Assembly (NCBI GenBank): GCA_903821695.1
Contig: CAIJLX010000053.1
Coordinates: forward strand, 13,826-77,825
Direction of reading: 5' to 3'
Length of the DNA stretch: 64,000 bases
Source of the DNA: an uncultured Alphaproteobacteria bacterium
Lineage (GTDB): Bacteria; Pseudomonadota; Alphaproteobacteria; Rickettsiales; CAIJLX01
Shown: positions 1-64,000 of the stretch, one piece after another
Position numbering within the stretch: the stretch's first letter is position 1
Layout of the letters: each line of letters opens with the position of its first letter
Position numbers and translations under genes: made by a program
The notes under the pieces: model-generated
What the model was told of the DNA's origin: nothing
The model's input: only the letters and a program-made list of their open reading frames with translations
Database searches by the model: none

Positions 1-2
1 AC

Positions 3-596
3 TTAACCAATCGCTCTTCCGGCAAACAAGGCCATGCCGTTGCAGCCGCACTCGCGCATCTCGGTGCGGATGTGTTGCTCATTTCCGGACCAACGTCGGA
101 GCCAGATCCAATTGGTGTGACAGTAAAGAAAGTATTGTCGGCGGAAGATATGCTCAAAACCGTGATGAATGCATTGCCGGTCGATGTTGCAGTGTGTGCG
201 GCAGCGGTTTCGGATTGGCGTGCGGATCACATTGAGCCGAAGAAAATCAAAAAAGAAAAATCCGTGTTGGATATGACATTCACCTTCATGCAAAATCCGG
301 ACATCTTAGAAAATGTTAGCAAATCTGAACGCCGCCCTTCATTGGTGATTGGGTTTGCAGCGGAAACCGAAAACTTAACGGAAAATGCGCGCGATAAACG
401 TAAGCGTAAAGGCTGCGATTGGGTGGTGGCGAATTTGGTGGCGGGTGGCGCTGTGTTTGGTGAAACCGAAAATCAGGTGACGCTCATCACTGAGCAAGGC
501 GAAGAAACCTGGCCCAAATTAACTAAGACACAAGTCGCCGAAAAACTGGTAGAAAAAATTGTAATCACACTAAAAGCTGGAGGGCTAACTGCATGA
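3..596 (+). CDS. coaBC: CoaBC (Dfp) phosphopantothenoylcysteine synthetase/decarboxylase, C-terminal CoaB portion; 5' end lies outside the window
   Basis: The frame is open from base 3 ([31 protein letters not shown]...), which matches the CoaB nucleotide-binding region. AAVSDWR and KIKK motifs are present. It is followed directly by dut, as in the conserved dfp-dut pair. Confidence 0.85.
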
Positions 597-1042
597 TGAT
601 CCCAATAAAGAAACTCGCGAACTTTAAAGAAAATCCGTTGCCGTTTTATGCAACCGAGCAAGCCGCCGGCGTTGACCTCGCCGCTGCAATTGATGAAGAC
701 ATTGTGCTCAAACCACTCGAGCGCAAATTGGTGCCGACTGGTTTAGCGATGGCCCTGCCCGCTGGCTACGAAGCACAAGTCCGCCCACGTTCTGGCCTCG
801 CACTTAAAAACGGCATTACAGTACTCAATTCACCCGGCACGATTGATGCCGATTATCGCGGTGAGATTTGTGTGATCCTCGTCAATTTGAGCAACGAGAA
901 TTTCACCATCAGCCGTGGTATGCGCATTGCACAGATGGTGGTTGCACCCTGCATGCAGGCGCAGTTTGATGTCGTGGATATTTTGCCTGAAACCGCACGT
1001 GGCGAAGGTGGGTTTGGTTCCACCGGCGTGAAGCATGGATAG
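593..1042 (+). CDS. dut: dUTP diphosphatase
   Basis: dUTPase motifs are present: [51 protein letters not shown]. The ATGA start overlaps the coaBC stop. Confidence 0.95.
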
Positions 1043-1478
1043 TTTTTCCTCGCGCACATTTCATGCCGTGGAGGCGGTGCTCTATATTGCACTCAAAACC
1101 ACGACTGAGCCGGTGCGCAGCCGCGAAATCTGCGTCTATCAAAATGTTGCCGTGCGTTATCTCGAGCCGCTTTTACAAAAATTAGTCCATGCCCAAATTT
1201 TGCGTGGCGTGCGTGGGCCAAAGGGTGGTTATCTGCTCGCCCGCGAACGCCGAAAAATTACCTTAAGCGATATTATGGAAGCGGTTCACCCAACTTCCGG
1301 CAAAATTGACCTGCAACAATCCAACCTCCATCAACAGGTGATTGCCCCCATCTGGCAGGAGTCAAAAAAGTTTATCTTACAACAGTATAGCGAAATTTCC
1401 CTAGCCGATTTATGCCAACGCGCAGTCGCTTCCGGCATCAATATCGAAGCCGAAAAGAAGAGCGATTTTAATATCTAG
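1035..1478 (+). CDS. Rrf2-family transcriptional regulator lacking the Fe-S ligand cysteines (CymR-like)
   Basis: Winged-helix region [41 protein letters not shown]. There are only 2 Cys and no CX6CX5C cluster. It overlaps the dut stop by 8 nt and sits directly upstream of cysK. Confidence 0.8.
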
Positions 1479-1560
1479 CTTGGCAATTACGGCCATTGGG
1501 ATTATACCCTGTTTTACCTGATAGAAGGACATTCTCTCATCTCATTTGAAGGAGCAATTT

Positions 1561-2556
1561 ATGACCGTAACGGCACTCAAACTCGACGAACAATATCACG
1601 GCATCAAAACCAAAGGCCGTGGCAAAATTTATAACAATATTATTGAGACGATTGGCGATACCCCATTGGTGCGCATCAACCGCTTGACGAAAGAAGCAGG
1701 CGTGGTTGGCGACGTGTTGGCGAAGCTCGAATTCTTCAACCCACTTTCCTCAGTTAAAGATCGCCTCGCTTATGGGATGATCCATGCCGCAGAAGAAGCT
1801 GGCCTCATCAAACATGATAGCGTGATTGTCGAGCCAACCTCCGGCAACACCGGTATTGCGCTTGCATTTATTTGCGCAGCGAAAGGTTACAAATTGATTC
1901 TCACTATGCCTGAAAGCATGTCGCTTGAGCGTCGTAAAATGCTCAAATTCCTTGGCGCACAATTGGAACTGACACCAGCACCAAAAGGAATGCGCGGCGC
2001 AATCGAACGTGCGGAAGAAATTCTTACACAAAATCCAAAAGCGATCGTGTTGCAGCAATTTAAAAACCTCGCAAACCCGCTCATCCACCGCCACACCACC
2101 GCCGAAGAAATTTGGAATGACACCAATGGCAAAGTGGATGTAGTCGTTGCTGGCGTTGGCACCGGCGGCACCATCACCGGTATTGCGCAAGTGTTGAAAG
2201 CCAAAAAACCATCCATCAAAATTATCGCCGTAGAACCGGAAGATAGCGCTGTGCTTTCTGGCGGCAAACCGGGGCCACATAAAATCCAGGGCATCGGCGC
2301 TGGTTTTGTACCGGATGTATTGGTGCGCGATTTGATTGATGAAGTCATCACCGTCGGCAATGAAACTGCATTCGCTACTTCTCGCAAAGCCGCAAAACTC
2401 GAAGGTATTGCTGGTGGTATTTCTTCCGGTGCGGCGCTTGCTGCTGCACTCGAAGTTGCTGCGCGACCTGAGATGAAAGGTAAGCAAATCGTAACGATTA
2501 TTCCTTCGTTCGCCGAACGTTATCTCTCCACCGATTTATTCAGCGGGCTTGAATAA
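1561..2556 (+). CDS. cysK: Cysteine synthase A / O-acetylserine sulfhydrylase family (PLP-dependent)
   Basis: PLP-lysine motif [19 protein letters not shown], and glycine loop [10 protein letters not shown]. The ATG at 1561 is preceded by GAAGGAG. The ORF-track start at 1546 is a TTG inside the RBS. Confidence 0.9.
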
Positions 2557-2999
2557 TGGTTGCCGCTAACAGAGCAAACGCAGAGACTCCAACCACGGCA
2601 GCCTCAATCGGGCATGCGGTGCTGGAGTCGATGCGCTCTTCGTTTAAGAAGGTGCGTTTGGTTGTCTCGCCGCCACCAGTTCCAACTGCGGTTGCAGCGG
2701 AAGAAGTAACGAAAGCGGTGTGGCTCAAAGGCAATTTGATTTCCAATAATGGAAAATATTTTCCGCAACTCACATTACATACGGATGAAAATCCGACCTT
2801 GCTAGAAGCAGCCGTAAAGCGCCTGGAAGCAGTTGGGTTCGATGACAAGGAATGGAATGTTGCGCGTGAAGATGTACGTTTTTGCATGCGCTATAAAGCC
2901 TCCTATGCCAACCCGCAGGATGGGTATATCGCGCTTTCCGGCATGGTGTGGGAAGCGTGTAACCGCACCGGCCTGCAATACGCCAATCTCTCTGCGTGA
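2556..2999 (+). CDS. Hypothetical protein (147 aa), translationally coupled between cysK and the ThiF/MoeB gene
   Basis: The ATG overlaps the cysK stop (TAATGG) and the stop overlaps the GTG of the next gene (GTGA). The C-terminal two thirds look like a real globular protein (GKYFPQLTLHTDENPTLLEAAVKRLEAVGFDDKEWNVAREDVRF...). I recognise no family. The N-terminal ~50 aa and the exact start are uncertain. Confidence 0.45.
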   Translation: MVAANRANAETPTTAASIGHAVLESMRSSFKKVRLVVSPPPVPTAVAAEEVTKAVWLKGNLISNNGKYFPQLTLHTDENPTLLEAAVKRLEAVGFDDKEWNVAREDVRFCMRYKASYANPQDGYIALSGMVWEACNRTGLQYANLSA

Positions 3000-3721
3000 G
3001 ACGTTACGCCAGGCAAATGATTTTGCCGCAATGGGGTGAACAAGGCCAAGCCCGATTGCAGCAAGCAAAAGTACTCGTCGTCGGCGCCGGTGGTTTGGGC
3101 AGCCCCTGTTTATATTATCTTGCTGCTGCCGGCATCGGCACACTCGGCATTTTAGATCACGATCGCGTCGATCTCTCCAATCTACAACGCCAAATTTTAT
3201 TCGAAACCAACGACATCGGCCGCCCCAAAGCCGAAAGTGCTGCCGATGCGTTAGAGGATTTAAATCCGGATATTACCCTCAATACACACACCGAAAAACT
3301 AACCGCGGACAATGCCGCAAAACTTATTTCCACCTACGATATTATCGTCGATGGCAGCGATAATATCGCGACACGCTTTATCGTGCAGGATGTGTGCTTC
3401 GCACAGAAAAAAACATTGGTGAGTGCAGCCGTGCTTGGGTTTGAAGGACAAATCTCAACCTTCAAAAACAAACCTTGTTATCGCTGCTTATATCCCGAAC
3501 CACCACCAGAAGGTTCGATGCCGAATTGTTCTGAGAATGGAATATTAGGTGCCGTGACTGGCGTAATGGGTTCGCTGCAAGCAGCAGAAGTGATCAAAGA
3601 AATTTTGGGGCTCGAAACACTCTCCGGTATATTGCTGCGTATAAACTTACTGACGATGGAATTTCGCCGTTCTATGATTAAACCCGATCCAGAGTGCCCG
3701 TTATGCGCAACAAAAAAGTAA
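2996..3721 (+). CDS. HesA/MoeB/ThiF-family adenylyltransferase (E1-like), no rhodanese domain
   Basis: RYARQMILPQWGEQGQARL, nucleotide loop VVGAGGLGSP, DHDRVDLSNLQRQ, and Zn-site pairs CYRC and CPLC. Confidence 0.85.
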   Translation: MRRYARQMILPQWGEQGQARLQQAKVLVVGAGGLGSPCLYYLAAAGIGTLGILDHDRVDLSNLQRQILFETNDIGRPKAESAADALEDLNPDITLNTHTEKLTADNAAKLISTYDIIVDGSDNIATRFIVQDVCFAQKKTLVSAAVLGFEGQISTFKNKPCYRCLYPEPPPEGSMPNCSENGILGAVTGVMGSLQAAEVIKEILGLETLSGILLRINLLTMEFRRSMIKPDPECPLCATKK

Positions 3722-4344
3722 ATGCCAGAGACCAATATATCCGTGACCTCTATGCTGCGGAAACGGAATTGCTCACCCAAATACGCGCTACACTTGCGGA
3801 ACAAAATCTCTCGATTCATGTAAGCCCCGAAGAGGGAAAATTGCTACAAGTGCTCGTGCGTCTGCATCGCTCAAAACATATTGTCGAAATCGGAACATTA
3901 GGCGGCTATTCCGCACTTTGGATGGCAGAAGCGCTTCCAGCAGATGGTCATATTACTACCTTCGAAAAAAGTTCGGAGCGCGCAGAAATGGCACGCAAAC
4001 ACATTGCCACTTCGCCTTACACGAAAAAAATTACAGTAGTCGAAGGTGATGCGCATGCCATGTTGCGCGAGCATAAAGGCAAAGTGGATATGGTGTTTAT
4101 TGATGCCGAAAAAACCGGCTATCCGGATTATCTTGAATGGGCAGAACAACATTTGCCTGTTGGTGGTTTATTAGTCGCTGATAACACCTTCTTGTTCGAC
4201 ACGGTATTTAGTGAAGCGCCCGAAGGTGAGGCAAAAATGTGGAACGCGATGCGGCAATTTAATGCCGCGCTTGCTGAGCGATTTGAGGCAATTATTTTGC
4301 CGACCGCGGAAGGCCTAAGTATTGCTTTAAAACCAGCCAAATAA
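3703..4344 (+). CDS. Class I SAM-dependent O-methyltransferase (caffeoyl-CoA OMT-like, Methyltransf_3)
   Basis: IVEIGTLGGYSALWMAEAL, VDMVFIDAEKTGYPDYLEW, GGLLVADNTF. The ATG at 3703 overlaps the end of the ThiF/MoeB gene. Confidence 0.85.
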   Translation: MRNKKVNARDQYIRDLYAAETELLTQIRATLAEQNLSIHVSPEEGKLLQVLVRLHRSKHIVEIGTLGGYSALWMAEALPADGHITTFEKSSERAEMARKHIATSPYTKKITVVEGDAHAMLREHKGKVDMVFIDAEKTGYPDYLEWAEQHLPVGGLLVADNTFLFDTVFSEAPEGEAKMWNAMRQFNAALAERFEAIILPTAEGLSIALKPAK

Positions 4345-5056
4345 AATGTGCATTACTTATTGCATAGCGTTTGAATAACCGCCGCGGCTCCTGCAAAAAC
4401 CGATAGAACCATTCCATGCCACATGCTTGCATCCAACGCGGTGCGCGGCTTAGCCGATCCATCGCATAATCAAACGCCGCACCCACGCCAATCAACACCG
4501 GCACATTCAAAGCCGTTTTATGTTTATGAATCCACAATTCCTGTTTCGGCGCACCCAATGCAACAAATAAAATATCCGGCTGCGCTTGATTGATATTTGC
4601 AATGATTTTTACTTCTTCCTTCTCGCTTAGAGTGCGAAAAGGCGGGCAAGCCGTTCCAGCAATCACGATATTCGGATATTGCTGCGATAATTTTTTACCT
4701 AATGCTTCAGCTACACCTTCAACACCACCCAGCAAAAAAATACGCGCACCTGTTTTGCAAAGTGCATGCATTAAATCGACACCAACAATGCGCTCGGCTT
4801 GTGGTATTTCTTTTTTTGCAAGCCACACCAGCGGCATACCATCTGTTACAGCAAGCGAAGATGTTTCAAACGCTTGCATCAATAATGGATTTTTCTGTGC
4901 TTCGGTTAGCAAATGCACGTTGGCTACGATGACCGCATTATGCAGGCTGCGAGTCGAAATATAATGTTGGATGGTTTTTACAGTGTCTTCAAACGTTCCA
5001 ACATCCATCGGCACGCCCAGCAGCTTAGTGCGCATTGGGCGACCATAGCGGGGCAA
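4292..5056 (-). CDS. WecB/TagA/CpsF-family glycosyltransferase (GT26)
   Basis: LLGVPMDVGTFEDTV, VTDGMPLVWLAK, ARIFLLGG, and PKQELWI-type motifs typical of GT26. Part of the EPS locus. Confidence 0.85.
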   Translation of the reverse strand: MPRYGRPMRTKLLGVPMDVGTFEDTVKTIQHYISTRSLHNAVIVANVHLLTEAQKNPLLMQAFETSSLAVTDGMPLVWLAKKEIPQAERIVGVDLMHALCKTGARIFLLGGVEGVAEALGKKLSQQYPNIVIAGTACPPFRTLSEKEEVKIIANINQAQPDILFVALGAPKQELWIHKHKTALNVPVLIGVGAAFDYAMDRLSRAPRWMQACGMEWFYRFLQEPRRLFKRYAISNAHFIWLVLKQYLGLPRSAK

Positions 5057-5633
5057 TCAATGTGCGTAAGAGAATAACCATCTCCAACCACAGATTCCAG
5101 TTATCGATATATTCATTATCGAGTGTAGTGCGTTTCTGAATATCTTCATCGGTGTGAATCAATCCCCGATATCCATTCACCTGCGCCCAACCGGTGAGGC
5201 CTGGTTTTACACGGAAACGCATCGGATAATCGGCGCAGCGAGTTGCGAACTGCTTATCGTGATGCACGGCGTGGGGGCGTGGACCGACGAGTGACATATC
5301 GCCTATGACCACATTAAATAACTGCGGCAATTCATCTAAACTGCGGCGGCGCAGAAATGCACCTATTGGGGTAATACGTGTGTCTTTGCGGGTTGCTTGT
5401 GGCACGGATTCATCCTCCGCCGCTTCGCGGAACATGGTGCGGAATTTTATGATGCGGAATGTTTTGCCGCCTAAGCCACCGCGATTCTGATAAAAGAAAA
5501 TATCACCCTTGCTGGTTAGCTTGATTGCGCACGCGATCACAAAAATAAGCGGGAATAAAAACACCAATAGGCACAGGCCAACCACCTTATCCGTGACAAA
5601 TTTTGAGCAATGATAAAGTGCGGAATGCTGCAT
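5025..5633 (-). CDS. Polyprenyl-phosphate sugar phosphotransferase (small bacterial sugar transferase, initiating enzyme)
   Basis: One N-terminal TM segment, then FRIIKFRTM, DELPQLFNVVIGDMSLVGPRPH and GLTGWAQVNG. Confidence 0.9.
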   Translation of the reverse strand: MQHSALYHCSKFVTDKVVGLCLLVFLFPLIFVIACAIKLTSKGDIFFYQNRGGLGGKTFRIIKFRTMFREAAEDESVPQATRKDTRITPIGAFLRRRSLDELPQLFNVVIGDMSLVGPRPHAVHHDKQFATRCADYPMRFRVKPGLTGWAQVNGYRGLIHTDEDIQKRTTLDNEYIDNWNLWLEMVILLRTLIAPLWSPNAH

Positions 5634-7756
5634 CAATCTTTCTTCTGTGGTTTATGTTTGAAGGCGTAATTGGTGAAATAGAGATATTCTTCTTTGCTGC
5701 TTTTATAGTAACGCTGCTTCTTCAAATTGATGCGCGAGAGGGCAAGCATAAAGGGTTTATTGCTGAATTTCTCCTGCAATAATTTAATGCCCTGATTGAC
5801 TGCACCGCGTGGTGTTTTTTCCCAGCGGACGATATAGAGGCAGGCATCAGCATGCGGCGCCAAAAGAGCAGCATCGCGCACGCTCATGACGGGCGGCGCA
5901 TCGACGATGATCGTATCAAATTGACTGCGGACCAGTTGCATCAATTGCCCCATTGCTTGCAGCTGGAGCAGGTCAAGTGGATGGCCCTGCGGCTCGCCGG
6001 CAGGAATGCACGAAATGCCGCTATGTGAATCTTTATAAAAAACATCCTGAACCTGTGCCTGACCGGAAAGAACATCTCCAAGCCCCGGAACCTTACCCAG
6101 TTTAAGGCTTTTTGCAAGCTGCGAACGTCGCATATCGGCATCGATCAACAATACCTTTTTGCCGGTTTTCTGCAAAATGACCGCTAGCGAAAGTGCGGTC
6201 GAAGACTTCCCCTCCTCTTGCAATGAAGAAGAAATGAGCAGTACTTTCGGTGCGGTCGCTGAATCGTCAAACAATACCGTTCGCAAATTACGGGTGGCTT
6301 CCGCATAGAGCGGATAAAGTGCTGCATCCAGCATTTGCAGATGGTTTATTTCTTTATTTGTAGTTTTAAATTCTGGAATAGTCGCCACCACTTGCAAGCC
6401 TGTTTCTAATTCCAACTGTTCGCCATTTTGGAAACCGACGGAAGAAAATTCCCGCACCATACTGATCGCGATCGCGCCAATGATAGAGAGAATAAAGGTT
6501 GCGATGATAACGGGTATCCGCTTTGGCTCGAACGGATTGGTGGGTGGATAGGCCCGAGAAATAACCCGTGCGTCCGGTGCATGAATCACTTCATCCTGCA
6601 CATCGGTTTCTTTATAGCGGGCCAACAACACGGTGAATAATTCTTTGTTCGCTTCAATCTCACTCTTTAACCCACGCATCGTGATTTCGATGTCACTTTC
6701 ATTTTCGAGTGGCACACGCAGAGAAGTAATGTCATTGGCGATATTTCGAATGCGCATCGATAGCAAATCACGATCATTCATCAGTGCCAATCGTACGCGC
6801 TGTAATTTATCCGCTTTTCTTTCCTCGAGCGCATCCTTCTCTGCAAACAAACTACGCATCATCGGATGTTCGTCGCGATAACGTGTTTGCATCTGCGCCA
6901 TTTTAGCTTCGAGTGCCTGCTCCTGCGTTTCTATTGCCTCCATAAGCGGGGATTCCATAATGAATTGCGTTGTCTCCGCCTCTTCCGCACGGCGCATCAT
7001 TTTAGCAAATTTCTGCAATTTGGTTTCGGTTTCACTGCGTTCTTTTTTTGCCGTCATTAAGTCAGTGCTTAGTTGAATCAATTGATCTTGATACAGACTT
7101 TTTCCTTCAATATAGAGACTATCGGATGAACGGCGCAGCTGCTCTAATCGGTTTTCAGAATCGATCACTTTGTTGCGCATTTCTTCCACCCGTTGCGCTA
7201 GCCAGCGTGTGGCATTATGTGTCACCGAATTTTTTTCCTGCAATTGATCTTCCAGATATACATCAAGCAATGTATTGAGTGCCCGTGCAGCAAATTGTGG
7301 GTCGTTCGAAACATATTCAAGTGTAACCACAGATGAATGGTCGGAAGGTTGCACTAAAAGGCCACTCAAGAACTGTGTGATCAACGTTTCCTTGGATGGT
7401 TTCTGGATTTGCTCTGGCAAGTGATCAATACCAAGTTCTGTTATCACTTTTTCTGCCATGATGCGTGATTGTAAAATCGCTGATTGCGTACTGTTAGTGA
7501 AGGCACCAGGATTGAGCGGTTCGTTCACATCTTCAATTCGCGTTACGCGTTTGCGATCGCCCTCAATGATAATTTTTGCCTGTGCGCGATAGAGATCTGG
7601 AATTTGCTGCAGATAATAAAACACCAAAGCCGTCATGCCACAGGCAAGCAATAGAATGCCTATTTTATGACGACGAATGGCGCCCGTAATCCGGCGCACT
7701 TCAAGCACATCGCGTGCGGCAGCGGTTCGAGTCAGTTGGTTTAGCAGCTCGCTCAA
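5633..7756 (-). CDS. Polysaccharide co-polymerase (GumC/ExoP-like chain-length determinant) fused to a BY-type tyrosine kinase
   Basis: Wzz-like N-terminal TM, a long coiled coil and a second TM. Walker A SSSLQEEGKSST, A' LLIDADMRRS, Walker B DTIIVDAPP. The tail is Tyr-rich (QRYYKSSKEEYLYFTNY). Confidence 0.85.
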   Translation of the reverse strand: MSELLNQLTRTAAARDVLEVRRITGAIRRHKIGILLLACGMTALVFYYLQQIPDLYRAQAKIIIEGDRKRVTRIEDVNEPLNPGAFTNSTQSAILQSRIMAEKVITELGIDHLPEQIQKPSKETLITQFLSGLLVQPSDHSSVVTLEYVSNDPQFAARALNTLLDVYLEDQLQEKNSVTHNATRWLAQRVEEMRNKVIDSENRLEQLRRSSDSLYIEGKSLYQDQLIQLSTDLMTAKKERSETETKLQKFAKMMRRAEEAETTQFIMESPLMEAIETQEQALEAKMAQMQTRYRDEHPMMRSLFAEKDALEERKADKLQRVRLALMNDRDLLSMRIRNIANDITSLRVPLENESDIEITMRGLKSEIEANKELFTVLLARYKETDVQDEVIHAPDARVISRAYPPTNPFEPKRIPVIIATFILSIIGAIAISMVREFSSVGFQNGEQLELETGLQVVATIPEFKTTNKEINHLQMLDAALYPLYAEATRNLRTVLFDDSATAPKVLLISSSLQEEGKSSTALSLAVILQKTGKKVLLIDADMRRSQLAKSLKLGKVPGLGDVLSGQAQVQDVFYKDSHSGISCIPAGEPQGHPLDLLQLQAMGQLMQLVRSQFDTIIVDAPPVMSVRDAALLAPHADACLYIVRWEKTPRGAVNQGIKLLQEKFSNKPFMLALSRINLKKQRYYKSSKEEYLYFTNYAFKHKPQKKD

Positions 7757-8445
7757 AACCAGCTCCGCAACACTTCAACCGTATCGCCGGGTAGCACTTG
7801 CGAATCCTCATCGCCTATATGTTCTTCCTGCATCAACGGATTGCCCGGCGCATTGCGTAATATCCGCACTTGTGATGTGCGTCCGCGCGAATTCACACCG
7901 CCCGCAAGCGCCATCGCCTGACGCACGGTCAGACGTGGGCGGTAATCATATAGCCCCGGCTTTGCCACCTGGCCGATAACGTAAATCGGTGGGTATTGTA
8001 CAATTTCAACATCCACCCCTTGCGAAATAACATAAGCCGTTTCGAGCTGTTCAGCGATGCGTGCGGCGAGAGTTTTTGTGGTCTCGCCTTCTGCTAGCAC
8101 TTCGCCGACCATCGGAATCGTTACCGTCCCTTTCGGCCCGACAATAGTTTCGCGCGAAATTTCTTCATGACCAAAAATACGGATATAGATTTTGGTGCCG
8201 ACTGCTAGTTTATCAAATGCATCCGCATTGCACAGGATCGGCTTGACTGCTGTCGCAGCTACTGCCTCTGATGGAATTTTTTCTGGCATCGGTATTGCCT
8301 CTGCATCCAAATCCGCTGGTAATGCATCTTCTATGGCCATTTCCGGAATCTTTGGTTTTTCTTCCGGCACAGGCACTGGTTTTGCTAACGCCACTTGTGC
8401 GCAAAACAAAACCGCGATGAAAAAAATGTTTTTCATAATCTGCAT
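7753..8445 (-). CDS. Polysaccharide export protein (Wza-like, Poly_export/SLBB)
   Basis: Signal peptide MKNIFFIAVLFCAQVALA. The stretches IGPKGTVTIPMVGEVLAEGET, YVIGQVAKPGLYDY and LPGDTVEV are typical of Wza/GfcE-family periplasmic domains. Confidence 0.8.
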   Translation of the reverse strand: MQIMKNIFFIAVLFCAQVALAKPVPVPEEKPKIPEMAIEDALPADLDAEAIPMPEKIPSEAVAATAVKPILCNADAFDKLAVGTKIYIRIFGHEEISRETIVGPKGTVTIPMVGEVLAEGETTKTLAARIAEQLETAYVISQGVDVEIVQYPPIYVIGQVAKPGLYDYRPRLTVRQAMALAGGVNSRGRTSQVRILRNAPGNPLMQEEHIGDEDSQVLPGDTVEVLRSWF

Positions 8446-9725
8446 GACAGCGTCACTAACAGGGTGTTGCTATAAAAATCCCGATCCGCCACGTCGCTCA
8501 AACGGCGGCGATAACGATAATGGATGCCGGTGTTAATGCTGTTGTTCCATAAATAATTCAAACCCGCCCCTGCCAGATAATCATGATCGACATCATCCGT
8601 TGTGTTGGCGAATTCATAACGATCCATCCCCAGCTCACCAGTTGCAACTAGCTCGCTGGAAAGCGCAAGTGATGGAAGGAGTCTGCCACTTGTCACCGTC
8701 AAATCATTCACGCCTACTAAGGTGGTGCTTTCAATCGTACGAGTGAGTGTTGTATTGAGCATGAAGTTTTCATAAGGCGACCAACGTAGGGATGCATCAA
8801 TGCTTAGACCTTGCGTATCATCCAACTGTGAGTCTTCAAATGAACGATGCATTTGGCCGATACCTAAATCAAGAATCGTAATATCCGTCACATTATAACT
8901 CACACCGCCCAACACTTCATAGGCAGTGCTATCGCGATTGATGCCAGCGGCATCATGTGCGCCATCGTAGATTTCTTCAGAATAGGAAGGCTGCACAAAA
9001 ATGCGCATATCATCGTTAATCGGATATGAGACGCGCGCCCAATAACGTGAAACATCGCGATTGCGGAAACCTTGCGCTTCACCATCCAATTTTTCCAACA
9101 TAATTCGGTTGTAACTACTATGCGTCGAGATCGCGAACGGATAGCCATTGAAATCAATACCAACGCCACCACCCATAGTCTGTACATTGCGTAAGCGCGA
9201 AAGATTCATTGCCGTTTCCCGCGGATCATTCCGCTCTTCGGAAATTTGACTATAATTGAGATTCGCGTTTAAACTCCACTCATCCTTGATGTCGAGTCTG
9301 CCGTCACCATACAGATTATAATTATCCTGATTTTCTGAAACCTGATTCTGAAAACGCTTGAGATTTCCATTTGCACCAAAACGTAATTGATGCCGCTCCC
9401 AATCGGACCCGGCGGATATTCCTGCGCCAATATTTTGTGCAATATCGCTTTCACGATCGGTTTTTGATTGCTTGGCGTTATCCGTAAATTCAGTGGCGGT
9501 TCGTGCATTTGCTTGCACCTTAAAACTTGAGAGAAACCCACCTATGCCATTATCTGTTCTGCCAAAGATACTGTCGCCTAGCGATGCTGCTTGGGGCATC
9601 ATGTCGTCTTCCAACATACTGCTATCGTAAATCGGATCGTAATAGCTATAATATGGCGTCGGAGTCGCTGCTAAAGTGGGGGGTGCCCATAATACCATCA
9701 GCAATAAGAACGAAAGTAATGCCAT
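8433..9725 (-). CDS. Putative outer-membrane beta-barrel protein of the EPS locus
   Basis: The likely start is the ATG at 9725, which gives signal peptide MALLSFLLLMVLWAPPTLAA. The rest shows alternating-hydrophobic beta-strand patterning rich in Y/N/S/G. The longer ORF-track N-terminus is probably not translated. Confidence 0.55.
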   Translation of the reverse strand: MALLSFLLLMVLWAPPTLAATPTPYYSYYDPIYDSSMLEDDMMPQAASLGDSIFGRTDNGIGGFLSSFKVQANARTATEFTDNAKQSKTDRESDIAQNIGAGISAGSDWERHQLRFGANGNLKRFQNQVSENQDNYNLYGDGRLDIKDEWSLNANLNYSQISEERNDPRETAMNLSRLRNVQTMGGGVGIDFNGYPFAISTHSSYNRIMLEKLDGEAQGFRNRDVSRYWARVSYPINDDMRIFVQPSYSEEIYDGAHDAAGINRDSTAYEVLGGVSYNVTDITILDLGIGQMHRSFEDSQLDDTQGLSIDASLRWSPYENFMLNTTLTRTIESTTLVGVNDLTVTSGRLLPSLALSSELVATGELGMDRYEFANTTDDVDHDYLAGAGLNYLWNNSINTGIHYRYRRRLSDVADRDFYSNTLLVTLSCRL

Positions 9726-9806
9726 TCTACAACTATATAATGTATTTATGTGCCGTTTTACAACTAAATATAGACTTTTTCGCGTAGTCTCGGTTAGAAA
9801 TAAAAG

Positions 9807-11060
9807 ATGAAAAATATCACCATTTTGCATTGCTCGGAAACACTCAGCGTCAGCGGTTGCTGTCGTGTGATGGAGCATCTTGCAAAAAACATGGATCGCA
9901 CACGTTTCACCAGCATGTTTTGTGCAGAGAGTGGCGAACCGAATTATCTTGAATATTTGCGCCAAGAAAATATCGAAACACACCTTATCCCAAACACTCT
10001 TCCGAAGATCAAAAAACCGTTCGTCGCAATTCTACACCGCGCTGGCAACAACACACCATTCTGGGGAAAACTCATTCCGCAACTGCGCGAGGCGGGTGCG
10101 GCGGCCATCATTGAACGTAATATTTTCGGTTATCCTGACCAGCGCAATGACCGCCAATTAGACCGCATCTGCGCGAACTCACTAAACACCATCTGGCACC
10201 ATTGGCGACAGTCCGGCAAACCCGATATCAACCATTATCTCGCTCGCCATCGCGTGCTCTATAACGCCGTCTCTTTCGAGCCCAACGAAAGTGAGCTGCA
10301 AACATTACGCCACAAATGGCGCGTGAAACTCGGCATTAGTGATGATGCATTTGTGCTTGGCATTATCACCCGCCCCGATGCGCAAAAGATTGATGCGTTG
10401 ATGCTAGGCCTTATCCCGCATCTCAAAAAAACCATTCCGAATTTGGTTCTCGTCACTCGTCGCTATCCGGAAGTTCTAGCAAAGCCATTGAAGTTGATGC
10501 TTGGTGATCGCTATCATAATTTACCGGTTTCAGCGGATCCAGAAATGCTCAAAGCAACCTATGCGCTGATTGATGTTTGCGGCAATTTTCCGAGCATCGG
10601 CGAAAGTTTTGGTATGGCCGTTGCCGAAGCGATGCGCTCCTATAAGCCGGTGATCGCACTTGATCTGCCACAAAAAAACAAAGGCAATTCTCAGCGTGAG
10701 TTGGTCGAGCATGGCCTCACCGGTTATCTTGGTAAAACAGCAGCGGATATTGCAACGTTACTTGAAATTCTTTCAAAAGATAAAGCACTCTGTGAAAAAA
10801 TGGGCAAAGCGGCGCGGCAAAAAATGACCAATGCTCCGTTTGGGCTTTCGAGCGTGATCGCGCAGTTTGAAAGTGAAATTTTGCAGCAATTAGGCGAGCC
10901 GGCAACGGTGCCTATGCAGCCGGATAAAGCAACCATTCGGCATTATCTGGAAACCTATCCGAAACGCTTTGGTGATGTTATACTGACCCCCGAAAGTCAT
11001 TTTTCTATTCCTGTTTCCGCCACACGGCTTATATGGAAAGTGGTACGGAGATTTATATGA
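9807..11060 (+). CDS. Glycosyltransferase, GT4-like (group 1)
   Basis: EX7E-type motif GESFGMAVAEAMRSYKPVIA and HGLTGYL. Divergent from the OMP gene. Confidence 0.75.
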   Translation: MKNITILHCSETLSVSGCCRVMEHLAKNMDRTRFTSMFCAESGEPNYLEYLRQENIETHLIPNTLPKIKKPFVAILHRAGNNTPFWGKLIPQLREAGAAAIIERNIFGYPDQRNDRQLDRICANSLNTIWHHWRQSGKPDINHYLARHRVLYNAVSFEPNESELQTLRHKWRVKLGISDDAFVLGIITRPDAQKIDALMLGLIPHLKKTIPNLVLVTRRYPEVLAKPLKLMLGDRYHNLPVSADPEMLKATYALIDVCGNFPSIGESFGMAVAEAMRSYKPVIALDLPQKNKGNSQRELVEHGLTGYLGKTAADIATLLEILSKDKALCEKMGKAARQKMTNAPFGLSSVIAQFESEILQQLGEPATVPMQPDKATIRHYLETYPKRFGDVILTPESHFSIPVSATRLIWKVVRRFI

Positions 11061-11830
11061 TAACAGCGGTGATCAAAGCGCGGAACGAAACACGGCAACT
11101 CGCTGAATGTTTCTCCTCGCTCAAAAATTTCGCCGACGAGATTATCCTAATCGATGACAACAGCACCGATAACACCGCCGAACTCGCCCGCTCACTAGGC
11201 GCCGTTGTGATCACCATCACCGATCGCGGCGAGCGCCCGCTTGAATGGCTGGACACACATGGGTTCAAAGCCGCCAAAAACTCCTGGCTATTGCAAATGG
11301 ATGCGGATGAACGCATGACACCGCAACTCGGAGAACGCCTAAAGTCGATCGCCGAGGAAGGGAAGTATAATGGTGTGCGTTATGCTCGGAAAAATATCAT
11401 TTGGGGCGCATGGATTCGGCATGGTGGATGGTTCGTCGCGGATCAATTGCGCTTCTTCAAAAAAGAAGCCTTCGATGAAAAATGGTGCTGCGGCATTCAC
11501 ACCCAGCCACTAATTCGCGGCGATATTATAACGCTTCCAGCTATCGAACAGTTAAGCACACTACATTTAGATTATGACACGGTTGAACAATTTATCCGCC
11601 GCACATTACTTGGTTATGCACGCACCGAAGCATTGGGTTGTTATCAAGCCGGGCGCCGTTTTTCTTTATACAACATGCTGCTCAAACCCTGCACTAAATT
11701 TATTGGCCGTTATATTTACCGCCAAGGTTTCCGTGATGGTGTGCGTGGGTTTTTGCTGGCTTTTTTCCTTGCTGCTTATGAAATAATTATCGAAGCTCAT
11801 TTGTGGGATTTCGAGAGAAAGAAATTATGA
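11057..11830 (+). CDS. Glycosyltransferase family 2
   Basis: ITAVIKARNETRQLAECFSSL...EIILIDDNSTDNT and a QMDADE (DXD-like) motif. ATGA overlap with the upstream gene. Confidence 0.8.
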   Translation: MITAVIKARNETRQLAECFSSLKNFADEIILIDDNSTDNTAELARSLGAVVITITDRGERPLEWLDTHGFKAAKNSWLLQMDADERMTPQLGERLKSIAEEGKYNGVRYARKNIIWGAWIRHGGWFVADQLRFFKKEAFDEKWCCGIHTQPLIRGDIITLPAIEQLSTLHLDYDTVEQFIRRTLLGYARTEALGCYQAGRRFSLYNMLLKPCTKFIGRYIYRQGFRDGVRGFLLAFFLAAYEIIIEAHLWDFERKKL

Positions 11831-12582
11831 AATTTTCCATTGTCGTTCCCTCTTATAACCATGCCGCCTATCTTGAAGATGCATTAAAAAGCATTTTGCA
11901 TGAGCGTGATCGCGGCGTGGATCTCGAAATTATTTTGATGGATGGCGGCTCGCAAGATGGCACCGCCGCCATCATCGAAAAATATCGCCCGCATTTAAAA
12001 GTCGCCATTTCCGAAAAAGATAATGGCCAAACCGATGCGCTAATAAAAGGTTTCACCTACAGCACCGGCGATGTGATGTGCTGGCTCAATTCGGATGATT
12101 ATTATTATCCCGGCGCCCTCACCCTCATTCAAAATTTCCTCAGCAGCCAACCCAAAGTCGATGTGGTGTATGGGGATATGAATTGGGTTTCAAAAACGGG
12201 TGAGACCGAAAAAGAACAAAAGGAAATGGATTTCTTGCTGCCGGTATTGCTGTGGGATTATAATTATATTCCGCAACCTTCGACCTTCTGGCGACGTAGT
12301 GCCTGGCAAAAAACAAATGGTCTCAACCCGACTCGCCAATGCGCGATGGATTGTGATTTATGGTTTCAGTTTGTCAAAGCCGGTTGCCATTTCGCGCATA
12401 TTCCACAAACACTTTCCGCCATGCGCCGTTATGCCGAGCAGAAGAATCAGCGCCTACGTGTGTTAAGTGATGCGGAAGATAAAGCCATCCGCGAAGCATT
12501 TTTAGGCCGCAAGATTTCGCCACTCGAACGCCTCTATAAACGCCTTCTCTGGAAGCCGGTTCGTATTTTAAAACGCCTATGA
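11827..12582 (+). CDS. Glycosyltransferase family 2
   Basis: FSIVVPSYNHAAYLEDAL, ILMDGGSQDGT, WLNSDD. ATGA overlap with the upstream gene. Confidence 0.8.
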   Translation: MKFSIVVPSYNHAAYLEDALKSILHERDRGVDLEIILMDGGSQDGTAAIIEKYRPHLKVAISEKDNGQTDALIKGFTYSTGDVMCWLNSDDYYYPGALTLIQNFLSSQPKVDVVYGDMNWVSKTGETEKEQKEMDFLLPVLLWDYNYIPQPSTFWRRSAWQKTNGLNPTRQCAMDCDLWFQFVKAGCHFAHIPQTLSAMRRYAEQKNQRLRVLSDAEDKAIREAFLGRKISPLERLYKRLLWKPVRILKRL

Positions 12583-13895
12583 ACGCCACATTTTCGGAAG
12601 GCATTTACATCCGCATCCTACCCTTTTTCTTATTGGGTTATGCGGTTGCCGGGAAGCCGTTTGCTTATCTTGGCGTACCGCCACTTTATATGGGCGAAGT
12701 TTTATTGCTGATGGGCATATGGCAAATTTTGCAATCCACACATTTGTGGAAAGTATATCTGCAGCCCTCCGCCTGGCTCCTTTTCTTTTTCATGTTATGG
12801 AGCGCTGCTCGTACTATTCCTTATCTCTCGCAATATGGAATTTTCGCGCTGCGTGATGCTGCATTATGGGGCTATGGATTTTTTGCCTTCGTTATCGCGA
12901 TGATTTTAATTTCGCGCCCATCTTTATTATTAATACTCATGCTGCGTTATCAATCTTTCGCCCGATTCTTTCCTTTTGTCACTTTAATCGGCTTAGTCGC
13001 ACTTTTCTTTTTCAAACGTGTCTTTTTCGATATTAGCAGCTTTTTCCAAATGAAGCCGGGCGATATTTTGGTACAGCTTGCAGGTATCATCAGTTTCTCC
13101 ACCTGCGGGTTATTAGCCCCGACTTTGCCATGGATATTCGCGGTAATTGGTTCTTTATTAGTTGCAGGTTCGGTTGGTCGCGGTGGCCTGCTGGCATTTA
13201 CTCTCGCGGTTGGCGCAGTGTTCCTTCTGCGCTTACAGCATGCACGCACCTGGAAAATGCTGCTCGTGCTAAGCACCACCTTAATCATGATCGCTTTGTT
13301 ATTTACGGTATTTCCTAAAAACGAACTGGAGGATCATTACAGCCGTAAAATCTCGCCGGATCAGATTGTAAAAAACATGTTGAGCATCACCTCTGATTCT
13401 GAGCAATGGGGGTTGGAGGGTACGAAGCGCTATCGTCTCGAATGGTGGGATAAAATTATCAATTATACGTTTTATGGCGATTATTTTGTCGGCGGCAAAG
13501 GCTATGGCATTAACCTCGCCGAATCGGATGACCAATTGTTAAATGGCGATACATCGTTGCGCAATCCGCACAATGCGCATCTCACCATTTTGGCGCGCTC
13601 TGGTGTGCCGGGATTGGTGTTATGGGCGGTGCTGAATATCGCTTGGTTTTGGCGGACATTACGTTCTATTATCGAAGCGAAAGTTGCACAGCTGCGCGTA
13701 TGGGAGGGCTGGTTTTGTACATTACTCGCCTTTTATCTCGCCGCCATCATCAACGCGACGTTCGATGTCTATCTCGAAGGGCCGATGGGTGGCATTTGGT
13801 TCTGGACGGTGTTTGGCATCGGCCTCGCAAGCCATCATTTATTTTTAACGCTTCCTGACTTATTGGTAACGCATGAAGATTCTGATCGCGCATAG
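12579..13895 (+). CDS. O-antigen ligase/polymerase-family membrane protein (Wzy_C-like)
   Basis: Polytopic membrane protein with a periplasmic loop carrying NPHNAHLTILARSGVPGLVLW. ATGA overlap with the upstream GT2. Confidence 0.75.
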   Translation: MNATFSEGIYIRILPFFLLGYAVAGKPFAYLGVPPLYMGEVLLLMGIWQILQSTHLWKVYLQPSAWLLFFFMLWSAARTIPYLSQYGIFALRDAALWGYGFFAFVIAMILISRPSLLLILMLRYQSFARFFPFVTLIGLVALFFFKRVFFDISSFFQMKPGDILVQLAGIISFSTCGLLAPTLPWIFAVIGSLLVAGSVGRGGLLAFTLAVGAVFLLRLQHARTWKMLLVLSTTLIMIALLFTVFPKNELEDHYSRKISPDQIVKNMLSITSDSEQWGLEGTKRYRLEWWDKIINYTFYGDYFVGGKGYGINLAESDDQLLNGDTSLRNPHNAHLTILARSGVPGLVLWAVLNIAWFWRTLRSIIEAKVAQLRVWEGWFCTLLAFYLAAIINATFDVYLEGPMGGIWFWTVFGIGLASHHLFLTLPDLLVTHEDSDRA

Positions 13896-15015
13896 TTATT
13901 ATCAGCAACGTGGCGGCGAAGACGTCGTGTTTAACGCTGAGCGCGATGCGCTGATTGATGTTGGTAATGAAGTGAAAACCTATGTGCTGCATAATGCCGA
14001 TTACATAAAAAAACCCAAATGGCAGCAAGTGCTTTCGCTGTTTTGGAACCACCAAGCCTATCGCGAGATGCGCCGGCAAATTCAGGCGTTCCATCCCTCA
14101 ATATTACATGTGCATAATCTGTTCCCGTTTTTCTCGCCTTCCATTTTATGGGCCGCAAAAAAAGAAAATATTCCGGTGGTGGTGACATTGCATAATTACC
14201 GCCTTACGTGCGCCAATGGATTATTTTATCGCGAAGACAAAGCTTGCGAAGCATGTGTTAGAAAACCATTCCCTTGGCCAGCGGTGAAATATAGTTGTTA
14301 TCGCCATGATCGTGCGCAAACAACGTTGGTTGCACTCAGCACGTTCTTCCATCGCCTGATTGGCAGTTGGACTATCCCGAAATATTTTATTGCACCAACA
14401 AAGTTTGCGGCCGAGAAATTTTATTCGATTATTTCAGAAGACCGGATTCGTATTAAACCCCATTTTGCAACCTCCTATTCTCTCACCTTCATACCCAAAA
14501 ATAACCATGCTATTTTTGTAGGTAGGCTTTCGGCCGAGAAAGGATTTGATTGGCTGCTCGAAGCGTGGAGTAGTTTAAAAGCCGATATCACACTCGATAT
14601 TGTCGGCGAGGGTACGATTGTTTCGAGCACCGACCCGCGTATTATTTTCCATGGTCGGTTAGAGCCGGAGAAGTTGCGCAGCATGCTCGCCCAATCCGCA
14701 GTCACCATTATTCCTTCGCGTTGTTATGAAACCTTCAGCAATATTGTGATTGAATCTTTCGCTGCTGGAACTGCGGTTATAGCGCCGACGAATACGGCAC
14801 CAGCAAGTTTGGTGACACCGGGCGTAACCGGATCGCATTTTTCGCGGGAAGATGTTGCTGCATTCCACTCACGCGTTGAAGAATATATTAATGACCCAGG
14901 CCGAGCAGAGCGCGAAGGTAAAAACGCGTTGGCCGAATATCAGCAAAAATATCAGGCGAAAGAAAATATGGATATGCTGATGGAGATTTATCAGCGCAGC
15001 ATCAATGCAATATAA
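13873..15015 (+). CDS. Glycosyltransferase, GT4 (group 1)
   Basis: MKILIAHSYY..GGED, FVGRLSAEKGFDWLLEAW, PSRCYETFSNIVIESFAAGTAVIA. Confidence 0.8.
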   Translation: MKILIAHSYYQQRGGEDVVFNAERDALIDVGNEVKTYVLHNADYIKKPKWQQVLSLFWNHQAYREMRRQIQAFHPSILHVHNLFPFFSPSILWAAKKENIPVVVTLHNYRLTCANGLFYREDKACEACVRKPFPWPAVKYSCYRHDRAQTTLVALSTFFHRLIGSWTIPKYFIAPTKFAAEKFYSIISEDRIRIKPHFATSYSLTFIPKNNHAIFVGRLSAEKGFDWLLEAWSSLKADITLDIVGEGTIVSSTDPRIIFHGRLEPEKLRSMLAQSAVTIIPSRCYETFSNIVIESFAAGTAVIAPTNTAPASLVTPGVTGSHFSREDVAAFHSRVEEYINDPGRAEREGKNALAEYQQKYQAKENMDMLMEIYQRSINAI

Positions 15016-15689
15016 TAACCCATCCCGCGCGGTGTGATGTCATGCTGCAATAAGTTATAATCAACCTTCTTGATCTGCTTTAAATAATACCCCATCGGTG
15101 ATGGTGCGCCTTTCGCGCGTTCGGCAATTTCCTGCGTGAGTTTCTTTGCTGAAGCCAGATAAGCAGCGCTGCCGAACTGATCAGGATTCACTGCATCTTG
15201 TGGGAAAGGTGGCTTGCCCGCGCGTGCCAATGGATAAATACTTTTCAAAAAACTGACCAAGCCGAAGCGCAGTGATGCAACCTCCTCGGCTTTACCATAG
15301 AGCATTTGATGCAGCACATGGGTTGTCTTTAAAATGCGCTGCTCCAATTGTTCGAGAGAGCCGACTACGGGATGTTCAATTTTGGCTTCATAGGCATCTA
15401 GCAGCTGGATCATTTGGCCGAAAGGCAGCTCCGGAATTTGGGCCAATGCATTGGTAATTTCGTGGCGTTTTTTTAGGTCCCCACTTTGCAGCTCCGCCAC
15501 TGCTTCTCGCCACCAGGCAAGACGGATAAGGCCGATGGTCGGCTCGCTGACGCTCATTGGTAGTTTCGCGATTTCAGCGTGGAATGCGCAAAGCGCCATC
15601 CAGCGGGTGCGCTTCTCGGCGGGCTGTAATAGGCCCAGCATATAACGGTCGTAGTCGGCGTTTTTGACGAAGGTGTAGAGGGGTTGCAT
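14991..15689 (-). CDS. Squalene/phytoene-synthase-family protein (NDUFAF6-like)
   Basis: DYDRYMLGLLQP, ALCAFHAEIAKLP and IGLIRLAWWREAV resemble the short alphaproteobacterial SQS_PSY-fold proteins. Confidence 0.7.
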   Translation of the reverse strand: MQPLYTFVKNADYDRYMLGLLQPAEKRTRWMALCAFHAEIAKLPMSVSEPTIGLIRLAWWREAVAELQSGDLKKRHEITNALAQIPELPFGQMIQLLDAYEAKIEHPVVGSLEQLEQRILKTTHVLHQMLYGKAEEVASLRFGLVSFLKSIYPLARAGKPPFPQDAVNPDQFGSAAYLASAKKLTQEIAERAKGAPSPMGYYLKQIKKVDYNLLQHDITPRGMGYYIALMLR

Positions 15690-15759
15690 TCGCCACCACT
15701 TCTAACGCTTTACTGCCATTTTTCTAGAATTATTTAACGACACGTGATAGTCACCTAGT

Positions 15760-16605
15760 ATGAAGAAGCGCTATATACTTACACTTTCCTGCACTGACGT
15801 TCATGGCATCGTCGCCGCCGTCTCCGGTTTTTTGGCACAAGCAGGTGGGTTTATTACCGAATCAGCCCAGTTCGGTGATTTTTCTACCGGCCGTTTTTTC
15901 ATGCGCACTGAGTTTGATGCAGAGAAAGAAGTCATTGTTTTGCGCGAGCAATTCACCCCACTTGCCGAAAAATTCGGCATGGAATGGTCCCTTTTCGATG
16001 TCGCAAAAAAACCACGTGCGCTTATTTTGGTTTCAAAGGAAAGCCATTGCCTAAATGATTTGCTGCATCGCTATCGTAGCGGCAGCCTAGGTGTTGAGAT
16101 CCCTGCCGTCATTTCCAACCACACCATTTTAAAAGGCCTGGTTGATTGGCACAGCATACCGTTTATTCATCTGCCCATTACGCCAGAAACACGCAAGGCG
16201 CAGGAAGCAGAATTACTCAAAGCCATTGAACAGTACGAAATCGATGTCGTGGTGCTCGCACGTTATATGCAAATTCTCTCGCCAGAATTATGCAAAGCCT
16301 TGCGTGGCCGGGCGATCAATATTCACCATTCGTTCCTGCCAAGTTTTAAAGGCGCAAAACCTTATCACCAAGCCTTTACCCGCGGCGTAAAACTGATCGG
16401 TGCCACTGCACATTTCGTAACCGAAGAATTAGATGAAGGCCCGATCATCGAGCAAGAAATTGCTCGCGTCGATCATACGCACAAGCCGGAAGATCTCGTG
16501 GCAATTGGACAGGATATTGAATGTATGGTACTTGCGCGCGCGCTTAAATATTATGCGCAACATCGCGTCATCTTAAACGGCAACAAAACGGTGATTTTCA
16601 AATGA
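15760..16605 (+). CDS. purU: Formyltetrahydrofolate deformylase
   Basis: ACT-like N-terminus (ILTLSCTDVHGIVAAVSGFLA), then VISNH, VVLARYMQILS, INIHHSFLPSFKGAKPYHQA, GATAHFVTEELDEGPII. Confidence 0.95.
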   Translation: MKKRYILTLSCTDVHGIVAAVSGFLAQAGGFITESAQFGDFSTGRFFMRTEFDAEKEVIVLREQFTPLAEKFGMEWSLFDVAKKPRALILVSKESHCLNDLLHRYRSGSLGVEIPAVISNHTILKGLVDWHSIPFIHLPITPETRKAQEAELLKAIEQYEIDVVVLARYMQILSPELCKALRGRAINIHHSFLPSFKGAKPYHQAFTRGVKLIGATAHFVTEELDEGPIIEQEIARVDHTHKPEDLVAIGQDIECMVLARALKYYAQHRVILNGNKTVIFK

Positions 16606-16883
16606 GTGATTTTCCGCCACCAGGTTATTTTGGTTTACTGCGCGAGTTATTTAAAAATAGCAGCTTTCGTTATCTTTTTGGTTTTACCCGCAAAATAAAT
16701 TTGTTGATATTGATTCCGGTGTTTTCTATCACCGCCTTGTTCGTTTCTGGCATGATTGACTCGGGCTGGATGCAACAACTGACCAGTTTCGTGACCGATA
16801 CTCTAGCAATGCTGCAAAGCTATAGTTACCGTTGCGCGCGGACGTTGCCTAATGTTCAGGCGTTTTTTCGTTGCTTTGAGTAG
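16602..16883 (+). CDS. Hypothetical small membrane protein (93 aa)
   Basis: The ATGA start overlaps the purU stop, and there is one clear hydrophobic segment (LLILIPVFSITALFVSGMI). No family recognised. Confidence 0.35.
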   Translation: MSDFPPPGYFGLLRELFKNSSFRYLFGFTRKINLLILIPVFSITALFVSGMIDSGWMQQLTSFVTDTLAMLQSYSYRCARTLPNVQAFFRCFE

Positions 16884-17589
16884 CATCCTCATCTTTTAGT
16901 TTACTCAAGCGATCTTTAATGAAGATGTTCATAAAGCGTAATTCTTCATCCGGTATATCTTTTTGTGTTTTCAAAATATTCTCGATGATGGCCAGGGCAT
17001 GTTGTTTTTCACCTAATTGCTCATGAATAAATGCAGGCATCTGGCGCGCCCAGAGTGGAACATCTGCTTCGGTAGTGCCCAATTTATAAGCGAGTCTTAG
17101 CGCCTCTTGCTTGTCGTGCATGCGGCTATTGGCGAGGTAAATTGCGTGCGACAACCACCACCATTTTTTTTCGGGATGGCGATCATAATGTTGTTCAAGA
17201 TAGCGAATGATATGCGGCACATCTCTCTTCGGTTCTTGTGAGAGGCTGAAGAGATAGCCTGCCATGGAAGGGGTGACGTCGGAGATGTCGTTCAAATCAT
17301 CCAGCAGCAGGAACCATTTTTCTAACAGCGGGTAATCATAATCACGGTAGGCGGTATAGCGGCCAAATGTATCGCCAGCATTTTGCAGGCGGAAAGAGGC
17401 GAGGCGGAAATAAAGTTCCGGGTCACCGAAGGAAAATAATTTCACCATTTGTGGCGAAGGTAAGCTTGGGACAATGCCGAGATCCGGCCGCAGCGGGCGC
17501 AAGTGAGACCATAATGCTACATTAGCCCCAAGGAAAAACAAAAACCCCGCGAGTATGAAATGTTTAGAATTGCCGGCGCGTAAAGTCAT
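16849..17589 (-). CDS. Hypothetical protein with an N-terminal TM anchor; last gene of the secretin operon
   Basis: N-terminal TM FILAGFLFFLGANVALW, followed by a helical, possibly TPR-like soluble part (KKWWWLSHAIYLANSRMHDKQEALRLAYKLG). The start overlaps the upstream gene by 26 nt. Confidence 0.5.
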   Translation of the reverse strand: MTLRAGNSKHFILAGFLFFLGANVALWSHLRPLRPDLGIVPSLPSPQMVKLFSFGDPELYFRLASFRLQNAGDTFGRYTAYRDYDYPLLEKWFLLLDDLNDISDVTPSMAGYLFSLSQEPKRDVPHIIRYLEQHYDRHPEKKWWWLSHAIYLANSRMHDKQEALRLAYKLGTTEADVPLWARQMPAFIHEQLGEKQHALAIIENILKTQKDIPDEELRFMNIFIKDRLSKLKDEDATQSNEKTPEH

Positions 17590-18322
17590 ACATCCCCATC
17601 AACAACAACAACGGAATATAGACGGCAGATTGAACCAAGAATGGCCAGAGACCACTCAGTTCAAACCCACGCAATAGCCATTCAGTTTTTCCAAATAAAT
17701 CAAGACGCGGCAATAGCATCGATGTACCCGCCATCACAAAATCATCCCAATGGTTCAAGCTAGGATTGAAGGTGCCGGGCCTATCAAGGAAGGCGAGCAT
17801 ATAACCCATCATCCGGCCGATGAAATAAAAACAAAAGCTCGCGAGCACTGCGCTTACCGCGCTTTGCATTATCAAAGAAGCAGCTAATGCAAACGCCGTC
17901 ACAATCATTGCTTCTGCAAACATGCTGGCTGCAAAACCGATAAAGCCAGAATAATTAGTTGGAATAAAAAGCAGCAAAACAACAAACAGAAAAATAACAA
18001 ACAATGCCGCGATCACCGAAAAGCCAATCCAGTAGCACAGCACGAAGCTCGCGCGCGACATAGGCTTCGACAGGAACATTTCGATCTCGCGGTTTTCAAA
18101 ACTGCGGCGCACATGGAAGCAAATGAAGAGGATAAGACCGATCATAATATAAATGCGGCTAAGGCCGGCGCTTAATACTAGCGACATTTCACGCTCTTCT
18201 ACCAATGAAGTGCTGCTCAAAAATAACGAGAGCGCCATAATTGCTAATACGCCTAACGGTAAGGCAAAAAATAGCCAATCCCGAAGTGCCGTGAGCAATA
18301 AATAGCGAATAGTGGTCAGCAT
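17564..18322 (-). CDS. Polytopic inner-membrane protein (about 6 TM; weak ABC-2/NosY-like permease resemblance)
   Basis: Six hydrophobic segments. A strong SD (GAGGAG) lies 8 nt after the secretin stop. The family assignment is weak. Confidence 0.55.
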   Translation of the reverse strand: MLTTIRYLLLTALRDWLFFALPLGVLAIMALSLFLSSTSLVEEREMSLVLSAGLSRIYIMIGLILFICFHVRRSFENREIEMFLSKPMSRASFVLCYWIGFSVIAALFVIFLFVVLLLFIPTNYSGFIGFAASMFAEAMIVTAFALAASLIMQSAVSAVLASFCFYFIGRMMGYMLAFLDRPGTFNPSLNHWDDFVMAGTSMLLPRLDLFGKTEWLLRGFELSGLWPFLVQSAVYIPLLLLMGMYDFTRRQF

Positions 18323-18330
18323 AAACTCCT

Positions 18331-20340
18331 CTAGAAAGTAAGTGGACGTGGGTCGTTAGTGAATTTACGGTATAATTTTTTATCCGCTGCATCAACGCCA
18401 AAGCCCGGCACAATGGTTGCTTTGATGAAGATGACTGTTTCAACCACTTCCGTATCTTTAGACGTTTTTTTGAATAAATATCCGGCGAACGGTATGTTGC
18501 TTAAATAAGGAATCCCGGTATCTGAATTTGCCGTCTTGTTTTCCATAAGGCCGCCAATGACCATTACCTGACCACTTTTAATTTTCAGAATCGAGTCCAG
18601 CTCACGCACTTCTATGATGGGTACGGCGCTACTGATATTGGGAGCATCAGGATCGTCTTTTTTAAGCTGCGCGACCTGAAGCTGCACTGCCGGATCTTCT
18701 ACCGAAGTAGTACTTCTGGTAAGCGTTGGCCGAACATTCATCGTAATTTCATTGGTATCGAGATTGATAGAGGGCTGCAATGTGAGAATAACGCCGATCG
18801 GCACCGTGTGTGGCGTGCTGCTGTAATTGTTCTGAGTAGTTCCCTGACCGGTAGCTGTACTACTTGTACTATTTTGCTGAATTTGCAGCTCAAAATAAAC
18901 TAGATTTTTTGCAAATGTCAGTACTGCCTGTTGATTATTGATAGCATTAATACGCGGGCTAGAAAGGGTGCGAGTTACACCGAATGTTTCGGCAAATTGT
19001 ATAAACCCATCCAGATTAAGTCCTTTGATGCCCAACACTTCTTGATTGGGCAATGTCGCGGCGAATATGCCGTCAGTGCTGCTAATATTCGAATTGGTAA
19101 AATTGCTACGGATCTGCAGGTTGGTTAGTTTTTTAGAAACAATACTCCAATCAATACCGCTTTGATGCTCTTTATTGAGCGTGACTTCCACCACTTTTGC
19201 CTCAATCAAGACCTGCGCCGATTGCTGGCGCTTAATTTGATTCAAAAATTTGGTAACTTCACGGTGCTGGCGCTGGTTGGCAAGCACCGAAATTAACCCC
19301 GCTTGTTTGTTAATCGAAAGCAATGATGCACCAGAAGGCACAATATCCGATGCATCTGCACCTTCGGATTTTACTTTCGGCGAACGATCGACATTCAGCG
19401 GCGGCGTTACGCGCACAGGCTGCCCGACTGCTGGTGGTGTGCCAGCAGCTGCGACCGGCGGTGTTTCACCAAGCACCTCACCCAAACCATCGTCACTCAC
19501 GCTGCGCGATGTTGCATTTTCTGAAATGCCGGGAGAATTTTTGCCATAGAGTTTGAGAATATTTTCGATATTTTTCTCAACTGATTTCCATAAATCACCT
19601 TCGTAATCCGATTTAAGAGAGCTTTGTGAGCCGCTCGTAAGGCTGCCGCCTCCTCCTCCACCTCCACCGCCACCACCCAATACCTGGGTGGAGAGATTGG
19701 TGCTGCCGCTGTTTGAGCGATTGAGGTTTAGGAAATCGACCTGATAGTTTTCAACATACGGAAAATCGCGCTCGACTTTTAAAACACCGTTTTGCACCGA
19801 ATAGCGCAAACCGGTGAGCTCGCAAATACGATCGATCACCTCAGAAAAAGGCTTATCTTTGGCGCGAAAAATAATGCCGCCACGGATGTTGGGATCAAGT
19901 TCGATATCGATATCGGCACGGCGAGCCAGTTCCACCAGCACTTCTTTGAGCGGCACATCTTCGGTAACATTCAGCGTGATGAGTTTATCTTTACCAACCA
20001 TCGGCGCCTTGGGGTCGATCAGTAATTGTGATACACTTGGAATCGCGGGTTCATTGTATTTATCAGATCGCAGTGATGGCGTGGTTGGCGTGAGTGCGTC
20101 GAGATAATCTTCACGTGTGCGTCCAGTATCAGGATCAATCACATCTTTGCCGAATTTTTTCTCGAGGCCTTTGAGTGTTTTATCGCTGATTTCGTCAACT
20201 TTTTTATCGGCCGCATCTAGTGCGTCGCTGGCTTTGTCTTTTGCAGTGTTTGCCGTCTCGCAAGAAGCAAGCGAGAACACGAGGAAGAGCGCGGCGAGAA
20301 CGCCGCTAACCGAACTGCGTACTGATGACAAAGTTACCAC
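18331..20340 (-). CDS. Secretin (T2SS/T4P family, MshL/PilQ-like) with a lipoprotein signal
   Basis: Lipobox LVFSLASC. N-domains LKEVLVELARRADIDIELD and FSEVIDRICELTGLRYSV. C-terminal secretin core VLIEAKVVEVTLN...VMVIGGLMENKTANSDTGIPYLSNIPFAGYLFK. The GTG start lies 3 nt after the pilD stop. Confidence 0.85.
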   Translation of the reverse strand: MVTLSSVRSSVSGVLAALFLVFSLASCETANTAKDKASDALDAADKKVDEISDKTLKGLEKKFGKDVIDPDTGRTREDYLDALTPTTPSLRSDKYNEPAIPSVSQLLIDPKAPMVGKDKLITLNVTEDVPLKEVLVELARRADIDIELDPNIRGGIIFRAKDKPFSEVIDRICELTGLRYSVQNGVLKVERDFPYVENYQVDFLNLNRSNSGSTNLSTQVLGGGGGGGGGGGSLTSGSQSSLKSDYEGDLWKSVEKNIENILKLYGKNSPGISENATSRSVSDDGLGEVLGETPPVAAAGTPPAVGQPVRVTPPLNVDRSPKVKSEGADASDIVPSGASLLSINKQAGLISVLANQRQHREVTKFLNQIKRQQSAQVLIEAKVVEVTLNKEHQSGIDWSIVSKKLTNLQIRSNFTNSNISSTDGIFAATLPNQEVLGIKGLNLDGFIQFAETFGVTRTLSSPRINAINNQQAVLTFAKNLVYFELQIQQNSTSSTATGQGTTQNNYSSTPHTVPIGVILTLQPSINLDTNEITMNVRPTLTRSTTSVEDPAVQLQVAQLKKDDPDAPNISSAVPIIEVRELDSILKIKSGQVMVIGGLMENKTANSDTGIPYLSNIPFAGYLFKKTSKDTEVVETVIFIKATIVPGFGVDAADKKLYRKFTNDPRPLTF

Positions 20341-20343
20341 ACT

Positions 20344-21147
20344 CTACTTATTGATTGTAACCACGCTAAATTCAACGATAAAATCAATAATCTGCTGGAA
20401 ACCGCTCACAATAAAAACGGGAAACAGAACGCACATCAATAAGGCCAGCGCGAGCGCGGGTCCGAATGCGAAATGTCCTTCTTCCGTACGGCTTGCAAGG
20501 CCCGCCGTAAAAATGCCCATCATGCCGGAGAAAAAACAAAATGGTGCAAGCAGCGACCAATCGAGATAAAGCCCAGCCACCGCCAAAAATTTTATATCAC
20601 CCCAACCCAAGCCTTCGCGTTTTTTCCACACCACCATCAGCCAACGCAAAAATAATCCAAACGCAAACCCGACTGCGGCGAGCACTATCGCGATCAACCA
20701 GGGTTTCCCGGTAGCCCATACATGCAACAAACCAAGCCCCCCCAGCGCAACTTGAATTTCATCTGGGATGATCATGTGCTCGAGATCAATCGCTGTTAAA
20801 ATAACCAAACACAGCGCAACTAAACAAAGAACTGCAGCAAGAAATGTCGCCCCATATATTCCGCCAATCAGCGCGAAGAGTGAAGCGCAAATAAGCTCCA
20901 CCCAAAAATAACGTGGATTAATTTGCTTGCGGCACGCATGACATTTTCCACGCTGCCAGAGATAAGAAAAAAGTGGAATGAGTTGCGGCACCTTCAACTG
21001 CGCATTGCATTTTGGGCAGTGCGATGGCGTGCGAATAATTTCTTCCTCTTGCGGCAGACGGTGAATCAGCATATTGGCGAAGCTGCCCAAACAAGAACCC
21101 ACCACCGCGAATAGACTTACAACTAAAGGCAAATTCAGCACTTCCAT
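20344..21147 (-). CDS. pilD: Prepilin peptidase / N-methyltransferase (peptidase A24)
   Basis: N-terminal Zn-finger-like HCPKCNAQL...GKCHACRKQI, multi-TM body, and catalytic Asp motifs (IIPDE, GWGDIKF). Confidence 0.9.
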   Translation of the reverse strand: MEVLNLPLVVSLFAVVGSCLGSFANMLIHRLPQEEEIIRTPSHCPKCNAQLKVPQLIPLFSYLWQRGKCHACRKQINPRYFWVELICASLFALIGGIYGATFLAAVLCLVALCLVILTAIDLEHMIIPDEIQVALGGLGLLHVWATGKPWLIAIVLAAVGFAFGLFLRWLMVVWKKREGLGWGDIKFLAVAGLYLDWSLLAPFCFFSGMMGIFTAGLASRTEEGHFAFGPALALALLMCVLFPVFIVSGFQQIIDFIVEFSVVTINK

Positions 21148-21178
21148 CCGTTACTTTCCTTCATTTCGCAGAAATGAT

Positions 21179-22534
21179 ATGCTCCCATCCGCGATGCGTA
21201 AAACCACATATTTCATCTCTGCATTCATCACTATATCTCTCGGCATAGCAACTGCAATCCCTGACTCTCGCGCGGATGAAGCCAAAACGCTCGCCGGCAG
21301 TTATGAGGGCAGTAATGTTACTGGCGGTAAAGGTGATGATGTCATTTATGCCGATGGCCCACCCTTCACAAAAAGCACCTTTCCCGGATTGATTTTATGG
21401 CTGGATGCTTCCGATTCCACAAGTATGGCGATGAAACCCGCCACTCAACCACCGTTGGGTGAAACCAAGGGTGAACTAAAACCTTATATCAGCCAATGGA
21501 TGGATAAATCCGGCACTGGAAACCATGCTACCATTATGTGCTCGGAAACTAATTTCCGCTTTGAACAAGTGCCGATCGGGAAACAAAATCCGCGCGCCAA
21601 TGTTTCGCTAGAACAAAATGGAAATTGCCTGCAGGTGCCCAATCTTGATAGCAACCAATTCACTGTTTATTTTGTTCATGCTGGCGGCAAACCTTTTAGC
21701 CTTTTTTCAACCAATGATAGTGGCTGGCAAGTGGCACTCGATCAGCCCCCGGGCCAGAATGGCTTCTTTATGAGTAAGCTCGGCGGCACCGTCACAAAAA
21801 GCAAACTTAAAACATCCTACGGTGAACCGCAGGAAATTTTTGGTGTTACCTATGACGGAAAAGCCGCCACTTTTTACTCCACGAAACAAGGGGAAGAAAA
21901 AGTGACTTATAAAGGCGATGGTTTTAATTCAACCGGCGGCAATTATACCTTCGGCCCGCCGGGCATGTCGGCTGCTGAAGTGCTTGTTTTTAATACTGCC
22001 CTCACCCCACAAAATCGTGCAATTCTTCATGAATATTTGGCACATAAATATCATATTTCCCTCCCCGGAAAAAAGATCGGCGTGAATATGCTGACTGGTG
22101 GTCTCGGAGCCGATAAATTCACCTGGACAGAAAACAGTAATTTCGACGCACCGGGCACAGACCGGCTTGTTTATGATTCCACCGGCCGCGTACTTGATAT
22201 TGTTAATTCCTATGGCCCACAAACCTTCATCTGGGATGGCATGAAATTGACCAATGTCACCATCGATCACATCACCGATTTTAGCGGTGCCGCCAGCGGA
22301 CAATATGACAAAATCGACATTTCGGCCTTCGAATTAGCCGGTAATGTTCAGGTGACGGGCTTGGGCAGTTTAACCGGCATTCCCAACCAGTTAGCGTGGT
22401 TTCAAAGCACCCTCAACACCATCGTCCAATTTGACCGCACCGGCGACCGCAAACCCGATTGGGAAATCGTGCTCGAAAGTTTCAATGCCATCGATTTAAA
22501 GCCAGAAGATTTTATCCTTCCACCCGCCAAATAA
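21179..22534 (+). CDS. Secreted LamG/concanavalin-like domain protein with RTX-type Ca-binding nonamers and an RTX-style C-terminal module
   Basis: Sec-type signal MLPSAMRKTTYFISAFITISLGIATA. GGKGDDVIYADG and GGLGADKFTW repeats. LamG-like signature LILWLDASD...ISQWMDKSGTGNHA...AEVLVFNTALTPQNRAILHEYLAHKY. C-terminus HITDF...YDKIDISAF...LKPEDFIL. Confidence 0.6.
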   Translation: MLPSAMRKTTYFISAFITISLGIATAIPDSRADEAKTLAGSYEGSNVTGGKGDDVIYADGPPFTKSTFPGLILWLDASDSTSMAMKPATQPPLGETKGELKPYISQWMDKSGTGNHATIMCSETNFRFEQVPIGKQNPRANVSLEQNGNCLQVPNLDSNQFTVYFVHAGGKPFSLFSTNDSGWQVALDQPPGQNGFFMSKLGGTVTKSKLKTSYGEPQEIFGVTYDGKAATFYSTKQGEEKVTYKGDGFNSTGGNYTFGPPGMSAAEVLVFNTALTPQNRAILHEYLAHKYHISLPGKKIGVNMLTGGLGADKFTWTENSNFDAPGTDRLVYDSTGRVLDIVNSYGPQTFIWDGMKLTNVTIDHITDFSGAASGQYDKIDISAFELAGNVQVTGLGSLTGIPNQLAWFQSTLNTIVQFDRTGDRKPDWEIVLESFNAIDLKPEDFILPPAK

Positions 22535-22612
22535 TTACAATTAGAGCTAAATTTCGTTCCACTGTCCTATCCGCCTTTCCCTGTTAGAACAGGATATGAT
22601 ATAATCACCTCA

Positions 22613-24889
22613 ATGATTCGCAAATCCTCAGCACAGCGCGGCTTTACCTTAATTGAGCTTGCTATTGTACTGACCACGATGTCGGTCGGCTTTGCCTCTG
22701 CCATTTCTATCGCCAGCTCCAAAGCCGGCATTGTACAAACCAAAGAAACCTCACGCGAATTGACGGATCTTGATAAATCGATTGTCTCTTACGTAAAAAA
22801 ACATGGCACCTTGCCCTGCCCGGCGGATGCAACGGTTGATATGTCTGCGTCAAATGCAGGTCTCAGCAAACCGAACCCTGACGATGACCCGACTAATACT
22901 TCCTGCCGTTTAGCAAATCAAGTGACAGAAGATGGCATGGCCGTTGGCATGCTTCCTTTCCGTACGCTCAATGTTCCTAGTTCTTATGCCATTGATGCCT
23001 ATGGCAACCGCCTTACTTACGCAGTTACCGAAACTTTAACCGATCAAAGTACCTGTAACAACGCCCAAGGCATCATCACCCTTATGGATGAAACCGGTGC
23101 CATCAACGTAAACAACGCCGCTTATGTTCTCCTCAGCCACGGCAAAAATGGTGTCGGTGCATGGCCATTTTCTTGGCATGACCAGCGCCTCCCCCCACCG
23201 CGAAATATTCTTAATGAAGCCGAAAACGAAAATAGTCATATCCGTGATAATCAATTCAATAGCCTTTTTGTACGCAATAAAAGCCCACTTGTCGGCTTTG
23301 ACGATCAACTTACTTATAAAACCAGAGCACAATTAGGCTTAAGCTGCAATTCGCCTGGAAGTTCGAGTAGCAGCTCTTCTTCGAGCTCGAGTTCTGGCTC
23401 AGGTTCGGGTTCTGGCTCAGGTTCGGGTTCTGGCTCGGGTTCTGGCTCAGGCAGTTCTTCTACTAGTAGTGGGAGTACAGCCTCTTCGAGTAGTAGTTCT
23501 TCTTCCTCGGCCAGCTCATCTTCCAGTAGCAGCTCTTCTTCGTCCTCTAGTAGTTCTTCTTCCAGTAGTAGCTCCTCTTCTTCTAGTAGTTCATCTTCGA
23601 GCAGCAGCTCTAGCTCAGGCGCGGCATGTAATGGTTTCACAGATTATGATGCTTGTAGAATGGCGTCAGAAGCAACTGCGTATAGTGTTTGCGCCGATAA
23701 AGGAAGGTTGCTGCAAACCACTGTGTTTAATTGCACACAAATCTCAGTTGGCTGTTATCAAGCCGCAGGAACATTTGTGTGCTCCTCAACGTGCACTCCC
23801 GGCGGTGTCTCCTGTAAAAATGATTCTGGCAACATTGTCGCTTGTGTAGGTGGAACATGTAGCGGTTTATTCCTGGATAGTAGCTCTGGTGGAAGTGGCA
23901 GTAGCTCTTCTTCAGGCAGCAGTTCGTCCTCTTCTAGTAGTTCCTCTTCTTCAAGCAGTAGTTCGTCCTCTTCCTCTTCGAGCAGTAGTAGCTCTTCTTC
24001 AAGCAGCGGTTCTTCTTCCTCTTCGAGTAGCAGTAGCTCTTCTTCAAGCAGTAGTTCATCGTCTTCCTCAAGTAGCTCCTCGTCCTCTTCAAGCAGCAGC
24101 TCTTCTTCCTCTTCGAGTAGCGGTAGCTCGTCTTCAAGCAGTAGTTCATCGTCTTCCTCAAGTAGCTCCTCGTCTTCTTCGAGCAGTAGCTCTTCCTCCT
24201 CGAGTAGTGGAAGCTCATCTTCTTCATCTAGCAGCTCATCTTCTTCAAGCAGCAGCTCGTCTTCCTCTTCGAGCAGTAGTTCAAGTTCAGGCGGAAGCCA
24301 TGGCATCACAACTATTACTGCGGTCGGAGCAGGAATGTGGCCCGTGCCGGCTGGTGTTACAACTATCTCTATTCAGGCCTGGGGTGGCGGTGGCGGTGGT
24401 GGCAGTGGCGACGATGGTGGAAATGGCGTTGGTGGGAATGGTGGTGCGGGTGGTGCAAATATGATTGCTTCAAGTGTGAGCGTTACACCTGGCCAAAATA
24501 TTAGTTATGTTGTTGGTGGCGGAGGAAGCACAACTTCTGTCGGTAGCTGTATCGTTGGCGGAACAGGCGGAAATACAACGGTCATCGTAAACGGAAACAC
24601 CTATACTGCCGGTGGTGGAAATGGTGGTCCTTCTTGTGGCGATTACAGCACCCCAACGGCGGGTGGGGTGGCCACAGGTGGCAGCACGAATGTGACTGGC
24701 GGCACAGGTGCCGCTCACTCTAGTAATAATGGTGGCGCGGGTGGCGCGGGCGCTAATGGTGGCGCAGGTGGCGCAGGTGGAAGTGCTGCAGGTTCACCAG
24801 GTACAGCGCCGGGCGGTGGTGGTGGTGGTGGCGCGAGGAACTATGTTGGCGGCAATGGCGCGCGTGGCCAGATTATAATTACTTGGTAA
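22613..24889 (+). CDS. Giant (758 aa) type IV pilin/pseudopilin-like protein with poly-Ser spacers, a Cys-rich module and a Gly-rich C-terminal domain
   Basis: Prepilin signal MIRKSSAQRG|FTLIELAIV (Glu+5). Pseudopilin-like globular region (DAYGNRLTYAV, YVLLSHGKNGVGAW). Two long Ser/Gly-Ser tracts flank a 10-Cys segment. C-terminal domain PAGVTTISIQAWGGGGGGG...GARGQIIITW. Confidence 0.8.
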   Translation: MIRKSSAQRGFTLIELAIVLTTMSVGFASAISIASSKAGIVQTKETSRELTDLDKSIVSYVKKHGTLPCPADATVDMSASNAGLSKPNPDDDPTNTSCRLANQVTEDGMAVGMLPFRTLNVPSSYAIDAYGNRLTYAVTETLTDQSTCNNAQGIITLMDETGAINVNNAAYVLLSHGKNGVGAWPFSWHDQRLPPPRNILNEAENENSHIRDNQFNSLFVRNKSPLVGFDDQLTYKTRAQLGLSCNSPGSSSSSSSSSSSSGSGSGSGSGSGSGSGSGSGSSSTSSGSTASSSSSSSSSASSSSSSSSSSSSSSSSSSSSSSSSSSSSSSSSSSSGAACNGFTDYDACRMASEATAYSVCADKGRLLQTTVFNCTQISVGCYQAAGTFVCSSTCTPGGVSCKNDSGNIVACVGGTCSGLFLDSSSGGSGSSSSSGSSSSSSSSSSSSSSSSSSSSSSSSSSSSSSGSSSSSSSSSSSSSSSSSSSSSSSSSSSSSSSSSSSSSGSSSSSSSSSSSSSSSSSSSSSSSSSSSSGSSSSSSSSSSSSSSSSSSSSSSSSSSGGSHGITTITAVGAGMWPVPAGVTTISIQAWGGGGGGGSGDDGGNGVGGNGGAGGANMIASSVSVTPGQNISYVVGGGGSTTSVGSCIVGGTGGNTTVIVNGNTYTAGGGNGGPSCGDYSTPTAGGVATGGSTNVTGGTGAAHSSNNGGAGGAGANGGAGGAGGSAAGSPGTAPGGGGGGGARNYVGGNGARGQIIITW
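23357..23617 (+). repeat. Coding low-complexity tract 1: Ser and (Gly-Ser)n, built from short tandem units
   Basis: The unit ggctcaggttcgggttct is repeated in tandem around 23395-23452, flanked by mixed agc/agt/tct/tcg Ser codons. Confidence 0.9.
23878..24290 (+). repeat. Coding low-complexity tract 2: about 137 aa of nearly pure Ser with a 90-nt tandem duplication
   Basis: An exact 44-nt string (tcttcaagcagtagttcatcgtcttcctcaagtagctcctcgtc) occurs at 24041 and 24131. tcttcttcctcttcgagtagc occurs at 24011 and 24101. Both pairs are 90 nt apart. Confidence 0.9.
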
Positions 24890-25592
24890 ACACCAACATA
24901 TAATTCACGCTCACATCCTTCGTTACTTTCCATTGCTGTGAGATGGGCGTAAATGAAAAACCGTCGATCGCGACTAATTGCAGATTATGTTTTTCTGCTT
25001 CGGTAATAATTTCGGCAGGCTTTAGGAATTTTTTCCACTCATGCGTGCCGCGCGGCAACCAGCGCAAAACCATTTCCGCACCAACGATAGCGGTGAGGTA
25101 GGATTTCGCAGTGCGGTTTAACGTAGAGATAAATAACATGCCGCCGGGCTTTAAACGCGCAGCGCAGGTTGCGATGAATTGCGGTACATGATCAACATGC
25201 TCGATAATTTCAAGCGCGGTGACGACATCATATGGCGGCGCATTTAATTCTTCTGCCGTAGTGAAGCGGTAATCGATGGAGAGGTTTTCTTTCTCTGCAT
25301 GCAGTTTCGCAATTTTGATATTTTTTTCGCTGGCATCGATCGCGGTCACTTGTGCGCCTAAGCGTGCGAGTGGCTCGGCAAGCAAACCGCCGCCGCAGCC
25401 AATATCCAAAAGGCGCAGTTTTTTAAAATCACCGCCAAGTTTTTCTTTGATATAGCGGATGCGGCTGGGGTTCATTTGGTGAAGAGGTTTGAATTTTCCA
25501 TTCACATCCCACCATTCTTCCGCCATCGCCGAAAACTTGGCGATTTCGGCAGGGTTCGCAGTGTTCGATTTTTTGTTGGATTCGGCGTGCAT
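24879..25592 (-). CDS. ubiG: Ubiquinone biosynthesis O-methyltransferase
   Basis: EIAKFSAMAEEWWDVNGKFKPLHQMNPSRIRYI, LLDIGCGGGLLAEPLARLGA, VTALEIIEHV. Confidence 0.9.
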   Translation of the reverse strand: MHAESNKKSNTANPAEIAKFSAMAEEWWDVNGKFKPLHQMNPSRIRYIKEKLGGDFKKLRLLDIGCGGGLLAEPLARLGAQVTAIDASEKNIKIAKLHAEKENLSIDYRFTTAEELNAPPYDVVTALEIIEHVDHVPQFIATCAARLKPGGMLFISTLNRTAKSYLTAIVGAEMVLRWLPRGTHEWKKFLKPAEIITEAEKHNLQLVAIDGFSFTPISQQWKVTKDVSVNYMLVFTK

Positions 25593-25620
25593 AAGCGTTA
25601 GCTATAGAATTACTTATCCC

Positions 25621-26700
25621 ATGATGCCACTATTATTCCATAGCAAACTCGTCCGCCGCCTTTTCCTTGCCGCTCTTAAAAATTTGCGCGTAGGCGAGAT
25701 CACCCTCGTCACGCCCGAAAAAGAAACCTGGCATTTCGTAGGCCAAGAACCAGGCCCACTGGCCGACCTTACCCTCTATAACTGGGACGTGATCCACCGT
25801 TTATTTTTTAATGGCGAACGCGCCTTAGCGCGAGATTACAAAGAAGGTAAATGGGACAGTGAAACCATCCCTGCCCTGCTCACCCTGCTCGCCAAACATG
25901 AAGATTTATTCCAGCACACACGCTTCATGCAATGGCGCAAAAAACGCATCGGCCGCAAGCCCGTCCGCGCACAGGAAGAAGTTGGTGCTGATTTTTATAA
26001 AATACTATTGGGCGAGACGATGGCGCATTCATCCGCGCTCTATGAAGGCGAAACCCGCACCCTCGAACAAGCACACGCCGCCAAATATGAACGCATTCTA
26101 AACCACATCGCCCCGGCCAAACGCATCTTAGAAATCGGCTGCGGATGGGGTGATTTTATGCAAGCTGCGACGAAAAAAGGATACAGCGTGCGCGGGTTAA
26201 ACCTGGCGCGTTTGCAAGCGGCGTACATCACCAATCACTTCCCGAACCTCGAAGTCGCCTTCCAGGATTACCGCGAAGAGCACGAAGTGTTTGATGCCAT
26301 CGTCTCGATCGAAATGTTTGAAACCATCGGCGAACATTTCTGGCCAATTTATTTTATCTCGCTCAAACGCCTGCTCAAAAAAACCGGCAAAGCGATGGTG
26401 CAAACCGTGTTCACTGCCGAAGATATGTTCCCTAGCGGCGCCCTGCCTACCCAAGCCCATTTCCTCACCGAAGCAGAAAAAGCAGGCCTTCAAATTATTT
26501 CCGTGTATCGCTTCGGCCAAGATTACGCGCAAACAATCCGCCAATGGTTAGATAACTTAGAATCCCAAAGCTCCACCTTGCGCAATTTAGGTTACAGCGA
26601 ACCCGTCCTACGTAGCTGGCGTTTTTACCTGGGCTTAAGCATCCGCAATTTCCTCACCCGCCGCACCGATGTGGCGCAGGTGGAACTCACTCACGCCTGA
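25621..26700 (+). CDS. Cyclopropane-fatty-acyl-phospholipid synthase-family SAM methyltransferase
   Basis: N-terminal GEITLVTPEKETWHFG...ALARDYKEGKWDS, SAM motif ILEIGCGWGDF, SIEMFETIGEHFW, and YAQTIRQWLDNL. The ATG at 25621 is the likely start. Confidence 0.8.
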   Translation: MMPLLFHSKLVRRLFLAALKNLRVGEITLVTPEKETWHFVGQEPGPLADLTLYNWDVIHRLFFNGERALARDYKEGKWDSETIPALLTLLAKHEDLFQHTRFMQWRKKRIGRKPVRAQEEVGADFYKILLGETMAHSSALYEGETRTLEQAHAAKYERILNHIAPAKRILEIGCGWGDFMQAATKKGYSVRGLNLARLQAAYITNHFPNLEVAFQDYREEHEVFDAIVSIEMFETIGEHFWPIYFISLKRLLKKTGKAMVQTVFTAEDMFPSGALPTQAHFLTEAEKAGLQIISVYRFGQDYAQTIRQWLDNLESQSSTLRNLGYSEPVLRSWRFYLGLSIRNFLTRRTDVAQVELTHA

Positions 26701-27020
26701 AACAACAACCGTAGTTTTTCGCCCAGTCCGTAATCGAGATTATACTCTGCTTCCATTTCCTTGCGAATTTCTACAGGCGGCTCAAGCCCTTCGCCGGAGC
26801 GAATGACTTCACCAAATTCACCTAAGCGGATTTCTTTTCCATTGCGCACAGAATCATAAAAGTGCGCCAGCTGATTTGCGCGAATATTCACAAAAGCATA
26901 AAACTCGGTACCATCCGGCATTTTGCCATTACATAGCACCATTACCGATTCATCATCCTCAAGTGCACTCAAGGATGCGTTTAGTTCGCGTAATATGGCT
27001 TGGTTGGCATCAGATAACAT
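26691..27020 (-). CDS. Hypothetical protein (109 aa), paralogue of 33439..33768
   Basis: It aligns by eye with the other 109-aa ORF: DGTEFYAFV / NGQDYWAYL, LGEFGEVIRSGEGLEPP / LREYGTILRWEYGVEPP. No family name recognised. Confidence 0.6.
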   Translation of the reverse strand: MLSDANQAILRELNASLSALEDDESVMVLCNGKMPDGTEFYAFVNIRANQLAHFYDSVRNGKEIRLGEFGEVIRSGEGLEPPVEIRKEMEAEYNLDYGLGEKLRLLFQA

Positions 27021-27062
27021 GCCCGATAAATACTGAGTATCCGGGAATTTGTCTAGGTTTGG

Positions 27063-27491
27063 TTAACTGAGTTCAATTTCGCTGGATTTTCCGAGCGCAA
27101 TTGGCGATGTATTGCCTTTAACATCCTTGCCTCCGTATACTTTACCTAAACCTGCAATTGCCTCTCCAAGACCGTCTTCCCGCAAACTTTGGAGAGCGGC
27201 GGCAATATTTTCTGTAAGTGGTTTTTCATAACGTGCCACTTCGCTCAGCCTGGTGGCATATTCGGCAATCAAATTGCCTACTGCTTGTGTAGAGGCCAGG
27301 GGACTAAATCCTTGGATGATGCCAACGAACGAATCTTGGCTTTTGCTTACACGTTTCTCAGCTGTACCTACTCTTTCAGACTGAGTAACTCCTGGAATGG
27401 TCGATACAGCATCCAGTACTACTTTATATGCTGCATCAAGACCTTCTTTGGTAACTTGTGTGACGCTATCGGTCAGTTTTACTATCGTCAT
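27063..27491 (-). CDS. Hypothetical soluble, helical protein (142 aa)
   Basis: Intact ORF 42 nt upstream of the 109-aa gene on the same strand. No signal peptide or TM segment. No recognisable motif. Confidence 0.5.
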   Translation of the reverse strand: MTIVKLTDSVTQVTKEGLDAAYKVVLDAVSTIPGVTQSERVGTAEKRVSKSQDSFVGIIQGFSPLASTQAVGNLIAEYATRLSEVARYEKPLTENIAAALQSLREDGLGEAIAGLGKVYGGKDVKGNTSPIALGKSSEIELS

Positions 27492-27637
27492 GATCCTAAC
27501 TCCAATTCCTCTATGTTTCTTACTTTACCCATCAATTGTTAAAGATTTGTTACAGTCTGGGATTTTTTTTGAAAATAGGGCTGGGGCTTGTAATGGCTTG
27601 CTTTTTGGCACTTATTTACAATTTGAATCAATTAAAT

Positions 27638-28165
27638 CTAGCGCTTCGTGCTGGCGATTTTGAGTTCGCGGGCACGGGTTAGGATGGCGTCTTCTAGCTT
27701 TTGAGCCATGGTATCGTCCGACGGCAGATCGCGCCAATTGCGGCCGCTTTTGCCTTCGGATTTCTGTTTAAACACGGAAACACGCAGGCCATCAGAGCGC
27801 AAGCGCTTATCCAAAATGGTGACATTCACCTTGAAACGATCGGTTGGCGCTTCCGGGTTTTCATACCAATCGGTGATAATCACGCCGCCGATAGGGTCGG
27901 TGGAAGCAAGTGGAATAAAGGATAATGTGTCAAGCGTTGCGCGCCAGAGGAAGGCGTTAACGGCAAGCCCTGTGCTTGCCACCGCAGAGGCGTCTTCGTC
28001 ATCTTTACCGAAAAGATTAATGCCACCTTCGCCGCTTAGTTTTCCATAGCGCAATTTGCGGGCATCTTCGGGGTCTTGCGGATAGCTGCTATCGGAAGGG
28101 CCAACCTCTGAGCAGGCTGAAAGGATCGAAAAACTTAGCAAAACCGCGAAAAATTGTTTTTTCAT
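27638..28165 (-). CDS. Lipoprotein, DUF3576-like
   Basis: The start at MKKQFFAVLLSFSILSAC gives a lipobox. FLWRATLDTLSFIPL and ITDWYE resemble the alphaproteobacterial DUF3576 family, as I recall it. Confidence 0.6.
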   Translation of the reverse strand: MKKQFFAVLLSFSILSACSEVGPSDSSYPQDPEDARKLRYGKLSGEGGINLFGKDDEDASAVASTGLAVNAFLWRATLDTLSFIPLASTDPIGGVIITDWYENPEAPTDRFKVNVTILDKRLRSDGLRVSVFKQKSEGKSGRNWRDLPSDDTMAQKLEDAILTRARELKIASTKR

Positions 28166-28232
28166 ATTGCAAGAACCTATAGCTTCAAATCTAAATTGCA
28201 AGACGGATTCTTAAGCGCTAAATCTAGGCCCC

Positions 28233-29333
28233 ATGATAAAAACCTTTTATCCTGGCGATCCGGCGCCACACTTTGCCTGCCGTAGTTCAAACTCAAATCT
28301 CTTTCATTTTAACACGGCGGGTGGTCGCTATATTGTGCTGAGTTTTTTGGGCACTTCGACCCATCCGGAGATGGCGGCGGTGCTTGATTACATTTATGGC
28401 CCAGCTTCCTCTTTTTTTGACGATAAAAAAATCTGTTTTTTTGGCCTCTCGGTAGATCCGAATGATGAAAAAATCCTAAGACAGCGCCTTCCCGGCATCC
28501 GTTTTTTCTGGGATTTTGATAAGGAAGTAAGCCTTGAGTTCGGGGCAATTGAGAATAAACAAAATAATATCTATCACCCCTTCACCTTGGTGCTGGACCC
28601 GCTATTGCGCGTGATTGCCAATATCCCGATTACACCTGCTAAAACGCATAATGAAACCCTGGATAAACTTCTCGCTAGCTTGCCTACTATCGATGATCAT
28701 GCCGGGGTTAAACTAAATGCACCGATATTGATTGTACCGCGCGTGTTTGAGCCGGAATTTTGCCAGATGCTGATTGCAAAATATCAGGAAAACGGCGGAG
28801 AAGAATCTGGTTTCATGCGTGAAACAAATGGCCAAACCGTCGGGGTCTATGACAATAGTTTTAAACGCCGCAGTGATTTTAATATCCAGAGCCCTGAACT
28901 CATCAAAGCAACCCAGCAGCGCATCCGCCGGTTTTTATTACCCGAGGTGAAACGTGCGTTCCAATATGATGCCACGCGCATGGAGCGTTATTTGGTGGCC
29001 TGTTACAACAGCGAAAGTGGCGGATTTTTCCGCCCGCACCGTGACAACACTACCAAAGGCACGGCCCATCGCCGGTTTGCGGTAACGCTCAATTTAAATG
29101 CAGAAGAGTTTGAAGGCGGTAATCTGCGCTTCCCCGAATTCGGCACCCAAACTTACCGCGCACCTACGGGCGGTGCGGTTGTTTTTTCTTGCTCTTTATT
29201 GCATGAAGCAACGCCCGTTACCAAAGGCAACCGCTATGCGTTTTTGCCCTTCCTTTATGATGAAGATGCCGCGAAAATCCGCGAAGAAAACGTTACTTTT
29301 ATCAGCAATGAGACGATTAATTTGAATACTTAG
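28233..29333 (+). CDS. Fusion protein: thioredoxin-fold (AhpC/TSA-like) N-domain + 2OG-Fe(II) oxygenase (prolyl-4-hydroxylase-like) C-domain
   Basis: N-terminus GDPAPHF...RYIVLSFLG. C-terminus has the HxD motif FFRPHRDNT, the distal His in LLHEATPVTKGNRYAF, and GGNLRFPEFG. Confidence 0.7.
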   Translation: MIKTFYPGDPAPHFACRSSNSNLFHFNTAGGRYIVLSFLGTSTHPEMAAVLDYIYGPASSFFDDKKICFFGLSVDPNDEKILRQRLPGIRFFWDFDKEVSLEFGAIENKQNNIYHPFTLVLDPLLRVIANIPITPAKTHNETLDKLLASLPTIDDHAGVKLNAPILIVPRVFEPEFCQMLIAKYQENGGEESGFMRETNGQTVGVYDNSFKRRSDFNIQSPELIKATQQRIRRFLLPEVKRAFQYDATRMERYLVACYNSESGGFFRPHRDNTTKGTAHRRFAVTLNLNAEEFEGGNLRFPEFGTQTYRAPTGGAVVFSCSLLHEATPVTKGNRYAFLPFLYDEDAAKIREENVTFISNETINLNT

Positions 29334-29370
29334 TTTTGTTGTCTTCCCGGCGTAGCGCCGGAAGATGAAC

Positions 29371-29402
29371 AAAAAAAGAGGGCGGCCCGAAGACCGCCCT
29401 CT
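29371..29402 (-). terminator. Rho-independent terminator of the porin gene
   Basis: Perfect 9-bp stem AGAGGGCGG/CCGCCCTCT with an 8-nt loop. On the minus strand it is followed by a run of 7 T. Confidence 0.8.
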
Positions 29403-29428
29403 ATAAATCAACTGAATGAATCAGCTAA

Positions 29429-30574
29429 TTAGAAAGTCAATTGTGTACCAGCAAGAACAGCGGTGCCGTTGTTGCTTGGGCCAGTAGAAGCGTCCAGATC
29501 GAAGAAGTTAACTTCTACGTATGGAACGAGGCCTGGAGCCAATTTGTAATCAGCGCCAACAACAGTGTTGTTGAACTGGTTGTCGTTCAGTTTGGTGTCG
29601 ATGTAGCTTACGCTAACGCCGACTGGTCCAGCTTCATAGCCCAAACCAACATCCCAGAAGCGACCGTCGCCGGAAGCGCTAGAAAGCTGAAGGCTATCGC
29701 CTACGTCACCATAAGAACCACCAGCGGTGAAGCCACGGAAGGTAGCATTCACGCCAACAGCGTATGCTTGCAGATCTTCTGTACCAGCAGCTTCAGCTTC
29801 GCCGAAAGAACCGGTTGCAGAAGCAGCTACACCAACTTGGTCGAATTGACCGGTATAGTTAACGCCTGCATCGATTACGTTTGAAGCTTGACCAACATCA
29901 GCGCCAGTCGTGAAGCCAGCAGCCGTACCACGGTTGCCAGAATCAGGAGCGTAGCTTACGCCAGCTTGGAAGCCACCAACGCGAGGTGTGTAGTATACAA
30001 CTTTGGTAGCGTTTTCTGTTGCGTTAGTACCAGTTTGATCGCCGCCATCGAGTGGCAGATCCGGAGCAGTGATGAAACCACCGCCGTATGCGCCGCTAGT
30101 GTTAGCAAAGCCAGCGTTTACGAAATTGTAGAAATCGCCATCAACGCCGCCCGTACCATGGGAGAACGTGGAAGCATCAACGCGCATTGTTTTAGCAGGA
30201 GAAACTTGGCTGCCCAATTCTACGCGGCCAGCATTGCTTTCCAAGAACAGGTAAGTGCGATCAGCGTTCAGACCACCGTTATCACCATCGCCGCTAACAT
30301 CAGCTTGCAATTGGATTACAGCACCATAACCGAGACCATTGTCAGCCTTGCCGTCAACTTTAACGTTAACGCGGGTGTTATTGCGGAATTTTGCATTGTA
30401 TTCGCTCAGGCCGCTAGTAGCAGAACCTGTCGTATCGAGATCTTGATCAACAGCGCCAGCTTGGAAGTTGTAGAAACCACCGAGCGTAACAGCAGGACCT
30501 TCAGCATGAGCAGCAGTTGCAAACAAAGTTGCAGCGCCAATCAATGCGGTCGTGCCAAGAAGAAATTTTTTCAT
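29429..30574 (-). CDS. Outer-membrane porin (alphaproteobacterial Porin_2-like)
   Basis: Signal MKKFLLGTTALIGAATLFATAAHA. Gly/Asp/Asn-rich beta-strand pattern. C-terminal ...LAGTQLTF ends in Phe. Confidence 0.85.
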   Translation of the reverse strand: MKKFLLGTTALIGAATLFATAAHAEGPAVTLGGFYNFQAGAVDQDLDTTGSATSGLSEYNAKFRNNTRVNVKVDGKADNGLGYGAVIQLQADVSGDGDNGGLNADRTYLFLESNAGRVELGSQVSPAKTMRVDASTFSHGTGGVDGDFYNFVNAGFANTSGAYGGGFITAPDLPLDGGDQTGTNATENATKVVYYTPRVGGFQAGVSYAPDSGNRGTAAGFTTGADVGQASNVIDAGVNYTGQFDQVGVAASATGSFGEAEAAGTEDLQAYAVGVNATFRGFTAGGSYGDVGDSLQLSSASGDGRFWDVGLGYEAGPVGVSVSYIDTKLNDNQFNNTVVGADYKLAPGLVPYVEVNFFDLDASTGPSNNGTAVLAGTQLTF

Positions 30575-30756
30575 TGCAATACCTTTTGTTAAATTGAAAT
30601 TATGCTTTTAAAACATATACCTGCATAGGGTTTACCACAGCAAAGCATGCAATAGCATATCGGCCAATGGCAGGCGGATTGCAACTAAATCCATTGAATT
30701 TGAGATAAATCCGGCCTGCTTTTCCCCCCCGGTGTGGCAAAAACACCACAAGGCCG

Positions 30757-31263
30757 TTATCCCCCTGAACGTAAAGCAATTCCGTGCCCGCCAACCGCGC
30801 GAATCTGTCGCAAATCCCTACGTTTCAGCCCACCCAAGGCAATCACAGGCTTATTACATTGACGCAGCATCAGCCCAAACCGAACCATCCCTAATGGCAC
30901 AGTTTCGGGGTGGCTCTTGGTCATAAAAACCGGCGAAACAATGACCGCCTGCACCAGCGGATGCGCTTGTGCCCGCTTCATCGCCAACAAACTATGGCAA
31001 GCCACCGTAAAAACCCATCTTTTGGGGCAAAATATCCGCCTCGGGAGGCTTAAAAGCTGCCATTCCGGCACATGCACCCCATCCGCCTTCAGTTTGCGGG
31101 CTAAACTTATATCTCCCGCGATCAATACCGGCCCTTTTGCCTGTTGCATAACCCCCCGCGCATAGCTTTCCCGCTGCGGGTGGTCATAATCCCGCACAAT
31201 CACCGCTCCTCGCAAATCCTGCGATAGCGTATGGTCAGTCATGGTCAAAATGGCGGGTAACAC
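30757..31263 (-). CDS. Thiamine-phosphate synthase-family (TMP-TENI) protein, short form
   Basis: ADGVHVP, VIVSPVFMTKSHP and PVIALGGL resemble ThiE/TenI. The start is uncertain (GTG 31263 or ATG 31242). Confidence 0.55.
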   Translation of the reverse strand: MLPAILTMTDHTLSQDLRGAVIVRDYDHPQRESYARGVMQQAKGPVLIAGDISLARKLKADGVHVPEWQLLSLPRRIFCPKRWVFTVACHSLLAMKRAQAHPLVQAVIVSPVFMTKSHPETVPLGMVRFGLMLRQCNKPVIALGGLKRRDLRQIRAVGGHGIALRSGG

Positions 31264-31359
31264 AGGGAAACTTATCCCCCTGCAACAAATTTTTGCAAGG
31301 CTAACCTTTCCTTAACCTTTCTCCGTTAAAATCAGCCTATATTCTGATGGAGATTGACC

Positions 31360-32055
31360 ATGGCACTACCTACACTTCCTGGCTCATTTGTTTTTCTTGC
31401 CAGCTCACTTGGTACGAATGGTGATGATAATGTCGAAATTTCACGTGAAACTCCAACATTCTCCGGTTTAAATGGGAATGATTACATTACGCTCCAAGAC
31501 GGAGACTCGCTGTATCAATATATTAATGGCAACATGGGCGACGATGCCATTGTTGATGGCAATGGGCTGAGTAACGACACCCTCTTCGGTGGCCAAGGGG
31601 ATGATACAATTGTGGGTGTAAGTGGCGATAACATCATCAACGGCAACCTTGGAAGTGATTCTGTAACCGGCGGCGCGAACAATGATTACATCAATGGTGG
31701 GCGCGCTTCTGATACGGTTAGTGGTAGCCAAGGTAACGATACATTATCCGGTGATCTGGGCGATGATTTGTTGAGTGGGGGCAGCGGCTCGGATTTGTTT
31801 GTATTTTCAGGTATTATCAACCCAGATACTGCTATTACCACTGAAACCGATATTATTTTGGATTTCAGTACAGACGGCGGTGATAAAATCGCGCTCGCTG
31901 GCGTTTCTCTTTCTGAGATTACCATTACTAATTACACCGGTGCTTTTGCCATAGCGGAGATTACGTACGAGAAAAACAACATCCAGCATGTGATTATGGT
32001 GAGTAATGCAACCCAATCCGTACAACTCTCCCCAAGCGACTTTGTGCTGCTCTAA
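31360..32055 (+). CDS. RTX (hemolysin-type calcium-binding repeat) protein
   Basis: Consecutive nonamers GGQGDDTIVG, GNLGSDSVTG, GGANNDYING, GSQGNDTLSG, GDLGDDLLSGGSGSDLFVF. C-terminal module DIILDF..GDKIALAGV...LSPSDFVLL. Confidence 0.8.
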   Translation: MALPTLPGSFVFLASSLGTNGDDNVEISRETPTFSGLNGNDYITLQDGDSLYQYINGNMGDDAIVDGNGLSNDTLFGGQGDDTIVGVSGDNIINGNLGSDSVTGGANNDYINGGRASDTVSGSQGNDTLSGDLGDDLLSGGSGSDLFVFSGIINPDTAITTETDIILDFSTDGGDKIALAGVSLSEITITNYTGAFAIAEITYEKNNIQHVIMVSNATQSVQLSPSDFVLL

Positions 32056-32103
32056 ACTGCTTCGCACTTGCGTTTCGGTAGATTTATCTTCACAACCTAA
32101 ACC

Positions 32104-32733
32104 ATGGTAAACACCCCTTCTTTTGTCCCAATGCGCCCGGATTTGAACCTGATCCAGTCCTTGATTCCGGCTGGTAGTCGGGTGATGGATATTGGTTGTG
32201 GCGATGGGCAATTGCTCGAACAGCTCAAAATCGCCCGCAATTTGGATGCGCGGGGCATGGAGCTTAGCCAGAAAAACGTGAGCGCGTGTGTGGCACGCGG
32301 GCTTTCGGTGGTACAGGGTGATGCGGATTCTGATTTGGCGTTTTACCCTGACCAAAGTTTCGATTACGCCATTATGACCGAAACCCTGCAAGCCACCCGC
32401 AACCCACGTCTGGTGGTGGAGCAATTATTGCGGATCGCAAAACATGTCATCGTCTCCTTCCCTAATTTCGGCCATTGGAGCAACCGGCTTTACCTGCTCG
32501 GCATGGGTCAAATGCCGGTGACCAAGCAGCTTTCCTATGCTTGGTATGAAACGCCGAACATCCATTTTTGCACGATCGCCGATTTTACCGAAATGTGCGA
32601 AGCCATCGGCTGCCGCATTGAACGCCGCATCGCGCTCAACAGCTCCGGCCAGCCGATTACTCTAGGCATTCATGCCCTCGAAAATTTGCTGGGAACCCAA
32701 GGCCTATTTGTACTGACCCGCAAGTTCCGTTGA
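32104..32733 (+). CDS. metW: Methionine biosynthesis protein MetW
   Basis: RPDLNLIQSLIPAGSRVMDIGCGDGQLL, FDYAIMTETLQATRNP and SFPNFGHWSNRLYLLGMGQMPVT are close to canonical MetW. Confidence 0.9.
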   Translation: MVNTPSFVPMRPDLNLIQSLIPAGSRVMDIGCGDGQLLEQLKIARNLDARGMELSQKNVSACVARGLSVVQGDADSDLAFYPDQSFDYAIMTETLQATRNPRLVVEQLLRIAKHVIVSFPNFGHWSNRLYLLGMGQMPVTKQLSYAWYETPNIHFCTIADFTEMCEAIGCRIERRIALNSSGQPITLGIHALENLLGTQGLFVLTRKFR

Positions 32734-32766
32734 CTTTTTGTCGTCAATCGGCATAGAGTCTGCCCC

Positions 32767-33450
32767 ATGCGCATCTTCACTCTCCTATTTGTACTTTTGG
32801 CAGCAACCACCCTCTCGGCAGAAGAATTTGCATTAAAAGTAGATGCGTTTGATGCAAGAAAACAAATAATCCCTGATCATGCTTTTTGCGTTGGCGCGGA
32901 TGATAACTCTGGCCATGGCAAAAATATCAGCCCTGCTGTTTCTTGGAGCGGCGCACCGAAGGAAGCCGAATCATTCGTATTGGTGATGCATGATCCGGAT
33001 GTGCCAACGGATTTCAGCATTGCAGGAAAAAAAGGTGTCGAAATAGATGGCAACCAGCCCCGCCAAGTATTTTACCACTGGGTGCTGACCGATATTCCGG
33101 CAAAAACCAAAGCCATTAAAGAAGGTGCGGAAGGCAAAGGCGTTAAACTTAACCGCACTAAACCAGGCAAAGCCAAAATCGGTGTTCGTGGCCTGAATGA
33201 CTATACCAAATTCATGAAAGATGACAAAAAACTGGCTGGAACTTATGCCGGTTATGACGGCCCCTGCCCACCCTGGAACGATGCCCGCCCGCACCGCTAT
33301 ATCTTTACGCTTTATGCCCTCAAAGTAAAAAGCCTGAACCTGCCTAAAAACTTCACGGGCCAAGATGTGCTCGCCACCCTCCCCGGCAAAGTCCTCGCCC
33401 AAACCAGCGTTCAGGGCCAATATACTCTGAACCCGCGGTTAATTAAGTAA
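32767..33450 (+). CDS. YbhB/YbcL-family (PEBP/Raf-kinase-inhibitor-like) periplasmic protein
   Basis: Signal peptide MRIFTLLFVLLAATTLSA. NISPAVSWSGAP, LVMHDPDVP, YHWVL.DIP, GYDGPCPP...HRYIFTLYAL. Confidence 0.85.
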   Translation: MRIFTLLFVLLAATTLSAEEFALKVDAFDARKQIIPDHAFCVGADDNSGHGKNISPAVSWSGAPKEAESFVLVMHDPDVPTDFSIAGKKGVEIDGNQPRQVFYHWVLTDIPAKTKAIKEGAEGKGVKLNRTKPGKAKIGVRGLNDYTKFMKDDKKLAGTYAGYDGPCPPWNDARPHRYIFTLYALKVKSLNLPKNFTGQDVLATLPGKVLAQTSVQGQYTLNPRLIK

Positions 33451-33768
33451 CTGCTTCTTCGCCTCTTCCAACACCCGTCTCCCGCCAGGTGTTTTGCCTA
33501 GTTCTTCTTGCATCCGTTCCACGAAATCATGTTTTAGCGGTAAGTTCGCTTCAATTTCAGCCTTAAGGGCTTCGGGCGGCTCGACCCCATATTCCCAGCG
33601 TAAAATCGTGCCATATTCGCGTAGATCGAAGGCCTTTCTGGCGTGGCTGGCCTTTTCGTAGGCTTCTACTTTCTCGAACGGCACCATTAAATACGCCCAG
33701 TAATCCTGGCCGTTTTCGGCTTGGCCTTGGGAGAGATAAACGACGCCGCCATCGGTGATTTTGTACAT
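33439..33768 (-). CDS. Hypothetical protein (109 aa), paralogue of 26691..27020
   Basis: See 26691..27020. It starts 9 nt after the stop of the upstream 229-aa gene. Confidence 0.6.
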   Translation of the reverse strand: MYKITDGGVVYLSQGQAENGQDYWAYLMVPFEKVEAYEKASHARKAFDLREYGTILRWEYGVEPPEALKAEIEANLPLKHDFVERMQEELGKTPGGRRVLEEAKKQLLN

Positions 33769-33777
33769 TTGGCTATT

Positions 33778-34467
33778 CTACGATTTTATGTGCGACAGGC
33801 CTAATAATTTTTCACCGACGACTTTATAAATCGCATCGGTGATGGCAGTGGTGACAATGAAGCTGGTAAGGGCAAGCGGTACTGTGCCGTAACTTGCGCT
33901 AAATAAGGCGCAATAGAGCGCGCCGGGGATGATTTTGCGGGAGAAATAAGCACCCCAGCTATCACCCGGTTGTTCGTGAGAGCCCATGACTTTGCCAATG
34001 GCTTTATTGCCTAAAAAACCACCCAATTTAGAAGCGGTGAGGCGGACTAGGCTGGTGTGGCCATCCGTATATTCGTGGAGTTTATGCTTCATTTCGTCGG
34101 TAAATAGCCCGGCATTTCGCTCAAACAGGCCCGAAAAGTCCATTTTCCAGCCCTCTTTAGGCAGCAGCGGGTTATTCTTCATATAATTATTGATGGCAGC
34201 CGCCGCTTCGGGGGTGAATATATCGGGGTTATTGGCCATATATTTCGTGAGACCTTGCTGGCCATCCCACCAGGAAATGGCGGTTGAAACGGCCAAATCA
34301 TGCCCCAAAATCGCCATATCATAGATATTATGCACGAATACGGCCAGAGCGCCTTTGGTGATAAAACCGATCCACCATTGGGCATCATTCGGCAGAAAAC
34401 CTAGCGGTTTCCAGCTTTTTTGGCGCACTGCTCCAGGTGACGCATCTATGATGATTGGGTCTGGCAT
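33778..34467 (-). CDS. Hypothetical membrane protein (229 aa)
   Basis: Hydrophobic segments WWIGFITKGALAVFVHNIY and IIPGALYCALFSASYGTVPLALTSFIVTTAI. No family recognised. Confidence 0.5.
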   Translation of the reverse strand: MPDPIIIDASPGAVRQKSWKPLGFLPNDAQWWIGFITKGALAVFVHNIYDMAILGHDLAVSTAISWWDGQQGLTKYMANNPDIFTPEAAAAINNYMKNNPLLPKEGWKMDFSGLFERNAGLFTDEMKHKLHEYTDGHTSLVRLTASKLGGFLGNKAIGKVMGSHEQPGDSWGAYFSRKIIPGALYCALFSASYGTVPLALTSFIVTTAITDAIYKVVGEKLLGLSHIKS

Positions 34468-34574
34468 AACGGCATTATAGCCCCCAAAGGTTAAGGAATT
34501 ATGACAGTTTCTATTTTGCGTTGCACAGGCTTTTCCTTGTGCTATACCCTCTGCGTACCAATAACGGAGAGTCT

Positions 34575-35744
34575 ATGAATATCCATGAATACCAAGCAAA
34601 AGTGCTGTTACGCAAGTTTGGCGTGCCTGTTTCCGACGGTGTGGTCGGTTTGACCGCCCAAGAAGCTGAGAAGGGCATCCAGACAATGCCTGGGCCGCTC
34701 TATGTTGTGAAAGCGCAAATCCATGCTGGCGGCCGCGGAAAAGCGGGCGGCGTGAAGCTTGCGAAGTCCAAAGAGGAAGCAATTAAGCTCTCCAAAGAAA
34801 TGTTCGGCAAAATCCTCGTCACCCCACAAACGGGGCCTGAGGGCAAGCAAGTTCACCGGGTTTATATTGAGAACGGCTCCAACATCGAGAAAGAATATTA
34901 CATTTCTCTGGTCGTAGACCGTGCAACCAGCCGGGTGACCTTCATGGCTTCGACCGAAGGCGGCGTGGAAATTGAGGAAGTGGCACATAGCCATCCCGAG
35001 AAAATCATCACCGTTTCGGTAGATACCGCAGCAGGCCTGCAAGCACATCATCTGCGCAGCCTGGGCTTTGGTTTGAAGCTTGAGGGCGATTTGCTGAAGA
35101 AGTTTTACGGCTTCGCGAAAGCACTTTATGAAGCGTTCATCGGTTGCGATTGCAGCCAGCTTGAAATCAACCCCCTGATCGTGAATGACAAAGGCGAATG
35201 GCTCGCGCTCGATGCGAAAATCAACGTCGATGACAACGCGCTTTATCGTCACCCGGGCATTTTCGAAATGCGCGATAAAGATGAAGAAGATCCGCTGGAA
35301 GTGCGCGCGGCAGATGCTGGCCTTTCCTACATCAAAATGGATGGCAGCATTGGTTGCATGGTCAACGGCGCAGGCCTCGCAATGGCAACGATGGACATCA
35401 TTCAGCTTTACGGCGAAGCACCTGCGAACTTCTTGGATGTAGGCGGCGGGGCGACGAAAGAACGGGTGACCGAAGCGTTTAAAATTATTCTCTCTGATCC
35501 GAATGTGAAAGCGATTCTGGTCAATATTTTCGGCGGAATTATGCGCTGCGATGTGATCGCAGAAGGCATTATTTCGGCGGCGAAAGAACTGAAACTCACC
35601 GTACCGCTGATTGTGCGCCTGGAAGGAACCAACGTGGAAAAGGGCAAAGAAATCCTCTCCAAATCCGGCCTCGCGATCACCAGCGCCGACAACCTCGGCG
35701 ATGCCGCAGAAAAAGTAACCAAAGCTGTGAAAAAGGCAGCGTAA
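34575..35744 (+). CDS. sucC: Succinyl-CoA synthetase beta subunit
   Basis: [63 protein letters not shown]. The start is at ATG 34575. Confidence 0.97.
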
Positions 35745-35754
35745 AGGAACTCAT

Positions 35755-36639
35755 ATGTCAATTCTCGTAAACAAAAACACCAAAGTCATCTGCCAAGGTT
35801 TTACTGGCAAAGAAGGCACCTATCACTCCGAGCAAGCAATTGCATACGGCACACAAATGGTTGGCGGCGTGACCCCCGGCAAAGGCGGCACGAAGCATTT
35901 GAACTTGCCGGTATATGATACCGTGCATGCAGCTGTTTCCAAAACGGGCGCGAATGCGTCGGTGATTTATGTTCCACCTCCGTTCGCTGCCGATGCAATT
36001 TTGGAAGCGATTGATGCGCGCGTTGAGCTCATCATCTGCATCACGGAAGGTATTCCGGTGCTAGACATGGTGAAAGTAAAGCGCGCATTGAGTGGCTCAA
36101 ACAGCCGCTTGATTGGCCCAAACTGCCCCGGCATCATCACCCCCGGCGAATGCAAAATCGGCATCATGCCCGGCCATATCCATAAAAAAGGCAAAATCGG
36201 CATCGTCAGCCGCTCTGGCACGTTGACCTATGAAGCCGTCAAACAAACCACCGATGCAGGCCTCGGCCAAACCACCTGCGTAGGTATCGGCGGCGATCCG
36301 GTGAAAGGCACCGAGCATATCGACGTGCTCGAAATGTTCCTCAAAGACCCTGAAACCGAAGCGATCATCATGATCGGCGAAATTGGTGGCTCTGCAGAAG
36401 AAGAAGCTGCAGCCTTCATCAAATCGAACAAAATCAAAAAGCCAATGGTCGGCTTCATCGCAGGCCGCACCGCTCCCCCAGGCCGCCGTATGGGCCATGC
36501 CGGCGCAATCGTTTCCGGTGGCAAAGGTGGTGCAGACGACAAAATCGAAGCCATGAAATCGGCTGGTATTGTTGTCTCCGATTCGCCAGCAGCACTCGGC
36601 GAAACCATGCTCCGCGTGTTGCAGAAAAAAGCGGCTTAA
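35755..36639 (+). CDS. sucD: Succinyl-CoA synthetase alpha subunit
   Basis: [63 protein letters not shown]. Confidence 0.97.
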
Positions 36640-36659
36640 CTATTTTAGTCACAGACGCA

Positions 36660-36696
36660 AAAAAGCCGGCGAGGAAATCCCCGCCGGCTTTTTGTT
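36660..36696 (+). terminator. Rho-independent terminator after sucD
   Basis: Stem AGCCGGCG/CGCCGGCT followed by TTTTTG. Confidence 0.8.
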
Positions 36697-36717
36697 ATCG
36701 ACTTTTTGTTAAGATAG

Positions 36718-37257
36718 CTAATCTCCCTGACTAATATTCACTCTCGTGGCAAAAGACATTAAAGCATGAGCAGCTATTGCTACATAGCCAAGAGTACCCA
36801 GAAGGGCAAAAAGGCCTACTGGCGTTTGGTGTGCACAATTAAATGACACCACTACCTCTACAAACGCCAACACTGCACCAAGATTGAGACCATAAGATAA
36901 TCTTTCAGACCATATAAACCTGAGCGGCGTCAAATTATCTTGTAGCCTAGGCAATGGTGACGCCGCGACTAACAGCATCATAATGGCAGTAAGCGTCCCC
37001 ATGAACGGAATTAGCGCCCCAAGCATTACCCATCCGCCAACACCATGCAACATCCACCAAATTAAAAATGGCGTAATTGCAAACGCAGCCGTCAGACAGA
37101 GCAATTTTAGGGTAACTTTGTGCTCCACCCACAACAGCACTACCAGAACCAATAGGAAAAACATTTCGATTCCTTCAACCAGAGCCAAGAACGCCCCATA
37201 GCTGTTTTCCCCGGCCGGAGAAAAACACCGGCTAGAGAGCAGCAGAATTGATTCCAT
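36718..37257 (-). CDS. Hypothetical polytopic membrane protein (179 aa)
   Basis: 4-5 hydrophobic segments. No motif recognised. Confidence 0.45.
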   Translation of the reverse strand: MESILLLSSRCFSPAGENSYGAFLALVEGIEMFFLLVLVVLLWVEHKVTLKLLCLTAAFAITPFLIWWMLHGVGGWVMLGALIPFMGTLTAIMMLLVAASPLPRLQDNLTPLRFIWSERLSYGLNLGAVLAFVEVVVSFNCAHQTPVGLFALLGTLGYVAIAAHALMSFATRVNISQGD

Positions 37258-37301
37258 TAAAGCAGAGAAATGTGACGTTTCGATGACAATTTCTGGCTAA
37301 A

Positions 37302-39122
37302 TTAGGCTTTTAGCGCGCTCTGAACTTCCTCCGCCGTCTTACGGTTAATCCCCGGAACTTGGGCGATTTCGGCTAAAGTGGCCTCTTTTATGCCTTCTAC
37401 GCCGCCAAAATGCTGCAATAGGGCCTTTTTCCGTTTGGCGCCAATGCCGGGGATGCTGTCTAGGACGGAGGTGGTGAGGGCTTTGCTCCGGCGGTTGCGG
37501 TGGGTGGAGATGGCGAAGCGGTGAGCTTCGTCGCGCAAGCGCTGGAGGAAATGGAGCACAGGGGTGCCGTGGGTTAGGCGGAAGCTGGGCTTGCCGGGGA
37601 GGTGGAATTCTTCGTTGCCGGCGTTGCGGTCTGGGCCTTTGGAGATACAGGCGTATGGGATATTGGTAACGCCCAATTCCTCGAAAATTTTGCTGACGAC
37701 GGCTAGATGTGCCGAACCACCATCGATTAGAATCAGATCGGGGATTTTTTCGTCGTCTTTTTCTTTGAGGATTTTTTTGAGGCGTTTGGTGAACACAAAG
37801 CGCATCATCGCAAAATCATCGCCGCCGCCTAATTGATCTTCCAGCCAATAATGGCGATATTCGTTTTTGAGGAAGCCTTCGGGGCCGGAGACAATCATCG
37901 CCCCCACCGGCAATTGGCCGGAGATATGGCTGTTATCATAGACTTCAATCCGCTGCGGGATATCCTTGAGGCCGAAAATATTGGCGACTTCTTTCAGCAT
38001 CACCCGGTTTTTGGCCTCGACCTGGTGTTTATGCTCTAATGCCGCCGTCGCATTGGCATAAATTTGGGTGACTAATTCAGCTTTCGTTCCACGTTGCGGC
38101 ATCTCAATTTTGACTGAGCGCTCGCTGAGGGTAGACAGAGCCTCTTCCATCAACTCCACATTTTCAGGGGCAGTATTGAGCAGCAATAAAGCTGGTGGCG
38201 GCGTAAGCTGATAATGCTGAGCGAGGAAGTCTTCCATGATCTCGGCGGAGGTTGCATCCTCCGTATGTTTTGGGAAAATCGCCCGGTTGCCGCAGGCCTG
38301 ACCGCCGCGGATGCTGAATAGATCGATCACGCAGCCTTGTTCGGAATGGTGAAGCGCAATTACATCCGTATCGCCCAAGTCCTCTACCCGGAAACTTTGT
38401 TTACTTTGCAACGAAGAGAGCGATTTCAGGCGATCTCGCAATTGCGCCGCCAGCTCATATTGCATGTTATTACTTGCTGCTTCCATCTGCGCTGCAAGCC
38501 GCTCTTTGACTGCGTGTTGCTGACCTTTGAGGAAGGCTGCAACTTCCTGAACCTGTTTGCCATATTCCTCGACCCCTATTTTTCCTACGCACGGCGCAGA
38601 ACAGCGGCGGATTTGATATTCCAGGCATGGCCTTGTGCGTTTGGCGAAGAAACTATCCTTACATGGTCTTACCAGGAAGGTGCGTTGTAGGAAGCGGATG
38701 TTTTCGTTCACATCTTTACCCGAGGCGAAGGGACCAAAATAGAGATCGCCCGCTGTTTTTGCCCCGCGATGCTTGGCGATCCGCGGATATTCATGGTTCA
38801 TCGAAATGGTGATGAAGGGGAAGGATTTGTCATCCTTAAGCAACACATTATAACGGGGCTTTAATTTGCGCACGAGTTGGGCTTCGAGCAATAACGCCTC
38901 AGCTTCGGTGCGGGTGGTGATGAATTCCATCTTGGCGGTGAGGAAAATCATCCGCATGAGGCGGTAGGGGTGTTTTTCGGGGGTGGTATAGGCCGTCACC
39001 CGTTTTTTGAGGTTTTTGGCCTTGCCGATATAAAGCGCCTCGCCCTGCTCGCCGAGCATGCGATAGACGCCCGGGGTTTCCGGCAAATGGTTTAGGAAGT
39101 TTTTGATAATCTCGGCGGGCAT
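37302..39122 (-). CDS. uvrC: Excinuclease ABC subunit C
   Basis: GIY-YIG domain (PGVYRMLGEQGEALYIGKAKNLKKRV), UVR domain, endonuclease V-like region, and C-terminal (HhH)2 SIPGIGAKRKKALL. Confidence 0.95.
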   Translation of the reverse strand: MPAEIIKNFLNHLPETPGVYRMLGEQGEALYIGKAKNLKKRVTAYTTPEKHPYRLMRMIFLTAKMEFITTRTEAEALLLEAQLVRKLKPRYNVLLKDDKSFPFITISMNHEYPRIAKHRGAKTAGDLYFGPFASGKDVNENIRFLQRTFLVRPCKDSFFAKRTRPCLEYQIRRCSAPCVGKIGVEEYGKQVQEVAAFLKGQQHAVKERLAAQMEAASNNMQYELAAQLRDRLKSLSSLQSKQSFRVEDLGDTDVIALHHSEQGCVIDLFSIRGGQACGNRAIFPKHTEDATSAEIMEDFLAQHYQLTPPPALLLLNTAPENVELMEEALSTLSERSVKIEMPQRGTKAELVTQIYANATAALEHKHQVEAKNRVMLKEVANIFGLKDIPQRIEVYDNSHISGQLPVGAMIVSGPEGFLKNEYRHYWLEDQLGGGDDFAMMRFVFTKRLKKILKEKDDEKIPDLILIDGGSAHLAVVSKIFEELGVTNIPYACISKGPDRNAGNEEFHLPGKPSFRLTHGTPVLHFLQRLRDEAHRFAISTHRNRRSKALTTSVLDSIPGIGAKRKKALLQHFGGVEGIKEATLAEIAQVPGINRKTAEEVQSALKA

Positions 39123-39408
39123 ATCCTCTCTTATACCTTAGATATATGATTGCAAAATGGCAGTTTTCCAATACTCCCAAAAACCTGAACTATTTTTCCA
39201 CGGAATCTGTGGATAACTATGTGGAACGTTTAGGGCTGGAACGAAAAAACCTAGGAAGTTCCTAGGGTCTCGTCCAGTTGCCTAAAAAATAGGCATCTGG
39301 CTATAACTCATTGTATTTTATAGATAAATATTATTTATGGCTTTTTTACATTGTTGCGAAAACAACAATTGACTTTGGTTTTTAGCGGTTGCAGCACGCT
39401 TGTGTACA

Positions 39409-41478
39409 TCATGCAGAGATTTCCCGGCTATCGCCGCTGATTATATCGGCCAGCGGATGCACCGGAAACGCTTGAGTTTGCTCAAAACGCAACGATCCGC
39501 GATAGCCCGTGATCTCGCCATAGTTGTTATAAATGCCAGCGATCTGTTGTTGCTCATCATCTGAGAATGGTTTTTGGGAACGAATGACCAAATCGAACTC
39601 TTTCTCCTTCGGCTGGTTAAAGAACAGCCCATCAAGTTGGATAGATCCCAAACTATGTGTTTCGAGCTCAACCACAAAACGTGTGCCATCGCCACCATCT
39701 TTATCCTGCGCCTCCCGTTCCTGCTTGCGTTTAAACCAACGCATATGCTGCATCTCATCACCCTGCATCACAGGCACCAGCATAAAGCTCCATTGCGGCG
39801 GAGGGGCTTCAGCCATAGCCACTTTGAGGCTAGAAAACTCTGGCGTAGTGCGGTTCAGGTTCAATTGCTCCACCATTTCTTTAGGCAGCACCTGGCGAAT
39901 ATTTTCCGGCAACGTATCCTGTTTAATACCAGCGATAAATTGCAGGATTTTATTACCAAATTGGCGGCCTGGCTGAGGGATCATCTCCTCCGCCACATCT
40001 TTGGCCATATGGGTGCTCATGCCCGTTATCTGCTTGAATAACATATCGAGCGCGGTGCTGCCTTTTACCAAGGCATCGGTTGCCGGATTGCCGGTCTGGA
40101 ACGAACGCGGAAGCTGGCTCGCGGCATAAATATCTTGTGCATGCTCAATATCGCTCACCTGCAAAGTAAGTTGCGTTCCTTTGGGCAGAGGGACATCTGC
40201 TGGTAAACGCAATGTCGCAACCGAGGTTTGTACAATCGCGCTGCCATCCGGTTCCTGTGCAATCACAACACCGGATAAAGTATTTGCAGTAGCTGGGGCA
40301 GCGGCAGAAGGCTTCGGCTGCATCGGCAATGTCGGCGTTGTAACAAACGGCCCTTCCTCAGCTGGCGAAGCAAACAGAGATGAGGCGGCCGGTGACAAAG
40401 GCGGCTGGGTTTGTGCTGTTTCCTGTGGGTCTGGTTGTGGCAGAGTACTGGTGCTGGCAAGAAATTGCTGCAATACATTCACCTCCTCCACCGGCGCGGC
40501 AGAGGGCATTGTAGCCGCTGGAGTGGCTGGAGTGGTTGCTATTTGTGGATTATTGCCTGCCATTGGCAGGTTATTAGGAGCAGGCACAGCAGGTGCTTTG
40601 GTTTGAGTAAAAGCGGTGGTTAATAACGGCACCTCAGCAGTTTCCTGGGTTTCCGGCGAAGGTTGAGCCACCAATGTGCCACCGGTGATTTTGAGGGTCA
40701 GCACATCGCCGGTTTTAATCTGGCTTACCGACTCTTCTGGCTGCGTTTGCTCTGGCGCCACCTGCCCCAATGTAGCTGCGATGGGGTCGAATTCTGCATT
40801 CTGTGGCGCCGGTGCAACTGGCATCGGAAGCGCCGGTGTGTTTAAGACAGTGGCTTTAAACGTGGCACGGTTCTGGAGAGGCGAAGGATCATATTCCACC
40901 GCCTCGGCATCAAATACCGAGCTAGGAGTCGTGTTGTTTTGCTGAATCGGCTTGGGGGTCTGCGGGAAAACCGCGCGCAAATAGAGCCCACCAATGGCTG
41001 GTTGGATTGGTTGTTGGCCTGGTTGCGGCTGCGTTTGCTGTGCTCTTTCCGCCGTATTAGTCGCGCTAGAGGCCGCTTGCGGGAACACATTTTCAGCCAG
41101 CACACCATTCACCCGCACCAATCGTACATCAAGCGGCAGGGCAGAAGGCGGCGGTGGTGGCGCACCCGGCACACGTTGCGGCAGGGCTTGGGCGGGTAAG
41201 GTTTCGAGGGTTAATTGCTGCCCGACCGTCAGCGGCAATGCACTGTTAAACACCACCTGCCCTTGCGGTGTTTGTAACAACACCTGGCCCTTGGGGTTAG
41301 CGGCCAACACCACCGCTGTAATGATCTGCCCACCCGGAGATTGCAATATCGCCTGGGGAACATTCGGTATGCCGCTACCCGTAATAAACGCCTGCAATGC
41401 CGCCACCAACGAAGGCGGCTGCACCGGCGGGGTCGCCATCGAGGTTAAATTGGCAAGGGTGTTAATATTCTCGACCAT
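39409..41478 (-). CDS. fliK: Flagellar hook-length control protein FliK-like (Pro/Gln/Ala-rich)
   Basis: Long low-complexity Pro/Gln-rich body. The C-terminal region TRFVVELETHSLGSIQLDGLFFNQ...FDLVIRS resembles the Flg_hook domain. Confidence 0.6.
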   Translation of the reverse strand: MVENINTLANLTSMATPPVQPPSLVAALQAFITGSGIPNVPQAILQSPGGQIITAVVLAANPKGQVLLQTPQGQVVFNSALPLTVGQQLTLETLPAQALPQRVPGAPPPPPSALPLDVRLVRVNGVLAENVFPQAASSATNTAERAQQTQPQPGQQPIQPAIGGLYLRAVFPQTPKPIQQNNTTPSSVFDAEAVEYDPSPLQNRATFKATVLNTPALPMPVAPAPQNAEFDPIAATLGQVAPEQTQPEESVSQIKTGDVLTLKITGGTLVAQPSPETQETAEVPLLTTAFTQTKAPAVPAPNNLPMAGNNPQIATTPATPAATMPSAAPVEEVNVLQQFLASTSTLPQPDPQETAQTQPPLSPAASSLFASPAEEGPFVTTPTLPMQPKPSAAAPATANTLSGVVIAQEPDGSAIVQTSVATLRLPADVPLPKGTQLTLQVSDIEHAQDIYAASQLPRSFQTGNPATDALVKGSTALDMLFKQITGMSTHMAKDVAEEMIPQPGRQFGNKILQFIAGIKQDTLPENIRQVLPKEMVEQLNLNRTTPEFSSLKVAMAEAPPPQWSFMLVPVMQGDEMQHMRWFKRKQEREAQDKDGGDGTRFVVELETHSLGSIQLDGLFFNQPKEKEFDLVIRSQKPFSDDEQQQIAGIYNNYGEITGYRGSLRFEQTQAFPVHPLADIISGDSREISA

Positions 41479-41576
41479 CCGCCCATTATATACGAAATTT
41501 AGCCCAGTTTCTCATGAAACGTGCTGGCTTAAATTTCCGGTTGATCAAGTGCTTGGCAGCTTGTAGTTGATTATGG

Positions 41577-42425
41577 ATGAGCCTCGAAGAATTACGGACA
41601 AAAATTGATACGGTGGATGATGAGCTGTTAGCGCTGTTTAAAAAGCGCATGGAGTTCGTGAAGCAAGTTGGCAAGCTGAAAACCGAAAGTGGCACCAAAG
41701 GCTCACTCATTCGCCCTGCGCGGGAAGCGACAATGATGCGCAAGCTCGTGGCGGCTGGTAGCGAGGTTTTTTCGCGTGGTATTATTTATAACATCTGGCG
41801 GGCGATTATTGCGGGCTCGACCCAGCAAGAAGCGCCGTTTACCCTCTCTATTTTTAGCCCCGATGAGAACAAAACGGCTTATTGGCTGGCGCGGGAATAT
41901 TTTGGGGCGGATACGCCTTGCAAGTTTCATCTGAATCCCCTGCCCGCTTTGCATGAGGTTGCTTCTAACCCTAGCATTGTCGGCATCTTCCCGCTTTCGC
42001 TGCATCGTGGGCGACCATGGTGGGCTGACCTTGCCACCATGCATAATCCGCCAAATATTTTCGCGATATTGCCCTTTGCCGGCAAGCCGCCCTTTGAAAT
42101 TGAAACCATCGTCGCGCTCGCGCATACGCCACAGGAGGAAACGGGGCAAGATATCACCCTGGTCGTAGTTGAAGATGCAAAAAGCATCAGCCGCGAATCC
42201 ATCCAGCAGCACTTCGCCAAAAACGGCATCCCCTCGCGCGATATTTTGAAATATGAAGAGGGCACAGGCGTTAATGTGCGCCGTTATCAGCTTTTCCTGT
42301 GCGAAGGGTTTTATACCCCAAAAAGCTCCGAAATCGCCACGGTGAGCCAAAGCCTTAATGCACTCAACACCGCCGATTCACCGCTAAAAATCAGCGTTAT
42401 CGGCCAATATGGCGTGCCGCTTTAA
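41577..42425 (+). CDS. Chorismate mutase-domain protein with a ~190-aa C-terminal extension
   Basis: AroQ-type CM N-terminus: LEELRTKIDTVDDELLALFKKRMEFVKQVGKLK...IRPAREATMMRKL. The C-terminal part is unassigned and could be a degenerate prephenate-dehydratase-like region. Confidence 0.7.
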   Translation: MSLEELRTKIDTVDDELLALFKKRMEFVKQVGKLKTESGTKGSLIRPAREATMMRKLVAAGSEVFSRGIIYNIWRAIIAGSTQQEAPFTLSIFSPDENKTAYWLAREYFGADTPCKFHLNPLPALHEVASNPSIVGIFPLSLHRGRPWWADLATMHNPPNIFAILPFAGKPPFEIETIVALAHTPQEETGQDITLVVVEDAKSISRESIQQHFAKNGIPSRDILKYEEGTGVNVRRYQLFLCEGFYTPKSSEIATVSQSLNALNTADSPLKISVIGQYGVPL

Positions 42426-42730
42426 AGCAGCGGCGCGTTTTCTTCTTCCTGAACTGCGGCACGGGCGGTCAAAAATTTCGCCAATTTACGCACGCGTTTG
42501 ACGTTGGCTTTATAAATCACCGAACGACCCTCTTTATGGGATTCGAGCAATCTTGCGGCGGAAAGCTGCGAGAGATGGAAGGAAAGGGTCGCAGGTGCGA
42601 TATGCAATTGCTCAGCGATAGAACCCGCGGAAAGACCGGCTTCGCCTTGTTCCATCAGCAGACGGAAAATGAGCAAACGTGACTCCTGCGCGAGCGCATC
42701 TAAGGCGGTAACAGCTTTATTTAATTTCAT
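42422..42730 (-). CDS. ArsR/SmtB-family transcriptional regulator
   Basis: ALAQESRLLIFRLLMEQGEAGLSAGSIAEQLHIAPATLSFHLSQL is the canonical ArsR HTH. Confidence 0.85.
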   Translation of the reverse strand: MKLNKAVTALDALAQESRLLIFRLLMEQGEAGLSAGSIAEQLHIAPATLSFHLSQLSAARLLESHKEGRSVIYKANVKRVRKLAKFLTARAAVQEEENAPLL

Positions 42731-42750
42731 AGTTCTATACTCATCGAAAT

Positions 42751-42769
42751 ATAATTATTGCATAATTGT
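42751..42769. promoter_or_regulatory. Candidate ArsR operator (two ATAATT(A/G)T units spaced by 3 nt)
   Basis: ATAATTATtgcATAATTGT lies between the ArsR start codon and the divergent promoter. Confidence 0.35.
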
Positions 42770-42779
42770 AGAAATATTG

Positions 42780-42808
42780 TTGACGCCGCAGTTTTCCTTA
42801 TGTATAAG
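42780..42808 (+). promoter_or_regulatory. Sigma-70-like promoter divergent from the ArsR gene
   Basis: TTGACG, 17 nt, TATAAG. Confidence 0.5.
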
Positions 42809-42865
42809 AACCCCGAACCTGCTGGAACAGGCTCAAATTGGAACAAAGAACAGAGAGAGTTATAT

Positions 42866-42952
42866 ATGATTTTTAGTGGTTTATACATGATTTCCTACTA
42901 CGCAGTAAGCTCATTGGTTGATGTTGTTCAGAGTGGCTTCAGCGTCCTTTAA
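42866..42952 (+). CDS. Candidate small hydrophobic peptide (28 aa) within a ~250-nt promoter-to-terminator unit
   Basis: MIFSGLYMISYYAVSSLVDVVQSGFSVL is preceded by GAGAGAG. It lies downstream of the predicted promoter and upstream of a strong terminator. Coding status is uncertain and it could be an sRNA. Confidence 0.3.
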   Translation: MIFSGLYMISYYAVSSLVDVVQSGFSVL

Positions 42953-43046
42953 TCTTATTCACTGCGGTTTGGGTTGGGTATTTCCCGCCTACGCGGGACC
43001 AACATATTAAACAACCTTGCACCCCCCCTTCGCAAGTTTCTATTTT

Positions 43047-43070
43047 AACCGCCAGATGTGGCGGTTTTTT
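43047..43070 (+). terminator. Rho-independent terminator
   Basis: AACCGCC-agatgt-GGCGGTT followed by TTTTTT. Confidence 0.75.
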
Positions 43071-43102
43071 ATTCTCTTTTCCAATTCGTCAGCGCAAATA
43101 TC

Positions 43103-43681
43103 TTAAGTCTGCGGAATAGTTTCTTTCACTGAAGGACGATCCGCTAGTTTTTCAGCCCATCTTGCAAGCCGACGATGGGTTTTTCTCCAGCCGAAATTCG
43201 GCATCCGTAAATCGAGATAACCGAGCGCCGTAATCAGCGTGATTTGATCGATTGTAAATGCCTTGGCGAATTTCTCTTTCTCGAACACATCGAGCGCGCG
43301 GCTAATTGCACGGTGCTGACGATCGATCCATGGTTGATGCTGTTTGTCTTCTGGGCGGCGGATTTCCAACACATACCGAATCAGCGCGTCCATCATACCG
43401 ATGGCCAACGCATCACGACGTAAGATTACCGGCTTGTTGGAAAGCACTTTGGGCTTTTTCACGATCGATTCGAGATAGGTGCAAATGTGGCCAGATTCGC
43501 CCAGTGCGGTGCCATCATCCAATTCTAACGTAGGCACTTTGCCAATGGCGTTGGCTTTGTGCAAAGCTGGCGGATCATCGCTTGCGGCTGTTACAATCAG
43601 CTCCAGCGGAATATTTTTTTCCATCGCCACAATGCGCACTTTGCGCGCATAAGGGGAGGCATCTGAATAATAGAGTTTCAT
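43103..43681 (-). CDS. Glutathione S-transferase
   Basis: MKLYYSDASPYARKVRI, GKVPTLELDDG, ESGHICTYL; GST N- and C-domain layout. Confidence 0.85.
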   Translation of the reverse strand: MKLYYSDASPYARKVRIVAMEKNIPLELIVTAASDDPPALHKANAIGKVPTLELDDGTALGESGHICTYLESIVKKPKVLSNKPVILRRDALAIGMMDALIRYVLEIRRPEDKQHQPWIDRQHRAISRALDVFEKEKFAKAFTIDQITLITALGYLDLRMPNFGWRKTHRRLARWAEKLADRPSVKETIPQT

Positions 43682-43710
43682 CTTCGTCTCCGTTTGTTAA
43701 TACTGGTACT

Positions 43711-44091
43711 ATGCATACATTCAAAACATCATACCGCGTCTATTATGAAGATACCGATGCCGGTGGCGTTGTCTATTACGCAAATTACCTAAAATTCGCC
43801 GAACGCGCCCGCACCGATTATTTGCGCGAAAAAGGAATCAACCAATCAAGCTTAGTGGCCGAACAAGGCATCGTCTTCGTCGTCCACGCCGTCGAAGCAC
43901 AATACCACGCACCGGGCCGATTAGATGATCTGCTCGATGTCACCGCCTCGATCGCCGAAATCAAAAACACCAGCCTCACCATGCAACAAGAAATTTCCAC
44001 CGGCGGAAAAAAACTCTGTTCGATCTCCACCCGCATCGTCTGCGTCAACCGCGAGATGAAACCAACAAGGCTACCGGATATTTTTAATTAG
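43711..44091 (+). CDS. ybgC: YbgC/4HBT-family acyl-CoA thioesterase
   Basis: YRVYYEDTDAGGVVYYANYLKFAERARTDYLR. The start is at ATG 43711. Confidence 0.85.
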   Translation: MHTFKTSYRVYYEDTDAGGVVYYANYLKFAERARTDYLREKGINQSSLVAEQGIVFVVHAVEAQYHAPGRLDDLLDVTASIAEIKNTSLTMQQEISTGGKKLCSISTRIVCVNREMKPTRLPDIFN

Positions 44092-47000
44092 AATACGTGC
44101 GCGGCGGAAATGCGAGCGCAAAATTCCCGCGGATATAATCCAAGTTCGGATTGTAATAAGGATCAGTCTGCAAAAACTCTCCCCATTTATTGCGCATGAA
44201 GTTTACCTCTTTGAGGGCGCGTGCTTTCTTAGCCGGCGTATCTTCCTTGCCACGGCTAACAGACTCATGGTGAATTAATTCAGCGAAAGGAGTCCAAATA
44301 ATTTTGTAACCCGCCTTACGAATTTTTAGACAGAAATCGACATCATTAAATGCAACCGGCAAGTTTTCTGCATCTAATCCACCCACTTCATCAAACACAT
44401 CGCGCCGCACTAACATGCAGGCTGCGGTTACGCCAGAAAGTTGTTGGGTCACAATGCCACGCGCAAAATAACCGGCATCTTCTTTAGTAAGACTCACAAA
44501 TAAATGCCCGGCTACCGCATGGTCCGGCCCACCCAATCCCGTTAACACACCGCCATGCTGCACTGTGCCATTTGGGTAATAAAGTTTCGCGCCAACCGCA
44601 CCCACTTCTGGCCGCATAACATGCGAAACCATTTCGGTTAGCCAGCAACGCTGCTCATTATGCATCACCTCAATATCATTATTAATCAGCCCAATAATAT
44701 CGCCCTTGGTTTGCTCCGCTGCAAAATTATTGATCGCCGAATAATTAAACGGATGATTATATTGAACCACTCGCACCCGCGCATCTTGCTGTTGAATTTT
44801 ATCAAAATAAGCCAAAACTCTAGGATCATCGCTTTGATTATCTACAATCAAAATCTCATAATTCACATAGCGTGTTTTTTTCAAAATACTCGAAACACAC
44901 ACCGATAAAACATCCAAGCCATTGCGGGTTGGAATAATCAAACTTACTAACGGTAATTGCTCTGGCAGTGGCCACACCACACGCAGCGAACCCGGAATAA
45001 AAGTTGGCGCTAATTCTATTTTCATTCCAGGGTAGGTACGCGCAAAATGTTCATATAGCGCCTTTTGCGCGGCAGTGCCTGCATATGATTTTTCATTCAG
45101 CGCAATCGAGGTTGAACCCGGAATCGAACGCCAGTGATAAAGCACATAAGGCAAATGAACAATTTGGTTTTCCTTCACCTGTTCTAGGCAACGCAGTGCC
45201 AAATCATAATCTTGACTGCCTTCAAATCCTTTGCGGAAGCCACCGAATTTTTCCATCAGTGAGCGGCGATAAACACCAAGATGGCTGAACATGTTGTGGG
45301 CATAGAATAAGTCGGTATTCCAATCCGATTTGAAATAAGCTGAATAACGCTTACCTTCGGTATCAATTTTATCTTCGTCGCTATACAGCATCATCGCATC
45401 CGGATGCTGATTAACAGCTTCTGCTACTCGCAACAATGCTTCCGGCGATAACACATCATCATGATCCATCAACGCAACAAACTCACCACATGCTAGTGTT
45501 AGTGCACTATTTGAAGATTCAGAAATATGTCCATTTTTTTCACGGAAGATCACTTTGATGCGTGCATCTTCCTTCATCAGTTGTTCAAGTAGCGGTCGAA
45601 TATGCGGCGCTGGCGAAGCATCATCGGCAATACATAATTCCCAATGCGGATAAAGTTGTGCTTGCACCGACTCAACCGCCAGCCGCAACCATTTTTCCTC
45701 TACATTATATATCGGCATCAACACCGAAATGAGCGGCTTTTGTTTTAATTGCTCTAACTGTTTTTCTATCTTCGTGCGGCGTTGAGGTGTTAATGTTTCA
45801 TAGCGGCGGATCCACTCATGGTAATTAGGATGCACCACACCCGATCCACCTGGATTTGGCAAACCCAACAATATATTCTTTAATCCGACAACTCCTTTTT
45901 GGCGCAAAATACCATAAGCCGTTTTATAACTTTGCAGCCTAAAAAATTTGCGCCAGTTGCGCGCGACTCTTACCACCATACGTAGTGGACCTGTGATTTT
46001 CCATGAAGTCGAATTAAGAATCGCATTAATGTCTTGTGTTATAATCGCGTTGTGCTGAGTCAGAGCAGTGACGTGGTTTTTTAAGTTCGCGGCCTGTATA
46101 TCCATCTCCATAAGATGTTCAGACATTGTCTTTGCCTGCATTATGCTCTCAAGAAATATACCTTGTGCAAAAACAAGCATCGGAAGTTTTTCCGGCTGTG
46201 CATTGATATAGGAGCGCAAGGCGCGATAGTGGTTTTTATAGAATGGCGTTTGAGTGCTCATTCGCGCAGGCAATTCACGGTAATAAAAACTCGGTTCTGG
46301 CGATATCTCCATGCGATGGTTGTTTAATACTGCTTTGCTGAATAATTCCCAATCTTCATAACCCACACCGTAATCTTCGGTGAATCCGCCAAGAGCTTGG
46401 AAGGTGCTTTTCTTCCAGAGAGCATTTGCGTCGCCAAAAACATTACTAAAAAAACCAGACTGTGCATCACCACCCAACGGGCAGAAAATCCCTTCATCCT
46501 TTTCGACTGAAGATTGAAATATCCGCATGGCGGTTGTTACAATGTCTGCCTGCGTGCGTTGCGCTACAGTCACAAGTTGAGCGATTTCATGCGGCATGGC
46601 GACGTTGTCATCATCCATAAATAAAATATATTCGCCGCTTGCTGCTTTTGCGCCGGTGTTGCGTGCGGCACCGAGATATTTATTTTCCTGTACAATCACT
46701 CGCACATTTTGTGCTTCAATTTCTTGCAAGGTTTTTGCAACATTCTCTTCTGTGCTGCCATCATCGATTACGATGATTTCAATGTTTGAATAGGTTTGTT
46801 TTTGAATTGATTGCAGCGCTTCTTTCACCATCTGTGGGCGATTATAATGGGTAATGCAGACTGAAACTTTCGGTGTGCCAGATAGTGCCACGATTTCGGT
46901 CTCACGCTTCCAGAATTGTTGTTCTGGATAATGTTCCAACCCTTTTTTCAAAAACTCACATTCTTCTACCAGCGCATAACAACGCTGTTCCATAAAATGT

Positions 47001-47425
47001 GCTTCTAGCATCGAGATGCTGTTAAATGCCTGAGCATGCGCCAATGCATATTGCAAGGTTGGCGCACAGATCCAAAGCGCAAATGAAACGGATTCAAATT
47101 GTCCAAGTGCGTGGCGCGCTTGTAAGGCATAATAGCCTACACCGCCGTGATCTACCAAAAACACCTGGGTAATTTCTTTTTGCTCTTTCAGCCATAAGTA
47201 AAAACTATATGCCTCCGCACGAGCGGGTGACATATGTTTAAGCGAAGCATTTATCGGTACTTCCACTAGCGTATCTTCTGCTTTCAACAGTGTTTTAAAA
47301 TCGTGCGCACTTGCGCCGATGACAAATAAGGTGAATGCTGGTAATTGCGAGAGATGGCGTTGCAGTTCTACATCCGGAAATGGCATTTGTGCCGAAATTA
47401 CAACTACGCTTGCCATGAGAACCAC
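44084..47425 (-). CDS. Multidomain glycosyltransferase (1113 aa): unknown N-domain, GT2, coiled coil, GT2, GT2
   Basis: Three GT2 signatures: VSVCITHYNRP...IIVIDDGST, ISVLMPIYNVE...CIADDASP, VSLIIPTRNG...ILIVDNQSDD. There is also a coiled coil followed by SWKITGPLR. The start is GTG 47425 or ATG 47416. Confidence 0.85.
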   Translation of the reverse strand: MVLMASVVVISAQMPFPDVELQRHLSQLPAFTLFVIGASAHDFKTLLKAEDTLVEVPINASLKHMSPARAEAYSFYLWLKEQKEITQVFLVDHGGVGYYALQARHALGQFESVSFALWICAPTLQYALAHAQAFNSISMLEAHFMEQRCYALVEECEFLKKGLEHYPEQQFWKRETEIVALSGTPKVSVCITHYNRPQMVKEALQSIQKQTYSNIEIIVIDDGSTEENVAKTLQEIEAQNVRVIVQENKYLGAARNTGAKAASGEYILFMDDDNVAMPHEIAQLVTVAQRTQADIVTTAMRIFQSSVEKDEGIFCPLGGDAQSGFFSNVFGDANALWKKSTFQALGGFTEDYGVGYEDWELFSKAVLNNHRMEISPEPSFYYRELPARMSTQTPFYKNHYRALRSYINAQPEKLPMLVFAQGIFLESIMQAKTMSEHLMEMDIQAANLKNHVTALTQHNAIITQDINAILNSTSWKITGPLRMVVRVARNWRKFFRLQSYKTAYGILRQKGVVGLKNILLGLPNPGGSGVVHPNYHEWIRRYETLTPQRRTKIEKQLEQLKQKPLISVLMPIYNVEEKWLRLAVESVQAQLYPHWELCIADDASPAPHIRPLLEQLMKEDARIKVIFREKNGHISESSNSALTLACGEFVALMDHDDVLSPEALLRVAEAVNQHPDAMMLYSDEDKIDTEGKRYSAYFKSDWNTDLFYAHNMFSHLGVYRRSLMEKFGGFRKGFEGSQDYDLALRCLEQVKENQIVHLPYVLYHWRSIPGSTSIALNEKSYAGTAAQKALYEHFARTYPGMKIELAPTFIPGSLRVVWPLPEQLPLVSLIIPTRNGLDVLSVCVSSILKKTRYVNYEILIVDNQSDDPRVLAYFDKIQQQDARVRVVQYNHPFNYSAINNFAAEQTKGDIIGLINNDIEVMHNEQRCWLTEMVSHVMRPEVGAVGAKLYYPNGTVQHGGVLTGLGGPDHAVAGHLFVSLTKEDAGYFARGIVTQQLSGVTAACMLVRRDVFDEVGGLDAENLPVAFNDVDFCLKIRKAGYKIIWTPFAELIHHESVSRGKEDTPAKKARALKEVNFMRNKWGEFLQTDPYYNPNLDYIRGNFALAFPPRTYSN

Positions 47426-48267
47426 TTTCGTTTTTTTGCTAATTCTGCTCGCAAATAATGCTCTGCTTTGCCTTTGGCAATCGCCATTTCTGCCGCTGGG
47501 GTTAAAATTGCCAGGAGGTCTTGGTGAATTTCAAGCGCTCTTTTTTCATTCACATTCGGCAGCATTTGGAAAAGCTCCATCACCCACGGCATGGCATCGG
47601 TGTTTGCTGGCGTTTGATGGTGGCGCAAGGATTTGGCGATAAAGGCATCTGCTTCTGCTTTTGGGAATGGCTTTGGTAAGTTTAGGCCACGGAAAAATTC
47701 TTCTGGGTTATTCAGCAATGCATCAAACTCTATAAAATGGCGCGTATGGTTTTTGGTTTCCACCATTATTTCTAGCATATAGCGCAGCCATAAAAGTAGG
47801 CCCTGCGGAACGCTAATTCCATCACGTTTATTCAGCGAATTTGCAACTTCGAGCGGATGACGATAAGGAACAATAAATATTGGTTCGACTTCTATCTCTT
47901 CAAATATTTGATGCCAAACTGGCATGAGCAGACACATGCGTGGGTCTTTAATCCCCAAAATCTCTGCCTTCGCAAAATCGCGTTTTAATATCTCAATCAG
48001 TTGCTTTTTGATCCGCACAACTTCAGGGTTATTTTCAAAACCAGCCGGCAGTGGCACTACATCTTGTGAATGCAGCCCGAAAACATTGAATATTTTTTCG
48101 TTTAGATGAATGACATCCGCATGTTCAAAAAAACCCTTCGGATTATCCTCCCGCGCGCCAAATAACCGATCGCCTAGTACTACCCCTTGCATTTCGGCAA
48201 GGGCCATGGCGACCGATGTGCCGCTACGGTGCATGCCAAGTACGATAATTGCCTGTTTTCTGCGCAT
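47404..48267 (-). CDS. Sulfotransferase-family protein
   Basis: PAPS 5'-phosphosulfate-binding-loop-like IIVLGMHRSGTS at the N-terminus. The stop overlaps the start of the downstream triple-GT2 gene. Confidence 0.7.
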   Translation of the reverse strand: MRRKQAIIVLGMHRSGTSVAMALAEMQGVVLGDRLFGAREDNPKGFFEHADVIHLNEKIFNVFGLHSQDVVPLPAGFENNPEVVRIKKQLIEILKRDFAKAEILGIKDPRMCLLMPVWHQIFEEIEVEPIFIVPYRHPLEVANSLNKRDGISVPQGLLLWLRYMLEIMVETKNHTRHFIEFDALLNNPEEFFRGLNLPKPFPKAEADAFIAKSLRHHQTPANTDAMPWVMELFQMLPNVNEKRALEIHQDLLAILTPAAEMAIAKGKAEHYLRAELAKKRKWFSWQA

Positions 48268-48326
48268 AGCGGGGCATCATACTTCGTGGTATTGAAGATG
48301 CAAGTGAACCTGTGCTATTAAAGGCC

Positions 48327-49256
48327 ATGACTCCACGCGAAATGATTATCCAGAAGTTCCTTAAAACCCAAGGGTTTGACAAAGCCGTGCGCCAGAAAAT
48401 GGGCAGCGATGCTTCATTCCGGAGCTATGAGCGGCTCTCTATGGGTGGCAAAACCTATATCTTGATGGATGCACCGCCACCGAAAGAGGATGTACGGCCT
48501 TTTATCAAAGTCTGTGATTATCTCTATAAAATGGGACTCTCTTCACCCGAGATTATGGCCGAGGATGTGAAGAACGGATTGCTCCTGCTCGAAGATTTTG
48601 GTGATGCGCGGTATAATGTATATTTGAAGGAACATCCGGAACAAGAGGAGTTGCTTTATACCAAGGCAGTCGAGGTTTTAGCGAAGCTGCATAAGCATCC
48701 GCCACTCGATGTGCCACCTTACGATGAAGCATTATTGATTGAGCATGCGGAACGATTCTTGGAATGGTATGTGCCGCATGTGCTTCAGCGTGAAGTGCCT
48801 CGGGAGGGATTTGTAGCGGCTTGGAAAGAGGTGCTAAAGAAACGTGATGCTGGTAAACCAGTGGTCGCTTTGTTTGATTTCCATGCCGATAATTTGATGT
48901 GGCTGCCGGATGAAAAAGTCGGGTTGCTTGATTTCCAAGATGCGCTGCTTGCACCACCTACTTATGATTTGGTTTCATTGCTGCAAGATTGCCGCCGCCC
49001 GGTCTCGCTCGCATTTGAGAAAAAGATGTTGGCGCATTATAAATCGCTTTCGGGTTTGGATTTAGATGCTTCCTACGCCATTATGGGTGCACAGCGGCAT
49101 ACACGGATTTTGGGAACATTTGTACGTCTCGCAGTGCGCGATCAGAAACCGCATTATTTGGAATGGGTGCCGCAGGAATGGCGCTACTTAAAACAAAATC
49201 TCGCTCACCCGGTATTACGGCCGCTTAAGAAATGGTTTGATGATAATGGGTTTTAA
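48327..49256 (+). CDS. Aminoglycoside-phosphotransferase-fold kinase (AmgK-like anomeric MurNAc/GlcNAc kinase)
   Basis: GSDASFRSYERL, FDFHADNLMW (HxDxxxxN) and LLDFQDA. It is paired with a MurU-like nucleotidyltransferase. Confidence 0.7.
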   Translation: MTPREMIIQKFLKTQGFDKAVRQKMGSDASFRSYERLSMGGKTYILMDAPPPKEDVRPFIKVCDYLYKMGLSSPEIMAEDVKNGLLLLEDFGDARYNVYLKEHPEQEELLYTKAVEVLAKLHKHPPLDVPPYDEALLIEHAERFLEWYVPHVLQREVPREGFVAAWKEVLKKRDAGKPVVALFDFHADNLMWLPDEKVGLLDFQDALLAPPTYDLVSLLQDCRRPVSLAFEKKMLAHYKSLSGLDLDASYAIMGAQRHTRILGTFVRLAVRDQKPHYLEWVPQEWRYLKQNLAHPVLRPLKKWFDDNGF

Positions 49257-49935
49257 GCCGCATACGGCGATGGTGTTTGCTGCTGGTTTAGGCAAGCGCA
49301 TGCAGCCACTCACCCTCACTACTCCAAAGCCACTGATTAGCGTTGCAGGCCGCACGATGTTAGATCGTGCGCTTGATCACCTGGTAAAAGCGGGTGTTCA
49401 AAAAGCGATTGTGAACACACATTATCTCGCCCAGCAAATTGATACGCATTTAAGAAACCGTACCGATATTGCGATTACGATTATTCATGAACCTGTATTG
49501 CTCGAAACCGGCGGTGGGTTGAAAAATGCACTGCCTCATTTGGGTAAAGATCCGATCTATGTCATTAATAGTGATATCGTGTGGCAGGATGATGTGACGC
49601 CTGCACTTACCAATTTAAGCACTCATTGGCGGAATGAAATGGAAGTGTTGTTGTTGCTCGTCGAACGCAAGAAAGCGGTTGGTTATGATGGCCAGGGTGA
49701 TTTTGGTTTAGAAAAAAATGCAGCGCTCACCCGACCTGAACCACCACGTCCGTTTGTGTTCGGTGGAGTACAGATGGTGAACCCGGAAATTGTTGCCAAC
49801 CACGCGGAGAAAATTTTCTCGCTCAATCACTATTACTTTAACAATCCAAAAGCATTTGGGGTTGTTCATGACGGACTATGGCTACATATCGGCACACCGG
49901 CGGGCTTGAAAGAAGCTGAGAAATATCTCGCCTAA
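49237..49935 (+). CDS. Sugar-1-phosphate nucleotidyltransferase (MurU-like)
   Basis: AMVFAAGLGKRMQPLTLTTPKPLI and ETGGGL. It overlaps the kinase gene. Confidence 0.7.
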   Translation: MMIMGFKPHTAMVFAAGLGKRMQPLTLTTPKPLISVAGRTMLDRALDHLVKAGVQKAIVNTHYLAQQIDTHLRNRTDIAITIIHEPVLLETGGGLKNALPHLGKDPIYVINSDIVWQDDVTPALTNLSTHWRNEMEVLLLLVERKKAVGYDGQGDFGLEKNAALTRPEPPRPFVFGGVQMVNPEIVANHAEKIFSLNHYYFNNPKAFGVVHDGLWLHIGTPAGLKEAEKYLA

Positions 49936-49936
49936 C

Positions 49937-50007
49937 GTCATTCCGGCGAAGGCCAGAATCCATCTTTCTTTGTATATCCTATGGATCCCGGCCTTCGCCG
50001 GGATGAC
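49937..50007. repeat. GC-rich palindromic intergenic element (27-nt arms, 17-nt spacer)
   Basis: GTCATTCCGGCGAAGGCCAGAATCCAT ... ATGGATCCCGGCCTTCGCCGGGATGAC. The arms are complementary at 24 of 27 positions. It lies between the convergent murU-like and greA genes. Confidence 0.8.
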
Positions 50008-50012
50008 AAAAT

Positions 50013-50486
50013 TTAGATATATTCCACTTTCACGATTTCGTAGCCTTTGTTTCCTTTGGGCGTATTGAACTCGATCGAGGTGCCTTGTTTTTTGCCGATG
50101 AGGGCGCGGGCCAAAGGAGAGACGATAGAGATAGCACCATTATCCAAATTAGCTTCGTATTCGCCGACGATTTGGTATTTCTTTTTTTCGTCGGTGTCTT
50201 CATCTACCAATGTAACGGTCGCACCAAATTTTACGGTGTCGCCGCTCATGGTTTTGGGGTCGATGACATCAGCGCGCGAGACTTTATCTTCTAAATCTTT
50301 GATATAGCTTTCGTTAAAGCCTTGTTTTTCTTTGGCAGCATGATACTCGGCATTTTCCGAGAGATCGCCATGGGCGCGCGCTTCGGAAATAGCTTCGATA
50401 ATCGCCGGGCGATCGATGGATCTACGTTGACGCAGTTCGGCTTCCATTTTGGCAAAGCCCTGAACCGTTATGGGAAACTTCTCCAT
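50013..50486 (-). CDS. greA: Transcription elongation factor GreA
   Basis: [35 protein letters not shown], and the ...YEIVKVEYI ending. Confidence 0.95.
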
Positions 50487-50547
50487 ATTATAACTCTTCT
50501 TTAGTAAGTGTTGGGATGGCTAAAAGATAGCCGCAATGACCCGAAAG

Positions 50548-50820
50548 TCAAGCCGGGAAGCCATGTAGCTTGAAATAGACAAGCGCCGCAATCTGCACTG
50601 CTATGATGATATAAAGCCGCACCACAAATTTGCGTTTGGTCGTTTTGTGGCGAAAGAGTTTACGCGCGAGCAACATAGCAGGTGTTCCGCCGAGCAAGGT
50701 AAGCAGCAGCAATACGCCTTCGGGGATTCGCCAACCGCTATTGCGCGCAGCGGACTTATCCTTCCACATCAATAAAAACACCAATCCATTGGTCAGCAGC
50801 AGGGCGGAAAGTATATCCAT
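50548..50820 (-). CDS. DUF1294-family small membrane protein
   Basis: FLLMWKDKSAARNSGWRIPEGVLLL..LGG.PAMLLARKLFRHKTTK matches my recollection of DUF1294. Confidence 0.65.
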   Translation of the reverse strand: MDILSALLLTNGLVFLLMWKDKSAARNSGWRIPEGVLLLLTLLGGTPAMLLARKLFRHKTTKRKFVVRLYIIIAVQIAALVYFKLHGFPA

Positions 50821-50867
50821 TGTGTTTTGTCCGGCGTTTAATTATACAACAAGAAAAGGAGTCTCAG

Positions 50868-51308
50868 ATGTATCATGTGCTAGTGGTCGAGGCAAAGTTT
50901 TACGAACATATTTCGGCGAAATTGGCTGAAGGGGCTATTCAAGCGTTGGAGGCACAGGGCGCTACGTTTGAGCGCATCACCGTTCCCGGCGCTCTCGAAA
51001 TTCCTGGTGCGATTCGGTTTGCGATTAACAAAGAAAGATATGATGGGTTTATCGCGCTGGGCTGCGTGATCCGTGGTGAAACCAGTCATTATGATATCGT
51101 GGCCAATGAAAGCGCGCGTGGGTTACAGGAGCTTACACGCAGCTTTAATGTCGCGATTGGTAATGGCATTTTAACAGTAGAAAATGAAGCGCAAGCACTA
51201 GAGCGCGCTGATATGAAAAAGAAAGACAAAGGTGGCTTCGCGGCGAATGCTGTGTTGCAGATGATTGCACTGAAAAACCAGTTCACCATCAAACAAAAAA
51301 CCTATTAG
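50868..51308 (+). CDS. ribH: 6,7-dimethyl-8-ribityllumazine synthase
   Basis: VPGALEIPGAI, FIALGCVIRGETSHYDIVANESARGL, GNGILTVEN. AAGGAG RBS before ATG 50868. Confidence 0.9.
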   Translation: MYHVLVVEAKFYEHISAKLAEGAIQALEAQGATFERITVPGALEIPGAIRFAINKERYDGFIALGCVIRGETSHYDIVANESARGLQELTRSFNVAIGNGILTVENEAQALERADMKKKDKGGFAANAVLQMIALKNQFTIKQKTY

Positions 51309-51709
51309 TGGCAAACAGCTATCCCATCGCACTGAAAAAATACATGCGGCTTTATGCCGTGTTTCCACCGTTGCTCACCTTTGCACTTTATGGTTGGGAA
51401 AATTTCTCGCTCGGCTTTTGCATCGTGATCGCGCTGATTATGCATATTCTTTATTATGCGCGCGTGCGGAAATATTTTGTGGTCGTGGTGGGCGATGACA
51501 GTTTGCAACTATTTAATATTCTTGGCACGAAAGAAGAAATTGCATTTAGCGATCTCGTCGGGCCGCTGGTACGTGATTTATGGTTTGTGCGTTATTACAC
51601 GTTTTTGAACGCGAGCAAACCAAGTCAGAAATTGGTGATTACAAATTACATCGAGAACATTGAACAATGTCTTGCCGAAATTTCCGAAAAGCAGCGTACG
51701 TCGCACTAA
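51308..51709 (+). CDS. Hypothetical membrane protein (133 aa)
   Basis: The GTG start overlaps the ribH stop and there are two hydrophobic segments. No family recognised. Confidence 0.4.
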   Translation: MANSYPIALKKYMRLYAVFPPLLTFALYGWENFSLGFCIVIALIMHILYYARVRKYFVVVVGDDSLQLFNILGTKEEIAFSDLVGPLVRDLWFVRYYTFLNASKPSQKLVITNYIENIEQCLAEISEKQRTSH

Positions 51710-52167
51710 TTATGTTGGCGGCATGTAAAACGCAAGAAGTGCCGCTGTCACCACGCGCACAATTGGAAGAGCGTGCAAAACAGAATGATGCAGCTGCTAT
51801 GTTTGAACTCGGGCAAAAAGATTGCTGTGGCATTGGCGCTGGTAAAAATGAAGAGCGCGCCATTGCCTGGTTTTGCCAAGCGGCGCGGCAGAACCATGCA
51901 GGAGCAGAATTTGTATTGGGGCGGATGTATCAAGAAGATGGATTGCCATTGGTTGCGCAATCGATTTATCAGCCTGTGCGCGTACATAAAGATAATAGCG
52001 TTGCTTATGCCTGGTATAAAACGGCGGCGGCGCGTGGACATAAACTTGCCGAAACTTCGTTGGCGCTATTGAAGCGAACAATGAATAATACGCAGATGGA
52101 TCAGGGCGAAACACTGGCACTAGACCCACGCACTATTCCATGCCAATATCAGGGCCAGACCTTATGA
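51667..52167 (+). CDS. Sel1-repeat lipoprotein (Cys-containing)
   Basis: Lipobox IMLAAC. Sel1-like units AAAMFELGQKDCCGIGAGKNEERAIAWFCQAA and AGAEFVLGRMY. Confidence 0.7.
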   Translation: MSCRNFRKAAYVALIMLAACKTQEVPLSPRAQLEERAKQNDAAAMFELGQKDCCGIGAGKNEERAIAWFCQAARQNHAGAEFVLGRMYQEDGLPLVAQSIYQPVRVHKDNSVAYAWYKTAAARGHKLAETSLALLKRTMNNTQMDQGETLALDPRTIPCQYQGQTL

Positions 52168-52703
52168 AAAAAATATTACTCCTTTGTATCTGTGCGTTTT
52201 CGCTAGCAGGCTGCATCCAGAAAGCGGTACATCTCGCGCGCGAAACACCGGGCATGATGGATCGCGGGCTTATTTATAAAAACGCGATGGATGGCGATCC
52301 GGAAGCACAATATAACCTCGGCACAAATTACTGCTGTGGGCCAGGCGTTTTGCATGAGACGCCGCAAGCGCTCTATTGGTGGTGCCAAGCCGGGCGGCAG
52401 GGGCAGAAAGATGCATTGTATGAAATCGGCACATTGTTTGAAAATACGCGCCGCCTTGTAGGCAGTGAAATTCCGGTCGATCCGGCGAAGGCTTATGCGT
52501 ATTATTCACTGGCAGAAAAACATCATCATAAAGAAGCGGGGGTTTCGCGGGCGCGATTGGAGAAAACCCTTTCGCCTGAAGACCGCGATAAAGCAGATGA
52601 AATTATCCGCTTCTGGCCGAATATGGAATGCGAGCTTCCTTCGACCTTGCCAAAACCCGATCCGCTATGGATTCCTGACGAAAAGCGCCGTTCTACAATC
52701 TAG
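52164..52703 (+). CDS. Sel1-repeat lipoprotein (Cys-containing)
   Basis: MKKILLLCICAFSLAGC lipobox. PEAQYNLGTNYCCGPGVLHETPQALYWWCQAG. ATGA overlap with the upstream Sel1 gene. Confidence 0.7.
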   Translation: MKKILLLCICAFSLAGCIQKAVHLARETPGMMDRGLIYKNAMDGDPEAQYNLGTNYCCGPGVLHETPQALYWWCQAGRQGQKDALYEIGTLFENTRRLVGSEIPVDPAKAYAYYSLAEKHHHKEAGVSRARLEKTLSPEDRDKADEIIRFWPNMECELPSTLPKPDPLWIPDEKRRSTI

Positions 52704-52833
52704 GCGATTTCAAGGGGTTACCAAACCCTGCAAAAAATTAATGGTAGTGCGAGATTGTGGCAGTATTGAGGGGCCTATAAATGGCCTGTGGTTGAACACA
52801 ATCACTTAAACATTCAACAAAAGGACCCTATCC

Positions 52834-53019
52834 ATGAAAACTCTGATTTCTTCTTTGTTCGCTGTTGCACTGCTCGTTGCTTCTACTGGCGCATTCGCTG
52901 CTGGTGAAGTGACCGCTCCTAAAGTTGGCGCGACCAGCACAAAAGCTGTAAAACACAGCAAAGGCAAAAAACACCACAGCAAAAAAGCAGCTAAAACCGA
53001 AACTCCTGCTGCACAATAA
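52834..53019 (+). CDS. Small secreted Lys/His-rich protein (61 aa)
   Basis: Signal MKTLISSLFAVALLVASTGAFA. Mature part KAVKHSKGKKHHSKKAAK. AAAGGA RBS. Its 5' region and signal peptide are paralogous to the next gene. Confidence 0.55.
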   Translation: MKTLISSLFAVALLVASTGAFAAGEVTAPKVGATSTKAVKHSKGKKHHSKKAAKTETPAAQ

Positions 53020-53084
53020 TTCATTCCCTTGAATTCGAAATACTGCGCCTTGTCACTTACATTTAACAACAAAAGGATTCCATT

Positions 53085-53291
53085 ATGAAAAATCTTCTCT
53101 CCGCAATGTTCGCTGTTGCTATCCTCGCAACTTCCGCTGCCGCTTTCGCAGCTGATGCCGTTGCTACTCCTGAAGCTGTAAAAGCGCCCGCTAAAGTTGT
53201 AGTAAGCAAAGAAGTTAAAGCTGCTTGCCATAAAGAAGCTGGCAAAGACAAAGCGAAATTCAAAGCTTGCCTCGCTGAAAAAACGAAATAA
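53085..53291 (+). CDS. Small secreted Lys-rich protein (68 aa), PsiF-repeat-like
   Basis: Signal MKNLLSAMFAVAILATSAAAFA. KAACHKEAGKDKAKFKACLAEK resembles the PsiF C...C repeat. Confidence 0.55.
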   Translation: MKNLLSAMFAVAILATSAAAFAADAVATPEAVKAPAKVVVSKEVKAACHKEAGKDKAKFKACLAEKTK

Positions 53292-53319
53292 GTAACACTC
53301 TGGATTACTTATTAAATTT

Positions 53320-53357
53320 ACCGCGCATGGAACTTCTTCATGCGCGGTATTTTTTTG
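53320..53357 (+). terminator. Rho-independent terminator
   Basis: 10-bp stem ACCGCGCATG/CATGCGCGGT followed by ATTTTTTTG. Confidence 0.85.
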
Positions 53358-53382
53358 TCCGCAATTATGTTAGACAACGGCC

Positions 53383-54057
53383 ATGCGTATATTGATCATC
53401 GAAGACGATAAAAGCCACGCCGATTATATTCTAAACGGCCTTAAAGAAGCCGGCCATAACCCAGACCTTGCCGCCAATGGCGTCGATGGTTTGCATCTGG
53501 CGACGGAAGAAAAATACGACGTGATAGTCGCTGATCGCATGCTGCCAAAACTCGATGGCCTAGCGATTGTGCAAGCATTACGCACCAGCGGGAACAAAAC
53601 ACCTGTATTAATATTAAGCAGCCTTTCAAAAGTGGAAGAGCGAATCAAAGGTTTAAAATCAGGTGCCGATGATTATCTTACAAAACCTTTTTCTTTCGCC
53701 GAATTATTAGCGCGGATTGAGGCGCTCGTACGTCGCAATTTAGTAGAGGCGGAACAGACCGTTTTGCAAATCGGCGATCTCGAAATTAATCTGATCACGC
53801 GTGAGGCCGTGCGTGGTGGAAAGAAAATCATTCTGCAAAATCGTGAGTTCCGTTTGTTGGAATTTTTAATGCGTCGCCCTGGCCAGGTGGTTACACGCAC
53901 CATGTTGCTAGAGGGTGTCTGGGATTTCCATTTTAACCCGGCAACCAATTTGATTGACGCACAGATGAGCAAATTGCGCCAGAAAGTTGACAAAGGTTTT
54001 AAGCAGCCGCTTATCCACACCATTCGCGGCGCAGGGTATAAAGTTGCTGTGGAATAA
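53383..54057 (+). CDS. OmpR/PhoB-family response regulator
   Basis: MRILIIEDD, receiver Asp in VIVADRMLPKLDG, TKPFSFAELLARI, and winged-helix IHTIRGAGYKV. Confidence 0.9.
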   Translation: MRILIIEDDKSHADYILNGLKEAGHNPDLAANGVDGLHLATEEKYDVIVADRMLPKLDGLAIVQALRTSGNKTPVLILSSLSKVEERIKGLKSGADDYLTKPFSFAELLARIEALVRRNLVEAEQTVLQIGDLEINLITREAVRGGKKIILQNREFRLLEFLMRRPGQVVTRTMLLEGVWDFHFNPATNLIDAQMSKLRQKVDKGFKQPLIHTIRGAGYKVAVE

Positions 54058-55417
54058 GAATATTTTTCGCTCGTTTTCGCTGCGCGCTGGTTTGATTATT
54101 TTCCTCGCCTTCTGCGGCGTATTGCTCAGCTTGCGCATGGTGATTTATTATCAAGCACTGCGCACCGTGGAAGAAGATGTCAAAAACATCGTGCTTGCTC
54201 ACTCAGTGGGAATCCAAGAAAGTTTAGAGAAGCACGACATCGAATATATGAAAGTATATATCGAAGAAATCTTGAAAGATATTCACGACCCGCATTTGGT
54301 AATCGCACTGCACGACAAACGGCTAGTTACCGGAAACATTGCCACTTGGCCCTACAAGAAAATCACGCCGAAGGGTTGGGTTGAAATTACATTGCCACCT
54401 AGCAAATTTCGCACTAAGCCGATGTTGATTCTTGCCAATATCACACGACACCGCGATGGAAAAATTTTGCTCGTCGGTTATGATTTATATCGTCTGCAGT
54501 TGTTTAAAGACACACTCGGCATCACGCTGGTTGAAAACGTTGCAATCTCTTTTGGAATCGCATTCTTTGTATCGCTACTACTGATTTATCTGTTGAACCG
54601 TCACATGCGGAACCTAAACCAAACCTGCGAGCGCATCATGCAAGGGGAGCTCACTCACCGCGTGAAGCTCTCCGGCGCGGATGATGAGTTTGAGTATCTC
54701 GCCCGCAACATTAATGCGATGCTTGATCGAAACGGCATGCTACTGCAGCTTGTACAAGATTCTACCAATGCACTTGCTCATGACATGCGTACACCTTTGA
54801 GCCGCTTGCGCATCAAATTGCAACAAGCGTTAGAGCAACCTGCCCTATCTGAACCTGTGCAACAAAATCTCTACGAGGCGGTGGAGCACACCGACGGACT
54901 GGTCACTATGTTCGATAATATTTTGCAAATTGCCAAAGCCGAAAGTCGCACGGACACCCAACAATTCAAAAATTTCGATATTGGTTTATTATTGCATGAT
55001 ATAGGCGATTTTTATGCGACCTTCATTGAAGATAAAAAACAGACATTGGAGCTTCATATCCCCGAAACTCCGGTCATCTTCTGCGGCGACCAGCAGCTCC
55101 TCGCTCAAGCGATCAGCAATCTGCTCGATAACGCTGTGAAATATACACCACGCAAAGGCACCATCGCCATAGCCCTCACCGCCGATGCCGATTTCATCAC
55201 CTGCACCATTACCGATAACGGCCCAGGCATCCCAGAACTCTTCTGGGAAAAAGTAAAAGAGCGCTTCTTCCGCTTAGACCAAAGCCGCCATGAAGCCGGC
55301 ACTGTTCTTGGCATGAGTTTGGCCGATGCCGTTGCCAAACTGCACAACGGCCAGTTGAACTTAGAAGATAATAACCCGGGGTTACGCATCTCGCTAATTC
55401 TTCCTTCGCACCCTTAA
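54044..55417 (+). CDS. Sensor histidine kinase (2 TM, HAMP, HisKA, HATPase_c)
   Basis: H-box LAHDMRTPLSRL, N-box LLDNAVKYTP, DNGPGIP. The G2 box is degenerate (GTVLGMSLA rather than GxGLG). The start is uncertain: TTG 54044 overlaps the RR stop, and the ORF-track ATG at 53987 lies inside the RR gene. Confidence 0.85.
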   Translation: MLWNKNIFRSFSLRAGLIIFLAFCGVLLSLRMVIYYQALRTVEEDVKNIVLAHSVGIQESLEKHDIEYMKVYIEEILKDIHDPHLVIALHDKRLVTGNIATWPYKKITPKGWVEITLPPSKFRTKPMLILANITRHRDGKILLVGYDLYRLQLFKDTLGITLVENVAISFGIAFFVSLLLIYLLNRHMRNLNQTCERIMQGELTHRVKLSGADDEFEYLARNINAMLDRNGMLLQLVQDSTNALAHDMRTPLSRLRIKLQQALEQPALSEPVQQNLYEAVEHTDGLVTMFDNILQIAKAESRTDTQQFKNFDIGLLLHDIGDFYATFIEDKKQTLELHIPETPVIFCGDQQLLAQAISNLLDNAVKYTPRKGTIAIALTADADFITCTITDNGPGIPELFWEKVKERFFRLDQSRHEAGTVLGMSLADAVAKLHNGQLNLEDNNPGLRISLILPSHP

Positions 55418-55502
55418 TCGCTCGGAAAAAATTGCCGTTAAGGGTAATTTCTTAACCCATCCATTCGTCATAAACCTTTATAATCTGTGGTGTTCAGAAG
55501 GT

Positions 55503-55519
55503 TGGCACGATGTTTGCAT
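55503..55519 (+). promoter_or_regulatory. Sigma-54 (-24/-12) promoter upstream of flgF
   Basis: TGGCAC-gatgt-TTGCA matches TGGCAC-N5-TTGCW exactly. It sits 12 nt upstream of the flgF ATG region. Confidence 0.75.
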
Positions 55520-55529
55520 TATTGCTGGT

Positions 55530-56264
55530 ATGAACAACGCTATTTATGTCGCACTGTCGCAGCAGACCAACCTCTTCCGCAACATGGATGTGGTCGCCAA
55601 CAACGTCGCCAACGTCAGTACGCCCGGCTTTAAAGGCGAGACGATGGTGTTCGAAAAATTCTTGTTCAACGATAAAGATAATTTCTCACGCAAAGTCGCC
55701 TTCTCACAAGACATCGCGACATTCAGCGATTTTAAAGATGGCGCAGCATCACCAACCGGGCGCGATTTGGATTTGGCACTCGAAGGCTCCGGATTTTTCA
55801 AAGTGCAGACGCCGCAGGGTGTGCGTTATACACGCCGTGGCAGCTTCCATATCGATACGAACAATCAAATTGTAACCGCCGAGGGCTTCCCACTTTTGAA
55901 CGCTGGCAATAAGCCTATTGAAATCCTCAACCGCGATGAGCGCCTGACTATTTCAAGCGACGGCACTATCCGCGGTGGCGATGATGGCCAGATTCGCGGT
56001 GAAGTTGGCATTGCCGCATTTGAAAATTCACAAAAGTTAATTCATACCGATAACGGGCTTTATAGCTCTGATTTGCCGCCGCTGCGCACGAAAGCACCGG
56101 CAAAGGTTTTACAAGGAGCGCTGGAGCAATCCAACGTGAACTCCGTTACCGAATTGACCAATTTGATCAACATTAACCGCAGCGTGGGAAGTGTCAGCGG
56201 CCTTATGGCCGATATGCACGACATGATGCGTAAAGCCATTACCTCTTACACCCGTAGTGTATAA
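55530..56264 (+). CDS. flgF: Flagellar basal-body rod protein FlgF
   Basis: MNNAIYVALSQQ...VANNVANVSTPGFK at the N-terminus and GALEQSNVN...EL..LI at the C-terminus. 244 aa, located upstream of flgG. Confidence 0.85.
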   Translation: MNNAIYVALSQQTNLFRNMDVVANNVANVSTPGFKGETMVFEKFLFNDKDNFSRKVAFSQDIATFSDFKDGAASPTGRDLDLALEGSGFFKVQTPQGVRYTRRGSFHIDTNNQIVTAEGFPLLNAGNKPIEILNRDERLTISSDGTIRGGDDGQIRGEVGIAAFENSQKLIHTDNGLYSSDLPPLRTKAPAKVLQGALEQSNVNSVTELTNLININRSVGSVSGLMADMHDMMRKAITSYTRSV

Positions 56265-56286
56265 AGAATTATAAGGAGAAGTACCC

Positions 56287-57075
56287 ATGCGCTCACTCAG
56301 TATCGCCGCCACCGGAATGTTAGCACAGCAGTTGAATGTCGATGTTATCTCGAACAACATCGCCAACTTAAGCACCACTGGTTTCAAACGCCAACGCGCT
56401 GAGTTCCAAGATTTGATTTATCAAAACATACAACGTAGCGGCACCACTTCTTCCGATAATGGTAACATCGTGCCAACCGGAATCCAGATTGGTACCGGCG
56501 TCAAACCAGGCGCGATTTACCGCATTCACCAACAAGGCAACGTCGTGCAAACCGGCAATGAACTTGATCTTGCCATTCAGGGCAAAGGCTATTTCCAAGT
56601 TCAGCTTCCAAGCGGCGATCCGGCATATATGCGTGCGGGCGCATTGCAGATTAATAACCAAGGACAAGTAGTCACAGCACAAGGCTACATCATTTCGCCG
56701 AACATCACGATTCCAAGCGATGCGGTTTCCGTTTCGGTGAACCAAAACGGCGAAGTGCGCGTGAAGTTTAGCAATCAATCCGCCGAGCAGTTGGTGGGGC
56801 AATTCGATCTCGTGAATTTCCAGAACGAAGCAGGTTTGCAAGCATTGGGTGATAACCTCTATCAAGAAACGGATGCTTCTGGTTCACCGCTAACTTCAAC
56901 CGCTGGTCAACCTGGTTATGGCACCGTTTTGCAAGGTTATCTCGAGACATCGAACGTAGATGTAGTGACAGAATTAACGACATTGATTACAGCGCAGCGT
57001 TCATATGAAATGAATTCCAAGATCATTAGTACTTCCGATGAAATGCTTAGAACGGTGTCACAACTCAGTGCGTAA
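56287..57075 (+). CDS. flgG: Flagellar basal-body distal rod protein FlgG
   Basis: MRSLSIAATGMLAQQLNVDVISNNIANLSTTGFKRQRAEFQDL ... GYLETSNVDVVTELTTLITAQRSYEMNSK. Confidence 0.93.
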   Translation: MRSLSIAATGMLAQQLNVDVISNNIANLSTTGFKRQRAEFQDLIYQNIQRSGTTSSDNGNIVPTGIQIGTGVKPGAIYRIHQQGNVVQTGNELDLAIQGKGYFQVQLPSGDPAYMRAGALQINNQGQVVTAQGYIISPNITIPSDAVSVSVNQNGEVRVKFSNQSAEQLVGQFDLVNFQNEAGLQALGDNLYQETDASGSPLTSTAGQPGYGTVLQGYLETSNVDVVTELTTLITAQRSYEMNSKIISTSDEMLRTVSQLSA

Positions 57076-58048
57076 TTTATTTTTCATCGCGGTTCTTTTC
57101 CTCGCCGGCATCGCGCAAGCGGCAGAAATTATATTGCCGCCAGCATTGCCGGGTGAAGAGGGTGCGGAGCCAGCATTAGTCAATCACCCAAGCGAAGATA
57201 TTTTCGAAGGAACGGTATTGCCAAATCCGATTCCAATTGCCTCCGCAGAGCAACCAGCAGTATTTGATTTTCCTGAGATCAAAGAAAAAGTTGCGGCAAC
57301 CGAGCCTACTTTTATTCGCCCAAGCAAAAGCAGCTATTCGCCACTTGTTGCCCCCGCCACGAAAAGTAATGAATATCAGGCAGAGAACAAAGCCGAGGCA
57401 GAATGGCTGGAAGCAATTCGCCGTTCGCTGATTGCTAAAAAAGCTGGTGAGAAAATTGTGTTGGATGGCATTCGTTATGGTCACCGCGTACAAGAAGCTA
57501 AAATGGCACAGGCTGGTAACTGGCAGGTACAGGATGTAATGTTTGAAGAACGTGGCGGCCATTTCAGTGGGAAATTAGTGGCTATCGGTCAGGATGTTAT
57601 TCCTTTTAACGGACGCTATAGCGCGATGCAGTTTGTACCGGTGTTGAAGAATCGTTTGGCACGCGGTGCGATTATTCGTGAGGATGACATTGCGATGCAG
57701 CCGATTCTTTTAACACGCATTCGTTCTGGTATCACGATTACTGATCCGCAAGCGCTTGTGGGTAAAACATTAAAGCGTGTAATTGCGCTCGGCATGCCGC
57801 TACATCCTTTTGACCTTGCATTACAAACCATCATCACGCCTAATAGCGAAGTGGAAATGTCTTATTCAGGCAATGGTATTAATGTAAGCGATCGCGGTAT
57901 TGCGCTGGAAAAAGGTGCATTGGGCGAAATTATTCGCATTAAAAACAGCAAGAGTGGCACCATTGTGCGTGCACGCGTCGAAGGCCCGAACACTGTTACC
58001 GTCAGTTATTTAACAACACCGAAGGGTGAGCATTATGCGGCGAACTAA
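57038..58048 (+). CDS. flgA: Flagellar P-ring assembly chaperone FlgA
   Basis: Signal-like NLFFIAVLFLAGIAQA. C-terminal SAF/ChapFlgA-like GALGEIIRIKNSKSGTIVRARVEGPNTVTV. It sits between flgG and flgH. The start may be GTG 57068. Confidence 0.75.
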   Translation: MKCLERCHNSVRNLFFIAVLFLAGIAQAAEIILPPALPGEEGAEPALVNHPSEDIFEGTVLPNPIPIASAEQPAVFDFPEIKEKVAATEPTFIRPSKSSYSPLVAPATKSNEYQAENKAEAEWLEAIRRSLIAKKAGEKIVLDGIRYGHRVQEAKMAQAGNWQVQDVMFEERGGHFSGKLVAIGQDVIPFNGRYSAMQFVPVLKNRLARGAIIREDDIAMQPILLTRIRSGITITDPQALVGKTLKRVIALGMPLHPFDLALQTIITPNSEVEMSYSGNGINVSDRGIALEKGALGEIIRIKNSKSGTIVRARVEGPNTVTVSYLTTPKGEHYAAN

Positions 58049-58781
58049 TTTCCTTTTGCTTGCGCCATTATTACTCGCTGCTTGCACCGAGAGTCAGCTT
58101 GATCGCCTAGACCGGGTGGGCAAAGCGCCTGATATGAAACCGATTGTGAACCCAACCGAACGCACCAATTATCAGCCCGTTTCCTGGCCGCAAGCAAAAG
58201 CAGAAGATGGCGCTGGGAAGCCAATCAATTCCTTATGGCAACCTGGCTCGCGCACCTTCTTCCGCGATCACCGTGCACGCAATGTCGGTGATATTTTGCG
58301 CGTGAAAGTGAGCATTGCCGATAGCGCAAAATTAAATAACAGCACCAACGGCAGCCGCAGTGCGAATGAATCGCTTGCGACACCCGCACTGTTTGGTTTG
58401 GAAAAGAAAATGTATAATGTGTTGCCTGGCACGACGAACCCTGCCAGTGCACTCAGCATTGAGGGGACTTCGGCGAATACAGGCGCAGGCACCGTTTCCA
58501 GACAAGAAGCAGTGAGCACGGTGATGGCAGCAATGGTCACGCAAGTGCTGCCAAATAATAATCTCGTCATCGAAGGCCAGCAGCAAGTGCGGGTGAATAA
58601 TGAAAGCCGTATGTTGTTTGTTCAGGGCGTGATTCGTCCGGAAGATATTTCGTCGGATAATATCATCACTTCCGATCAAATCGCAGAAGCGCGCATTGCA
58701 TACGGTGGCGAAGGTTCGTTGAGCGATCTGCAACAGCCGCGCATCGGCAGCCAAGTGTTGGATATCTTAAGTCCGTTCTAA
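58026..58781 (+). CDS. flgH: Flagellar L-ring lipoprotein FlgH
   Basis: Lipobox [55 protein letters not shown]. Confidence 0.9.
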
Positions 58782-60901
58782 CTCTCACGAATGTTGTGAA
58801 TAAATTTATCCACTTCTTTATTTAACACATCCGCCTGCCGCGCGAGCTCCGCACACTCCCCCAACATTTCGGAAGCAGAAGAACCACTTTCCTGTGCAGA
58901 ACGAGCGACGCCAGAAACACTTTCGGAAACGATGGAAGTATTCTTCGCTGCTTGTTGCACGCTGCGCGCAATTTCTTTGGTCGCTGCACCTTGCTCCTCA
59001 ACGGCAGCAGAAATGACGGTTGAAATTTCATTCATGTGATTGATGGTTTTGGCGATGGATTGAATGAACTCTACTGCTTGACCGGTTTCTTCCTGAATGG
59101 TACGGATCTGGGCGCCGATATCTTCTGTCGCTTTTGCGGTTTGGTTAGCGAGACTTTTTACTTCCGATGCAACCACCGCAAATCCTTTACCTGCATCACC
59201 CGCACGCGCCGCTTCAATCGTTGCGTTTAATGCGAGCAGATTAATTTGCTCGGCAATATCATTAATTAAATTCACCACATCACCAATACGCTGGGCACCA
59301 TCGGCTAATCCTTTGACAGTGGTGTTGGCAGTATCGGCTTGTTTGACTGCTTCTTGCGAAACTTCGGCTGAGCGTTGCACCTGACGGGTGATTTCTGAAA
59401 TAGATGCGGAAAGCTCGCTCGCTGCTGAGGCAACCGTGCTTACGTTTTGCGATGCTTCTGATGTAGCCTGGGCAAGACTTACTGTTCGATTATTCGTGCT
59501 TTCTGCACCATGACTTACATTCTTTGCGGTCGCTTCCATTTCGGTTGCGGCAGAAGAAACAATATCGACGATCTGTTTCACACTACCCTCAAACTGATCC
59601 GCCATTTGGTTCATCGCTTCTTTACGCTCTAAATTTCCGCGCACACGCGCTGCATCTTGCTCCATTTCCATTTGCTTCACTCGCAAAGCGTTTTGTTTAA
59701 ACACATCTGCCGCGCGCGCCATTTTACCGACTTCGTCACCACGCTCGGAATACGGAATCGCCACCGTAATTTTGCCCCCAGCCAATTGGTCCATGGCATC
59801 TTGTAATTTTGATAATGGATTGGTTACGCAGAATTTTATATAGAGCGAAACGATGACAATCAGCACCAACACGATCAGTAATTCACCGGCAGTTAGTATT
59901 GCATCTTTTGTTAGATCGTTGAGTGCCTCATCCTTGATTTCACTCTGAATCATTGCCCAGCGTATACCGAAAATATTGGCGGGCTGATAAGCATATAAAC
60001 GTGCAATTCCATTTTCATCGGTAAAGATGCCCCGGCCAGAATTTCCAGCTAATGCTAGACGCACTGGCTCAATGTCGAGTTTACGTTTTAGAATACCACT
60101 CGTTGTATTTTTCTCGCGCGCGATGCGTGATTCGCTACGAGTTAATAGATCGGTTCCCACCAACAATGCCTCACTGGTATTACGTCCATCATGCACATCC
60201 ATCACAGTGTTTAAGCGCGCGGTCGGAAATTGAAATGCGATAATACCTTTGAATACTCTCCCCTCATATACCGGTGCGCCAATGAAGGCGGTGGGTTCAT
60301 TATTGCTGAGTGGGTCTGGTGCGAAATCTGCGAAACGTGTAACACCTGGCTGCGGATTTTCCATGATGCTTCGGATTAATTTTCCGAATGCGCCTTCGTT
60401 GGTTTCAACGTTGGTTGCGAAGTCCGATTCTTTGAAATAGGTGTAAACAATGTTGCCTTCGAGATCGATTAGGAAATAGTCGGCATATTCTTTCTGCTGC
60501 ATGAAAGTGGCGATTGCAGGATGGTATAAAATATGGACGCGGTTATAGGCGTTATCGCCATCCGTTTCGGGGAGCTTATTTTTATAAGTATCTTGCAGCG
60601 TTTTTGCCTCTGACATTTGGGCAAACCCATCGCTGAAGGCTTTGAGTGCATCGATCGTTGCAGGTGATGCGGCAGCAGAGAGTAAATCTTCCTGAATAGA
60701 TCTGGTGTAGGATTCAGCAGCGAATTTGCGGCCTGTGAGGCTGGCGCTAAATTCATCGTAGTCTTCTTTGAGTAATCCCTCGCGAGCCAGATGGAGTTGA
60801 TAGAACCCAGAAGCGAGTATGCTTATAAGCAATACACCAATAAGTAGTTGAACTTTTGTCGAGATACTGATCCGCGAAAAAACTCCGCTGGTTTGAGACA
60901 T
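58778..60901 (-). CDS. Methyl-accepting chemotaxis protein with a periplasmic Cache-like sensor
   Basis: TM, ~300-aa sensor, TM, HAMP, then the highly conserved signalling hairpin [45 protein letters not shown]. The ATG at 60901 is preferred over the TTG at 60937. Confidence 0.9.
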
Positions 60902-60991
60902 GACACGCCTATTTTTAAGTATTTGAACGAGAAGCAAAAAATGCTAAAAATAATTTATTATATAAAACCGGTTATTTGGTGAGCAATATTT

Positions 60992-61288
60992 GTGGCAATA
61001 CGACCAACAAGCAAATCGATGGAAGAAGCGAAACAACGTTTACGGCAATCGCTCGAAACGCTGGAATCCGTTGCGCAGACTCAGTTTGCGGCGCTTGAGC
61101 GTAATGTGCTCGAGGCCAAGGCTGCGTCCATTATGTCCGAAAATGAGATGCAAGAATTGCGACAATCTTATGCGAGAGAGAAATCCGCCCGCGAGCATGC
61201 TGATGCATTATTGAACAGTATGAGCCCTCGGCTCGATAAAATGTCGGATGAGATTATCGCGATTTTGAATAATGCGGAGAAATCGTAA
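60992..61288 (+). CDS. Coiled-coil protein upstream of zapA (DUF4164/ZauP-like)
   Basis: Helical, heptad-like, Glu/Leu/Gln-rich 98-aa ORF abutting the zapA start. The position matches the alphaproteobacterial zauP-zapA arrangement. Confidence 0.5.
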   Translation: MAIRPTSKSMEEAKQRLRQSLETLESVAQTQFAALERNVLEAKAASIMSENEMQELRQSYAREKSAREHADALLNSMSPRLDKMSDEIIAILNNAEKS

Positions 61289-61600
61289 ATGCCCGTATTA
61301 AACCTCACCATTCAAAATAAAATTCACCAGCTCTCCTGTGAGGATGGGGATGAAGCCCGCATCCGGGCGCTCGCCGAACAGCTCAACACCAAACTGAATG
61401 AACTAGCCACCCACGCACCCGGCAGCAGCGATACGTTATTGATGATTATGTTATTGTTAATGCTGCAAGATGAGGCGAATGAGGCCGGTGCCAGCCCCGC
61501 CGGTCCCCTGCCCCGCGACCATGAAAAAACCATGATTAATGCGCTCGATACGGTCTCCAGCTATCTCGAAAACCTTGCAAAACAGCTGCAAAACCGCTAG
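61289..61600 (+). CDS. zapA: Cell division protein ZapA
   Basis: VLNLTIQNKIHQLSCEDGDEARIRALAEQLNTKLNEL...DTLLMIMLLLMLQDE is a typical ZapA N-domain plus helix. Confidence 0.8.
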   Translation: MPVLNLTIQNKIHQLSCEDGDEARIRALAEQLNTKLNELATHAPGSSDTLLMIMLLLMLQDEANEAGASPAGPLPRDHEKTMINALDTVSSYLENLAKQLQNR

Positions 61601-61607
61601 GCTATAC

Positions 61608-61775
61608 TTGGAATGGTGCTGTGCTTCTCGTGTGGCCATGAAATCCCTCGGACCGTATGATTACCTATCGGGAGCTGTCCCTAGTTCAGGCTTTGGCCTG
61701 AGCAACATGGCGCCCACCTACGTAAGTGGGTCTAGGTGATTCGAATGCCCACGGTTGATATGGTTCCATTCTACT
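61608..61775 (+). ncRNA. ssrS: Candidate 6S RNA
   Basis: Located directly after zapA, as in the known zapA-ssrS-ygfA arrangement. Closing stem GGAATGG (61610)/CCATTC (61766). Apical hairpin TCAGGC-tttg-GCCTGA sits exactly mid-way (61686-61701). A small 3'-side hairpin CCCAC-N8-GTGGG (61713-61730) fits a central-bubble layout. Confidence 0.55.
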
Positions 61776-61794
61776 TGTGGTGTTATAATCGAAC

Positions 61795-62736
61795 ATGTCT
61801 TTTTGCCCCCATTATTACCACAATCTGAAATCTGCTTTTAGCCGATGCGCTGAAGCGGCACATCAGGGTATTGAAGGCGTACTTGTATTCGAAGGCAGAG
61901 AGCCCGGTAAAACCGCCGGCATTACTATTTGTACGCATGGCGATGAACCAGTTGGTCTTTCGTTATTGTGTGAACAAAATGATTGGCTAAAACCAGATCG
62001 TGGAACAGTCTTTGTTGTATTAAACAATCTTGCTGCAACCACTCGTTTCTTTGAAGGCGATAAATCTACGCGCCATCTCGAACGCAATATGAACCGGCTG
62101 CCGGAAGATTTAAGCAGCTGCTCGGCGATCGAAACCATACGCGCAAAACAACTGGCTCCCATCTGGCAACAATTCACTGCTGGCGCGCTTGATATACATA
62201 GCACTTCAACCGATTGCCCAACCTTGCTGATAGCGCGCGAGAATAATCTCCAGCAATATTCTGCTCTGTATAATCACCTGCCGGTTGAAGCATTTCTCAG
62301 TGGTTTAATTGACAATTTTGAAGGCCAACCCGTTATTGATTTTTATCCCACCGACACCCCGAGAGCGATTCTCGAATGCGGACAGCATCATGATAAAAAT
62401 GGTGCGGCCTTTCTAAAGAATTGTATCCAGCAATGGCTATTTAACCTTGGCCTCAAAAACACTTCCCCCACCCTTATACAAAAACAAAAGCCAGCTCATT
62501 ACCATGTATTTCAAGCCGTGCGATTGCCCGATAATGATGAAAGCTTTTCCTATCTTTCACCAATTTTACCATTTCAGAAAATTAAAAAAGATGAGCCCGT
62601 TGCTAAAGGCAACCGCGGTACTATTATTGTTTCGCCTGCCGATGGTTACGCCATCATGGCACCAACCGCTGATAAACCTCTCTCTACAAAAGAGGAGTTC
62701 TTTTTCTTGGCGGAAAGGCGAGATGGAGGAGCTTAA
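61795..62736 (+). CDS. Succinylglutamate desuccinylase/aspartoacylase-family (M14-like) zinc hydrolase
   Basis: ITICTHGDEPVGLSLL (H..E Zn motif), ALDIHST, and the overall AstE_AspA length. Confidence 0.65.
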   Translation: MSFCPHYYHNLKSAFSRCAEAAHQGIEGVLVFEGREPGKTAGITICTHGDEPVGLSLLCEQNDWLKPDRGTVFVVLNNLAATTRFFEGDKSTRHLERNMNRLPEDLSSCSAIETIRAKQLAPIWQQFTAGALDIHSTSTDCPTLLIARENNLQQYSALYNHLPVEAFLSGLIDNFEGQPVIDFYPTDTPRAILECGQHHDKNGAAFLKNCIQQWLFNLGLKNTSPTLIQKQKPAHYHVFQAVRLPDNDESFSYLSPILPFQKIKKDEPVAKGNRGTIIVSPADGYAIMAPTADKPLSTKEEFFFLAERRDGGA

Positions 62737-62797
62737 GCGAACGACTAGCGACCGACCGGAAGCGCAGCCACTAGCGGCGCTTGAGCGACACTAAAAA

Positions 62798-63595
62798 TCA
62801 ATCACTGACTACAATCCAACCGCGATAATTCTTTCCATCTTTTGTATGCATCGCTTTATAGAGATGTTTTACTGCTACCCAATACCACGGGTTTTTATGT
62901 GCGGCTGTATCCATCACTAAGACGCTATCTGTTTCCTCATCGTAAGCCCCAATCACAGAATAATGTCCGCCGCTGCTCATCCCTTTTACCCGACCAAAGA
63001 AATTGCAGATCAAAATTTTCTCTGGATGTTGTAGGATCGATTTCGCAACCGTACGAAAAACATGGCAGCCTTCCTGTAAGGTATATTCCGCCATTACAGG
63101 CTTCACCTTTGCATCATATAGTTTGAGTATGTCTGCCACTTCTTTTAAACACAGGCCGGGGTTAAAATTCGTCGCCGCCTTTTTGGGGTTGATGCTCGGC
63201 GCGATCACCTCCTTCACCTTTATTTTGTCCGTTTCTTTGTTTAAAACGGTCAACTGTGAATAGAGGCAATATTTCATTACGCTGCCATCTGGCTTGGTAA
63301 AGTTAAATCCCTTTTGGTCCGGCACTTTGCCTTTAGCGAGGCGCAAGCTGTTTAACGTTGTGACAATGCACGCGATGCTACAATAAAACGGGTTGATTTG
63401 GGGCTGATAATGATGAGCGATGCGGAAAAATGCGCCATTTCTGCTCCGCATTAGCCGTTTCCGACCTTCTTCCGTATTCCAATTGGTGATGACGATTTGT
63501 TCGCGCCATCGGTCTTTTACCTTCTTGTATTTTCCATAGCGCTCACGTTCAAACAATTTATAATATAAGCGGCTGACCAAGGGTAACTGTTTCAT
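62798..63595 (-). CDS. Phytochelatin-synthase-like papain-fold protein (peptidase C83 family)
   Basis: The catalytic triad context is conserved: YQPQINPFYCSIACIVTTLNSL (Cys), GGHYSVIGAYD (His), VLVMDTAAHKNPWYWV (Asp). Confidence 0.75.
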   Translation of the reverse strand: MKQLPLVSRLYYKLFERERYGKYKKVKDRWREQIVITNWNTEEGRKRLMRSRNGAFFRIAHHYQPQINPFYCSIACIVTTLNSLRLAKGKVPDQKGFNFTKPDGSVMKYCLYSQLTVLNKETDKIKVKEVIAPSINPKKAATNFNPGLCLKEVADILKLYDAKVKPVMAEYTLQEGCHVFRTVAKSILQHPEKILICNFFGRVKGMSSGGHYSVIGAYDEETDSVLVMDTAAHKNPWYWVAVKHLYKAMHTKDGKNYRGWIVVSD

Positions 63596-63618
63596 AGGTT
63601 CATTTTAGATTTTATTAT

Positions 63619-64000
63619 ATGCCAACACAAAATAAATCTCAGCTGCGCACAGAACTATTAAAACAACGCCGTGCGCTAAAACCGCACGAGCGTTCACAAG
63701 CCGCGGAGCAATTGTTACAGAGATTGCAAAACTCGAATCTGATTTCGACTGATTCCATTGTCGCCGCCTATTGGCCGATGATTGATGAGTTGGATATGCG
63801 GCCAATTATCAATTGGTTGCATGAAAAAAACATAGTGTGTGCTCTGCCCTGTTTGGTATCAGTCGATCAACCACTTTTGTTCCGAAGGTTTAGCAAAGAT
63901 GATTTGCTAGCTAAAGCCTACCATAATATTTCGCAGCCGCATGAGCACGCGCCGCTGGTGACACCGGATATTATTCTGGTGCCGACGGTGGGTTTTGACC
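63619..64000 (+). CDS. ygfA: 5-formyltetrahydrofolate cyclo-ligase, 5' part (runs off the window; absent from the ORF track because there is no stop)
   Basis: My own translation from ATG 63619 gives MPTQNKSQLRTELLKQRRAL...SIVAAYWPMIDELDMRPII...PDIILVPTVGFD, which is typical of MTHFS/YgfA. Confidence 0.8.
   Translation, partial: MPTQNKSQLRTELLKQRRALKPHERSQAAEQLLQRLQNSNLISTDSIVAAYWPMIDELDMRPIINWLHEKNIVCALPCLVSVDQPLLFRRFSKDDLLAKAYHNISQPHEHAPLVTPDIILVPTVGFD

Follow-up and report, generated by a model that had tools for sequence, protein, structure and literature searches.

In Staphylococcus aureus, C-terminal Ile peptides of CysE and CymR occupy the active site of CysK and compete there with O-acetylserine; the CysE tail reads ...DDYII (bioRxiv 10.1101/2024.09.19.614015). 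CymR, in Bacillus subtilis and S. aureus, is a cluster-less Rrf2-family regulator paired with CysK. In the Mycobacterium tuberculosis CysO-CysM-Mec+ system with MoeZ, a cysteine-synthase-family gene stands beside a ThiF/MoeB-type E1 gene. Both arrangements have a counterpart in the window (the whole 64-kb stretch of DNA analysed here), in which five plus-strand genes at 1035-4344 encode a cluster-less Rrf2 protein, CysK, an orphan protein (X), a ThiF/MoeB enzyme and an O-methyltransferase (OMT) (Table 1). All five were found where the original prediction had placed them. In that prediction they were a possible module for sulfur transfer or a thio-metabolite, in which X would be the partner protein and methylation the last step. 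We found no evidence that the five genes form one new sulfur pathway, and the thio-metabolite reading is not supported. The reading we favour, with a probability of roughly 60%, is that the gene string is a composite, made up of known parts and a single orphan, and not one pathway.

Table 1. Positions of genes and related features in the window.
Feature	Position	Strand	Remarks
coaBC	72-596	+	upstream context; overlapped 4 nt by dut start
dut (dUTPase)	593-1042	+	PF00692, E 6e-33; upstream context
Rrf2-family winged-helix regulator, cluster-less, 147 aa	1035-1478	+	PF02082, E 6e-23
Rrf2 C-terminal tail Asp-Phe-Asn-Ile-COOH, predicted CysK active-site plug	1464-1475	+	
Rrf2-cysK intergenic spacer, 82 nt	1479-1560	+	
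cysK, O-acetylserine sulfhydrylase A, 331 aa	1561-2556	+	TIGR01139
X, orphan protein, 147 aa	2556-2999	+	no family match
thiF/moeB, E1-like adenylyltransferase, 241 aa	2996-3721	+	PF00899, E 1.7e-83
O-methyltransferase (OMT), cation-dependent class I (family 3) SAM, 213 aa	3703-4344	+	PF01596, E 5e-39, 134 bits

The string is real, co-directional and partly translationally coupled. The overlapping stop and start codons described earlier were seen at three junctions: 1 nt at cysK/X (cysK TAA 2554-2556, X ATG 2556-2558), 4 nt at X/thiF (X TGA and thiF GTG read together as GTGA, 2996-2999) and 19 nt at thiF/OMT, where the OMT ATG lies inside thiF. Coupling had also been claimed for Rrf2 and cysK; this part did not hold, the two genes being separated by the 82-nt spacer. 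The start of Rrf2 lies 8 nt inside the end of dut, and dut in turn overlaps coaBC, so the co-directional array starts upstream of 1035. ubiE-ubiB-coaBC-dut precedes Rrf2 in all relatives, and the string is the 3′ part of a ubiE-ubiB-coaBC-dut-(Rrf2-cysK)-thiF housekeeping array that many Alphaproteobacteria share.

Rrf2 has only two Cys (C33 and C127) and no CxnCxnC ligand motif, in agreement with the earlier statement that it lacks the Fe-S ligand cluster; the motif was found in none of its 120 best homologues. The protein passed the cut-off of TIGR00738 (78.3 bits; cut-off 73.3) and fell below those of the IscR model (72.7 bits; cut-off 207.55) and the CymR equivalog model (49.2 bits; cut-off 195). 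Its C-terminus is Asp-Phe-Asn-Ile, a feature absent from the original prediction. Among the 120 best homologues the tail consensus is D-[F/Y]-x-I (D in 117, F/Y in 120, I in 119), and a [D/H]-[F/Y]-x-I end was present in all 15 cysK-adjacent Rrf2 copies examined. Since an Rrf2 protein without Fe-S ligands carries a CysE/CymR-type CysK-plugging tail, the CymR-like control proposed earlier is supported. Rrf2 probably monitors the supply of cysteine through its tail, which would plug into CysK; this interaction is predicted from two things, the tail motif and the gene adjacency. By analogy with CysE-CysK and CymR-CysK, Rrf2 and CysK would form a regulator-enzyme pair in which the Rrf2 tail occupies the active site of CysK and the complex binds DNA as the repressor; when sulfide or cysteine is short, O-acetylserine would outcompete the tail and release it from CysK. 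If so, cysteine status would set the expression of cysK and of the genes behind it.

The spacer between Rrf2 and cysK contains a promoter-like stretch (TTGGCA...TATAC) and the cysK Shine-Dalgarno sequence GAAGGAG (1549-1555). In an alignment of the spacer from six relatives, this Shine-Dalgarno sequence and the ATG were conserved, and TTGGCA...GGGATTATA was common to the three closest loci. No site passed in a consensus promoter scan of the spacer, and no operator was identified by the scan or the alignment. The cysK start was assigned to ATG 1561 and not TTG 1546, because GAAGGAG precedes it and the 331-aa calls in relatives match. The gene product scored 446.5 bits against TIGR01139 (cysK; cut-off 350.95), and its translation shows the TSGNTG loop and the QQF.N.ANP motif. 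CysM was also considered for this gene; the CysM models remained below their cut-offs.

ThiF passed the cut-off of the MoeB subfamily model NF004281 (272.6 bits; cut-off 266), and the solved structures most similar to it are those of E. coli ThiF (1zud, E 9e-54) and MoeB (1jw9, E 6e-50), which it resembles to an equal degree. It has no rhodanese domain, and its two CxxC zinc motifs (C161/C164 and C234/C237) are invariant. GTG 2996 was taken as the start because it keeps the N-terminal RYxRQ motif of the family; some gene callers start the gene at ATG 3017. A search for ThiS/MoaD/CysO-type carrier genes gave none in the 64-kb window or in related alphaproteobacterial Rrf2-cysK-thiF loci. The same search readily found such genes beside cysK/thiF in Nitrospirota, as in the locus L033 (ThiS-cysK-thiF-ThrC-like-ThiS-NIL-thiF), and also in deltaproteobacterial loci. 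The enzyme is an ordinary E1-like adenylyltransferase, which would serve ThiS and/or MoaD encoded elsewhere in the genome.

The linkage cysK-X-thiF-OMT was only partly upheld by comparison with other genomes: cysK-thiF, together with Rrf2, is widespread, whereas X and OMT are confined to one lineage. Rrf2-cysK-thiF, with cysK adjoining thiF and neither X nor OMT present, was found in twelve GTDB species representatives of Alphaproteobacteria; in 10 of them (Sneathiella, Fodinicurvata, Rhodospirillaceae MAGs and others) the sequenced stretch also shows coaBC-dut upstream. The loci L179 and L180 have the same dut-Rrf2-cysK-thiF array, which brings the alphaproteobacterial loci with (coaBC-)dut-Rrf2-cysK-thiF and without X or OMT to at least 14. 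Three others (L021, L025 and L048) have coaBC-dut-thiF directly, without Rrf2-cysK. The cysK-thiF junction is variable, and other lineages have unrelated genes there instead of X: a TetR gene and a glyoxalase gene in L028, three unrelated small ORFs in L179. The gene downstream of thiF differs among X-less relatives. X and OMT always occur together around thiF, and only in one lineage, whose loci are syntenic over at least 16 kb, so that the co-occurrence amounts in effect to a single evolutionary event. The two genes are lineage-specific additions to the array. The full gene order is kept only inside this lineage, and cysK and thiF look like plain CysK and plain MoeB/ThiF.

A dedicated module under Rrf2 control, in which X presents a substrate or partner for activation by ThiF, the sulfur comes from CysK chemistry and OMT methylates the product, would fit the overlapping junctions and the flanking of thiF by X and OMT in every X-bearing locus, down to ~30% X identity. 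It would also fit the thiF/OMT overlap retained in all X-bearing sublineages, the independent thiF-OMT adjacency on the unrelated contig L178, the DsrE-like gene that overlaps the thiF stop in the relative L024, and Cys135 of X, conserved in 8 of 11 members. However, such a module would have no sulfur carrier at the locus, its cysK and thiF are of the plain types, and Cys135 is replaced by Ser or Ile in the other three members. Moreover, at least 17 other loci have a thiF orthologue in this position but neither X nor OMT, thiF lies upstream of the OMT homologue in only 1 of 55 informative loci (L178), the X loci count as one phylogenetic observation, and distant sublineages have gaps of 54-78 nt around X rather than overlaps. 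We consider this module unlikely. Because of the X overlaps, the constant X-OMT co-occurrence, the L178 adjacency and the DsrE-like gene in L024, there may be a functional link between X, ThiF and OMT.

Within the composite that we favour, X is a genuine, fast-evolving, lineage-restricted protein. Among 1.84 billion representatives, its family amounts to about 9 clusters at the 50% identity level, and X lay between cysK and thiF in all nine members looked up. The window's sublineage and the P0011/P0012 sublineage both have an overlap between X and thiF; at its other end X abuts or overlaps cysK in the former and in the P0012 locus. Where X identity has fallen to ~30%, cysK is still 80%, thiF 65-69% and OMT 60% identical. 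The earlier remark that X has no recognisable motif was borne out by searches of Pfam, NCBIfam, PHROGs and PDB sequences, none of which gave a relative. An open frame that arose by chance in intergenic or degenerate DNA might look like this, the more so as the N-terminal third is of low complexity and poorly conserved and a 115-aa antisense shadow ORF overlaps X. The conservation data already contradict this explanation: every relative has the frame open and alignable, and 8 columns are invariant and 10 nearly so across members that are 22-69% identical; dN/dS is 0.15-0.23 at dS 0.9-2.3 (0.01-0.10 in neighbour genes), indicating purifying selection at the protein level; and distant members were found with profile E-values of 1e-11 to 1e-34. 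Together with the structural model described below, these data leave a chance frame with almost no credibility.

Residues 1-45 of X form a disordered N-terminal tail (2556-2690), and residues 48-142 (about 2697-2981) are modelled as a compact alpha-beta-beta-alpha-beta-beta-alpha domain. AlphaFold, which had been proposed for this ORF, gave a confident core from only 12 sequences (pLDDT 92.6, pTM 0.82), but Foldseek found no PDB relative: there was no match below E 1e-3, no beta-grasp match, and no ubiquitin, ThiS or MoaD structure among the matches. The C-terminus, variable among the 11 members, is ...YANLSA here and, as stated earlier, does not end in Gly-Gly. Because X lacks both the beta-grasp fold and a Gly-Gly end, it is not a sulfur carrier. 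X could instead be an atypical E1 substrate, processed to expose [Y/F]-[G/A] near the C-terminus and then adenylated by ThiF, like C-terminally extended carriers; L-x-[Y/F]-[G/A] is present 3-6 residues before the C-terminus in 11 of 11 members, and the gene is directly upstream of thiF, the usual place of a carrier gene. This is very improbable, however, since the position holds Ala and not Gly in the window's own sublineage, the segment is folded in the model as a short strand (core-model residues 97-98, X residues 141-142), no JAMM or other protease is encoded nearby, and the fold is of a different kind. X may tentatively be seen as an accessory or adaptor that binds protein and acts for one of its neighbours.

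Among solved structures, 4pca and 4oa5 ('O-methyltransferase family protein', E 6e-43) are nearest to OMT. All members of the lineage keep its motif-I residues EIGTLGGYS and D134/D160/N161 unchanged. OMT is an ordinary metal-dependent family-3 enzyme, gained downstream of thiF in the X-bearing lineage.

Each part can be set against a described system. YbjN and DR_1245 (type III secretion chaperone-like) gave some of the best, though weak, Foldseek matches to the X core (TM 0.37-0.41) and are of similar size and two-layer alpha+beta build; unlike them, X has a disordered N-terminal tail, and membership in their group cannot be claimed because of the E-values (0.03-0.26), identity (9-13%) and TM below 0.5. 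OMT shares the full-length Methyltransf_3 domain, the SAM motif and the metal-binding Asp/Asp/Asn with family-3 enzymes such as 4pca, 4oa5, caffeoyl-CoA OMT and TrmR/YrrM relatives, whereas, L178 apart, its overlap with thiF is peculiar to the X-bearing lineage. The alignment of ThiF with E. coli ThiF and MoeB runs over the full length, and the protein has their RYxRQ start, nucleotide-binding glycines and two CxxC motifs; in contrast to ThiF-ThiS and MoeB-MoaD, no carrier gene is adjacent, and the gene lies behind cysK and not in a thi or moa/moe operon. The M. tuberculosis CysO pathway differs in its ThiS-family carrier and JAMM protease, neither of which is present here, and in using CysM and a rhodanese-containing E1, where this locus has a CysK equivalog and an E1 without that domain. 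The carrier-containing Nitrospirota clusters also look different.

The recognition logic of the CysE-CysK cysteine synthase complex, a flexible C-terminal peptide ending in an Ile carboxylate, would be the same here, and the S. aureus CysE tail resembles the DF(N/T/A)I and DY(T/S)I ends of Rrf2; unlike in CysE, the tail is on a DNA-binding protein and not an enzyme, and in the region no cysE gene was found. Rrf2 is not a CymR orthologue by its score, IscR-type models fitting slightly better, and its tail consensus is nearer to serine acetyltransferase tails than to CymR (...YMFYI). Both regulators nevertheless end in Ile after an aromatic residue, and in both the tail is expected to fill the active site of CysK until O-acetylserine displaces it. 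In contrast to CymR, this Rrf2 gene is situated immediately upstream of cysK, inside the coaBC-dut array of Alphaproteobacteria.

ORF listing, sequence reading and family scans placed five plus-strand genes at 1035-4344, encoding an Rrf2 regulator, CysK, an orphan 147-aa protein (X), a ThiF/MoeB-type E1 and an O-methyltransferase (OMT). This five-gene string is real. The three overlaps claimed in the original prediction were confirmed: cysK and X share TAATG (2554-2558), X and thiF share GTGA (2996-2999), and the OMT start, ATG at 3703, lies 19 nt within thiF. Coupling of Rrf2 to cysK had also been claimed; however, the two genes are separated by an 82-nt gap. The cysK start is ATG 1561, preceded by GAAGGAG, in agreement with the 331-aa calls in relatives. 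The dut and Rrf2 genes overlap by 8 nt, and coaBC and dut by 4 nt; therefore, the co-directional array begins upstream of the reported string.

A polysaccharide-export and glycosyltransferase cluster occupies the opposite strand 3′ of OMT. OMT and a WecG/TagA-family glycosyltransferase gene (minus strand, 4292-5056) are convergent, and their 3′ ends overlap by 53 nt (4292-4344). This overlap is 52-53 nt in four related loci (L001, L002, L006 and L097), 44 nt in L014, 4 nt in L010, and absent from L013. The cluster is of Wzy type and extends over 4292-15015, with genes for WecG, an initiating sugar transferase, a Wzz/tyrosine-kinase-like protein, Poly_export, a BBP2 beta-barrel porin, several GT1 and GT2 glycosyltransferases, and a Wzy_C polymerase. 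Three ORFs near the secretin gene (16849-17589, 17564-18322 and 21074-22534) had no family match.

Features of the five-gene string, its upstream array and other parts of the window
Feature	Position	Strand	Family or score
coaBC (C-terminal part)	72-596	+	PF04127
dut	593-1042	+	PF00692
Rrf2 regulator	1035-1478	+	PF02082
cysK	1561-2556	+	TIGR01139, 446 bits (cut-off 351)
X, 147 aa	2556-2999	+	no family
thiF/moeB	2996-3721	+	PF00899; NF004281, 272.6 (cut-off 266)
Family-3 O-methyltransferase (OMT)	3703-4344	+	PF01596
Secretin	18331-20340	-	
Prepilin peptidase	20344-21147	-	
758-aa protein, N-terminal prepilin methylation motif, C-terminal glycine-rich domain	22613-24889	+	
MetW	32104-32733	+	
6S RNA	61613-61770	+	RF00013, 60.6 bits; only Rfam match in window

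For neighbourhoods outside the X lineage (the related alphaproteobacterial contigs carrying X), a thiF alignment was searched against one genome per GTDB species, and the 80 returned loci were annotated by tblastn. The thiF patterns revealed no X-lineage member among the species representatives; the closest thiF match (61%) came from an alphaproteobacterial MAG. Sample names suggest that this uncultured alphaproteobacterial lineage comes from freshwater-type metagenomes. Rrf2-cysK-thiF was present in 12 alphaproteobacterial representatives, including two Sneathiella, two Fodinicurvata, several Rhodospirillaceae and unclassified MAGs, and coaBC-dut lay upstream in 10 of them. Neither X nor OMT was found in these 12. 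A search with Rrf2 added two loci, L180 with the same array and L179 with a variant. The predicted cysK-thiF linkage is thus conserved beyond the X lineage, in the 12 representatives and in L179 and L180. Three loci (L021, L025 and L048) had coaBC-dut-thiF without Rrf2-cysK. Thus, thiF is a member of the dut array irrespective of Rrf2-cysK, and the latter two genes behave together as a unit.

The cysK-thiF junction was variable between lineages and appears to be an insertion hotspot. The gap from the cysK end to thiF was ~3-50 nt in most of the 12 representatives. Locus L028 carries a TetR gene and a glyoxalase gene at this junction (4726-5822). In L179, from a Pikeienuella sp. MAG (5680-8943), Rrf2 and cysK are separated by a PNPOx-like gene, and cysK and thiF by three small unrelated ORFs, two of them acidic and one membrane-like. 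The gene 3′ of thiF also changed from lineage to lineage. At L024, in a marine alphaproteobacterial MAG, this gene is a 144-aa ORF (6792-7226) that overlaps the thiF stop by 4 nt and has a weak DsrE/DsrF-like match (E 8e-7); its product may be a sulfur-relay partner of the thiF-encoded E1.

Within the X lineage, X lay between cysK and thiF in 9 of 9 X-family members with readable contigs, and OMT lay 3′ of thiF wherever the contig was long enough. The order fpg / ubiE-ubiB-coaBC-dut-Rrf2-cysK-X-thiF-OMT / wecG-sugar transferase-Wzz-export extended over at least 16 kb. Because the X contigs represent one lineage with strongly conserved synteny, the co-occurrence of X and OMT is effectively one evolutionary observation. 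Distant sublineages had gaps of 54-78 nt in place of the overlaps around X, and kept the thiF/OMT overlap. Comparison of the window with L002 gave dS ~0.7 for Rrf2 and cysK (cysK pN 0.006) and 1.5-1.8 for X, thiF and OMT, a contrast that may reflect a recombination breakpoint close to where cysK meets X. Farther along L002 (11096-15214), the Wzz/tyrosine-kinase gene beside the cluster is truncated; IS (DDE transposase) genes and genes for a TraG/TrwB coupling protein and a RelE-type toxin follow it.

X is a genuine gene under purifying selection. A word-indexed search of 5.8 billion proteins returned only three clusters of homologues (57-69% identity), and an exhaustive HMM search of 1.84 billion representatives brought the real clusters to ~9, with identity down to 22%. 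The HMM search also returned two long proteins with PASTA and KH repeats (P0013 and P0018); both were rejected as spurious because their scores were built from many stretches. Besides the start M1, eight columns were invariant among 11 members (W56, N60, L61, G66, Y68, G94, W100 and L127), and ten further columns were nearly so. The dN/dS of X was 0.15-0.23 at dS 0.9-2.3 (Nei-Gojobori); in the same genome pairs, the values for Rrf2, cysK, thiF and OMT were 0.01-0.10. X diverged far faster than its neighbours, with ~30% identity where cysK had 80-82%, thiF 65-69%, and OMT and Rrf2 ~60%. The X copies of L007-L009 were identical in protein and DNA, and therefore provided no additional selection test.

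AlphaFold2 predicted residues 1-45 of X to be disordered and core residues 48-142 to form a compact alpha-beta-beta-alpha-beta-beta-alpha domain (pLDDT 92.6, pTM 0.82; trimmed 12-sequence alignment). Neither the single sequence nor an 11-member profile gave a significant match in Pfam, NCBIfam, PHROGs or PDB sequences, and hhalign comparison with nearby unknown ORFs was equally negative. When two models were searched against PDB with Foldseek, there was no match below E 1e-3. The closest neighbours (TM 0.43-0.47, 9-14% identity) were several Trypanosoma mitoribosomal assemblosome chains, followed by DR_1245/YbjN-type proteins, LAGLIDADG half-domains and ACT-like domains. X is a lineage-specific protein and, with low confidence, most plausibly a protein-binding accessory. 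As an orphan with a confidently predicted fold and no structural relative in PDB, it offers a modest target for studies of structure and function, with no tie to new chemistry yet.

A role for X as a ThiS/MoaD-like carrier was rejected on the basis of fold, C-terminus and profile. The top 50 Foldseek PDB matches contained no ubiquitin-like, ThiS or MoaD chain. X ends in YANLSA and not in Gly-Gly, and the C-termini of the 11 members differ in sequence and length. None of the 11 members matched PF02597 (ThiS) or another Pfam model, even at E values as high as 10. Cys135 was present in 8 of 11 members and was Ser or Ile in the remainder. Given the non-beta-grasp fold, the variable C-terminus and the replaceable Cys135, X is neither a beta-grasp nor an obligate persulfide carrier. 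The 64-kb window contained no credible Gly-Gly-ending ORF. We also ran phmmer with five carrier queries: E. coli ThiS and MoaD and M. tuberculosis CysO, whose sequences may be approximate, and two Nitrospirota ThiS from the database. The window, the X-lineage loci with 8 kb of flank and the alphaproteobacterial Rrf2-cysK-thiF loci yielded no carrier, but the same search placed carriers next to cysK or thiF in almost every Nitrospirota and deltaproteobacterial locus. The carrier for ThiF may be encoded elsewhere in the genome. X could also be a new, non-beta-grasp adaptor or substrate of a ThiF-type E1, with the disordered tail used for docking; together with the overlapping OMT, it would in this lineage redirect the housekeeping E1 to a product modified with sulfur or methyl groups, and Rrf2-CysK would control the process in response to cysteine. 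We consider this quite improbable.

The ThiF protein scored 279.9 bits with PF00899 and 272.6 with NF004281 (cut-off 266). It aligned over its full length to E. coli ThiF (E 9e-54) and MoeB (E 6e-50), lacked a rhodanese domain, and had two invariant zinc-motif CxxC pairs (Cys 161/164 and 234/237). A ThiE/TenI-like thiamine-phosphate synthase domain is encoded at 30757-31263 on the minus strand, showing that the thiamine pathway is at least partly present in the organism; a housekeeping function of ThiF would be consistent with this. OMT contained a Methyltransf_3 domain (PF01596, 134.1 bits; cut-off 22), and its SAM motif EIGTLGGYS and metal-binding D134, D160 and N161 were invariant. The closest solved structures (E 6e-43) were 4pca and 4oa5 ("O-methyltransferase family protein"), which we take to be from Anaplasma phagocytophilum. 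The most economical account of these sequences is that ThiF is an ordinary E1 of the MoeB/ThiF adenylyltransferase family, and OMT an ordinary metal-dependent O-methyltransferase added in this lineage. When OMT homologues (35-47% identity) were collected from 80 metagenome loci, thiF lay upstream in 1 of the 55 with enough upstream sequence. This sole case, L178, is a short contig, from soil or a metagenome, that has no relation to the window's lineage; in it, thiF (45% identity) directly precedes a family-3 OMT (41%), at 93-1366.

The regulator has an Rrf2 winged-helix DNA-binding domain (PF02082, E 6e-23, residues 5-128) and passed TIGR00738 (78.3 bits; cut-off 73.3). Its scores were below the equivalog cut-offs for IscR (72.7 vs. 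207.55) and CymR (NF047409; 49.2 vs. 195), and likewise for RirA and NsrR. By these scores, it belongs to an Rrf2 subfamily separate from Firmicutes CymR and is not a sequence orthologue. Database names for such proteins are often IscR or "iron-sulfur cluster assembly regulator". The protein has two Cys (C33 and C127), without the three-Cys Fe-S ligand motif, and no CxnCxnC motif was found in its 120 best homologues (41-100% identity, one per 90% cluster). Its C-terminus reads KKSDFNI. Among the same 120 homologues, the terminal residue was Ile in 119, position -4 was Asp in 117, and position -3 was Phe or Tyr in all. Every one of the 15 extracted cysK-adjacent copies ended in [D/H]-[F/Y]-x-Ile, preceded by a variable linker. 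The D-[F/Y]-x-Ile tail, without the Fe-S Cys motif, is encoded at 1464-1475 in the window and was also seen at L001-L064, L179 and L180 and in proteins P0020-P0138. Rrf2 lay directly 5′ of cysK in nearly all examined loci; in L179, the PNPOx gene lies between the two.

The cysK product passed the CysK equivalog (TIGR01139, 446.5; cut-off 350.95), failed the CysM model (TIGR01138, 268.1 vs. 394.2), and carries the TSGNTG loop. In S. aureus, crystallography and binding assays have demonstrated that the C-terminal peptides of CysE (DDYII) and CymR (YMFYI) enter the CysK active site, where the terminal Ile carboxylate common to both substitutes for the substrate; such CysK partners share a conserved C-terminal Ile (2024 preprint, 10.1101/2024.09.19.614015). 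The CymR-like control proposed in the original prediction is supported by the cluster-less Rrf2, the near-invariant Ile-ending tail and this CysE/CymR precedent, and we infer that it would be exerted by a non-orthologous Rrf2. The Rrf2 subfamily would dock on CysK via the C-terminal tail, and O-acetylserine would relieve the interaction. The analogy suggests that, in a large subfamily of alphaproteobacterial Rrf2 proteins, a serine-acetyltransferase-like D-[F/Y]-x-Ile tail inserted in CysK serves to sense cysteine status, a reading better supported than that of X as a partner protein. The spacer upstream of cysK contained no consensus promoter, no palindrome was kept across sublineages, and an operator was not found. 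A literature search for Rrf2 and cysK with moeB or Alphaproteobacteria found nothing relevant.

The string had been proposed to be a module for sulfur transfer or thio-metabolite synthesis, in which X is the partner protein and methylation the last step. After comparison of related genomes, this reading was not supported. The most economical account is a conserved housekeeping array with a predicted CysK-docking Rrf2, an ordinary E1 and two lineage-specific additions, X and OMT. Tight overlaps and suggestive neighbours do not make a pathway once related genomes are compared. If the tail prediction is true, docking on CysK is the means by which this Rrf2 subfamily, widespread in Alphaproteobacteria, senses cysteine or O-acetylserine, and the CymR principle reaches beyond Firmicutes to a non-orthologous Rrf2 lineage. 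Many IscR-type annotations would then need correction, and the presence in a conserved array of cysK, with a ThiF/MoeB gene behind it, would be explained.

The window differs from the CysO/CysM/Mec+ system: no carrier or JAMM protease was found near the string, and its synthase is of CysK and not CysM type. It is also unlike L033, a Candidatus Manganitrophaceae locus (1621-6804) with the appearance of a genuine protein-thiocarboxylate cluster. The L033 order is ThiS-cysK-thiF-ThrC-like-ThiS-NIL-thiF, in which the ThrC-like protein is a PLP enzyme with an N-terminal zinc ribbon; similar clusters are present in Nitrospirota loci L022, L026, L030, L037, L040, L044-L047, L049, L050 and L080. Clusters of this type resemble a double sulfur-carrier system that serves cysteine and, probably, also homocysteine or methionine. 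The regulator differs from CymR in missing the NF047409 cut-off; however, like CymR, it is an Rrf2 winged-helix protein without Fe-S ligands and with an Ile-ending tail.
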